DNA from: Macrostomum lignano | Taxonomy: Eukaryota | Reading direction: 5' to 3' | DNA length: 64,000 nt | NCBI GenBank assembly: GCA_002269645.1 | Contig: NIVC01000689.1 | Span: 62,001-126,000, forward strand | Shown: one piece after another, positions 1-64,000 of the stretch | How positions within the stretch are numbered: position 1 is the stretch's first letter | Layout of the letters: each line of letters starts with the position of its first letter | Translations under genes and position numbers: made by a program | The notes under the pieces: generated by a model | Seen by the model: the letters and a program-made list of their open reading frames with translations, nothing else | What the model was told of the DNA's origin: nothing | Database searches by the model: none

Positions 1-1
1 C

Positions 2-397
2 GGCCTGGCCTCGGGATTCCACGCCGGCGAAGACGAGATCTACAACGTGTACGACCAGCCTTGGCGGGCCAACGCGTCCAGCGCCGGCCATCTGTACCGG
101 CCGACCAAAGGCCTGGAGGAAGGCGCCAGCGCCGACGAGGAGCTCGGCCGGCTCGCCTCGGGCACCGGCCGGTTTGTGCCGGACCGGCGCTTCGAAGGCA
201 CCGGCGGCGGCGCTGGAGGAAGTCGGCGAGATGGGCCGGTGCAGTTCGAGAAGCAGGTCGAAGAGGACCCGTTCGGCTTGGACGACCTGTTCGACAAAGT
301 CAAACGGTCGGAGACGGTCGGCACCGGCAGCAAGCGGCCGGCGTCCGGGCATCGGGACGAGGGCGGCAGCGGGCGGAAGCGGGATCGTCGGGATTGA
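2..397 (+). CDS. SNW1: SNW domain protein / SKIP / Prp45, C-terminal coding part (5' end outside window)
   Basis: Frame from base 2 reads GLASGFHAGEDEIYNVYDQPWR...LYRPTK...RFVPDRRFEG...GPVQFEKQVEEDPFGLDDLF, matching the SNW1 C-terminal motifs (GEDEIYNVYD, RFVPD, GPVQFE, DPFGLD); TGA at 395-397. Confidence 0.95.
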   Translation, partial: GLASGFHAGEDEIYNVYDQPWRANASSAGHLYRPTKGLEEGASADEELGRLASGTGRFVPDRRFEGTGGGAGGSRRDGPVQFEKQVEEDPFGLDDLFDKVKRSETVGTGSKRPASGHRDEGGSGRKRDRRD

Positions 398-621
398 GCA
401 GAGTCGGACAGCTGCTGCCGGCTTGGCATTTCTTTGTTTATTTGTCAGATTGAGAACGGTCTTAATATTGCCAAGCTTGTGTATGTAAATGGCAATCCAA
501 GGAATTCTCTATGTTCGCTCTGCTTCCTAGGAAGCGACACTCCAAGTTCCAAGTTTATCAGTTTAGTTTCAATAAAGAAATAATTGCTTTGGCGGCAGTA
601 GATTTAGCCTTGTCCATGGGC

Positions 622-623
<2 letters not shown>

Positions 624-696
<73 letters not shown>

Positions 697-707
697 GACA
701 GATAGAC

Positions 708-739
<32 letters not shown>

Positions 740-761
740 TAACAGATAGATAGATAGACAC

Positions 762-828
<67 letters not shown>

Positions 829-857
829 CAGATAGACAGAAAGATAGATAATAGATA
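624..857. repeat. (GATA)n microsatellite
   Basis: Direct reading, with a few GACA/GATT interruptions. Confidence 0.97.
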
Positions 858-1707
858 TGACAGTTTGCTGCTGCCGGTATCCTTTGCGCTGATGTACATG
901 GCCGAATTATCAACTTGGTTGCCTTTTTCGACTATGTGTATGTCTATGGGCAAAACCAAGTCTACCGCTGCCAAATGGCAATTCTCAACTTGGCTGACAA
1001 AGCAGTACCTATCGGTATAAGCGATTAAGTATAATTGGCTACCTTAGTGGTGGAGAGTGGCAGAGAGACCGCTAATCTCAAATCTATTTCAGATGTCTAT
1101 GGGCCAACTTATAAATTTGCTATTTAAATCAACCAGGTGGGGAGTCCCCGTTCGCTCTACTCGTTCGTTAGAGATAGGCTACAGAACTGCACTCGTCCTT
1201 GTTGGGTGATTGCTCTCGTGTTTATTGCAATGTTTTTCCTGCTCTAACTTGTAACATGAACTGTTATTTTGCTTGTGTGTGCATTCGTATGTTTGTTGTT
1301 GACTGTCTTTTTTTTAAAGTCTGCTAGCGCGGCTACAACATCGCTGACAATTCATGCCTTCATTTTGGGACATTTTAAAGCTGCAAAAATATGGTGATTC
1401 TATTGTTCTTTTGTGTTTCTCTCCTCATCAATTAATAACTCCCAGCGGTAGCATAACCCCCGCTATTATTTGTTTTATTTCATTGACAGTTGGGAAAAGT
1501 TTTTCTTTGGTGAAACCTGTGTCAAGTTTGCTATCCCTTTTGGGGTTATTATCTTATACCTCACTTTGCGGCAACTTCTCACTCACAATTCAACCCTCAA
1601 GTTACGCAACTACTCATAGGCCGCCGCGAGGAAGGGGAAACTTATTGAATCAATAATAAACGTCAGTCGCACAAAATCAACAGTTTACTTTTTATGCAAT
1701 ATGCCGG

Positions 1708-2079
1708 TTAGAATCGCGATGCTTTATAACGCGTGTGGGATCTCCTCACACGCAGAAGTGCGGCGACTCTGCGGTGCATCCCCAGCTGATGAGGCGGTGT
1801 AGAAAGTCCTGGGGGAGGCTGCTGCCAAGCGTTTTCAATGGCATGACGCAGCTCCGTAACAGTCTGGGGTGGATTCTCTTTTCAAATGTTGCGTTTTAGG
1901 AAGTCGCAGACATGCTCGATGGGATTCATGTCTGGGGACCGGGAAGGCCAGCGCAGAGTGCGCAGCTGTAGGCCTGTAGCTGTTCTTTCAGTTGACTGAC
2001 AGCATCGGCTCGGTGTGGCGGCGCGTTGTCATCCTGGACAAGCCCAAAGTGGCTTTGAACTGATGGAATTTCCATGAAG
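1708..2079 (-). mobile_element. Tc1/mariner (DDE) transposase relic, C-terminal part, disrupted
   Basis: Minus-strand translation gives VQDDNAPPHRA, then after a frameshift LRWPSRSPDMNPIEHVCDFLKR, a stop, PQTVTELRHAIENAW and MHRRVAALLRVRRSHTRY. These are the Tc1 QDNAPxH and WPxxSPDLNPIE motifs and the typical C-terminus. No TIRs found. Confidence 0.88.
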
Positions 2080-2525
2080 ATAAATAATTTCATGTTTTAG
2101 ATGTAGGGTTGCTATAGTCCTGACTCTATAAGATCGTAAAACCTGGCACCAAACCGGTGAAACTGTTCTAAAAAAGAAGAGTTTTTTCTATGGTTTTTGC
2201 CTCTTTCCAAATAATTCTGCAGTTGCCTGCTCCATCAAGCTAGAATGGCATGGGTTGTCAGATGGAAGGCTTTTATATTACAAGTTTCTCCACTTTTCCC
2301 AAGAAGCAGAAAACGACCTTCGCCGTCATGATTACTATAACTATTACTATAATTTTATAGTTAAACAGAAACTGCTTTAAACTAAATATACCCTGCTGCA
2401 GCGTCAGAATGTAAATCTGCATGTGTATCGGGCAAGGGGCGCCTCCATGGATTTTATGGTGGGGGGAGGACAAAATGTTTTCATGACTAAATTCCTTCAT
2501 TTCCATTATTTTAAGAATCGGGGTG

Positions 2526-3149
2526 TCAGCGCTCATTTTGGTGCCGCAGGCATTCATTTTGGCGCCGCAGGCACTCCTTTTAGCGCCGCAGGCACTCATT
2601 TTAGCGCTGCAGACATTCATTTTGGCGCCACAGGCACTCCTTTTAGCGCCGCAGGCACTCATTTTAGCGCCGCAGGCACTCATTTTAGCGCCGCAGGCAC
2701 TCATTTTAGCGCTGCAGACATTCATTTTGGCGCCACAGGCACTCCTTTTAGCGCCGCAGGCACTCATTTTAGCGCCGCAGGCACTCATTTTGGCGCCGCA
2801 GGCACTCCTTTTTGCGCCGCAGGCCCTCATTTTAGCGCCGCAGGCACTCATTTTAGCGCCGCAGGCACTAATTTTAGCGCCGCAGGCATTCATTTTGGCG
2901 CCGCAGGCACTCCTTTTAACGCCACAGGCCCTCATTTTAGCGCCGCAGACATTCATTTTGGCGCCGCAGGCACTCCTTTTAGCGCCGCAGGCCCTCATTT
3001 TAGCGCCGCAGACATTCATTTTGGCGCCACAGGCACTCCTTTTAGCGCCGCAGGCACTCATTTTAGCGCCGCAGACATTCATTTTGGCGTCACAGGCACT
3101 CCTTTTAGCGCCGCAGGCACTCATTTTAGCGCCGCAGACATTCATTTTG
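2526..3149. repeat. 21-bp minisatellite (GCACTCATTTTAGCGCCGCAG)
   Basis: About 30 tandem units; accounts for ORFs 2273-3145, 2423-3166 and 2523-3269. Confidence 0.95.
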
Positions 3150-3313
3150 TATGTTTATGTATGTAAACATACAAAAATTGTATGTTTAGCTACATGTACG
3201 GAAAAAACTTTTGGCAGGGACAAATCGCGGAGACCCATAACCGTTTGTAGTCTCCAAAGGAGATCTTAAACCCTTAAAGGTAGCTTTCGCTACACAATTA
3301 TATAAAATATAAC

Positions 3314-5782
3314 GGGTCCACCCCAACTGCCAGCCGGAAACCTGCCAGTCGACAACTGCCAGTCGACAATTGCCAGCCGGAAAACTGCCAGTCGACAATT
3401 GCCAGCCGGAAAACTGCCAGCCGACAACTGCCAGTCGACAATTGCCAGCCGAGAAAACTGCCAGCCGACAACTGCCAGCCGGACAAGTGCTAGTGCTAGC
3501 TGGAGTACCACTAATATTAATGCAGACAGCTGTAAAAAATAGCTCGGACTATGTCATCCGTGCCGAAAGCTACTGCCCCCAACCACTGGACTGCCTGCTG
3601 TGCGACGCCAATGCGCTGGACACCGCCGGCGGGTGGACTTCGTTCTCTTGCTAGCCCTGCGGCGAGCCATTGGACACTGCCCCTATTTCTGTAACTCTTG
3701 GGCTAATGTAATTTATTGTTCATGTTGTTTCTATAGCTCGTATTAGAAGCTATTCTACGGGGCTTTAGCTCGTACATCAGTGGCGTGACTCGTAATTCAG
3801 TGCTTGAAACTTAAAATAAACTGTCTACACTACACGCTCAGACTTGTAATAGGTATAAAATTTGCACAGCAGAACTTTTCCTTTTAATAAAACTGAAGCG
3901 TGACTAACAGAATTTATCTGAATTTGATCGAATTTTGCTGACCTACAAAGCTTTGCTTGGCTTATTTGCTACATGAAATTTAAAGACTAACAGAACAACA
4001 GATCATGTTCATGTTCATGATCTTCTCATGTTTATGCAAAATTAAAAAGGAACGAAACAATTATAACAGGAAAATAGTAGAATTTATTTCTGATAGCTAT
4101 ATCAGCAAATGCGCCCGCTAACTGCGTCGGCAAAGTGTGTAGTAAAATAAAAGCTGGCCAATGAAAAATAGGTACAATTTTACTATAATACCTTATAGTA
4201 CCTAAGGTAAAAACAGCATATTTTTGCAACTGCATTAATTAGCTTCGTACCGTCAAAAAAACAAAAAACGGCTGACAAGTAAATACACTAAACACAAACG
4301 CACCCGCTAATTGCACAGGCACAAAAACTGTCTGTAAATTACTAGCTGTCTCATTTTTTTATTTCTTTAGTCTATGGTCTCATAGTTTTGTCTTACTTTA
4401 GAAGTTGCTAAACTGAGAGTAAACTGTTTTTGTTAAAGTCTTATTGGGGCTTAATTTTCTGCTAGCATTCTAAAAAACATTAAATAATAGTAGAATAGCT
4501 CTTGGGATGACATGATGCGCCAAACTTAAGCTAAGTCCTAAATAACAGAGTACGAAAACAAATAAAAAACAAAATTAGTCAGCGTTCGATGCAAATAACA
4601 CGTAACAACCCGTTGTCTGTTCAAGTCGCACATGATTGAAGAACCATAAAAATGAGTTATTTCTTCAAATGATGAGCAATGCCACGTAGGAATGACCGGA
4701 GTGGGAAGTCTACTGGCAGACCACCATTCGCCTCATCCCATCGCTGTGCAACGCGAAGAACGTTAGCGTTGCTCCGGGCATACTTACTTCTGATGATTGG
4801 TGCCTCCCCAGCTGCAGCTCGCTGCATGAGCAATTGCTGGTGGTCCATCCCCTGCTTCAGGTGTCGAAGCAACTTGAAAAGCTGTGGGTTGTTGCAAAGA
4901 AGCAACGACTGCAGTCGCCGGTGCCACGCTTCAACGGAATTGTTCGTACGATGCTGTCCATCAATAGTTCGCTGGCGCATATTCCAGACAGTCAGTGCGA
5001 ACCGTCTGGCGTCTTTGGCCGTTGGGCAGCCGGCGACGAATCCACTGATCCTCAAAGTAGTTAGCGACGGGAGTAATGTCCTGAGGAAAGTCTGGCAACA
5101 TGATCAGTGCGTCGAACGATTCAGCAACTGACGCAACAGGCACAAACGCCAAGGCCGTTAGGCACCGAATCCAGAGCGAGACCTCGCCATCTGCCTGTTC
5201 GATCTGGTCCTTCAATGCTAGAAAGTAGACAGCTTGTTTACTATTTATTAAATCAGTTTTTTGCTTTTTACTTAGCTAATAAGTAGGCTACAGTAGATTC
5301 AATTGGCTAGAACTTGTCGGCTGGCAGTTGTCGGCTGGCAGTTGTCGGCTGGTAGTTGTCGGCTGGCAGTTTTCCGGCTGGCAGTTTTCTCGGCTGGCAA
5401 TTGTCGACTGGCAGTTGCATGTCGGCTGGCAGTTGTCGGCTGGCAGTTGTCGGCTGGCAGTTGTCGGCTGGCAGTTGTCGGCTGGCAGTTGTCGGCTGAC
5501 AGTTTTCTCGGCTGGCAATTGTCGGCTGGCAGTTGTCGGCTGGCAGTTGTCGGCTGACAGTTTTCCGGCTGGCAGTTTTCTCGGCTGGCAATTGTCGACT
5601 GGCAGTTGCATGTCGTCTGGCAGTTGTCGGCTGGCAATTGTCGACTGGCAGTTGCATGTCGTCTGGCAGTTGTCGGCTGGCAGTTGTCGGCTGGCAGTTA
5701 TCGGCTGGCAGTTTTCTCGGCTGGCAATTGTCGGCTGGCAGTTGTCGGCTGGCAGTTGTCGACTGGCAGTTGGGTTGCTCCC
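3314..5782. mobile_element. Non-autonomous Mutator-like (MULE) DNA transposon with inverted ends built from 14-bp tandem arrays
   Basis: Left end GGGTCCACCCCAACTGCCAG; right end reverse complement GGGAGCAACCCAACTGCCAG. Identical 8-bp flanks AATATAAC at 3306-3313 and 5783-5790. CAACTGCCAGCCGA arrays at about 3323-3481 (+) and 5313-5771 (-). Internal transposase fragment present. Confidence 0.85.
4657..5217 (-). pseudogene. MULE transposase, last exon, frameshifted near 5005
   Basis: LTALAFVP...YFEDQWI followed after a frameshift by FALTVWN...HRTNNSVEAWHRRL...NPQLFKLLRHLKQ, the C-terminal RTNNxVEGWH motif of animal MULE transposases. Candidate acceptor TTTCTAG before 5217. Confidence 0.85.
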
Positions 5783-8198
5783 AATATAACAGTAAATTGT
5801 GCATGGTAAATTATAGAATTGGCAATCAGATTAAATGTAGTCATTGCAGATTATGTGATGAAAAACTTTGATTATTTCCAATCTCCATCGTGTAGTTTTT
5901 CCAGGAAATCGGCCTCCTAAAAATTACATGACCTTTGAGTTTTACGTCCTGTTATGCTATACATAAGGTCCCTTGAGGATCACGAATTGCCGATTATAAT
6001 CAATATGCACAAAAATACTTGCAGGCGAGCATGGACCGCAATCGTAGCAAAGCAATTGGGTGTAGTACATCTACTTAAGAAACTGAAACATCTTAACACG
6101 ACTCAATTTCTGGAAAACAGCTCTGTGTACGCGGTGTTTGTGATCGGAAGTGCACAAAACCGTTACCGTGACTATATAATAATCACCTGCTCTCGCAAAG
6201 TGGTTTAATAGGCTCACTTTCATCTTTGTCATTTGCCTTTTGCATCTCCCCAAAAGCTAGGAACTCGAATTTCGGTTCAGTTTCATTCTCTCCATCTTCA
6301 GCTGCAGCATCATCTTCAACCGCGGTAGTAGAGGCAAATTATTGGCAGTATCATGGCTCTCAAGAAAGTGCAAGAAGTTCATAAAGTCTTCGTCATCCTT
6401 CGTGCTCTGAGCAAGGAGTTGTCCTTGGTTCTGAGACGTGGAAAATACTTTAATTTCCAATTACGTTCATTGCTAGATACGTTGGCTAAACTTTTGACAG
6501 GCAGATTTGCAACTTTGTTGAACCTACATGTATACTGTACATGTACATGTATGGCTCAAACTCTCTCGTAAACCTTACACTGTACTAACGTTACGTCTCA
6601 CGTTCCGCTTTTGTATATCTCTCTCACCTCGCAAACCCTTCTCTGGCCCACTGTAATTGAAAAATACCGATATTTTTATTTAAAAGAGCTTGTATGTACA
6701 TAGTTATATGCACTGGATTATGGATTATACACTGTAATATTCGAATAATAGTGAATTTTGGATAATTATCGTGAGTACAGATGTATATCATGCGTATTTC
6801 ACGCATTTATAGAGTATTTCATTGTGAAAGAATTGAGCTATCAGACAATATCATAGTAGCAGCAATTTAAATTGGCGCATCAAGAATATAAAAGTTAGTG
6901 GGGCCAAGCAGGCTTGCAGGATAGTTCTGAAAGTTTGCATCAAAAATTATAGAAGCGCATGAAGTATAGATAGAATATTGTACCGTAACATGCCAATTTA
7001 GCAAAAGCTAGGGTCAAGGCCCCAAGCTGAAAAAGTTCCTACAGTACAGACCGTATTCTTATAAAAACTGATATTTGCTTAGATCATAGCATCCATTTTA
7101 GCTTAGTGTAAAAATATCACCCGGAAAGCAGTGGAGTTAAACAAACATAGCTTAAAATACAATTATTTACCTTTAAAGAAGCTATATATTTGCCAAAATA
7201 AGCCATAAACAGCATATATAGTGATTAAAAGCATTAATTATCAAGAATCTTTAACATTTTTGGTTGCGCTTGTTTCCAATGTGTTTTTAAATGATCATTT
7301 TGACGATCAATTATTCACTTAAACATGCTAAATTTAACGGATATCATACAATAAGTAAACAAAAATTTTTTGTGTATTGACATAGTAGCCACAAAGGTAG
7401 ATAGATTAGACAATATAACTAATTTCAGCTTTATTTAATGCGCTCAAAAATACGAATGGTAACATATTTTATCTGCATACATTGACATTAATAGGTATGA
7501 CTAATTGTGTCTGTTAGTATGTGACTGTGTTCTGTTTGTCCTTGTGTGACATTGAATGAGTATATTCATTAGCATTTAGCTTTTTGTGATTTCGTAAGAT
7601 AATTTACATTTCATAAAGGCATCTTTAATATTTTATATATATTTTAATAAATAATCATTGTCGAAGTTGTCAAAGCACAGTTTTATCGTTTTAAAATATG
7701 GAGTAAATTCCTTTTCAATATTAAATTAAATTTGTCTGTTATCAATACAAAAATAGCCAATTCTTTTGTCCGAAAATGTCCTATAAATATAAAATAGAAC
7801 CTTACAGTTAAAAGAAAATTAAAGTAAAATGGCCTGCGTTTAATTTAATATTTTTATTATAATTACTATAAATTGCTAATTGTTATAGTAAACTATAAGT
7901 AGTTACTGAAGCAATTTTTGAAATCGTCAAATAAAATATTAAAAAGAAAAACCTACTCGTTTTAATCTTTTAGAATATTTTTGCAATAGCCTATCGTCAC
8001 AAAAATTTACAATCTATATACATATATAGTTCAAATTTAGTTAGTTAGTTAGTTTGAAATGTTAGCTTTATATAATTAAAGTAATCTGTGCCATAAGTTT
8101 CGATTTGAACATATACATCGAGTTAGTTCAATAGTTTGTTTTGTTTATTTTTCTCTTTATTGATTTCTACTCTCCAGCACGCACCAGATGATGTGAAG

Positions 8199-12030
<3,832 letters not shown>

Positions 12031-12704
12031 CTGTACAAGTAGAAACTTTCAGGTTTTCAGTTTTGCACTCCTATATAACTGCATCTCTGAGTAGGTTTAT
12101 TCGGAAGGAGGCAGGCAGAAGAAGTGTTCCTTTATTTAGTGCAAGTGTACTAAAATAGTGCACACGTACTGCTTCAAAATACGCAGGCTACTTTTAGTGT
12201 GCGTGCAGTTATTGAAGGTACATGTGCACTATAAAAGTGCGCTTGTATTTATTGAACTGTTAAGTACACGTGCACTGATTGAATAGATGCCTGAATCCTT
12301 TCGAGCTACTCATGTTATATAATTAATTCGGAAAGAAAGTGAACTAAATATTGCTTATAGACTGTTGTCCCTTACACACAATACTTTCTACTAACAGTAG
12401 TGTAACTCAGAAAATGTACGACTTTTCGTATTGTACCCAAATGTGTCGAACTGAAACTTTTTTGGCTAAATAAAATCCGCTTCTCGATCGATCCTCTTAA
12501 ACTTTCTTGGCCAGTTTTCAACGCGCCACACACACACACACAAACGCACACAAGTCATTTGTTGTTTTGAACTTTATTCTTTCTCGGCTAACTAGTCAAC
12601 AACGAGTTAGATTATGTTCTGTAAAATCCCCGGCCAGATAAGAGCTTTGAAACATCTACAAGGATGAAATCCCAATTGTGGTAATTTAGGGGGCCAGTTT
12701 CATA

Positions 12705-14174
12705 TCAGGACAGTGACCAATTAGGATGCCAGGACAGTGACCAATTAGAATGCCAGGACAGTGCCCAATTAGGATGCCAGGACAGTGACCAATTAGGATG
12801 CCAGGACAGTGACCAATTAGGATGCCAGGACAGTGCCCAATTAGGATGCCACGACAGTGCCCAATTAGGATGCCACGACAGTGCCAAATTAGGATGTCAG
12901 GACAGTGCCCAATTAGGATGCCAGGACAGTGACCAATTAGGATGCCAGGACAGTGCCCAATTAGGATGCCACGACAGTGCCCAATTAGGATGCCAGGACA
13001 GTGCCCAATTAGGATGCCAGGACAGTGCCCAATTAGGATGCCACGACAGTGCCAAATTAGGATGTCAGGACAGTGCCCAATTAGGATGTCAGGACAGTGA
13101 CCAATTAGGATGTCAGGACAGTGCCCAATTAGGATGTCAGGACAGTGCCCAAATTGGATGCCAGGACAGTGACCAATTAGGATGCCAGGACAGTGACCAA
13201 TTAGGATGCCAGGACAGTGACCAATTAGGATGCCAGGACAGTGACCAATTAGGATGCCAGGACAGTGCCCAATTAGGATGCCACGACAGTGCCCAATTAG
13301 GATGCCACGACAGTGCCAAATTAGGATGTCAGGACAGTGCCCAATTAGGATGTCAGGACAGTGACCAATTAGGATGTCAGGACAGTGCCCAATTAGGATG
13401 TCAGGACAGTGCCCAAATTGGATGTCAGGACAGTGCCCAATTAGGATGTCAGGACAGTGCCAAATTGGATGTCAGGACAGTGCCAAATTGGATGTCAGGA
13501 CAGTGCCCAAATTGGATGTCAGGACAGTGACCAAATTAGGATGTCAGGACAGTGCCAAATTAGGATGTCAGGACAGCGCCCAATTAGGATGTCAGGACAG
13601 TGCCCAATTAGGATGTCAGGACAGTGCCAAATTGGATGTCAGGACAGTGCCCAAATTGGATGTCAGGACAGTGCCCAATTAGGATGTCAGGACAGTGCCA
13701 AATTGGATGTCAGGACAGTGCCAAATTGGATGTCAGGACAGTGCCCATATTGGATGTCAGGACAGTGCCCAAATTAGGATGTCAGGACAGTGCCAAATTA
13801 GGATGTCAGGACAGTGCCCAATTAGGATGTCAGGACAGTGACCAATTAGGATGTCAGGACAGTGCCAAATTGGATGTCAGGACAGTGCCAAATTGGATGT
13901 CAGGACAGTGCCAAATTGGATGTCAGGACAGTGCCAAATTGGATGTCAGGACAGTGCCCAATTAGGATGTCAGGACAGTGACCAATTAGGATGTCAGGAC
14001 AGTGACCAATTAGGATGTCAGGACAGTGACCAATTAGGATGTCAGGACAGTGCCAAATTGGATGTCAGGACAGTGCCAAATTAGGATGCCACGACAGTGC
14101 CAAATTGGATGTCAGGACAGTGCCAAATTGGATGTCAGGACAGTGCCAAATTGGATGTCAGGACAGTGCCCAAT
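12705..14174. repeat. 24-bp minisatellite (AGGACAGTGMCCAATTAGGATGYC) with 23-25 bp variants
   Basis: About 60 units filling most of the TTC29-WDR88 spacer; variant types change along the array. Confidence 0.96.
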
Positions 14175-14246
14175 TGCTTGTTTGCAGTGACCAACCAACT
14201 GATTCATGATCGACTCTCCGTACAGCTACAGTGCTCACAAAAAGTC

Positions 14247-17200
14247 ATGCTGACGGAGCTGGAAGAAGAGACGGCCGAGCCTGGAGCGGAGCCGGAAGTG
14301 AACCCTCAAACCCAACCGGAAGCTCAGCCGGATTCAGAGGCGGACGCGCAGATCCAGCTGACCATCCTGTCCGGACATACCGGAAGCGTGCGCACCTGCT
14401 GCTTCATTCGCAAGGACACCTGCGGCCTGTCGGCCAGCTGGGACGGCACTGCACGCCTGTGGGACGTCGGCACCGGCAAGGAGCTGCGCTGCCTCACCGG
14501 ACACGCCGGCGCCAGGCTGAGCTGCGCCCGCGGCGATCCCGACGGCGGCCGGGCGGTCTCGGCCGGCTGGGACAAGGCCCTGTCCGTGTGGGACCTGGAG
14601 ACCGGCGCCCGGCTGTGGCGCGGCGAGCTGGGCGGCATCGTCAGCGACGCCCGGTTTTCTGGCGGCGACGGCGGCGGCCAGCTGGTGACGGCTTCAGATC
14701 TGGACTACAATATGCAGGTTGGCGAGGCTTGAAGCATCTATTTGAGCTCAGGGCTGCTTCGAATTTTAGGTCACTTTGAGCTCAGGGTTGCTTCGAATTT
14801 TAGGTCACTTTGAGCTCAGGGTTGCTTTGAATTTTAGGTCACTTTGATCCCCTGGTACATTGAGCTCCTGGTACATTGGGCTGCTGGTACATTTACTCCT
14901 GGATGCGAGTTCCTCGCATCCGCTTTTGCTTTGCAACTCATTGTTGCAGCCTAAACCCCATTCCCCATTCCAGGTGTGGGACACTCGTACCTGCAGTGTT
15001 GTGCAGCTCATCCGAGGTGTACACAGATCCACCCTGACCAGCTGCCGGTTCATGCTGGGCGACAGGCGGATTCTGTCAACTTCATTAGACTTTACCTGCA
15101 AGGTGTTCGATCTCAGGGCCATGGGCGTCACCTTGGCCTTTGCCGATCATAAAAATGCCGTCTCCTCCGCCAGCCTATCAGCTGATGAGCGTTGCTTAGC
15201 AACCTGCTCCTGGGACAAGCGGATCCTGATGTACGACATCTCCACCGGCATGTACCGCTCTCAGGGACCTAAGGTGGGTGTGCAGTGCTGTTTGACCAGA
15301 TCGCTAAGTGTTCAATAATGTCTGACAAGATACAGAATGTGTCTGACATGATTATTAATTTTACCTGACAAGATACAGAATGTCTGACAAGATTATCAAT
15401 TTTATCTGACAAGATACAGAATGTGTCTGACAAGGTTATTAACTTATCTGACAAGATACAGAATGTGTCTGACAAGATCATTAAATTTACCTGACAAGAT
15501 GCAGAATGTGTCTGACAAGATTGTTAATTTTAACTGACAAGATGCGGAATGTGTCTGACAAGATACAGAATGTGTCTGACAAGATACAGAATCTGTCTGA
15601 CAAGATACAGAATGTGTCTGACAAGATACAGAATGTGTCTGACAAGATACAGAATGTGTCTGACAAGATACAGAATGTGTCTGACAAGATACAGAATGTG
15701 TCTGACAAGATACAGAATGTGTCTGACAAGATACAGAATGTGTCTGACAAGATACAGAATGCGTCTGACAAGATGATTAATTTTACCTGACAAGATTCGG
15801 AATGTGCCGGACCTGTGGTAGATCTGACAATACTAAAAAAACCATTTCCGATGTCAAGATGTTACGAGTGGCCCTTAAAATGCCGATTTCTCTGATCAGA
15901 AACTGAAGTAATAACTGAAGGATCCAAGAGAAAGACTTGCAGTATCTTTTAACTCTAAAGTTAGACATTTCCCACAGGGGCAATGCGTCATGTCATCTGA
16001 GCATTCACAGTCTGACGGGACCCCGTCATTACCGAAGAAAGAGGGAGATTTTAATTATTAATTAAAATCAGATTCTGCCGAACCTGATTCCCAGCTAAAG
16101 CTGCAAGCGACTTTAAGCTGACAGGGCTATAGGGAGAGCCGACCCAGATTTGCGTCTTTAGTTAACTAATTGTTCCCAAAATCTGGACAAGCCCCGCCCC
16201 TCTACTTTCCTCCCATCTCCCCATCTCTACGTAGTCGGCTTTTACGGCGTTTTTATTTTCTTCCCAAGAGAAAGTTGATGCATTTCGTTCTATCTGGGAC
16301 TAATCCCATCAGCTGACCGGAGTACAAGCTGCCGCACGCATCTTGCCGACCGCTAATAGCGGTCAAGATGTACTTTCACTGCAATGCATTAGCGAAGCGA
16401 TGCGATAAGGCCCAACTGTGGCAAAAGCATTTTCTGTTTTTAAGGGTATTGCGCTGTTAGAAACGGGAGTCTAATTAAGTAAAGTCTAAGCCATATTGAG
16501 TGGGGATGACCAGTGAGGTGTGGGATATGATACTTGTGAATAGTTTAGTTGAAAGTTGATACTTTTTTATAAATCAAACCGCAAGTGAGAAGTTCGATAG
16601 ATCATCTGAGTTTATATGAGCGAGTTCTGACTGAGTTTATATGAGTGAGTTTATTTGAGTGAGTTTATATGAGCGAGTTTATATGAGTGAGTTTATATGA
16701 GTGAGTTTACATGAGTGAGTTTATATGAGCGAGTTTATATGAGTGAGTTTCTATGAGCGAGTTTATATGAGTGAGTTTATATGAGCGAGTTTATATGAGC
16801 GAATTTATATGAGTGAATTTCTATGAGTGAATTTCTATGAGTGAGTGTCTATGAGTGAGTCAAAGTGTACTACAGCAGAGAGTCTACAATACTCCTACCA
16901 ACTTTTCACCCTGCAACGTCCTGAAGATCTTCGAGGAAAGCCACGAGGGCAGCATCAGCAGTTGCTGTCTGTCAGCCGACGGCGCTAAACTCGTCAGCGG
17001 CTCCTACGACAACTCGGTGATGGTCTGGGACGCCGAGAACGGCATCAGAGAAATTCGCCTTCAAGGCCACGACGACTGGGTTGAAGACGTCAGCCTGAGC
17101 GCCGACGGCGCCTGGATGATGTCGGCATCGAAGGACGCCACCCTGCGCCTGTGGAACATGGAACGAATGGACGAAATGCCGGCCGTGGCCGAGAGCCGCG

Positions 17201-17364
17201 CCCAGCACGGTGTGCACATGAAAGCCTGCGACACCTGCGGCAAGACGTTCAGCCTGGCTGGCAATCTGGGAGCGACCCAGTGCGTGTTCTGCCGCATCAT
17301 CGATCGCAGCAGGCAGGAGACTGACATAGCCGAAACCATCGGGCTGGATCTTCGCATTTACTGA
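14247..17364 (+). CDS. WDR88: WD repeat-containing protein 88
   Basis: Exons 14247-14717, 14974-15273, 16927-17364, all phase 0. Multiple GH...WD repeats and the WDR88-type tail LRLWNMERMDEMP...ACDTCGKTF...TQCVFCR. The exon 3 acceptor (AAG) is weak and was placed by alignment length. Confidence 0.85.
14741..14847. repeat. About 33-bp tandem repeat, 3 copies
   Basis: TTTGAGCTCAGGGTTGCTTCGAATTTTAGGTCAC repeated in WDR88 intron 1. Confidence 0.9.
15318..15800. repeat. 21-bp minisatellite (TGTCTGACAAGATACAGAATG)
   Basis: Tandem units in WDR88 intron 2. Confidence 0.94.
16609..16860. repeat. 14-bp minisatellite (GAGTTTATATGAGT)
   Basis: Tandem units just upstream of WDR88 exon 3. Confidence 0.93.
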
Positions 17365-17643
17365 GCTTATTTAAGCTATTTTTACCTTTTAATAACTTAT
17401 TATTAGTATAATATAAAACAAAGCATTGGTTTCCATAACCTTGCAAACACGAATTAAGATTTGATTGTTTATTAAAATAATTTAGTCAATTTTTGCAATA
17501 GGGCTAACGTACATTAGTCGAATCGTGTGCGTACATTAGTCTTGTAGCCAAATAGGTTTCTAGGCAAGGGTAAGAGACTATAGTAAAGAAGGCTCTTAAT
17601 CCTTGGTGGAATCGGCTTATCAAAGATATGCTCGTAAAGGGGT

Positions 17644-17870
17644 GATGCAATGTACAGTAAAGCAAGTACATTGAGGTGAGAGAGGCAGAGGGACAGAAGA
17701 GGGATGCAATGTACAGTAAAGCAAGTACATTGGGGTAAGAGAGGCTGAGGGACAGAGGAGAGATGCAATGTACAGTAAACCAAGTACATCGGGGTAAGAG
17801 AGGCTGAGGGACAGAGGAGAGATGCAATGTACAGTAAAGCAAGTACATTGGGGTAAGAGAGGCAGAGGGA
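17644..17870. repeat. 59-bp tandem repeat, about 4 copies
   Basis: GATGCAATGTACAG starts at 17644, 17703, 17762 and 17821. Confidence 0.93.
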
Positions 17871-18304
17871 TAGAGGGGAGTTCAGTTATTAGAGGAAAAT
17901 GTACATGGTTTTATCCAATTACAGTAAGAGTGTGAGGAGAGGCAATGTTCTCTGTAAAACTAGTTCTCTTTTTCCAACAAGAGTTGTTTTTGAGGTAACA
18001 GCCAATCATCAATTTTACTTAAACCTCCAATAATCTGCAGGAGAAAGTATAAGAGACACCGACGATCCATGAACAACAGAATTAGGAAGCTATGCTCGGT
18101 TTTCTTATAAATAATCTGGAGGCCGATAAGGAACGTGTATTTGTCGCATGCACTAGAGAATTGGATTCTTCTAGTACGGATTTTCTCGAGTGAATTGTCT
18201 ATAGAGAAACTTCACTAATACAAAACGGTACATTCTGAAAAAAATAATAATATTAAAAATATACACAGTATTATACTACAGTACAGTACAGTTTAAAAAT
18301 TGAA

Positions 18305-18590
18305 TACACCTGCCAAAATGAGCAGATGTGCAACCGACAGCTCAGCCGCAGTTATTGCGCGGCGCATCTGAAGGCTGCGTACGGCTGTTCAGTCCAAGGA
18401 CTGGGGGTCGCCACACACAGCCTCAATTACCCCAGCTAATGCTGGCACCCATTTTACAGCTGGATGAACTGAAGCAATGCAGAGTTCAGTGTCTTGCTCA
18501 AGGACACAAATTGTTCTGCGTGGGATCGGGAATCGAACCCCCGACCTATTAGTTGTGAGTCCGACACTCCAACCACTAGGCTACAACCCC
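18305..18590 (-). mobile_element. tRNA-derived CORE-like SINE, copy A
   Basis: Minus strand: A box TAGCCTAGTGG, B box GGTTCGATTCC, then GTGTCCTTGAGCAAGACAC...CTGTAAAATGGG resembling the MIR/CORE domain. Collinear with copies B and C. Confidence 0.85.
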
Positions 18591-19825
18591 TTCTAGATAA
18601 CTCTCTAAAGCAATTTTTAAGCGCACTTCAAGCGACATTGTCGCACAACCGGCGAGAGGCATTGCTGCCCATTCCGCCGACTCCCCTGAGCAGGCACACA
18701 AGCGCGCGGATACGTACGCAGTCATACGCACAGGCACACACTCACACAGGAGTGTACAGCGACCCTAACTTTATTCATCGTTAAGGCATGTACACTTCAC
18801 TGTGCCTTGGGGGTTGGCCTATAGGGGCTTTAATTGCACGAACAGAGCCAGGCCGAGATTCCAATTTAGCTCTGGGCACATCAGGCTACGGCCCTTCTAC
18901 TTCAAGCTGTCCATGCGAAGGCCATGCAAACTTCTGGACAGATTGGACATGTCTACTGAGCGCAGACAAGTATGCAGACAAGCTGGGTGTTAACCACAAG
19001 TCTTTTAGCCACATACTCGCACACTTTTTTATCGACTTAACTGACGAAACGAATTGATGAGACCTTGATCTCAGTTTCAATTGCTCTCCCTATAATGAAT
19101 TGGACTGTGTACACTTCGGCTACGAGCTTCAGTCCGAGCCAGTCTCTGCACTTCCTCTGAAAATGATTGAATAGCAGCGACAGCCGAACCGCTGGCTCAA
19201 TCGGATAAAAAATCGCGCAATATAAAGGCCAGTTCCACCTACAGAAGGCGCTCTCGACTCTTTTAATTAGCGGGAAGTTCTCCACTTTTTTCAATCTCCT
19301 CTTCCTGCCTCTGGAAAACTCCCACTCACTCGTGTCCCTCACTTCTCTCGCAATCGTCAATCCGTCATCTTTCTTAGCACCAGGATTTCCACCTGGCGAC
19401 AAGGCCGGCTCTCTGTCACTCTCGCTTCCCCGATCCCTTTCTCCGCCTAGAAGTGCGCTGGTTCGATTCCGCAGTGGGCTATGCTAATTTGAGATTATAG
19501 TGCAGAAATTCTTCCAACCATAGAAATACTCAACAAGAGCAAACGCTCAAAGTTCGATCTTCCTCTCATTTTTCCTTGTCTCTTCCCTCTTTCCCGATTA
19601 CCCGCTAGTGAAGCCCCTCGGAAATTCAAGCGAGAAGGGGCCGAGAATCTCTCGCATGCAAACCTCTGTTCAAATTAATTTAACCTCTTAAGCAGACAGC
19701 TAGTTTGTGACTTTTGAGTTGCCCTCATTGCTTTCTTGTTATCCAAGGTACTGTGGCGACTGAATCCTATGCATGCTTTATCAATTGATTTCTCGGGATT
19801 ATTTTAGCTTTTTATTTTAGTTCGT

Positions 19826-20352
19826 CAGATTCACAAACTGAGTGTGTCAGATTTACAAGCTGAGTGTGTCAGATTTACAAACTGAGTGTGTCAGACTCGC
19901 CAAAGTGAGTGTGTCAGACTCTCAAACTGAGTGTGTCAGACTCACAAGCTGAGTGTGTCAGATTTACAAACTGAGTGTGTCAGACTCGCCAAAGTGAGTG
20001 TGTCAGACTCTCAAACTGAGTGTGTCAGACTCACAAGCTGAGTGTTTCAGATTCACAAACTGAGTGTGTCAGACTCACAAACTGAGTGTGTCAGACTCAC
20101 AAACTGAGTGTGTCAGACTCACAAGCTGAGTGTTTCAGATTCACAAACTGAGTGTGTCAGACTCACAAACTGAGTGTGTCAGACTCACAAGCTGAGTGTT
20201 TCAGATTCACAAACTGAGTGTGTCAGACTCACAAACTGAGTGTGTCAGACTCACAAGCTGAGTGTGTCAGATTCACAAACTGAGTGTGTCAGACTCACAA
20301 ACTGAGTGTGTCAGACGTAGACACCGAGTGTGTCAGACTCGCCAAAGTGTGT
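19826..20352. repeat. 22-bp minisatellite (CAGACTCACAAACTGAGTGTGT)
   Basis: About 23 tandem units. Confidence 0.95.
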
Positions 20353-21154
20353 CAAATCCGTTATAGTAGATACATCAGGTGCGGTGAATCAGATTAAGAA
20401 CAGAGCATAGTATTCACTGGTTAATGCTTTAAAAGCCAAATTGTGTCAAGCAACAGACAGTCCGCACACAAGGCTGACTCATTCATCACCGACGGACACT
20501 GAGAGCAGCATTCATCATACCTGAGAGGTCCCCAGTGGGCCGGAGCAAAAACCAGAAATCAGCTAGGATCAAAATAGCGATGACAAATGACTCACTTAAA
20601 CAAGAGAGATGCAGTGCAAATTTGGGAAAAAATTACATTTTACCGATTACCAAAAAATCCATGACTCGTGAGGGCCAACCCCCAAGGCACAGAGAGTGTA
20701 CATGCCTGACGATTAGAAAGTCAGGGCTGATGTACACCCTGTGTGAGCGAGTGTATGACTGCGTGCCTGAGCACAGTATTGGCGGCCTGCGTGTGCTCAG
20801 GAGTCTGTGGTTTGAGCAGAATCGCCTCAGGGCCCTCCCGCAATTAATATTATTATCAAGACAAATGAAGTACTAAGCGCGTTGGATAGAAAGTAGATCC
20901 GTAGGATGGATAAAAATAGGTTAGAGAAACGTTTTTGTTCAGAGGAACGATCGAAATTAAGCGACTTGCGAGATGGTTTAGAGAATGAAATTCCTACCGG
21001 GATGAGGCTGCGGCAGCTGGATAAAGGGAAGATTGATGAGTAGAGAGTAAGGGGGGGAGGTTTTACCAGGGGAAGTGAGGCTGAGAACTGTTCGAACTTT
21101 TTTAGCGAAATGAGAGTCACTCAGAACCCGAACTCACTGTGCTGGCTCCACTCC

Positions 21155-22795
21155 CATTAATCCTCTCCCATCTCTCCTCTCCCATCTCTCTTCTCCCATC
21201 CATCCTCTCTCATATCTCCTCTTCCATCTCTCCTCTCCCATCTATCCTCTCTCATCTCTCCTCCCTTATCTCTCCTCTCTCATCTCTCCTCTCCCATCTC
21301 TCCTCTCCCATCTATCCTCTCTCATCTCTCCTCCCTTATCTCTCCTCTCTCATCTCTCCTCTCCCATCTCTCCTCTCTCATCTCTCCTCCCTTATCTCTC
21401 CTCTCCCATCTCTTTTCTCCCATCCATCCTCTCTCATATCTCCTCTCCCATCTCTCCTCTCCCATCTATCCTCTCTCATCTCTCCTCCCTTATCTCTCCT
21501 CTCTCATCTCTCCTCTCTCATATCTCCTCTCCCATCTCTCCTCTCCCATCTCTCCTCTCCCATCTCTCTTCTCTTATCTCTCTTCTCCGATCTCTCCTCT
21601 CCCATCTATCCTCTCCCATATATCCTCTCCCATCTATCCTCTCCCATCTATCCTCTCCCATCTATCCTCTCATATCCATCCTCTATCATCTTTCCTCTCT
21701 TATCTCTCCTCTCCTATCTATCCTCTCTCATCTCTCCTCCCTTATCTATCCTCTCCCATCTATCCTCTCTCATCTCTCCTCTCCTATCTCTCCTCTCCCA
21801 TCCCTCCTCTCCCATCTCTCATCTCGCATCTATCCTCTATCATCTCTCCTCTCGTATATCTATCCTCTCCCATCTCTCCTCTCCCATCTCTCCTCTCCCA
21901 TCTCTCCTCTCCTATCTCTCATCTCTCTCATCTCTCCTCCCTTATCTATCCTCTCCCATCTATCCTCTCCCATCTCTCCTCTCCTATCTCTCCCCTCCCA
22001 TCTCTACTCTCCTATCTCTCATCTCTCCTCCCTTATCTATCCTCTCCCATCTATCCTCTCCCATCTCTCCTCTCCCATCTCTCCCCTCCCATCTCTCCTC
22101 TCCCATCTCTCCCCTCCCATCTCTCCTCTTCCATCTCTCCTCTCATATCTATCCTCTATCATCTTTCCTCTCTTATCTCTCCTCTCCCATCTCTCCTCTC
22201 TTATCTATCGTCTCCCATCTCTCCTCTCCCATCTCTCCTCTCCCATCTCTCCTCTCATATCTATCCTCTATCATCTTTCCTCTCTTATCTCTCCTCTCCT
22301 ATCTCTCCTCTCTTATCTATCCTCTCCCATCTCTCCTCTCCCATCTCTCCCCTCCCATCTCTCCTCTCCCATCTCTCCCCTCCCATCTCTCCTCTTCCAT
22401 CTCTCCTCTCATATCTATCCTCTATCATCTTTCCTCTCTTATCTCTCCTCTCCCATCTCTCCTCTCTTATCTCTCCTCTCCCATCTCTCCTCTCCCATCT
22501 CTCCTCTCCCATCTCTCCTCTCCCATCTCTCCTCTCATATCTATCCTCTATCATCTTTCCTCTCTTATCTCTCCTCTCCTATCTCTCCTCTCTTATCTAT
22601 CCTCTCCCATCTCTCCTCTCCCATCTCTCCTCTCCCATCTCTTCTCTCCCATCTCTCCTCTCCCATCTCTCCTCTCCCATCTCTCCTCTCCCATCTCTCC
22701 TCTCCCATCTCTCCTCTCCCATCTCTCCTCTCCCATCTCTCCTCTCCCATCTCTCCTCTCCCATCTGTCCTCTCTTACCTATCCTCTCTATCTGA
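21155..22795. repeat. 14-bp CT-rich satellite (CTCCCATCTCTCCT)
   Basis: Degenerate tandem units; source of the spurious 554-aa ORF. A short inverted relative lies at about 31160-31370. Confidence 0.94.
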
Positions 22796-23409
22796 TTCTA
22801 TAATTGATTCCCTAAAATAGTATCCGCTGCAGATTGCCAGTTCGTGCAAAAGCAATGATTTTAGAACGCATTAAGGACTTGACAACACTTAGCAGCTCTG
22901 GCCACTTTAAATCTTTAAGTTGTATTCCCTAGAAAATTTTCCCTAAAGTAAGCGGCTTCTCAACTAATCAATCTTCCTGGCTAGTGTCGCTCAAGTTCTT
23001 CGCCTTCCTTCGAGCCGCGACTTGTGATTCGATCAGCCGTCCCTGCCTCTCAATTTGGGCCACAAAGCGACTCAGCTGGCTAATTTGCAAGTTAAAAGAA
23101 GTAAGAAAACGGGGGAGAGAAACGCGTGGAACTGGCGAATCTCCAAGGGAATCCAGCCGAGACATCTGGCATGGAGTATAGCTGAGACTTCTGCCAGACT
23201 CAACAGTTGCATTTCGGCTGAGACAGAGAAAACGCCTTATGTGTCACTTCTTAGTTCAGTCTGTACATTCTTGCAAATCTTGAGTCGCTTAGAGCAGCTT
23301 AGAGCAGGTCAACATTTCGTCTTCTATAGGTCTAAGGAACAGTCCCAAACTCCCTAAATATCTTATGCAATTCTTCCGGCTTGTCTTCTTTTCCGCTCTC
23401 CAACACCAC

Positions 23410-24125
23410 CCCACCTACCCTACTCCTCTACCCTGACCCACTTATCTACCCTACCCCACTCCCACCATACCCCACTCCACTCTACCTACCTCACTTCATC
23501 CTACAACCCCCTCCGCCCTACCTACTCCACAAAACCTGATCTACCCCACTCCACCCTACCCCATTAGACCCTACATCCCCCACTCCACCCTACCTACCCA
23601 AATTCATCCTATCTACCCCACTTCATCCTACCTACCCCACTTCACCTTACCCTACTCCACCCTACCTATCCCAATTCATCCTACCTACCCCACTCCACCC
23701 TACCCCACTCCACCCTACCCCACTCCACACTACCCCACTCCACCCTATCCCACTCCACACTACCCCACTCCACCCTATCCCACTCCACACTACCCCACTC
23801 CACCCTACCTACCCCACTTCATCCTACCTACCCCACTCCACCCTACCTACCCCACTCCACCCTACCTACCCCACTTCATCCTACCTACCCCACTCCACCC
23901 TACCTACCCCACTTCATCCTACCTACCCCACTCCACCCTACCTACCCCACTTCATCCTACCTACCCCACTTCATCCTACCTACCCCACTTCATCCTACAT
24001 ACCCCACTTCATCCTACCTACCCCACTTCATCCTACCTACCCCACTTCATCCTACCTACCCCGCTCCACCCTACCAAACTCCACGAAACCCGACCTACCC
24101 CAATTTACCCTACCCCACTCCTCCA
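23410..24125. repeat. C-rich 16/20-bp satellite (CCCCACTCCACCCTAC / CCCCACTTCATCCTACCTAC)
   Basis: Direct reading. Confidence 0.92.
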
Positions 24126-24352
24126 CATACCCTTGTTTCTGCATCCATTCACAAGCCCCTAAAATAGCTGAAATCGAGTTCAGCCCTCGTAAAATCCGAG
24201 AGGACTAATCGCAGTTACAACTCGCGCCATAGGCTGGAGCGGCTGATTGGTAGAATCACTTGCAACTCCTGCACTTTATAGAGCTCAGCCGGCTGGGATG
24301 GGCTCGAGGGGAGTTGGAGATTCAGATTGATCATTCAGTCAGTCAGTCAGTC

Positions 24353-24440
24353 ATGAACCAGTTCCGCGGTCACACAGGCAGCTTTGGAGCAGGCAGCATC
24401 CTGGAGGTGCCCATCTCGTTCTTCGAGGACGTGTATCAAG
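24353..24440 (+). CDS. Orphan ATG exon, candidate upstream/alternative first exon of the HCN gene
   Basis: GC-rich exon-like island MNQFRGHTGSFGAGSILEVPISFFEDVYQ ending CAAG|GTAGGA in phase 1, compatible with the phase-1 acceptor at 39643. Confidence 0.5.
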
Positions 24441-24517
24441 GTAGGAATGAATACCTGCTAACTACTTTATTTGGCGAGAGCAAAAATGAAGTCAGTGAGA
24501 AGTATAGCTGTCAAAAT

Positions 24518-26170
24518 TCAGGATGGGGTTCAGAGACTGATTCAGGAAGGGGTTTAGAGACTGATTCAGGATGGGGTTTAGAGACTGATTCAGGAAGGGG
24601 TTCAGAGACTGATTCAGGAAGGGGTTTAGAGACTGATTCAGGATGGGGTTTAGAGATTGATTCAGTAAGGGGTTCAGAGACTGATTCAGGAAGGGGTTCA
24701 GAGACTGATTCAGGAAGGGGTTCAGAGACTGATTCAGGAAGGGGTTTAAAGACTGATTCAGGAAGGGGTTTAGAGACTGATTCAAGAAGTGGTTCAGAGA
24801 CTGATTCAGGAAGGGGTTCAGAGACTGATTCAGGAAGGGGTTTAGAGACTGATTCAGGAAGGGGTTCAGAGACTGATTCAGGAAGGGGTTTAGAGACTGA
24901 TTCAGGAAGGGGTTCAGAGACTGATTCAGGAAGGGGTTCAGAGACTGATTCAGGAAGGGGTTTAAAGACTGATTCAGGAAGTGGTTTAGAGACTGATTCA
25001 GGAAGGGTTTTAGAGACTGATTCAAGAAGTGGTTCAGAGACTGATTCAGGAAGGGGTTCAGAGACTGATTCAGGATGGGGTTTAGAGACTGATTCAGGAA
25101 GGGGTTCAGAGACTGATTCAGGAAGGGGTTTAGAGACTGATTCAGGATGGGGTTCAGAGACTGATTCAGGAAGGGGTTTAGAGACTGATTCAGGAAGGGT
25201 TTAGAGACTGATTCAGGATGGGGTTCAGAGACTGATTCAGGAAGGGGTTCAGAGACTGATTCAGGAAGTGGTTTAGAGACTGATTCAGGAAGGGTTCAGA
25301 GACTGATTCAGGAAGGGGTTTAGAGACTGATTCAGGAAGGGGTTCAGAGACTGATTCAGGAAGGGGTTCAGAGACTGATTCAGGAAGGGGTTTAAAGACT
25401 GATTCAGGAAGTGGTTTAGAGACTGATTCAGGAAGGGTTTTAGAGACTGATTCAAGAAGTGGTTCAGAGACTGATTCAGGAAGGGGTTCAGAGACTGATT
25501 CAGGATGGGGTTTAGAGACTGATTCAGGAAGGGGTTCAGAGACTGATTCAGGAAGGGGTTTAGAGACTGATTCAGGATGGGGTTCAGAGACTGATTCAGG
25601 AAGGGGTTTAGAGACTGATTCAGGAAGGGTTTAGAGACTGATTCAGGATGGGGTTCAGAGACTGATTCAGGAAGGGGTTCAGAGACTGATTCAGGAAGTG
25701 GTTTAGAGACTGATTCAGGAAGGGGTTCAGAGACTGATTCAGGAAGGGGTTTAGAGACTGATTCAGGAAGGGGTTCAGAGACTGATTCAGGAAGGGGTTC
25801 AGAGACTGATTCAGGAAGGGGTTTAAAGACTGATTCAGGAAGTGGTTTAGAGACTGATTCAGGAAGGGTTTTAGAGACTGATTCAAGAAGTGGTTCAGAG
25901 ACTGATTCAGGAAGGGGTTCAGAGTGATTCAGGAAGGGGTTCAGAGACTGATTCAGGAAGGGGTTTAGAGACTGATTCAGGAAGGGGTTCAGAGACTGAT
26001 TCAGGAAGGGGTTTAGAGACTGATTCAGGAAGGGGTTTAGAGACTGATTCAGGAAGGGGTTCAGAGACTGATTCAGGAAGGGGTTCAGAGACTGATTCAG
26101 GAAGGGGTTTAGAGACTGATTCAGGAAGGGGTTCAGAGACTGATTCAGGAACGGGTTCAGAGAGGGGTTT
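24518..26170. repeat. 24-bp minisatellite (TCAGAGACTGATTCAGGAAGGGGT)
   Basis: About 68 units; source of the SETDSGRG ORFs. Confidence 0.96.
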
Positions 26171-27574
26171 AGAAACGTGTTTCCAAAGCGTTTGGAAGCC
26201 GGTTTAGACGCGCAGTTCTAGAATTTTGGAGGATTCTGAAACGGATATTAAAATGAAAAACACACGGACAGGCAGCAAAGGTGGCACTGAGCTCTCTGTC
26301 ACGCCTGATGTCGAGCTTTGTCCAGGCTGGCGCTGCAGCTTACAGAAATGGCGGCCCTGGGAACCGAGGATTAGCCGATCTGGTAATGGGAATCAGAGAG
26401 GGGAAGAGAGCGAGGCGATGAGGGGAAAATTCCATCGGATGCGGGAGTGCAGCCAGGCGGCAGCTTCTCAAGCTCTGCTGTGGAGTAATTTCCCCTAGGA
26501 AATGGGAGATAATTCTTGTAATGGCGTTAAAAAGAGTGCTCCACCTCTGATGATGAAGCTGTCCAGCATCTTCATCCATCGACTTTGTGCTCGCCTCGCA
26601 TCATCGCTTCCTCTCATCTCTTCTCCATTTCTGCTGCCGGCTTCTTTGTCTCGGATTCTTGCTTTTAGGCCCGAGTTTCTTTTAGAAGGACGGAGCTTGG
26701 CTTCGCTTGGGGGTGTCGTTAAATCTGAGCGAAAAACTCCGGCCGTTCCACCTCTGGGCCGTCCTTCACCCGCCCCTGCTCTAGCTGCCCAGACAGAAAA
26801 GCTGCTAATACTGTTTTGTGCACAAGGCCCAATCACAGATGCTAGAATAGCTGGGCCACTCAGCACATTTGCGTGCAAGCTACTTTCAGTTCAGTAGTAA
26901 GTTAAACTGAAGAATTTCAAATGAAGTTTTTAATGACAAAGGCTTACTTACTTATTGACTCTTACCCCCCAAGCTTAAATGAATGAGGCCAGCCGCGCAC
27001 AGAATTGAAGAAGTTTTTTTGCACAAAACTCCCAAATGCCTCATCTCCTGCTAATCCGAATTTCATACCAAACAAGCGCAAGTTTTGTCCAAGATCGATT
27101 CACAGTTTTTTTCAAGAAACAGTTTAACAAGCATTTTTTGCCGTTCTGCGATTAAACACTTGTGTCCGTCTCGGACAAAACGCGTATGCCCGAATGCTTG
27201 CTCTATTTGTAATTCGGTGGTCCACAAATGATGGACAATTAAATATATAAAATTTATATTTAGGCAGAATTTTGAATCGCTGTCTGACCAATTTTTAATG
27301 AAATTACGACTAAAATTCCAGAAATAATTTTTCCAGATTTTTTTAATGCTTGATTGTTTTGGAAATTTTAAAGCAATTTTAACGGCTTTGAAAGGAAAAA
27401 AGAAAAGGTTTTTTCACGGATGACAGACAGCTGATAGGTCTGACCGTAGGTTTGGAGATCGATAGAGGCTAAATATAGGATTAAAAAGGAAAGAGGAAAA
27501 TGGAAAGAGGCGAGGAGACAGCGAGAGAATTGGAGAGGGAGTTGGATTGATCTGAAGAGGGACAGAGACAGAAG

Positions 27575-27925
27575 AGTAGAGGAGAAGGGTAGAGGGGGAG
27601 GGAAGGTTAGAGGGGAGGGAGAGAAGGGTAGAGGGGAGGGAGAGAAGGGTAGAGGGAGGGAGAGAATGGTCGAGGGGAGGGAGAGAATGGTCGAGGGGAG
27701 GGAGAGAAGGGTAGAGGGGAGGGAGAGAATGGTAGAGGGGAGGGAGAGAATGGTAGAGGGGAGGGAGAGAAGGGTAGAGGGAGGGAGAGAATGGTCGAGG
27801 GGAGAGAGAGAATGGTCGAGGGGAGGGAGAGAATGGTAGAGGGGAGGGAGAGAAGGGTAGAGGGGAGGGAGAGAAGGGTAGAGGGGAGGGAGAGAATGGT
27901 AGAGGGGAGGTAGAGAAGAGTAGAG
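27575..27925. repeat. 21-bp purine-rich minisatellite (GGGAGAGAAGGGTAGAGGGGA)
   Basis: Direct reading. Confidence 0.93.
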
Positions 27926-28649
27926 GTAGAGGTTAGGGAGATAGTCAAACATCGAGGGAGGTGGGAGAGGCAAGTGGAGAGGGCAAAGTCCAGTTAAAAG
28001 CAGCAATAATCCTAGTGTACATGATGCTATAAAGCGGCTTGAAAATATATTAGACCAGATGGGAGCGAGAGCAGCTCAGGGGAGAACACCCCTAGGCGTA
28101 AATCATGGAGTCCGCCTCTTGCCGGCCGCTTCTAGGATGGGGAATGGGGATCAAAATCCCATTGGCGGATAGGCTGGGACTCTCATAATTGTATTGTTGG
28201 TCTACGGGCCGGCACTATGGGCTCCTAATGAAGCCGGAGAGGGTGAGAGACCCGCTAGGCCTAATTATGGCACTTCCGCTTTGCGCTGATGCGGATGCTG
28301 TAGGCATTGGCTGTGACGTGGGCGAGTGCCCTGGCATAAATTTTAGCCCGGCAAAATTCGATTGTGGGGGAGAGGTGGGAGGGGTTTCTGGCACCAGAAA
28401 ATATTTGTGGGACAAGCGCAGACACGCGCATGAAGTCAAGCTTGAATAAAGATGCGAAATTATTGTGGTGTTGCACTGACAATATCGGGCTCTCTGTGGG
28501 ACTTTGGTGTTGAATTGATGATGAAATTTTTTCTAGGAAATCTGGGTCGGTTGGATTCTGTCCGTGTCTCTAGGGGGCTGTTAGGCCAGCTAAAAGGGTT
28601 AAAATGTATATATAGGGGTTCAAGGATCTCTAAAGGGTTAATGAAGTGT

Positions 28650-28955
28650 CTGTAAAGGGTTGATGAGGTGTCTGTACAGGATTGGTGAGGTGTCTGTACA
28701 GGGTTGGTGAGGTGTCTGTACAGGGTTGGTGAGGTGTCTGTACAGCTAGGGTTGGTGAGATGTCTGTACAGCTAGGGTTGGTGAGGTGTCTGTACAGCTA
28801 GGGTTGGTGAGGTGTCTGTACAGCTAGGGTTGGTGAGATGTCTGTACAGCTAGGGTTGGTGAGGTGTCTGTACAGCTAGGGTTGGTGAGGTGTCTGTACA
28901 GCTAGAGTTGGTGAGGTGTCTGTACAGCTAGGGTTGGTGAGGTGTCTGTACAGGG
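28650..28955. repeat. 22/26-bp minisatellite (GGGTTGGTGAGGTGTCTGTACA[GCTA])
   Basis: Direct reading. Confidence 0.93.
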
Positions 28956-29409
28956 TTGCGAAAGTGTCGCTGAAAATACTTAAAGAAAAACCAAAGCAAA
29001 ACCGATCGCTTCAACTTGCTTTAGGCTGTCCCAAGCGGCTCTGGTGGTAATTAGAACTTGGCAAAAAAGGTTTGCAGCTATTGAAGCCAACGGTAGTAAA
29101 ATCGCGTTCTGAGCTGCACCATTAGTTCACCAGTTAACGCCGTGTCTGTTTTTCGGCCCCTTTCTGTGTATTTTCAGTGCCGAAAATATTAATTTATTAC
29201 CTCATTTGCAGTTTAGAGAACAAACTGGCACTAAAAATTCTTTATAAGCAAAGCGTACGGGGTTGCTGAGGTATCGCCTACTAACAGTAGCTGAATCAGC
29301 GCTTAGAATGCTTTTGATAAGAAATTAAAGAAAATAGGCTACTAAAGTGGCTTTTATGTCACTCCTTGCCATCCTGTTCGCCAGCAACTGTATCTGTCTG
29401 TTTGTCTTA

Positions 29410-30675
<1,266 letters not shown>

Positions 30676-31680
30676 GTCCAAAACTCTTGCACTCATGGCA
30701 GCAGGCAAGCAGAAGCCGGCAAAGAGCCAGCCCAGAGTAGGTTAAGTAAAAAAGCGCACTGACCAGCCCATCCGCTAAGCATCTTGGCTTTACCTCCCCT
30801 ACCCTGAGCGGCTTCTATTTAGTCCTCATTTGAGCCTCAATTGGAGCACAACAAGATCTGATTTCAATCATAACAATCGCAAATAGACCTCCTTTTAGGG
30901 CTTAGGGAGAAAAACTTCCCCTCTCAAGTTTCCGTCCCAATGAGAAGCGGCTGCTCTTAGTGAATTTGGCCTCTCGGCTCTTGCCGCGGGTCAGAGCTGC
31001 TAGCCAGCACCGCTCCAGTCCGATACTCCTGAGCCTCACTCAGGAAATTTCTAATTGCACAGATAGCCGGCAAAAGAAGGCCTGAGCACACTGATCCAAG
31101 ACTAGGGGCTTAAATAATTGGAACATACAATGGAACTGGAACAATTTCAGCAAAGCAGATGAGAGATGGGAGATGGAAGAGGAGAGATGGGAGGTGAGAG
31201 ATGAGAGCCGGAAAAGGAGAGATGGGAGGTGAGAGGTAGGAGTTGGGAGATGGAAGAGGAGAGATCGGAGAGGAGAGATCGGAGAGGAGAGATAGGACAG
31301 GAGAGATAAGAGAGAAGGGATTTAAGAGGACAGAGGAGAGTAGAGACGGAAGAGGAGAGATGGGAGACGTGATAGAATACGGTTTATATGAAATATAGTA
31401 GTAAAATATTAAATTCAGAAAGCAGAAGGCGATTGCGAGCCATGTGCAAAAATGGTTGGTCACAAATTTCAAAAAAAAATTGCTGGATAAAGTAAATTAT
31501 TAAGCATGACACAAGAGACACGAGACTAATTTAGGAGTGCCAACCAATTGGCTGTGCCGCATGGTCTGGATTTAAAAAGTGGAGTTATAAAATTTGGAGA
31601 CTTCAAGGGCGAAATTATCTTTTTTTATGCATAGTACTCATCTATCCAGGTCAGCTTATTTGGTTGAATGGCCTCTGTAG

Positions 31681-32309
<629 letters not shown>

Positions 32310-32466
32310 GGCATTCCATGTGCAGTAGGAACAAGCAGAGCCCATATGCCAGCCAATGACAGCTCAGCCTCAGGCAACTCCCCCTCCCAAGCACCTGCAC
32401 GGATACAAAAACAATTGCCAGGGTCCAGCGGTGCAGTAAGCAAATCAACGATTGCAGACCATAAAA

Positions 32467-32644
32467 ATGACAGCTCATACAAAGCTTATTGATGAAGCGC
32501 AGAGACTGGATGGTGAGTCTCTCACGGACTTGCTGGATCTGAGGCTGCACTATCAAATCCAGCAGCAGCAGCAGCAGCAACAGCAGCGCCAAAGAAGAGC
32601 CCTTCAGAGACTCCGACGCGGGCAGACCATAGCTGAATGCGATT
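32467..32644 (+). CDS. Orphan ATG exon with poly-Q, candidate alternative first exon of the HCN gene
   Basis: [59 protein letters not shown] ending GATT|GTAAGT in phase 1. A second phase-1 donor, GATG|GTGAGT, follows 32512. Confidence 0.5.
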
Positions 32645-33149
32645 GTAAGTGACGGCTCAGTCAGACTTCCTGCCTCACCGATATTCTGTTAGTTGCCAAG
32701 GCGCCTGTGGAAATCGTGCCCCCAATTCTGGCAGTACAGATCTGCTTTGTCTCGCTTCCGTGATGTGGTTGTTGGCCCCGTGACTTGTTCATTGTTCACA
32801 TAGCAATAAAGAGGCAGGAGATAGGTAGTGTGTGTGTCCATAGCAAATTTTCTTGTAAAAAGGAAATATTTCAGCATCTGTTACGATGAGGCATCCTAGA
32901 CAAGTCGAAAGCAAGATTTGAGTAGGCGCCATTCAGTTTGAGAGTGACTTTCTTATTGTGAGGCAGTGTGTCTGGGGGGCTGCACACAAGCCCCAGGCCA
33001 GCATTCAACCCGCGTGTTAAGCCCAAATTGATGTTGCATCGATGTGGAATCGAACCCGGAACTTCGGTGGATAAATTTAGTGTAGAAATTCGAGACACAG
33101 ATTCAGATTTTGGATTCAACCAACGTCTGTTCGAAGACAGAAAAACCAT

Positions 33150-34168
33150 AAATCCAAATCCGAATCTAAACCTGATTCTGAATCCGAATTCGAATCCAAA
33201 TCCGAATCCGAATCTGAATCTGAATCCGAATCCAGATCCGAATCTGAATCTGAATCCGAATCTGAATCTGAATCCGAATCCAGATCCGAATCTGAATCTG
33301 AATCTGAATCTGAATCCGAATCTGAATCTAAATCTGAATCCGAATCTAAATCTGAATCTGAATCCGAATCTGAATCTGAATCTGAATCTGAATCTGAATC
33401 CAAATCTGAATCTGAATCTGAATCCGAATCTAAATCTGAATCTGAATCTGAATCTGAATCTAAATCTGAATCTGAATCTGAATCTGAATCTGAATCTGAA
33501 TCTGAATCTGAATCTGAATCTGAATCTGAATCTGAATCCGAATCTGAATCTGAATCCGAATCCAGATCCGAATCTGAATCTGAATCTGAATCTGAATCCG
33601 AATCTGAATCTAAATCTGAATCCGAATCTAAATCTGAATCTGAATCCGAATCTGAATCTGAATCTGAATCTGAATCTGAATCCAAATCTGAATCTGAATC
33701 TGAATCCGAATCTAAATCTGAATCTGAATCTGAATCTGAATCTAAATCTGAATCTGAATCTGAATCTGAATCTGAATCTGAATCTGAATCTGAATCTGAA
33801 TCTGAATCTGAATCTGAATCTGAATCTGAATCCGAATCTGAATCTGAATCTGAATCCGAATCTGAATCTGAATCTGAATCTGAATCCGAATCCGAATCTG
33901 AATCTGAATCTGAATCCGAATCCAGATCCAAATCCGAATCCGAATCCGAATCCGAATCCGAATCCGAATCCGAATCCGAATCCGAATCCGAATCCGAATC
34001 CGAATCTGAATCCGAATCCGAATCTGAATCTGAATCTGAATCTGAATCTGAATCCGAATCCAGATCTGAATCTGAATCCGAATCCAGATCCGAATCTGAA
34101 TCTGAATCCGAATCTGAATCTGAATCTGAATCCGAATCCAAATTCGAATCCGAATCCATCCGAATCCG
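33150..34168. repeat. (GAATCT/GAATCC)n hexamer satellite, about 1 kb
   Basis: Source of the NL/NP, DS and RF/GF repeat ORFs. Confidence 0.97.
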
Positions 34169-34554
34169 AAGGAGAATGGGAGACGGGGAAGCGAACGAGG
34201 GGGCAAAGATGGCGTCCAGAATCCTCATTAGAGTCTTCTCTCTGCTCCCCACGATTCGGTCGAAAGCAGAGTTGAAACTGCGGGGTGGCCATCCGCAGAG
34301 AGGGTAAACCTCGCTAATCCTGCTTCTTAAGCCAGCCCGTTCAGGTGAAGGACATCGCCTAATTTGAAGCATGTCCGTTCTTTGGGTTCACAATGAAAGA
34401 GATAAAGAGATTAGTTTGGGATTTGAGCGTAAGGGTCGAGTTCGACTTTGGGGGAAATTCTGCTTGAAAAGCAACTGGCCGCTATTGAAATCCTGAGTCC
34501 GAGCTGATATCGGACGGCCTCGCTTTGTTATGCAGGCTCACTTCTGCACCGGGG

Positions 34555-35173
34555 GCACAGGGGAGAAGCACAGGGGAGAAGCACAGGGGAGAAGCACAGG
34601 GGAGAAGCACAGGGGAGAAGCACAGGGGAGAAGCACAGGGGAGAAGCACAGGGGAGAAGCACAGGGGAGAAGCACAGGGGAGAAGCACAGGGGAAAAGCA
34701 CAGGGGAGAAGCACAGGGGAGAAGCACAGGGGAGAAGCACAGGGGAGAAGCACAGGGGAGAAGCACAGGGGAGAAGCACAGGGGAGAAGCACAGGGGAGA
34801 AGCACAGGGGAGAAGCACAGGGGAGAAGCACAGGGGAGAAGCACAGGGGAGAAGCACAGGGGAGAAGCACAGGGGAGAAGCACAGGGGAGAAGCACAGGG
34901 GAGAAGCACAGGGGAGAAGCACAGGGGAGAAGCACAGGGGAGAAGCACAGGGGAGAAGCACAGGGGAGAAGCACAGGGGAGAAGCACAGGGGAGAAGCAC
35001 AGGGGAGAAGCACAGGGGAGAAGCACAGGGGAGAAGCACAGGGGAGAAGCACAGGGGAGAAGCACAGGGGAGAAGCACAGGGGAGAAGCACAGGGGAGAA
35101 GCACAGGGAGAAGCACAGGGGAGAAGCACAGGGGAGAAGCACAGGGGAGAAGCACAGGGGAGAAGCACAGGGA
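34555..35173. repeat. 13-bp minisatellite (GGGGAGAAGCACA)
   Basis: About 47 nearly identical units. Confidence 0.97.
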
Positions 35174-35354
35174 AGGAGTTTTTAAGAGATTAAAGATGGA
35201 AAAAGTGCATTTAAAGTTTTAAAACAATTTTATCATTTGGCTACCAGCAGCTAAGTTTCTACTACTTCTACTGTTAGTAGGCAGTTAATAATGGCGCTGC
35301 TATTTTCATACTTTCTGTCTTAGGAAACTTGAGCATCATATCCCAACTTAATAT

Positions 35355-36065
35355 TGGGATCAGATCCATGGGGATTCTATATTGGGATCAGATCCATGGC
35401 GATTCTTCGAGATTGGGATCAGATCCATGGGGATTCGAGATTGAGATCAGATCCATGGCGATTCGAGATTGGGATCAGATCCAATGAGATTCGAGATTGG
35501 GATCAGATCGATGGGGATTCGAGATTGGGATCAGATCGATAAGGATTCGAGATTGGAATCAGATCCATTGGGGATTCTATATTGGGATCAGATCCATGGG
35601 GATTCTATATTGGGATCAGATCCATGGCGATTCGAGATTGGGATCAGATCCATTGGGGATTCTATATTGGGATCAGATCCATGGCGATTCGAGATTGGGA
35701 TCAGATCCATGGCGATTCGAGATGGGATCAGATCGATGGGGATTCTATATTGGGATCAGATTCATGGCGATTCGAGATTGGGATCAGATCCATGGGGATT
35801 CGAGATTGGGATCAGATCGATGGGGATTCTATATTGGGATCAGATCCATGGCGATTCGAGATTGGGATCAGATCCATGGGGATTCGAGATTGGGATCAGA
35901 TCCAATGAGATTCGAGATTGGGATCAGATCCATAGGGATTCGAGATTAGGATCAGATCCATGAGGATTCGAGATTGGGATCAGATCCATGGGGATTCGAG
36001 ATTGGGATCAGATCGATAGGGATTCGAGATTGGGATCAGATCCATGAGGATTCGAGCTTGGGATC
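35355..36065. repeat. About 28-bp minisatellite (TTGGGATCAGATCCATGGGGATTCGAGA)
   Basis: Direct reading. Confidence 0.94.
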
Positions 36066-36436
36066 ACAGACACTTTGGATTTGAGTAATCTAGGGCTTTC
36101 AACTTGCGATGAACTTCTAGGGATTCTAGGAAGGAGATTAAACCCCCCCCCAAAAATCGTCCCAATTGGCTGCAACCAATGAAGCATTCGCTTACATCGC
36201 CTTACGCTACCCACCTCTAATGCTATTTATTGTCTAAAGCTAAGGATTGGAGGAAATGGCATAGAAACTAACGTAACATCATTATCCAAGAATTGTGTTC
36301 TATTGAAAATAAATAAATATTACCAGCATAAAAACTGTGTCGACAAAGTCAGGTGAGAGTGTCTCTTAAATACCTAAAGGTCAGTTCACTTGAGTTTATA
36401 ACAAATTTTTATCTTTTGGCGGGGGTCGTTTGATGA

Positions 36437-37617
36437 GCTCGAAACTTCACAAGCTCGAATCTTCACAAGCTCGAAACTTCACAAGCTCGAATCTTCACAA
36501 GCTCGAATCTTCACAAGCTCGAAACTTCACAAGCTCGAAACTTCACACTCTCGAATCTCCACAAGCTCGAAACTTCACAAGCTCGAATCTTCACAAGCTC
36601 GAAATCTTCACAAGCTCGAATCTTCACAAGATCGAAACCTTCACAAGCTCGAAACCTTCAAAAGCTCGAAACCTTCAAAAGCTCGAATCTTCACAAGCTC
36701 GAAACCTTCAAAAGCTCGAATCTTGAAAAGCTCGAAACCTTCACAAGCTCGAATCTTCACAAGCTCGAAACCTTCACAAGCTCGAATCTTCACAAGCTCG
36801 AATCTTCACACTCTCGAATCTTCACACTCTCGAATCTTCACAAGCTCGAATCTTCACAAGCTCGAATCTTCACACTCTCAATCTTCACACTATCGAATCT
36901 TCACACTCTCGATCTTCACACTCTCGAATCTTCACACTCTCGAATCTTCACACTCTTGAATCTTCACACTATCGAATCTTCACACTCTCGATCTTCACAC
37001 TCTCGAATCTTCACACTCTCGAATCTTCACAAGCTAGAATCTTCACACTATCAAATCTTCACACTCTCGAATCTTCACAAGCTCGAATCTTCACAAGCTC
37101 GAATCTTCACAAGCTCGAATCTTCACAAGCTCGAAACTTCACAAGCTCGAAACTTCACAAGCTCGAAACTTCCCAAGCTTGAAACTTCACAAGCTCGAAG
37201 CTTCCCAAGCTCAAAACTTCACAAGCTCGAATCTTCACACTCTCGAATCTTCACACTCTCGAATCTTCACACTCTCGAATCTTCACACTCTCGAATCTTC
37301 ACACTCTCGAATCTTCACAAGCTCGAAACTTACCAAGCTCGAATCTTCACACTCTCGAATCTTCACAAGCTCGAAACTTCACAATCTCGAAACCTTCACA
37401 TGCTCGAATCTTCACAAGCTCGAAACTTTAAAAGCTCGAAGCTTCACCAACTCGAAACTTCCCAAGCTCGAAACTTCCCAAGCTCGAAACTTCCCAAGCT
37501 CGAATCTTCACCAACTCGAATATCCACAAGCTCGAAGCTTCACAAGCTCGAAAGTTCACAAGCTCGAAGCTTCCCAAGCTCGAAGCTTCACAAGCTCGAA
37601 ACTTCACAAGCTCGGAA
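36437..37617. repeat. 16-bp minisatellite (AAGCTCGAATCTTCAC)
   Basis: Direct reading, with ACTCTCGAA variants in the middle. Confidence 0.95.
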
Positions 37618-38157
37618 ATTATTAAGCTTACTTGTCAATTTTTACAGCTCATAACCTTTAGCTCAAAGCCTGAGCTCAAAGCCTGACTTGCCCTAAACGC
37701 CAATGAATGTTGCTTGGCGTGACTCTCCTGGCACAAAATTTCGATTGCTTCCAATTCATTTTTCTTAGAAAACTCCTTCGGTGAATAACTGGCACACTAG
37801 CTGTGCTGGCCAGCCAACTGCAGTGCTGGGAGCGACATCCGGGTTCCCACATTTGAGCCACTTCTCTAACTCTGAGGGTGGCACGGGAGCGACTCGCAGC
37901 TGAGAGCTGATGAGGAAGCCTAACTGGTCAAACAGGATGAAGGAAGCTGGGGAAGGGGAGGGCAAATGGCAAATGGCGAGAGGGGAAATTGCTAAAGAAA
38001 AAGTTGCACAGAAGCAATTCAACGGATATTTGTATGAAGATTACTAACGGCAGTCAAGGCACCAGAGGCTGGCTGCAGCTAGCCAGCAAACCGAAATCTT
38101 TAGAGCAAGCTCTTAGAGCTGAGAGGCTGGCATAGGATGGTATGGTGAATGAAGGAC

Positions 38158-39190
38158 ATGGGCACGAGGGAAGGACAAGAGAGAGAGGCAGGGGAAGGAC
38201 ACGAGAGAGGCAGGGGAAGGACACGAGAGAGAGAGAGGCAGGGGAAGGACACGAGAGAGAAAGGCAGGGAAGGACACGAGAGAGAGGCAGGGAAGGACAA
38301 GAGAGAGGCAGGGGAAGGACACGAGAGAGAAAGGCAGGGAAGGACACGAGAGAGAGGCAGGGAAGGACAAGAGAGAGGCAGGGGAAGGACACGAGAGAGA
38401 GAGAGGCAGGGAAGGACACGAGAGAGAAAGGCAGGGAAGGACACGAGAGAGAGGCAGGGAAGGACACGAGAGAGAGGCAGGGGAAGGACACGAGAGAGAA
38501 AGGCAGGGAAGGACACGAGAGAGAGGCAGGGAAGGACACGAGAGAGAGAGGCAGGGGAAGGACACGAGGGAGAGGCAGGGGAAGGACACGAGGGAGAGGC
38601 AGGGGAAGGACACAAGAGAAAGGCAGGGGAAGGACACGAGGGAGAGGCAGGGGAAGGACACAAGAGAAAGGCAGGGGAAGGACACGAGGGAGAGGCAGGG
38701 GAAGGACACAAGAGAAAGGCAGGGGAAGGACACGAGAGAGAGGCAGGGGAAGGACACGAGAGAGAAAAGCAGGGAAGGACACGAGAGAGAAAAGCAGGGA
38801 AGGACACGAGAGAGAGGCAAGGGAAGGACACGAGAGAGAGAGGCAGGGGAAGGACACGAGAGAGAGGCGATGGAAGGACACGAGAGAGAGGCAAGGGAAG
38901 GACACGAGAGAGAGAGGCAGGGGAAGGACACGAGAGAGAGAGGCAGGGGAAGGACACGAGAGAGAGAGAGGCAGGGGAAGGACACGAGAGAGAGGCAAAA
39001 AAGGACACGAGAGAGAGGCAGGGAAGGACACGAGAGAGAAAGGCAAGGAAGGACACGAGAGAGAGGCAAAAAAGGACACGAGAGAGAGGCAGGGAAGGAC
39101 ACGAGAGAGAGAGGCAAAGAAGGACACGAGAGAGAGGCAGGGAAGGACACGAGAGAGAGAGGCAAAGAAGGACACGAGAGAGACAAAAGA
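38158..39190. repeat. Purine-rich 22-26 bp minisatellite (GAGAGAGGCAGGGGAAGGACAC)
   Basis: Direct reading; source of ORFs 38054-39267. Confidence 0.95.
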
Positions 39191-39642
39191 GAGATGCAAG
39201 AGTGCCATCCGACAGCCGGGAAAAAGAGTTAAAGAAAGGAAGAGAGCCCTTAAGGAGTGACCAATGATGAGAAAGAGGAAAAGAAGAAGATTAAAGCCAT
39301 ATATTGAACACGCGGGAAATGAAGTAATTTTAAAGTAATTCCCCAGGTCCGAAATTTTGCAAAAAGTCTACCGCTAATAAGGACTTATCCTAGCCTAATA
39401 TTGTATAAAGCATTACTATGCCCAAGTTCATTAAGGATTTGCACTTCTTTCCTTGATAGAGGAAGGCAATGAGAGAGAGATGAGACGTGGTACTTGATCA
39501 GCGGTGTGAGCAGCAGCGGCTTGTTAGCGGGGGTGGGTCGGGCAGATGAAAGAGAAAGTGTCAAAGTAAAGATAAGATTGGGCAGTTGGAAGATCCACCT
39601 CCTCTCACGCTGAGCCCCCCCCCCGTTCTCACCCCTGCTCAG

Positions 39643-42600
39643 GCACGGAGTCGCCTTCCCTGTTGGACCGGAGCGACTCGCTGCCAGTGGACGACCTGGG
39701 GATGGGCGAGCGGCTGCAGGCCGGCTTCATTGGCCAGCAGCAGGGGAGGCGGTCAGCGAGGCAGCCGCAGCCGCTGCTACAACAGCCGGCCCCGCCGCCG
39801 CTGCCACCGCCGCCGCTGCCACCGCCTCCGAGTTCAGCCGGGCACAGACGAGGCAGTTTCCAGTCGATGCGAACCCACAGCCTGGACCAGCAGCAGCAGC
39901 AGCAGCAGCAGCAGGCAGAGGGCGGTACAGATGGACTCGCCGCTGCCTCCGCAGCCGACTGCAACAACGGCAAGATGGCGTCAAAATCGATGGATTCGTG
40001 TCTGGACGATCCGATGTCTTCGGCTGATGGACAGCAGATTCAGCAGCCGGTGCCTCAGCAGCAGCAGCAGCAGCAGCAATCGCTGCGCAAGAAGCGTCCC
40101 AGCCTCCGGATGAAGCTCGGCCGCTTCGGCTCTGGCCGGCAATTCGGCCGGAGCGGCAGCGGCAGCGGCAGCGGCGGAGTTGCCAACTCAACGGAGGCAC
40201 CGGCTGGCGACGAGGCCGAAGTCGGCGAGGACTCCCCGCTGAGGGACCAGCAGCAGCAGCAGCAAGGAGCAACATCCGCAACCGCAGTTGGCGACGATCT
40301 TGAACTCGGCGAGCTGGAGGACCCGAAGCAGAGCACGTCCAGCTACCTCAAGGAGCAGTTCTTCGCCTTCTTCCAGCCGTCCGACAACAAGCTGGCCATG
40401 AAGCTGTTCGGCAACAAGAACGCCCTGCTGAAGGAGAAGCGCCGGCAGCAGCAGAGCGGCAAATGGATCATCCACCCGTGCAGCAACTTCAGGTAGGCTG
40501 AGAGAACCGCTCGGAATAAAAGTACAAAAGCGCCGGTGCACCGCAGTAGTGGCAATCAATTTCTGTGCCACGCGAAAAAAACCACAAAAGATGCGCAGGA
40601 AATGAGGAGGAGAAGAAGAAGAAGAGAAGAAGAGGGAGGAAAAGCCGACACTCGGGTCTTTTGGCTGCCTCTTCCGTTTTTTTGCTTTAAACAGCAACAG
40701 AAAATGTTGAAACCCGAAACTGCGTGTTGAGAAACCGGAGAGAAAAATGGATTATAAGACGAACCCCGGTCGAATGAAGACTTGAAACAACTGGTTGGGG
40801 GGGGGGGTTTCTTAATCACTGCAGAAGTCCCTAGCGAGGGCCGGTGCGCGCAGATAAATGACCGAATGCCATGGCTAAGTAATAATAATAATAATAATTG
40901 ATTACACCTGCCCTAATTGGGCCAGATGTGCAACCGACAGCTCAGCCGCAGATATTGCGCGGCGCATCTGAAGGCTGCGTACGCCTGTTCAGTCCAAGGA
41001 CTGGGGGGGGGGGTCGCCACACACAGCCTCAATTACCCCAGCTAATGCTGGCACCCATTTTACAGCTGGGTGAACTGAAGCAATGCAGAGTTGTGTCTCG
41101 CTCAAGGACACAAATTGTTCCGAGTGGATCGGGAATCGAACCCCCGACCTTCAAGTCTTGAGTCCGACGCTCTAGTCACTAGGCTACAGCCCCCTGGCTA
41201 AGTAAAGTAGATAGGAAAACTGTTGCAGCCGACCTCCATCAGTTTTTGCCATAGACAACTCCGGTAGAGAAACATCTCCAACACTGCACAAGAAAGATTG
41301 GAACTGCTAAAAGTTTTGCATCTCATAAAAAATGATCACTTCATAAACTTGTGACTCCACCTCGAACGATAAGAAGTTGAGATTTTGTGAATCTTGTGCA
41401 ACCGAATTTTCAGGATCTGTGTCCAGTTCTGCTTAAGCAGTCCATGTTCGATCCAAAGGATATCCGAAAGTTGGCCGTCCAGTTCCCGCCAATGACGCTT
41501 ACACTTCTGATGAAATTGCTTGGGGCTACTGATGGGGCTGCCCCAGCAACATTTTTCATTTTTTAGTCTGAAGCCAGCCTTGCCTGCCTCTGGCTGATTG
41601 CCAGTCAGCGGATTCTGCTTCCGCAAGAGAAAGTCTGGTGGATTAATCAGATTAGAGTGAAAGGTTGCTTCGGCACCTCTGCTTTCTGCCAAATCTCTCT
41701 CTAAATGGTTTTTATTCCCTGCCAAATTTTGATTGGCGCCTGATGGTGAATTGGGAGGAATATTTATGCAGGCTCCGGCACTCGACAACTTAACAAGGCT
41801 AAGAGTGCCGGTTGGTTTTAAGTGTCTGCTTGTGCTTCGTAGTATGACTTCTAACAGAACATGACGCTTAATTTTAACGAAGATCCGATTCATAATTTAC
41901 AAAAAGATTAGTTAGATAAGATAAAAGATAAAAGATGCTGAGATCCCCATCCCGAGTCCCAAAGATGCTAAGATCCCCATCCAGAATCCCATAGATGCTA
42001 AGATCCCCATCCAGAATCCCATAGATGCTAAGATCCCCATCCAGAATCCCATAGATGCTAAGATCCCCATCCAGAATCCCATAGATGCTGAGATCCCCAT
42101 CCAAAATCTCACAGATGCTGAGATCCCCATCCAAAATCCCACAGATACTGAGATCCCCATCCAGAATCCCACAGATGCTGAGATCCCCATCCTAGATCTC
42201 CAGTGCCCCCAGATTCACCAAAATGCTGAGATCCCAATTCTAAAAACCTCAGCCCCAAAGTGTCCCCCCCCTCTAAATCTTATGCAAATCAAAGCGAATT
42301 GCGTTTAAACGATCGAAAAGAGAGAGAGAGAAAAAATTCTGCTTCAAGCGGCTCGTTAAACGCCAACCCATTCGCCTCATTTGAGGACGGCCCGTGCACC
42401 GGCATCGGCTCAGGCCGGCCCAGCAATCAGCAATGGAAGAAAATGGAAGCAGACGAACAGAATTCGTGAAACAGGACTGGGGAGAGGGGATGAGCTCAGA
42501 GCAGTGTTGGAGCTCCGAGTGATCGACCAGTTGGTTTTCTCCTCTGCCTTAATAACGAGAGAGTTGGAGGCTCAGAGAGGTGCAGTGGACAACAAGTGCG

Positions 42601-45600
42601 CACAGTCGGGCTTTCGGCCAACTCATTCCCCGCTAAATCCTTAGGAATGTTTTTCTCCGTGTGCCCGCCCCGGTCTCTTCCCGCCCTCATTCCCCAGCTC
42701 GTCACGCCGAAGAATCGATTTCATCGAAGTATCAATTTTAGCCCTTGGAAAGCCGACAAATCACCGCACCCCTGTCTTCATCCAGCAGTCAAAACTATGC
42801 TCGTATGATAAATGAAAAATATTCGAATCCCAAATATTTCAAATTTCATAAATGCCGGGATCCCCATCCCGAATCTCATCGGTTCTGAGATCTCCATCAC
42901 AAATCCCTAGTCCATCAGATGCTGAGATCCCTATCTCGAGTTCCATAGATGCTGAGATCCCTATCTCGAGTCCCATAGACGCTGAGACCCCCATCCAGAA
43001 TCCCATAGACGCTGAGATCCCCATCCAGAATCCCATAGATGCTGAGATCCCCATCCTGAATCCCATAGATGCTGAGATCTCCATCTCGAATCTTCTAGAT
43101 GCTGAGATCCCTATATTCGAAATTCGACCATTTGTTAACCGCCTTCCGAGGTTTTGAGTAACAATCCGCCCTGACGTATCCTTCTGGGTGCTCAGGCGTC
43201 AGCGGAATGGGCATGGACTGCTTAAAAGTCTGTTTTGTATATTCTTTTAATGCTAATTTACAGTATAGGTTTAGCTAATAGGGAGTTTCTAGTGAAGACC
43301 CTTTCTGCTGACATACTTTTTACTTTTGACATGTGTACACAGATAAGTGTACGAGTACACACTCCGTGCCCTTAGGGTTAATCCCGGTGAGCTCACTACT
43401 AATTTCTTTTATATTGCAGATTCTATTGGGACTTGCTAATGCTGGTGCTGCTAATCACCAACCTGGTTGTGCTGCCCGTGGCCATCTCATTTTTCAACGA
43501 TGACCTCAGCCCGCAATGGATCATTTTCAATTGCGTGTCAGACACTATTTTCCTCAGCGATATTGCCGTCAACTTTCGGACTGGTGAGGCCATTTCTTCT
43601 ATTGGCTGAGGGAGAGAAAAAAAGGTGTTGGGCTAGGGACGGCGGAGAATTTGGCCAGCGCTGATTGGCTAGGAAGGGAAAGAGTTTTATGTTCCGAGGG
43701 TAAAAAGGTAGACGGGCTCCGATTGGCTGGGGGTGCTTTCAAAGTTTAGAGCACATTTTCTGGTTTACTGCTTCTTTTGTAAACGCCTTCGCAACAGATC
43801 CCAGGAGGATACTAAATGCATCGTCGATTATGATAGGCTCGTAAATATACGTTCCAAAGACTACTCAAGTAGAAGGACGGGACACTAATTTTCTTGGAAA
43901 AATTAGCAGAATGGCTTTACCAAAAAATATACATTACAGAGAATGGAGATTTTTATTTTTCAGCACAAAAACTTTTATTGCTTTCGATAGGAGGCAGACC
44001 TAATTTTCATCTTTTGATATGACTTGACTTTCCTATATAGCTCTATTGATATTCATTTAGCTTTTTGTTCAGCAAATTAGGATTCTATGCTAATTTTATA
44101 TCATACGTACATTAAAGGACAGTGATAAATGTTATCACTGGGTTCTAATACCTTCAGCACAGCCTCACTAACAGAACTGAGTAAAGCGAATGATACAGTC
44201 GAACACCTACTCAACTCGGCCCTTATGTCGAGAGCACTTTTCTATAGCCCTCCAATAGCTACTTCACGCTTCAGTTGACCCATCGACCTCTCAGCTTGTC
44301 TTATGCCCGTACCCCACTCAAGACACTAATCAGCCCTCAGCTGCAACCCTCCATCAACTCTTCCTCTCCACTCTTCTCCTCCGCTGTTCTGCAGGCGTCA
44401 TTACTAACGATTTTGCGGAAGAGATTATACTTGATCCGAAAATGATCGCCCAGCACTACATGAAGTCCTGGTTCTTCCTCGACCTAATCTCGTCTATTCC
44501 TATGGACTATATTTTCCTGGTGCTGAACCAGCGGAACAATATGAGCCAACTGATGCACGCAGGTAAGGAAACAACTGAAATTGATTAATATTTTTTATAT
44601 GTATGACAACTAATTTACTAGAGAGCAGCTAATCAGAGGCTAACTGACAACCCAATACCCCAGTGTCATTCTCTGCCCCAGCCCAGCCAATCAGAGGCTA
44701 ACTGGACAACCCAATACCCCAGTGTCATTCTCTGCCCCAGCCCAGCCAATCGGAGGCTAACTGACACCAAATACCCCAGTGTCATTCTCTGCCCCAGCCC
44801 AGCCAATCGGAGGCTAACTGACAACCCAATACCCCAGTGTCATTCTCTGCCCCAGCCCAGCCAATCAGAGGCTAACTGACACCAAATACCCCAGTGTCAT
44901 TCTCTGCCCCAGCCCAGCCAATCGGAGGCTAACTGACAACCCAATACCCCAGTGTCATTCTCTGCCCCAGCCCAGCCAATCGGAGGCTAACTGACAACCC
45001 AATACCCCAGTGTCATTCTCTGCCCCAGCCCAGCCAATCGGAGGCTAACTGACAACCCAATACCCCAGTGTCATTCTCTGCCCCAGCCCAGCCAATCGGA
45101 GGCTAACTGACAACCCAATACCCCAGTGTCATTCTCTGCCCCAGCCCAGCCAATCAGAGGCTAACTGGACAACCCAATACCCCAGTGTCATTCTCTGCCC
45201 CAGCCCAGCCAATCGGAGGCTAACTGACACCCAATACCCCAGTGTCATTCTCTGCCCCAGCCCAGCCAATCGGAGGCTAACTGACAACCCAATACCCCAG
45301 TGTCATTCTCTGCCCCAGCCCAGCCAATCGGAGGCTAACTGACAACCCAATACCCCAGTGTCATTCTCTGCCCCAGCCCAGCCAATCGGAGGCTAACTGA
45401 CAACCCAATACCCCAGTGTCATTCTCTGCCCCAGCCCAGCCAATCGGAGGCTAACTGACAACCCAATACCCCAGTGTCATTCTCTGCCCCAGCCCAGCCA
45501 ATCAGAGGCTAACTGGACAACCCAATACCCCAGTGTCATTCTCTGCCCCAGCCCAGCCAATCGGAGGCTAACTGACACCCAATACCCCAGTGTCATTCTC

Positions 45601-48600
45601 TGCCCCAGCCCAGCCAATCAGAGGCTAACTGACAACCCAATACCCCAGTGTCATTCTCTACCCAGCGCAGCCAATCAGAGGATAACTGACAACCCAATAC
45701 CCCAGTGTCATTCTCTGCCCCAGCCCAGCCAATCAGGGACTCCAGCTAAAAAATGATTTCCTCACTTCATTAAAAAGGTCGAGCCCTGAGAATCCTGCGT
45801 CTAGCGAAGCTGCTCAGTCTGCTGCGGCTGCTTCGACTCTCCCGATTGGTCCGCTATGTCAGCCAATGGGAGGAAGTGAGTTTTTTATTTATAACTTCTA
45901 TGAAGAGTTTAAGTCGAATATGTACGAGTACACCATTCACCTATTGGATTGTATTTTACTAATGAATAGACTTTGTCATTATGATTTCTATTAATTTTCA
46001 AATGTAAGTTACAGCATAGTTAACAAGGACTCGCAAGTCGTGGAAAATGTTTGAAGTCAAATTGATTTTAAAAAACCTTTTTTATCTAAAACTCTGTATC
46101 TAAATTTATTTAAAGATTTGCTTCGCAGATATTAGCCAAAATATCTAGCTCAAAAGTATGTATAAAGTATTGAATACATCATGTACTTACCATGTCCCAC
46201 GAGGGACAGACCTAAGTGATTTGAGTGAGTGGGAGCCTGCTTACATATCCATGTGGGTGCTCAGGTGTCAGTGCGGAATGGGAGTGACTGCTTGCCTCTT
46301 TGCCGGGTCAACTGCCGCCACAGACAGCTCCAGCATTCACAGCCCCTTGACAGCTAATAGTTTGGTTAGAGGCAACCAGCGACACACTGCAGCAGACATG
46401 AGCTCCGTCACTCCCCGAGGACTTATCCGTCTTCTTTTGCCTCGCGTTACGCTTTCAGTTTTTTCAAATAGCCAGCAAATGCTTCGGCATCATCAAGCTG
46501 GTGCTCATTATGATGCTGCTGGGACACTGGAACGCCTGCTTCCAGTTTCTGATACCGTTTCTAAACGATTTCCCGCCGGACTCCTGGGTGGCTAAGCGCG
46601 GACTGAAGGTGACAAAAATCTGTGCAGGCTACTTATAGTAGCTTATTGGATGGCTGCCTCTGGATCGGTGCTGATCGTGTGGGGGGCAGGGGTTTATAGC
46701 CAGCCCCCAGATTCTGCACCAACCCTCCCAGCCTCTCTGGACTGATGAAGGCGATGCATGACGCCGTAGCCTTCTAATCCAAGGATTTCTAACGAGCAAC
46801 AGGACTGAACGCGGACTCCTTTAAACGTCTGGACTAGAAATGAGCCGGTCTGCTGTTAATGATGAAGATGGTTGAAAAATAACTCTTTTTTATAAGTTTT
46901 TATAGCAAATTAGGATAATAACTGATAACCCCAAATGGTTTAATTTGGGCTTTTTCGGCTCATTTCTAGTCTCTAAGTGTTTAAAGGTCCATGGCCAAAT
47001 TAAAAAAACTTGAAGAAAAGTTCATGGACCACTGGTCTCTAATGAGTTAAATAATGCCAGTTGTCCATGAGTTCAGCACCTACTGAGAGCATTATTAAGT
47101 CAACATAGTGTTTTTTCAATGTTCTGAGGTCACAGGTCGCAGGTTTATAGAGTATGGTTTAGGAAAAAATGCAAAAACGATAACAACTGTTCCCATCTCT
47201 TTGAAGCGAAATGATCGCTTTAAATAGAATATCCATAATTTTTGTGTTAAGGTTGCAAATCTTCTTAGAGGTAGGAAATTCGGCCTTAGTTTTTTTTCAA
47301 AAAGTTCTTAAACTTTAGTTATTTTAATTAACAGTCCATGCTTCTAACTCGGAAGATCCCTGGATTGGAAGCGTCAAGTCCAGTTTGGCTGTTATTCCGT
47401 ATGTAGCCCAGTAGCTATCGCTATTTTCTCTGGCAGTTTTCGAAGCGTCAGTGGCAGGATTAGGGATTGGATATTGAATTCTAAGAATTCCACTTATTGC
47501 CGAACACCACTCAGACGGTGTTGATCACCCAGGGAGAAGCGAAGCATCAACACATATGATTCGGGAGTCCCGATGTTTTTTGCACTTTCATAGCTTTGTT
47601 GTTCCTACTGATTTTTTCTCTAGCAAATGCCATTCTAAGAAGCACTCCACGAGCTTTGTTTGTTTTTTTAATTTAACTCGTTGCTGATCAAGACATTAAT
47701 GCTATTGATAATTGTGTGATCCGCGCACCGACATAATGTGCTTATATAAGTCCGTCCTACCCTAGCAACGCGCACTCAAAACCCTCGCTTTCAGCTGCTG
47801 AACGTTGCCAATAAATTTATGGGAATATTTAATCTCGTGCTGCTCATGCTGCTGCTTGGCCACTGGAACGCCTGTCTGCAGTTTCTCATCCCGTTTCTGC
47901 AAGAGTTCCCAGACCAATCCTGGGTGTCTCGCTGCGGACTCAAGGTGAATTTGCCCCTCCTCCTGGCGCTTGTTGCCATGGCGATGAAGCGTCGATATCG
48001 CAATAAATATCGCATGCGACAATTCCTTGCAAGTTTCGAAGCGTTAATGCAGCAGTTTAGGACTGGAGGGGAATTTTGTTGGTGCGCACATCTGCACCTA
48101 ATTGGAGCGCACGGATGTACATGTACTGAGCAAAAGGGTTGGACCACCAATATGATCAAGCGCACTATACGAGCGTATCATGCTTACATCGTATCATGTT
48201 TACATGCAAGCTCGTCCGCATTTTGTGCAAAACTGCTTCATTCACAGCGACACCATTGAACAATAATTTTCTGGGCCAGAGGTGCACAAATTGCACAATA
48301 AAATATTTAGGCGTAAAATTTCCGAAAGATACAATAAATATGCTAAGCATACCATTGAAACTTGGGCCCAATTTCATAGAACTCTTTGATGTATATTTAT
48401 CAGCTCTCTAAACAGAGTTTTGCCCGCAGCCCTCCTAAATTGGGCTCCCAACCGATCTGAAAGCGTCTAGGGGACTGGTTGCCAAGTTGTTCATGAAATC
48501 GGGCCCTGGAGTATGCAGCATTGGTTATAAATGGCAATATTAATTTGCTTAATGCATCCCAGTTGTTTATGCTTGCACTTCTCTTGACCTATTTTATATA

Positions 48601-49913
48601 CAGCAGCTTGTCTATATCGCATACACTGTCTGCAGAAGTACTTGTTGCTACCCTAATTTGGTGCCGATAACTTTTTTACCCTGCGTGAAAACAAGTTTTT
48701 AACCCTATTGATCAGTTGAAGTGGGCGGTGATTTCGGGGCGCGAATCCCGCCACGCACTTTCAGCTGCTGAACGTTGCCTCCGTGTTCATGCGGGTGGCC
48801 AACCTCATCTGCCTGATGCTGCTGCTGGCGCACTGGAACGGCTGCTTGCAGTTCTTGGTGCCGGCGATTCAGGACTTTCCCAAGGACTCTTGGGTTAAGA
48901 AGCTGAACATGCAGGTAGAGCCGCCGCAGCTGCCCCTCCTTGAACCAGACTTTCAAAATCGGATCTTGTTGCACCTTGAGTTCTGTTTTTTTCTTTCAAT
49001 TTTATTACCTGTATAAACCCATGTTTTTGTTTGTTTATTTATTATGTGGACAAGATCAGCCTATCACCAGATTATTTTATTGCCTCACTAACTTTGCTTA
49101 GTCATATAGATGTGAAACCAAGCAATAATTCATAATCAAGGTGCAGTTTATCGAGGCACCATCGAGCGGTAGGACCTGGGCTCGAATCCTGACAGGGGAT
49201 CTTCAAGGAAGTCACCTTTCGGAAAATACCAGAGGCAATACGGTGGCCTGCTACGCATCCACGTGTACAGTTTCCATGTGTCCCGAGTACACAACACAGG
49301 CGCACAGAACTAACATTTGGCCTCATATTTTTAACAACTAAACCGAAAAAGAACTGCAGCAAAAGTAGCCAATTAACAAGCAGCCTCACCAATGAAAATT
49401 TTCTTGACACTGCATTATTTTCTAATCAATTATTCTGCGCCTATATACCAACGCCACTTTCTAGTCATACTGCTTTCGGTTATTTAACTAGTTTTGCGAC
49501 ACATAATTCGCATTATCATTTTCAGATTTTTAAGCAAGCATATTAGCAGTGCCAGTAATCACTGATATATTTTCGCTATGAATACAATAAACTAAGCATT
49601 AGCCTAGGGTTGTAGCCTAGTGGTCAGAGCGTCGGACTTACGACTGAAAGGTCGGAGTTCGATTCCCGATCCCACGCAGAACAATTTGTGTCCTTGAGCA
49701 AGACACTTAACTCTGCATTGCTTCAGCTCACCCAGCTGTAAAATGGGTGCCAGCATTAGCTGGGGTAATTGAGGCTGTGTGTGGCGACCCCCCAGTCCTT
49801 GGACTGAACAGCCGTACGCAGCCTTCAGATGCGCCGCGCGATAGCTGCGGCTGAGCTGTCGGTTGCACATCTGGCCCAATTAGGGCAGGTGTAATCAATT
49901 AATAATATTATTA

Positions 49914-49952
<39 letters not shown>

Positions 49953-52900
49953 GTAATGTATGTAGAAATCAAAAGCAAGAACTATATTATTAGTTTATCA
50001 GTAGTTTCCATCCACTATTATTGCCATAACATTGCCATAATTGCCAAAACATAACATCCTATAAAGAAGTATAGAATTTTTGCTTTTTTGCTGACCAATT
50101 TGGAACGCTGCGACCTGGGATTGTCACACTGTGATCTGGGATTGTCACACTGTGATTTAGGAGTGACTTAACACGGCGATTTATGCGACTGTCTCATCTT
50201 CGATCGTAAATAAAGCTTGTGAAATGGCCTTCCCCAACGGACAAATGGCATTTCGGAGCGCTTTTTTCAATGGTTGATTTCGTTAAATTTTCATGCAACA
50301 ATGAAGCGCGTAAGCACACTAAAACCGCACTTAATAAAGCACCGCATAGTGCTTGCATAGAGCATATATAGCTGCATGCCGATAAAGTCATGTTTCCGCA
50401 ATCATCGCAGTGTGTACAGTTTCAAAATTGTTCAGATTATGAGAGCTTTAAATCTGTAAAGTAAAAAAAAAGTTTTTTTACAAACGACGCTTCGAAATTT
50501 GCCAACGCAGCGGCCTTCGTTTCTGTAGCGGCTTCTCAGGCTTGGCAATGTTTGAGTGCAGTAAGAGGCATCTGTCAGGACGCAGGCTGACTCTGGTTGC
50601 TAGATCATAAAGTACTGGAAATCTGTGAGGTTTAGAAGATAAACTGGGTGCTGGTTCGGATTGAAAATCGATAATGTTAACTAAATTTTGGCTTGGTATT
50701 TCTACCGTTAATTTGAATTAATAAAACAAGAAACCTGCCATGAGACCGCAGCTGCAGCGAAGGCCTTGCGAACCCCTTCCCCCCCCCCCTGAACACCCTA
50801 CCTAACGATATTACTAGCTAACTCTCTCATTTTTATTAACCAATTTATGTATAACTTCTGATACAAATCGTTGAATCGAATTTTCCCAAACACACAACCC
50901 GCGAACGTCACGAACTGGACCAGGAGGCGCACTGGTTCCGCCAGTACACCTGGGCACTGTTTAAAGCCATGAGCCACATGCTCAGCATTGGCTACGGGCA
51001 GCATCCGCCGACCAGCATCAGCGAGGCCTGGATCACCATTGTCAGCATGATGACCGGCTCCTCATGCTACGCCCTGTTCGTTGGACACGCGGCCGCTCTC
51101 ATACAGAGCTTCGACACGTCAAAACGGCTGTACAGGGAGAAGGTGAGTCAGGGAAACTGGCTTTGCGTGTGCCATTGTGTCTGTTACATGTAATGTCAGA
51201 GTGTCTATGTGTTCTGATGTCAGAATGTCTCAGTTGCCTGTGTGTCTTGGTGTCATCGAACATTGAATCGTCTAGGGCCTTAGTATCTTTTATCTGGTTG
51301 TCGGAGTATGTTTTAGTGTCTGGAATCAAAGTGTCTTTCTGCAGGAGATTCGTGTTTGTCGTCTTGGTGGTCCAGAGTCATGTTTTCTGACTGTCGTCTA
51401 TGCACCTGAGCGTCTGATTGTATTGTGATGATAAACACTCCTGTCTGTGTTTAGTAACTGTTTGATCGACTGGTCGTTCTCGTCTCTGTGCCTTTTGTCT
51501 CTAAAACTTTCTCCTGGCCAACTCAGTTCAAGCAAGTGGAGGAGTACATGGCCTACCGCAAGCTGCCGAGAGCGCTTCGCCAAAGGATTGCGAACTATTA
51601 CGAGCATCGGTATCAGGGCAAGATGTTCAATGAGAACGACATCCTCAGCGAGCTGTCCGAATGCCTTAGAGAGGTGAGTTTATCTGGGAGTTACATCAAT
51701 TTTTCGAAAATTAAGTAAAATGGTTTTCGTGTACTTACGAACTCACTACAAAGACACAAATTGGGTACCAAGTTGAGTCCATTGTCAGAGACTGCCGAAA
51801 TGTTTATGTAATCTCGTTCGGCCATCCCGCAGCAAATCATCAACTATAACTGCCGCGCCTTGGTGGCGGCCGTGCCCTTCTTCACCTACGCCGATCAGGA
51901 CTTTGTCTCCGAAGTGGTCACCAGGCTCAAATACGAGGTGTTCCAACCGGGCGATCTGATTATCAAGGAGGGCACCATCGGCACCAAGATGTACTTTATT
52001 CAAGAGGGCATTGTTGACATCATCACTCGTGATGGGGAGGTGGCAACGAGCCTGTCCGATGGGTCCTACTTTGGCGGTGAGCGGCGCGTCAGTTAGGGTT
52101 AGGGTTAGGGTTAGGGTTAGGACTGTGTAGCACTAGAACATGCAAACTTTCCTAACTAGACTAACTAGACTTTAAGCTTTTGCCGGACAACAATGCAATT
52201 TTTCTGCAATTTAACACCTATTTATTGGTTCCCAGTAAACCAATTTGTCGAGCTAGTAGGCTGCTGCTGCTCTGCTCCATCATCGGTTAGAATTCTGGAT
52301 TGGACTGGGTAGGGCTCTCCTCCACTCGGCACGCGGGCTTCTGCGCATGGGAATTAACCGCAGGTATTGAGTGGCCGCTAATTGAGTTTGCGACTCCCCA
52401 CGGATCCAAATAAGCCTTGGGACTCGAAATCTGAGAGTTCTACTCCTGCTGTCTCTGTTCCCCGCACCTATCTCTCACTCTCTCACGCTCTCGCTCTTTC
52501 ATTCCGGTTTCCCAGATTGAATCCGGTGTTGGTTAATCGCCTTCTTCCACCTTAGTTCTGCTGAGGTCGGGCCTGGTTTAACTTATGGATAGATTGCGAA
52601 TATGAGATGAAGCGTCTTGTGCGTTGCAGTTCGAACTTTCTTCTGCGAACAGGAGGCGAGTGAGAGCGTGAGTAAGAGAGAATAAACGGGGAGAATTTTC
52701 CCGTCCCAGCATATAGTGCCCTCAGGGATTCCGTGTGCAGGGCTGCGACCGCTAATGAGGGCCGAGTTGATTTCCAGAGCTGGCGCAGGAACGGAGGGAT
52801 ATTGGCCGGAAGGATGGTTAAGATTGGGGAATGCAGTTCCTTTCCCTGGTTAATAAGTTCGAGTAGGTGAAGCGACTTATTAATGAGATATCACTATACT

Positions 52901-53799
52901 CGAGTAAGAGTAAGATTGCAACAAGGAGCAGGCGGCTGCAGGCATGGTTACAACTAGACATATAAAGTCCCACTGGCCAAGCAAATGTAACTCAAAGGTA
53001 CCTATTTGAGTTTTGAGCAACTTAGGAAGCTGTTTACCCATGTATGCTGAATTTCGACTCACACGTTGACCCACGCTGAATATAGAATCGTTTGGACCTA
53101 TTGGATAGTTTGACGCATTTTGACCCATTCCACAGTCGACCCATTTCAACTTATGTCGACCCTTATTAACCTACGTGGACCTTACGTTCACCTCTGACCG
53201 ATCGCGCAGAGATCTGTCTGCTGACAAACGCCAGACGAGTGGCCAGCGTCCGTGCTGAGACCTATTGCAACCTGTACTCGCTGGAGCGGGAGAACTTTCT
53301 CTCGGTGCTGGACAATTACCCGCTAATGCGCCGCACCATGGAGTCCGTGGCGGCTGAGCGGCTCAGCAAGATCGGCCAGAACCCGCAGCTTGTGAGCAGC
53401 CGAGCCGATCTCAAAGAGGACCTCAACCTGGTGAAGGAGATTGTCAACCAGGTGACCCCGGCCACCAGCGATGACAACGACGATAGCTGCGGCGGTGGAG
53501 GCGCCGGCGCCGGCGCGTGCGGAGGCAGCGCGGACTGTGGCGACGGCAAGAAGTCGTCTCCGCCGCACACAGAGCGCCGGAAGTCGGTGGTGAAACTCGG
53601 CCTGCAGAAGCTTGGCCTGTCCTCCAAGTCCAAGTCCAGAGGCAACCTGTTCGCCAATTTCCACCTGGGCGGCCACCATCATCAGCAGCATCAGGACCAA
53701 GATCCCAGCGGGGCGTCAACGTCGCAACAGCCGCCCGGCTACGAGGCGGCCACTTCGGACCAGAGAGAAATCGCCACGGACAAAGAGTCGGCAGTCTGA
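39643..53799 (+). CDS. HCN: Hyperpolarization-activated cyclic nucleotide-gated channel (Ih)
   Basis: Exons 39643-40492, 43420-43583, 44395-44562, 45778-45875 (S4: [32 protein letters not shown]), one of 46459-46608 / 47795-47944 / 48765-48914 (S5), 50924-51142 (pore [16 protein letters not shown]6), 51527-51673, 51833-52076, 53210-53799 (CNBD FGEICLL...RRVASVRA). All phases join. The first listed exon has an acceptor, so the true start is upstream. Confidence 0.95.
40883..41194 (-). mobile_element. tRNA-derived CORE-like SINE, copy B, full length with TSD
   Basis: Same head and body as copy A; (TAA)n tail at about 40883-40898; 11-bp direct repeat TGGCTAAGTAA at 40872-40882 and 41195-41205. 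Confidence 0.9.
41933..42195. repeat. 30-bp minisatellite (GATGCTRAGATCCCCATCCAGAATCCCATA), block 1
   Basis: A second block of the same family lies at 42855-43115. Confidence 0.92.
42855..43115. repeat. 30-bp minisatellite, block 2
   Basis: Same unit and orientation as 41933-42195. Confidence 0.9.
44628..45735. repeat. 58-bp minisatellite, about 19 copies, between the HCN S3 and S4 exons
   Basis: Unit TAACTGACAACCCAATACCCCAGTGTCATTCTCTGCCCCAGCCCAGCCAATCRGAGGC. Confidence 0.96.
46459..46608 (+). CDS. HCN: HCN S4-S5 linker/S5 exon, variant 1
   Basis: CTTTCAG|...|GTGACA; [50 protein letters not shown]; 150 nt, phase 0-0. Confidence 0.88.
47795..47944 (+). CDS. HCN: HCN S4-S5 linker/S5 exon, variant 2
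   Basis: CTTTCAG|...|GTGAAT; [50 protein letters not shown]; 150 nt, phase 0-0. Confidence 0.9.
48765..48914 (+). CDS. HCN: HCN S4-S5 linker/S5 exon, variant 3 (closest to canonical Ih)
   Basis: CTTTCAG|...|GTAGAG; [50 protein letters not shown]; 150 nt, phase 0-0. Confidence 0.92.
49607..49951 (+). mobile_element. tRNA-derived CORE-like SINE, copy C, with (ATT)n tail
   Basis: GGGTTGTAGCCTAGTGG (A box)...GAGTTCGATTCCC (B box)...GTGTCCTTGAGCAAGACACTTAAC...CTGTAAAATGGG...(ATT)n to about 49951. Confidence 0.9.
52092..52121 (+). repeat. Interstitial telomeric-type repeat (TTAGGG)4 TTAGG
   Basis: Direct reading, 15-16 nt after an HCN donor site. Confidence 0.9.
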
Positions 53800-55044
53800 C
53801 TGACACAAGGACTCGCAACACAAGGGCGGTGGGAAATTTTGCATACGCAACAAAATTTTGTTATATTATTATTTTATTTTCGGCATTGTTCTACCCAAAT
53901 TTGAATGGTTCCGCACTGCACGCGTCATTAACAGTACAGCCAGCCGAATTTGAACTTATCCAGTCGTACCCGCGCTCTCTGCCTTCTTTATCTCAACATT
54001 GTTCTTCTATTCTCAAGTTCCTCCTGTTGAGCAAATTCCATTAATTACCCAGTCCTATTTTTGAGCAATCAAGAACCGTTCCACAATAAGTCTGGAATTC
54101 AGGGGTTACGATAGAAAACTTTTTTTCATTAACTTTGGGCCTGGTCAATTCTCTCGTGAAGGTTTTAACAGGCTTTAAGACCTTAAGAAGGAATTATGCT
54201 CTGTCATTTTGTACAGTGTTCGCTATATAGTTCGTTCTTCAGCATATCGATTAGCTCGTAGAAAAGTGCGCCAGTATAAGGGCATGTATTATAAACAGTA
54301 CGCAAATGCCTTCTGGCGACTGCAACGTAAAAGCAGTGCATTTCAGTCACCAGTTCAGCAACGCTTCGGCGACTCTAGACGCGCAAATTTGAACTTATAA
54401 AAAATCAATTTGAAGCCTTTAAAATTCCGACAGAGCCACGCCCTGCCCTCGCGCACCAATCTACTTTTTGCATCCTCACGTGATCTTCATTTTCTTTCTT
54501 CTGCTTTTTTAGTAGCACCCGCTGTACTGCGCCGGTTAATCTCATTAGCTAATAGCATCAAGGACTCATGCTAGCACCGCAGCAGATCTGTTTCCACATT
54601 TTCTGGGCTCAGACTCTGTGTAAGTCAAAGCCATAGGTGCAAATCCTATCCTATGTTTGCTATTCCATAGCTAATTTTATACTCAAAAGCCCGGAATAGA
54701 CGAGAGACAGACGGACGCAAACGAATATGACACTTCGTGGTGTCGTCTGTTATCGGTGTTGTTTTCAAAAGAAATTATCGACTGCCCCCAAGCTACTGTC
54801 GAACCGAAAGATATTTCTGATTATTCGCACCGCTGTTCCTCAGACATTGCCCATTTGAATTCGTAAAAATAATACTTGGATTAGGACAGCTTGAATGTAG
54901 CTACGTCTTTTTGCTTTTTGCTTCTTTATTAATGCAATGCGGAGTAGCCGAATAGCAGTGGAACCCTGTGATTATGGTTATTTGTGAGGGAGTGAACCAT
55001 CTTAGCATTTGGATCATCAAACGATCATCAAACGAGGAGAGTTA

Positions 55045-56084
55045 CTAGGGATGAGGAATCCTGTATGTCTAGAGGTGAGCGATACTGAATGTCTAAGGAT
55101 GAGGTTTAATGAATCTCTAGGGGTGAGGGATCCTGAGTGTCTAGAGTTGAGGGATCCTGTATGTCTAGGGGTGAGGGATCCTGAAGGTCTAGGGGTGAGG
55201 GATTCTGAATGTCTGGGGTGAGGGATCCTGAAGGTCTAGAGGAGAGGGATTCTGAATGTCTAGGGGTGATGGATCCTGAATGTCTAGGGGTGAGGGATCC
55301 TGAATGTCTAGGGGTGCGGAATAATGAATGTCTAGGGGTGAGGGATCCTGAATGTCTAGGGATGAGGAATCCTGTATGTCTAGAGGTGAGCGATACTGAA
55401 TGTCTAAGGATGAGGTTTAATGAATCTCTAGGGGTGAGGGATCCTGAGTGTCTAGAGTTGAGGGATCCTGTATGTCTAGGGGTGAGGGATTCTGAATGTC
55501 TGGGGTGAGGGATCCTGAAGGTCTAGAGGAGAGGGATTCTGAATGTCTAGGGGTGATGGATCCTGAATGTCTAGGGGTGAGGGATCCTGAATGTCTAGGG
55601 GTGCGGAATAATGAATGTCTAGGGGTGAGGGATCCTGAATGTCTAGGGGTGAGGGATCCTGAATGTCTAGGGGTGCGGAATAATGAATGTCTAGGGGTGA
55701 GGGATCCTGAATGTCTAGGGGTGAGGGATCCTGAGTGTCTAGAGGTGAGGGATCCTGAATGTCTAGGGGTGAGGGATTCTGAGTGTCTAGAGGTGAGGGA
55801 TCCTGAGTGTCTAGGGGTGAGGGATCCTGAATGTCTAGGGGTGAGGGATCCTGAATGTCTAGGGGTGAGGGATCCTGAATGTCTAGGGGTGAGGGATCCT
55901 GAATGTCTAGGGGTGAGGGATCCTGAGTGTCTAGGGGTGAGGGATCCTGAATGTCTAGGGGTGAGGGATCCTGAGTGTCTAGGGGTGAGAGATCCTGAAT
56001 GTCTAGGGGTGAGGGATCCTGGGTGTCTAGGGGTGAGGGATCCTGAATGTCTAGGGGTGAGGGATCCTGAATGTCTAGGGGTGA
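55045..56084. repeat. 24-bp minisatellite (GAGGGATCCTGAATGTCTAGGGGT), left part
   Basis: Continues on the far side of the LINE at 57427-57620. Confidence 0.95.
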
Positions 56085-57430
56085 TTACATTACATTACAT
56101 TACATTAAATTACAACGACGCTAGGGTCGGGGGGCGCTAGCGAGCGAGAGGCGCTAGCGAGGAAGAGGGGCAGGGCAGGTCACAGCAGTCTGGGGGGGTC
56201 AGTCCAATTGCCTCCAGGTCGGCAACAAGTGTCTCTCGGAGCGTCTGGGTCCGCTCTTGGCCGAGGCGGAACCGTTCGGTCGGCGGGTGCAGAACGGCCA
56301 GTCCGAGCGGGTTGTCGTCGACGCGGGCAAACCGCCGCAGGCAGTGTCCCAGCAGGGCCTGGCGACGCCGGCGGAGGGTGGTGCATGGCGCGCCAGGCCT
56401 GGGTCCTCCTGTCCATGATGACCGAATCTGGGCTTATCACGAGGGTGCCTAGGTACCGGAAGTAGCTGCACGTTGAGATGGCCTCGCCATTGGGCAGGGT
56501 CAGCAGTGGGGCATTGTCAGCACCCACGTGTAGCACCTCCGTCTTGCCTGCGTTAATCTGCAGGCCGATCCGAGCGCCTTCCTCGGAGAGTCGAGTAAGA
56601 GCGTGCTGGGCTGCTACAGGGTCTCGGCACAGCAGCGCGATGTCATCAGCGTAGGCGAGGGCTGGGAGCGTCACGGCAGTGTGACGGGAGCTACGCTGAG
56701 GCGCGAGGACAAAGCTGTCGTCGTCTCGAAGGCAGCGGCGCAGGATGTAGTCAACAGCCAGAATTAAAAGCAGGGGCGATAGCGGGTCCCCTTGCAGCAC
56801 CCCGGAAGTGGTGTCAAACTCGTCCGTAGGGCCATCGCTGGAGTCAACAAACGCCTTGGAGTTGTGGTACAGGTCTGTTACTGCCGTCACCAGGGTGTCG
56901 GGGACGCCGTACTGAGCCAGGAGCCAGGCTAAAGCCGTCCTGCTGACAGAGTCGAAGGCCTTCCGGAAGTCAACGAAGACGATAGACACGGCTCGAAGAC
57001 GAGTCTTGCAGGTTTCGACAATGCACCGAATGGCTACAATTTGCTCCGTGGTGGATCTGCCTGGCCTGAAGCCGCTTTGTAGCTCGAGCAGCAGCGAGTT
57101 CAGGACAGGAAGGAGCCGATTGCGCAACACTGCGTTCAGCAGCTTCGGCAGCGTGCACTCCAGTGCGATGTCGCGTTGGTTGTCGAGGCTCGTGGAGGCG
57201 CCCTTCTTCGGGATGGAGACAGTTCTTGAAGTACGCCAGAGGGGGTCGGCCGTGGCAGCTGGGTCGCCGCCGAGACAGCAGTACTTGTTCAGGATGCTAG
57301 TAATGCTGTCTGTAAGCTCTGGCAACTTCAGAACCCTGGGAGGCACTCGGTCGACTCCAGAGGCAGCGTCAGCGCGCATGCTCTTCAGCGCCTTGGTAAC
57401 TTCCGCGGCGGAGATCGGGCCGGTGTAGAA
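56085..57430 (-). mobile_element. 5'-truncated non-LTR retrotransposon (RTE/RTEX-like) reverse transcriptase fragment
   Basis: RT motifs QSGFRPGRST, FVDFRKAFDSV, GVLQGDPLSP, AYADDIALL, GLQINAGKTE, FRYLG. The C-terminal LLGHCLRR segment is in another frame after an apparent internal deletion near 56385. (TAATG)n 3' tail at about 56085-56112. Clade assignment is by recall only. Confidence 0.9.
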
Positions 57431-57620
57431 GGATCCTGAATGTCCAGGGGTGATGGATCCTGAATGTCTAGAGGAGAGGGATCCTGTATGTTTTAAAGGT
57501 GAGGAGGGATCCTGAATGTCTAGGGGTGATGGATCTTGAATGTCTAGAGGAGAGGGATCCTGTATGTCTAGAGGTGAAGGATCCTGAATGTATAGAGGTG
57601 AGGGATCCTGAATGTCTAGG
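57427..57620. repeat. 24-bp minisatellite, right part
   Basis: Same unit as 55045-56084. Confidence 0.92.
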
Positions 57621-59982
57621 GAATTTTTAGCTGTAGAAAAAAACATGATGAGAAAAATCATAAAAACTGGGACGTTACGAGCTAAAAGTACGAACTTCAA
57701 GCTAAAAGCATCTGAAAGTATTGGGTGAGATAGTTATCATGAACAAATGGTCGCTGGAGCTCTGGCTCTACATGCATGTTATGCGTTTCCCAACTGAACT
57801 CTAAACATTCTATCAGAAGAAATTCAATTCAAGCAGTCTCTAAATATACTTCGTCCATAACTCTCATTTGAGTAGCAACTGTGCCGGGAATTTTCAACTT
57901 TCATACGGCTTTGCAGAAATGAGGAGACACGCGAGGAAACCGGGGCGTCTCCCCAGTTGCATATCGCAGGTTGGAATGGCTCAACTCAAGTGGATGATTT
58001 CTGAGAAGCTTGCTCAGCCTTGCGAGCTGTCTGCCTTGATTTGTCACGCCTCTCTGTCGCCTAGAAAATTTCGATTTCTGCAATGGGCAGCACGCAGAAG
58101 AGGAACTAGAGCTATATAATTGCTGCTTCTGCAACACGGGAGAGAAGGCGTTGCGTGTTATCGTGTCCACTGGTCGTCATTTGCTTTTTTCTTCTGCTTT
58201 TAGTAGCACCGAGTCCTTTTCATGAGTTGCCGTAGAGTTATAGAGTATAGAGACATCCTTAAGTTTGAGCGAAATGGAATCACAGTTTATTATACTACTC
58301 ATTAGTAAGCTAGTAGCAATTTGTGCATAAATCCTATTGTACAAATCTACAAATAATTCACTTAAAATTGAGTACAAAAGTATTTTGAACATAAAACCAG
58401 GAACAACTAAAACCTTTTCTAGTTTTCCCTGCAAGTACTATTTTAGGTTATGGTTAGTGACTGGTTAGTTTATTGTTGCTTTAGAAAATTAAACAGAGAC
58501 AACTCAATTTTAGCACATATAATTCAGCATTTATAGACATTTAAATTTTCGAAAGTGTATTTGAAAACAAAATGTGAAAGCGTTAATTAATTTCGGGGCA
58601 TTTCGAGCTAAGCACGGGGCTTACAATATGAATAAAAAAGTATACATAATGTACATTATTTATGATCCATTTCAATGAACAGCTAATACGAATGAAAATT
58701 GTTATGCGCAAATCACAAGCAATGATTGTATAAAAATATTGAGTGAGTAGCAACACAGCGTACCGTTTTAACAATTGACAAAAAATACGTATAGCAATTT
58801 ACGCTCGTTATATCGTCAATGCATTTCTAATGTATAGGTTTTTTGTATATTGGCTACAAGTACACGAACAGGAAGATAAACTATATTCGCTGCTGTTATA
58901 ATGTTTGCAACACTATATACATCGTATAACTATTAGTAAATATGTTCTTTAAACGTGTATAAGACAGACTACCAGTACCAGCTCTTTAGCCAGCGTTTTT
59001 TAATCATAAAAATTTACTATTATAGAAAAAATATCAAATAAACTTTAAAGCTTTTAATTCTCATAAGATTGAAAGAGTTAATAATAAATCGCTACAATTT
59101 GATATGATTACATAGCCACTAGCAAAACCACTAAAATGCTCAAATCGGAGCAAATTCCAAATTATTTTTGGACTAAATAAACAAATAGTAATTAAATAAT
59201 TTGTGCATTCATAATTAACACAATTATTTTTAAATATGAATTAAACAGAAAACTACTAATCTATTAAACAATAATATTGTAAACAAAATTTTAATTAATT
59301 TTTAAATCTAGATAAATTAGTTGATTTAACTTTCACGTCACACTCTGATAGCTAAGTAATAGGTTTGCCAATAGTAATGTTCGCTAGTATGTGATAAATA
59401 CGAACTTAAAACCAAAATTAATTTGAGAATACTGCTGAATTAGATAAATTTTGAATGGCAATATGGCTAGCACGTGTTAATAAGCGAGCGAAAGCAATTT
59501 TATTTTGTCACAAGAAAGAACATCTGGCAGCTAAGATTATCAATTAGTTGTAGCAACAAGTAAACAACAAATACAAAATATTAAAACGAACTTTTTTGTG
59601 CGAAGAGATAAAAATAACTCGCGAGTTCATCCCATGGTAGAGCTTTAAAATTTTTTTGTTTGTTCCTTTGTTACATATAAATTTCGAACTACTACTTTGA
59701 AATCTTTAAAGCTTTTTAAATTCTTGTATATAAACCAGTTAGTCAAATTTCCATTCTTAAAATTCAATGAAAGTAATATTTTTATAGCTTATGTATGAAG
59801 ACTATGATACAAAACCCTTGCTTCAAAAACTTTAAAAGCTGCATCCAAACAATGGCCGCCACATTCGGTACATACTACTTATAGAGCACCGCGATTTGTG
59901 CAAAATTACTGTTGAAAAATGTTGGAAACAAAGTTGACTTACAGTACGCATATGATTTGATTTGATTTGATTTTTTATGAAA

Positions 59983-61642
59983 TCAGTCTATTGGCGAATC
60001 TATCGGGTGCAACCGGTGCAGGTTGAGGCTGCTCGGGTTGAGGTCCGGAGTCAGGTCGTGCGAACTCGCCTCGCTGCCGTCCTCTGCCTGATCTTCGCCG
60101 TAGTCCATCGACGACGAGTCGCGATAGTTGGCGACCGCCGCCGCCCCCGCCGCTGATTCTGTTGAAGGCGACATTGATCTCTGCACTTTGGCGGAGGCGG
60201 CGACAGCGGCAGCGTCATTGGAGCGCGGACGTCCCAAGCTGGTGACGCCGACAACGACGCCGCCGCCTGAAGTCCCGCGGGCCTGCTTCTCAATGACGCG
60301 TCTGGCCTGCACGCAGACGTCCGTGCAGCAGAGATTAATTTTGGCCGACTTCAGCTTCGGATATCGGTGCTGGATGTAGTCTGGTAGGCGCAGCGGGTGG
60401 TGGCGGAGAGGTCTTATTATTAGTTTTTGCAGCGCTTGCCTAAACTACTAGAGAAGTACGAAATTTACGACATTAGTGTTATAATTCTTGTTTTTGAATT
60501 GTTTTCGGGGGAATGTATATAAAAATATTTTTTTTAGGAAATGAAGCATCTACTTCTATAGTAGTCACTGCGCTTAATGAATTGTTGCGTCAAATGCGTT
60601 AGCGAGACAGGAAGTTTTCTATAAGTTTTAGCCTTAAATAGCTCCAAGAGAATGCCTCATCTTTTGGACTTTTGCATTAGAAATCCGGCAAAGCATACTT
60701 ATATTTTAGTATTTGTACTTTCAGTGTCTGTCCACGCAGCTCAATTTACCGGTACCGACTGGGTCTGCCTTGGTATTTTCAAGGACTACTGAAGTAGAAC
60801 AACGGGAAACTACGTTTTTGGTATTTTCAAGGACTACTGAAGTAGAACAACGGGAAACTACGTTTTTGGTATTTTCAAGGACTACTGAAGTAGAACAACG
60901 GGAAACTACGTTTTTGGTATTTTCAAGGACTACTGAAGTAGAACAACGGGAAACTACGTTTTTGGTATTTTCAAGGACTACTGAAGTAGAACAACGGGAA
61001 ACTACGTTTCTTGGTATTTTCAAGGACTACTGAAGTAGAACAACGGGAAACTACGTTTTTGGTATTTTTACCGAAAAAATACATTAGAATCCTAATTTTC
61101 TAAACAAAAAGCTCTACCTATGTCAGTAGGGCTAAGGCAATTCATAGCAAAAGATGAGTATTGGGTCCGTCTGATATCAAAAGAAATGACAATTTTTATG
61201 CTGAAAAAATAAACACCTCGACGCTTTGTAATGCATTGTTTGGGTAGCCTATTAAACTTTTCCAAGGAAACGTAGTTTCTCGTTGTTCTACTTGAGTAGT
61301 CCTTGAGTATTCTTACTATAGAATAATTAAATAAACTTTATAATGCAAGGTCCAAAAATAGTGCATCACAAGCTACTTAGTCAGTAGTGCATTTTGAATT
61401 TGCTACAGTAACCTCTAAAAGAACTTACCTCGGATTCCCATGGTGAGATTCTCATCCAGCACCTCCTTGTACTGGCCGTTGCCAGTTAGCGAAGATTTGG
61501 CCAGCGTGCCCTGGGAGAAGAAGTGCTTCATTAGGATGCGCAGATGTCGAGTTGCGCTGCCGGATGCGCGACTAATGGACTCTTGATAGTCGGCCAGGGT
61601 CATGCTTACTGCCGGGTGCGCGTCCGAGAGGATCACGAACTT
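59983..61642 (-). CDS. BEN-domain-like protein, last two exons (5' exons not identified)
   Basis: Exon 61642-61429 (acceptor AATGCAG, donor GTAAGT, phase 1) joins exon 60380-59983 in frame: RHLRILMKHFFSQGTLAKSSLTGNGQYKEVLDENLTMGIRDYIQHRYPKLKSAKINLCCTDVCVQARR, resembling the BEN pattern (LMxxFF, SLxG, LD, CxxARR), followed by a low-complexity tail. Confidence 0.7.
60770..61069. repeat. 48-bp tandem repeat, about 6 copies
   Basis: TTGGTATTTTCAAGGACTACTGAAGTAGAACAACGGGAAACTACGTTT; a single inverted copy lies at 61267-61310. Confidence 0.94.
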
Positions 61643-61747
61643 CTGCATTGGGGATAATCGGGTAGGTTGAGGATCTTGTGCCAGCAGGTGTCAAAACTTT
61701 GAAAACAAAGAGTTAGCGAGCGCCGAAGTCAAAGGTAAGGTGCGCCA

Positions 61748-62032
61748 AAATGAGATTTGATGGGGCGACAAAATGAGATTTGATGGGGCGACAAAATGAA
61801 ATTTGATGGGGTGACAAAATGAGATTTGATGGGGCGACAAAATGAGATTTGATGGGGCGACAAAATGAGATTTGATGGGGCGACAAAATGGGATTTGATG
61901 GGGCGACAAAATGGGATTTGATGGGGCGACAAAATGAGATTTGATGGGGCGACAAAATGAGATTTGATGGGGCGACAAAATGGGATTTGATGGGGCGACA
62001 AAATGGGATTTGATGGGGCGACAAAATGGGAG
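61748..62032. repeat. 23-bp minisatellite (GACAAAATGAGATTTGATGGGGC)
   Basis: About 12 units. Confidence 0.95.
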
Positions 62033-62559
62033 TTGAGGGTACTAAAATGAGTACGTACTCCTACGATAGCACGATTTTAAGTAGTGAATGAAGTTTCTTA
62101 ATGATAAATTGATGTCAGGATTTTTATGAACTCCTCGGTTATCTAATCAACGCTAAATAGGGTGTTTCCATCGTAATTAGTTTTTCGTGGGAATACATGA
62201 GTTCTGAAATTTTTAGTTAGATTTTTATGAGCTCTTTCTGAAATGAGGGAAAATTAAGACTGTTTGCTGGGCCATCTCCTAGCTGTGGTATGCTGTTTTG
62301 CAGCCGGGGTCTATTGGGATCTTTTTCCCACGAAAATGTGATCCATTTTATACCGTAGTTTCAAATTCATTGCAAGACACGCACGCACATGCTTTACTTC
62401 TTTATATAAGGCAGACACACGAAATACGGAAGATTGATTTCCGTAATTTTATGTTTAGCTATCTGTTAACTACAGATAGCTAAATAGCTGGCTTAATTTC
62501 ACACATCTCAATCTCTGTCTCATTCCACCTGCCTAATCATCTTCCTATATCACCTTTTC

Positions 62560-62800
62560 ACTGTCTCCCTGTCTCACCCTCTCCCTGTCTCACGCTATCC
62601 TTGTCTAACTCTCCCTGTCTCACCCTCTACCTGTCTCACCCTCTCCCTGTCTCACCCCCTCCCTGTCTCACGCTATCCTTGTCTAACTCTCCCTGTCTCA
62701 CCCTCTACCTGTCTCACCCCCTCCCTGTCTCACCCTCTCCCTGTCTCACGCTATCCTTGTCTAACTCTCCCTGTCTCACCCTCTACCTGTCTCACGCTCT
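62560..62800. repeat. CT-rich repeat (CTCTCCCTGTCTCACC) with higher-order duplication
   Basis: Direct reading. Confidence 0.88.
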
Positions 62801-64000
62801 CCCAAGCTGCAGCATGCCTACGCCAATTCCTCAGACCCCAAGTCACCGCAGGTTAATCGGTAGTTAGTTTTCGCCACAGCAACAACAAAATACTAACTCT
62901 GCAGATTGCGTTAACTCGGCCGAGAGGCAGCCGGCCCCACTGCCCACCAGGCCAGTTTATTGACTCTATGCGAAAGTTCTACGCTGGAATCTTCGGCTAG
63001 CCACGCGAATTCAAAGTTCCTCACTGTGAAGTGCCCCCGGAGGCCTGCGGGTGGTCGCACCAGCAGGCAGGCCAGTTTTCGCTAGACTTTCTCTGCTTCA
63101 TACCCTCACCTTAACCCGATCCCAAAACTGAACCTTTAAGCCAAACTTGCGCCCCACTCCCCTAAGGCCCCTCATCCTTTGGAGGAGTCTCCGCTAGTCT
63201 CGTCAACCGTCACGATGGCAAAACAATAAACTGGCCCGCTAGCCCGCCTGGCCGGTGGCACACATGCGTGCGAATCTGCATCATAGAAGCATGCGGCTTC
63301 TGTTTGTTCGCCAGATTCTGCAGAATCCGTCTTTATCTCTTCGTCTGTCTGTCCGTCCGTTCCTCTCTCTCTCTATCTCTAACTTGCTTTCATTTCGATA
63401 AAGAGTCCCAACCCTGTGGAACTGCAAAGAGATAAAGAAATGTTTTCGTTAGAAACAAAAAAAAACGCTCAATTGGTCATTTTGGTCTATAGTGGCTCTG
63501 GCTCGATACGGACCATGGTCAACTGAAGTAGAAGGACGCTTACACTCGAATTTCTTAAGAGATGAGCTGTAAGCCGTCAAGGCGTATTTGTCGTCTCGCC
63601 AGTGCATTCAGTACATGGAGGAAAGAAAAAAATGGAGTGCTAATCTGACTGAGTTATTTTTGTTTTGCTCCTTTTCGACTTTTGGCATCATGGTACCCCC
63701 CATTCCATTCTATTGGCTGTTGAGTGCCAATATCTAGAAGTCCTAACTAGTACTTTTTTTAAATTGACTGGCTTGTTTATCGACCTTTTCTAGAGTGAGA
63801 GATCCTCCCGTGTTTTGGAGGAAGTGTTGCTTACCCTCGTACACACTGTAGATTCGAGTTCAAGACTGAGTCGTTGGATCAGGTTACACATTTTAGACAA
63901 ACCCGAACTTCTTTAACCATTTTCCCATGGCAGTAGTTGTTTTCCCAAACCATGGTGTTTTTGGTATCCATGGAGGAATTGGTATATATTATCAATAATT

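What the first reader, a model, noticed from the sequence alone, without database searches (positions are those of the whole stretch)
46459..47944. Variants 1 and 2 replace residues that keep HCN channels closed
Seen: variant 3 has the canonical [10 protein letters not shown]. Variant 2 has [10 protein letters not shown] (Arg to Gly, new Lys). Variant 1 has [10 protein letters not shown] (Arg to Gly and Asn to Lys). Known, with numbering from memory: the Arg at the start of S5 (HCN2 R339) is needed for normal closure through contact with the C-linker, and the S5 Asn contacts the S4 QWE Trp in coupling that sets gating polarity. Inference: exon choice may switch this channel between a classical Ih and leaky, shifted or altered-polarity forms.
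Basis: partly seen in the sequence, partly recalled or inferred. Interest (0 to 1): 0.75.

Follow-up and report, generated by a model that had tools for sequence, protein, structure and literature searches.

The report
Three alternative S5 exons, flatworm HCN
A pacemaker-channel (HCN) gene of the flatworm Macrostomum lignano carries three interchangeable exons for one membrane helix; two of them lack the arginine that normally helps hold such channels shut, and that arginine-free version is the only one parasitic flatworms have.

Summary
The window is Macrostomum lignano contig NIVC01000689.1 and holds an HCN/Ih channel gene. Three homologous 150-nt, phase-0 exons lie between the S4 exon and the pore exon: v1 46459-46608, v2 47795-47944, v3 48765-48914. 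Each encodes the end of the S4-S5 linker, S5 and the start of the turret.

In human HCN1 numbering:
- v3 has the canonical R297 and N300.
- v2 has K294, G297 and N300.
- v1 has K294, G297 and K300.

The exons are real and are used singly. A transcript-derived GenBank model at a 97%-identical sister locus joins S4 to v1 to the pore exon. The model at this locus joins S4 to v3. All three exon types persist in two further M. lignano paralogue groups. No v2 transcript was seen.

All 32 readable trematode and cestode HCN S5 sequences carry only the v2-like Gly type, always with Lys three residues earlier. Three neodermatan loci hold a single S5 exon. Other HCNs sampled at 56% identity or more keep Arg and Asn.

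An intronic 19-mer (50486-50504) is complementary to sites after v1 and after v2. This fits a docking/selector mechanism for exon choice.

That v1 and v2 make leaky or polarity-altered channels is plausible but untested. The Gly type may be a re-wired gate rather than a broken one.

The parts
32458..32644 (+). Upstream coding exon of the HCN gene (5' end not defined)
   Evidence: tblastn of the transcript-derived P0218 against the window. Donor T|gtaagt read from the sequence.
39643..40492 (+). N-terminal exon: low-complexity region plus the HCN domain (Ion_trans_N)
43420..43583 (+). S1-S2 exon
44395..44562 (+). S3 exon
45778..45875 (+). S4 exon, ending ...RYVSQWEE|gtgagt (constant)
   Evidence: The junction QWEE|FFQIAS is confirmed by P0218.
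46459..46608 (+). Alternative S5 exon v1 (K294, G297, K300 in HCN1 numbering)
   Evidence: Used alone in the transcript-derived model PAA85143.1 from the 97%-identical sister locus. Conserved in the paralogue groups.
47431..47449 (+). Candidate selector 1, in the v1-v2 intron, complementary to the docking site (17 Watson-Crick pairs, 1 G-U, 1 mismatch)
47795..47944 (+). Alternative S5 exon v2 (K294, G297, N300), the flatworm-type S5
   Evidence: It is the counterpart of the single S5 exon of trematodes and cestodes. No transcript was seen here.
47964..47995 (+). Weaker candidate selector 2a, 20 nt after the v2 donor, sharing the GAAGCGTC core
48027..48045 (+). Candidate selector 2b, in the v2-v3 intron, complementary to the docking site (16 Watson-Crick pairs, 2 G-U, 1 mismatch)
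   Evidence: In the sister locus, 48046 A>G adds one G-C pair.
48765..48914 (+). Alternative S5 exon v3 (V294, R297, N300), the canonical HCN S5
   Evidence: Joined directly to the S4 exon in GenBank model PAA78447.1 of this locus.
50486..50504 (+). Candidate docking site, in the intron between v3 and the pore exon
   Evidence: With up to 3 mismatches, 0.01 chance matches are expected in the window and 2 were found, both complementary and both inside the cluster. It is the only non-low-complexity 19-mer of the cluster introns with two long-range partners.
50924..51142 (+). Pore/S6 exon (SIGYG filter; H392 and D401 equivalents), constant
   Evidence: The junction ...RGLK|EAHWF is in P0218.
51527..51673 (+). 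C-linker exon
51833..52076 (+). CNBD exon, first part
53210..53799 (+). Last exon: CNBD end, C-terminal tail, stop codon
   Evidence: C-terminus identical to P0203.

Best explanation
Shown: this is a cluster of three alternative exons, each seen used singly where transcripts are available, in a Macrostomum lignano HCN (Ih) channel gene. Each exon supplies the end of the S4-S5 linker, the whole S5 helix and the start of the S5-pore turret. One gene can therefore make up to three channels that differ only in S5.
- v3 is the ancestral, canonical S5 (R297, N300).
- v2 is the flatworm-type S5 (G297 with K294). It is the only S5 exon left in parasitic flatworms.
- v1 is a derivative found only in M. 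lignano among the sequences sampled (G297, K294, K300).

Inferred, exon choice: a docking sequence in the intron before the pore exon can pair with a selector downstream of v1 or with one downstream of v2. Either pairing loops out the later alternatives. v3 is used when no pairing forms.

Inferred, function: the isoforms differ in how strongly the gate is held shut when S4 is up (the R297-D401 lock) and in S4-to-S5 coupling around W281/E282 and N300. They should therefore differ in standing (instantaneous) current and/or in voltage dependence. Tetramers mixing isoforms could grade these properties. Every Gly-type S5 carries Lys one turn earlier, so the Gly forms are more likely re-wired gates than broken ones.
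For: Exon anatomy and homology.

Residue mapping to HCN1.

Identity of the window: 100% match to Mlig_3_7 contig NIVC01000689.1.

Transcript-derived GenBank models (annotation method in PMC5730564):
- PAA85143.1 joins S4|v1|pore in a full-length ORF.
- PAA78447.1 joins S4|v3.

Selection:
- The recent duplicate locus shows 1 synonymous change in v1 and none in v2 or v3, against 1.4-8.6% intron divergence.
- Two other paralogue groups keep v1, v2 and v3 with the diagnostic G, K and R residues. Amino-acid identity is 79-94% in these exons, against about 30-37% in the tails.
- dN/dS among the exons is 0.20-0.47.

Phylogenetic distribution:
- All 32 readable neodermatan S5 sequences are K294/G297/N300.
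- Opisthorchis, Echinococcus and Schistosoma japonicum loci each have one S5 exon.
- In a survey of 50%-identity representatives, every HCN at 56% identity or more has R297/N300, except one K294/G297/N300 representative (P0226) whose S4-S5 sequence is identical to the neodermatan type.
- Manduca isoforms do not vary in S5.

Docking/selector.

Functional roles of the residues: PMC11050684, PMC11189445, PMC7078272, PMC10317503.
Against: - No v2-containing transcript was seen.
- Only two transcript models were accessible, and one of them ends in a retained intron.
- No electrophysiology exists for any flatworm HCN in the searched literature.
- The constitutive use of the Gly type in Neodermata, with the invariant K294, could mean the isoforms gate much alike.
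- The docking/selector pairing is supported only within one species. The comparison locus is 97% identical, so there is no real covariation test.
- Several other long-range intron duplexes of similar predicted energy exist.
- Because 150 nt is a multiple of three, the reading frame does not enforce exclusivity.
Confidence: 0.65

Rival explanations
1. The three isoforms gate essentially alike. K294 takes over the role of R297, for example by pairing with D401 or with lipid headgroups. On this reading the exons were kept for another S5-dependent property: lipid (PA/PIP2-type) regulation at the R297/D401 site, subunit assembly or partner choice, trafficking, or turret/pore properties.
For: - K294 accompanies every Gly-type S5.
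- The Gly type is the sole form in Neodermata, under tight conservation.
- R297 and D401 form a state-dependent lipid site in SthK/HCN (PMC10317503).
- The exons differ at 19-28 of 50 positions, including the turret.
- Polar substitutions at spHCN N370 gate normally.
Against: - In HCN2 and spHCN, loss of this Arg by itself causes incomplete closure.
- Molluscan HCNs keep both K294 and R297, so the Lys does not obviously replace the Arg.
- Keeping both an R-type and a G-type exon in three paralogue groups suggests they are not equivalent.
Confidence: 0.2
2. v2, or v1 and v2, are little-used or decaying exon duplicates. The functional channel of this gene would be the v3 form only.
For: - No v2 transcript model was found.
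- The GenBank model of this very locus uses v3.
Against: - v1 is used alone in a full-length transcript-derived ORF.
- All three exons have intact ORFs and splice sites in this locus and its 97%-identical sister locus. The two other paralogue groups are known only from protein models, some of which truncate v1, v2 or v3.
- dN/dS is well below 1.
- v2 is the counterpart of the only S5 exon of parasitic flatworms.
Confidence: 0.07
3. All three exons are spliced in tandem into one mRNA, as the UniParc/WormBase gene models read. This would give a protein with three S5-like helices.
For: - Models P0128, P0204, P0001, P0121, P0122 and P0132 chain two or three of the exons.
- The reading frame is preserved, because each exon is 150 nt.
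Against: - The transcript-derived GenBank models contain one exon each.
- The chained models truncate exons at arbitrary internal points, which is typical of ab initio prediction over duplicated exons.
- Alternate helices would have to insert in the opposite orientation to their homologues.
Confidence: 0.02
4. The docking/selector complementarity is incidental, being leftover duplicated intron or repeat sequence. Exon choice would instead be set by protein splicing factors or splice-site strength. The repeated GAAGCGT core could be a protein-binding motif.
For: - Other long-range duplexes of similar energy exist in these introns.
- GAAGCGT occurs four times within 47368-48038, more often than pairing alone requires.
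- There is no cross-species covariation test.
- The pore exon has a poor polypyrimidine tract, which hints at factor dependence.
Against: - The 19-mer has two complementary matches where 0.01 are expected.
- It is the only complex 19-mer in the cluster introns with two partners.
- One selector lies in each inter-exon intron, and the docking site lies before the constant exon. That is the layout described for competing RNA pairings (PMC6071210, PMC4691838).
- Similarity among the three copies stops at the roughly 20-nt core.
Confidence: 0.35

Closest known systems
HCN2 R339 / HCN1 R297 - D401(D443) closed-state lock, and the spHCN W355/N370 coupling pair
   Same: The same positions are involved. 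This was established by alignment to solved HCN1 and by the published numbering. v3 keeps R297, N300, W281, E282, H392 and D401.
   Different: Here the changes are natural, conserved and delivered by exon choice, not made in the laboratory. The substitutions are R to G with K294, and N to K. In the papers read, the tested substitutions were R to E at the Arg and W, G, A, V, I, D and E at the Asn. W281 is untouched, so the polarity-inverting swap is not reproduced.
Mutually exclusive exon clusters controlled by docking-site/selector RNA pairing (Dscam1 exon clusters, srp; PMC6071210, PMC4691838)
   Same: - Tandem duplicated exons of equal length and phase.
- One intronic site complementary to several competing sites, with one competing site per inter-exon intron.
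- The selectors are direct repeats of each other, as the duplication model predicts.
   Different: - The cluster is small, with three exons.
- It lies in a flatworm ion-channel gene.
- The pairing is only predicted, from one species.
- The docking site lies downstream of the cluster. No upstream partner was found.
HCN genes of parasitic flatworms (Schistosoma, Opisthorchis, Fasciola, Echinococcus, Taenia and others)
   Same: - Same gene family and the same 150-nt S5 exon.
- SIGYG selectivity filter and a short S4-S5 linker.
- Their S5 is 70-80% identical to v2 in most comparisons (66% for one Schistosoma paralogue) and has the same K294/G297/N300.
   Different: They have a single S5 exon. No R-type exon and no v1-type exon was found in three loci. 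M. lignano keeps all three types.
Alternative splicing of arthropod Ih genes (insect Ih isoforms; Panulirus PIIH variants, known here only from a source name)
   Same: A single invertebrate HCN gene is diversified by splicing.
   Different: In the eight Manduca isoforms compared, S5 is invariant and the variation lies in the N-terminus, a short insert near S3-S4 and the C-terminus. The primary papers on DMIH/PIIH splice variants are not in the searchable library. An S5 cluster elsewhere therefore cannot be excluded from the literature.

Membership tests
HCN (hyperpolarization-activated cyclic-nucleotide-gated) channel | HCN domain (Ion_trans_N, PF08412) directly before S1 | tested here: met
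   80-81 bits against a cut-off of 27, for all three isoforms.
HCN (hyperpolarization-activated cyclic-nucleotide-gated) channel | Six-TM voltage-gated core with a long S4 carrying basic residues at every third position | tested here: met
   Ion_trans scores 82.6 bits (v1), 91.1 (v2) and 98.7 (v3) against a cut-off of 25. S4 reads [26 protein letters not shown]. The region aligns to HCN1 residues 200-446 at E = 2e-98.
HCN (hyperpolarization-activated cyclic-nucleotide-gated) channel | GYG selectivity filter in the CIGYG context | tested here: met
   GYG is present. The context is SIGYG instead of CIGYG in every flatworm sequence examined.
HCN (hyperpolarization-activated cyclic-nucleotide-gated) channel | C-linker plus CNBD with the cAMP-contacting FGE...RR.AS.RA motif | tested here: met
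   cNMP_binding scores 71-72 bits against a cut-off of 27.5. [19 protein letters not shown] is read from the translation.
HCN (hyperpolarization-activated cyclic-nucleotide-gated) channel | Conserved coupling set W281, E282, R297, N300, H392, D401 (HCN1 numbering) | tested here: not met
   Met by the v3 isoform. Not met by v2 (G297) or by v1 (G297, K300). W281, E282, H392 and D401 lie in constant exons and are kept. Every representative at 56% identity or more has R297/N300, except one with the neodermatan-type S5.
HCN (hyperpolarization-activated cyclic-nucleotide-gated) channel | Opens on hyperpolarization, and cAMP shifts activation | not testable with these tools
   This needs electrophysiology. 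No flatworm HCN recording was found in the library.
Mutually exclusive exon cluster with competing RNA pairings | Tandem homologous exons of the same length and phase between two constant exons | tested here: met
   Three 150-nt phase 0-0 exons, 44-62% identical in amino acids, between the S4 and pore exons.
Mutually exclusive exon cluster with competing RNA pairings | Exactly one exon of the cluster per mature mRNA | tested here: inconclusive
   The transcript-derived models have v1 only (PAA85143.1) and S4-v3 only (PAA78447.1). v2 was not observed. No read-level junction counts are available.
Mutually exclusive exon cluster with competing RNA pairings | One docking site complementary to two or more selector sequences placed one per alternative | tested here: met
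   50486-50504 pairs with 47431-47449 and with 48027-48045. Chance expectation is 0.01 matches.
Mutually exclusive exon cluster with competing RNA pairings | Evolutionary conservation or covariation of the pairings | tested here: inconclusive
   Only a 97%-identical duplicate locus could be fetched. The elements are conserved there, and one change adds a G-C pair. DNA for the paralogous loci is not on record.
Mutually exclusive exon cluster with competing RNA pairings | Exon choice changes when the pairing is disrupted and is restored by compensatory mutation | not testable with these tools
   This needs minigene or in vivo mutagenesis.

The most novel reading that the evidence does not exclude
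A natural, splice-selected switch of the HCN closed-state lock. By RNA-structure-guided choice among three S5 exons, M. lignano would convert one HCN gene between a classical Ih channel (v3) and Gly-type channels that lack the R297-D401 lock. Those Gly-type channels would carry a large voltage-independent or strongly shifted conductance. It would follow that the 'HCN' channels of all parasitic flatworms, which have only the Gly type, are not classical pacemaker channels.
Probability: 0.25. Interest if true: 0.8.

Novelty: new variant of a known kind. Interest (0 to 1): 0.6.

Why it matters
HCN gating polarity and closure have been dissected largely by laboratory mutation of a handful of S4/S5/S6 residues. 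Here evolution offers three versions of S5 in an otherwise identical channel, differing at exactly those residues. All three versions have been kept under selection in several gene copies.

Expressing the three isoforms, with G297R, K294V and K300N swaps, would test directly whether the R297-D401 lock is dispensable, relocatable or tunable.

The finding also shows that trematode and cestode HCN channels all lack the Arg that is otherwise invariant in HCNs at 56% identity or more. This matters for reading them as Ih channels and for considering them as anthelmintic targets.

It also flags a systematic misannotation. Public M. lignano models either chain the three exons or split the gene in two.

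If the docking/selector pairing holds, it would be an example of competing-RNA-structure exon choice outside arthropods, in a flatworm ion-channel gene.

Tried and rejected
- A short query (S4 end + v1 + pore start) returned only four short fragments and not even the known M. lignano proteins. That negative result says nothing about v1 elsewhere.
- The look-up of paralogue P0132 found no contig on record. The docking/selector elements could therefore not be tested at diverged loci.
- Literature searches for S5 splice variants of invertebrate Ih genes and for flatworm HCN physiology found nothing relevant. The search was also unproductive, and one search failed on a term that was too short.
- All-against-all duplex energies were tried as evidence for the docking site. 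They were rejected, because several unrelated intron pairs reach similar energies. The argument rests on sequence statistics and placement instead.
- A transposon origin of the three complementary elements was considered. The similarity is limited to a core of about 20 nt, and the motif occurs nowhere else in the 64 kb at up to 3 mismatches.
- The NJ tree of the 50-residue exons groups v1, v2 and the neodermatan exons apart from v3. The grouping node did not reach 50% bootstrap support, so the deep history is stated as likely, not shown.
- Structure prediction was not run. The tool returns confidence and secondary structure only, with no coordinates. The contacts at issue (K294/R297 to D401, K300 to E282/W281) could not have been measured, and AlphaFold is insensitive to such substitutions.
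- Rfam found no known RNA family in 39000-54000.
Full report
**What the window is**

The + strand from about 32.4 kb to 53.8 kb encodes an HCN/Ih channel. Translation and splice-site reading give these exons:
- an upstream exon ending at 32644
- 39643-40492 (HCN domain)
- 43420-43583 (S1-S2)
- 44395-44562 (S3)
- 45778-45875 (S4, ending QWEE|gtgagt)
- three alternative exons, described below
- 50924-51142 (pore/S6)
- 51527-51673, 51833-52076 and 53210-53799 (C-linker, CNBD, tail)

All three possible isoforms pass the Pfam cut-offs for Ion_trans_N, Ion_trans and cNMP_binding. The core aligns to solved human HCN1 at E = 2e-98.

A fetched locus of Macrostomum lignano assembly Mlig_3_7, contig NIVC01000689.1, is 100% identical to window 40969-63799. 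The organism is therefore the free-living flatworm M. lignano.

**The observation**

There are three 150-nt, phase 0-0 exons with canonical AG/GT borders:
- v1, 46459-46608: [14 protein letters not shown]...
- v2, 47795-47944: [14 protein letters not shown]...
- v3, 48765-48914: [14 protein letters not shown]...

They are 44-62% identical to each other in amino acids. No fourth copy is present.

The HCN1 alignment fixes the numbering:

| Exon | 294 | 297 | 300 |
|---|---|---|---|
| v3 | V | R | N |
| v2 | K | G | N |
| v1 | K | G | K |

W281, E282, H392 and D401 lie in constant exons and are retained. Its coordinates run exactly from the start of v1 to the end of v2.

**Are v1 and v2 real, used exons?**

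The GenBank annotation of Mlig_3_7 was built from RNA-seq-guided and de novo transcripts with TransDecoder ORFs, not by ab initio prediction (PMC5730564).

- Its model for this locus, PAA78447.1, is reproduced exactly by start codon + S1-S4 exons + v3 + read-through into the next intron. It therefore skips v1 and v2.
- The same 90% cluster holds PAA85143.1, from a sister locus on contig NIVC01000344.1. That locus is about 97% identical over the cluster. The model is a 938-residue full-length product reading ...RYVSQWEE|[14 protein letters not shown]...RGLK|EAHWFRQ..., that is S4, then v1 alone, then the pore exon.

So v1-only and v3 usage have transcript support. v2 was not seen in the two accessible models.

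Between the two loci, v1 has one synonymous change and v2 and v3 have none. The introns differ by 1.4-8.6%.

Two further M. lignano paralogue groups also keep v1-, v2- and v3-like exons with the diagnostic residues. In P0132 these read v1 CLGIVKL and v2 ANKFIGIFNL. In P0121 the v3 reads VFMRVVNL. In P0132 the v3 model is truncated before this motif. Identity in these exons is 79-94%. The constant TM exons are 91-100% identical and the N-terminal low-complexity region only about 30-37%; the C-terminal tail could not be scored.

dN/dS among the three exons is 0.20-0.47, with saturated dS.

The public UniParc/WormBase models chain two or three of the exons in tandem, often truncating them. I read these as misannotations.

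**Distribution**

- All 32 readable trematode and cestode S5 sequences, from three paralogue groups, have K294/G297/N300. Examples are [20 protein letters not shown] and ASKFMGICNL.
- The Opisthorchis, Echinococcus and Schistosoma japonicum loci each hold one 150-nt S5 exon between the S4 and pore exons.
- Nemertean, mollusc, insect and vertebrate HCNs have R297/N300. Molluscs have K294 as well.
- In a survey of 50%-identity cluster representatives, every sequence at 56% identity or more to the query has R297/N300. The exception is one representative (P0226) whose S4-S5 sequence is identical to the neodermatan type.
- Among distant HCN-like representatives, K at position 300 together with R297 is common (12 of 70). 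G297 with K or R at 300 occurs twice.
- Eight Manduca isoforms are invariant in S5.
- v2 is 66-80% identical to the neodermatan exons. v3 is 50-60% identical to them and 62-64% identical to the non-flatworm invertebrate S5 sequences (56% to human HCN1).
- The NJ tree groups v1 and v2 with the neodermatan type, but the grouping node did not reach 50% bootstrap support.

The likely history is as follows. An ancestral R-type exon was duplicated early in flatworms. The Gly type arose. Neodermata kept only the Gly type, and Macrostomum kept both and added v1.

**How the exon may be chosen**

A 19-mer at 50486-50504 (GACGCTTCGAAATTTGCCA) lies in the intron before the pore exon. It is complementary to two sites:
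- 47431-47449, in the v1-v2 intron (17 Watson-Crick pairs, 1 G-U, 1 mismatch)
- 48027-48045, in the v2-v3 intron (16 Watson-Crick pairs, 2 G-U, 1 mismatch)

The statistics and layout support a real element:
- With up to three mismatches, 0.01 chance matches are expected in the whole window. Two were found, both on the complementary strand and both inside the cluster.
- It is the only non-low-complexity 19-mer of the cluster introns with two long-range partners.
- The similarity among the three elements ends at the roughly 20-nt core.
- The core GAAGCGT occurs four times within 47368-48038, out of eight copies in the window.
- The layout is one downstream docking site plus selectors that are direct repeats of each other, one per inter-exon intron. 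That is the layout described for competing RNA pairings and for their origin by tandem duplication (PMC6071210, PMC4691838).

Pairing with selector 1 would loop out v2 and v3. Pairing with selector 2 would loop out v3. No pairing would leave v3.

There are caveats. Predicted duplex energy is not distinctive. The only comparison locus is too similar to test covariation, although one change there adds a G-C pair. The reading frame does not enforce exclusivity.

**What the substitutions may do**

Published work establishes the roles of the two positions:
- HCN2 R339E leaves a large instantaneous current, with minimum open probability about 43%. The homologous spHCN R367E behaves likewise (PMC11050684).
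- The HCN1 R297-D401 salt bridge stabilises the closed state (PMC11189445).
- In simulations R297 also binds lipid headgroups, and in the open state it contacts E282 and H392 (PMC10317503).
- spHCN N370 (HCN1 N300) mutated to hydrophobic residues gives about 50% leak. N370E gates normally. W355N+N370W inverts polarity (PMC7078272).
- A W281-N300 hydrogen bond forms on activation in HCN1 simulations.

The exons do hit two of the best-known coupling positions.

The step from there to 'leaky, shifted or altered-polarity' remains inference, for three reasons:
- The Gly type is the only S5 in a whole clade, it is highly conserved, and it always carries K294 one helical turn before position 297. This fits a relocated charge.
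- Lys at 300 is polar, sits next to E282, and may strengthen rather than weaken a closed-state contact.
- W281 is unchanged, so polarity inversion is unlikely.

My estimates are as follows:
- a measurable gating difference between isoforms: about 0.7
- a substantial voltage-independent component in the Gly types: about 0.25-0.4
- inverted polarity: below 0.05

**Comparison and novelty**

The gene is an HCN family member by architecture. The v1 and v2 isoforms fail one family-typical feature, the R297/N300 pair.

Mutually exclusive exons are familiar in voltage-gated channels, and docking/selector control is known in arthropod genes. I found no report of an S5 exon cluster in an HCN gene, nor of the Arg-less S5 of flatworm HCNs. 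The key arthropod Ih splicing papers are not in the searchable library, so this absence is not conclusive.

I class the finding as a new variant of a known kind, of moderate-to-good interest (0.6). It supplies a natural three-way S5 swap in one channel background, and it raises a question about what parasitic-flatworm HCN channels actually do.

Noticed in passing
window 39702-49013 and 50960-53799: GenBank splits this gene into two models. PAA78447.1 ends in the retained intron after v3. PAA78448.1 starts at a Met inside the pore exon. UniParc/WormBase models of the same gene and its paralogues chain v1+v2+v3 in tandem. All of these are probable misannotations caused by the exon cluster.
   Followed up: yes
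window 47788-47809 and 48758-48779: The last 7 intron bases and the first 15 exon bases of v2 and v3 are 100% identical (CTTTCAGCTGCTGAACGTTGCC). The rest of the two exons is only about 70% identical. This suggests gene conversion, or constraint on the acceptor or an exonic enhancer.
   Followed up: no
window 50899-50923: The acceptor of the constant pore exon (...cgtcacgaactggaccag|G) has almost no polypyrimidine tract, unlike the three alternative exons (...ctttcag|). Its use may depend on RNA structure or on factors. M. lignano also trans-splices widely.
   Followed up: no
window 46832-46847 / 46956-46971: A perfect 16-nt inverted repeat, with arms 108 nt apart, forms a local hairpin in the v1-v2 intron. 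Its function is unknown. There is no Rfam match.
   Followed up: partly
window 44626-45734: A 58-bp tandem repeat, 19 copies at 96% match, fills most of the intron just upstream of the S4 exon. Other arrays lie at 41933-42192 and 42912-43111 (30 bp), 55045-56084 (24 bp x 43) and 39000-39183. The region from 20 to 39 kb is dominated by simple repeats with extreme strand skew.
   Followed up: partly
window 50990-51004 (pore exon); all flatworm HCNs: The selectivity-filter context is SIGYG instead of the usual CIGYG in every flatworm HCN examined. The non-flatworm protostome HCNs examined keep CIGYG.
   Followed up: partly
window 49607-49915; L004 12506-12817: A segment of about 310 nt in the v3-pore intron recurs inverted elsewhere in the sister locus at 92% identity, so it is probably a dispersed repeat. 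Nearby sequences (49785-49895) are complementary to 48045-48295 and would also bracket v3.
   Followed up: no
protein P0150 (Ixodes scapularis model): The tick HCN model contains two identical S5 segments in tandem (FLNMASVFMKIFNL..., with Lys at the R297 position). This is either an assembly duplication or another duplicated S5 exon read through by the predictor.
   Followed up: no
proteins P0253, P0261, P0264, P0274 and others: Among distant HCN-like representatives (35-55% identity, taxa unknown), Lys at the N300 position together with Arg297 is common, often with Tyr, Phe or Leu in place of W281. G297 with K or R at 300 occurs in two representatives. The v1 combination therefore has distant parallels.
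   Followed up: partly
window 59983-63799, minus strand: A further annotated gene (556-residue product, no Pfam hit on record) runs off the end of the fetched locus. It was not examined.
   Followed up: no
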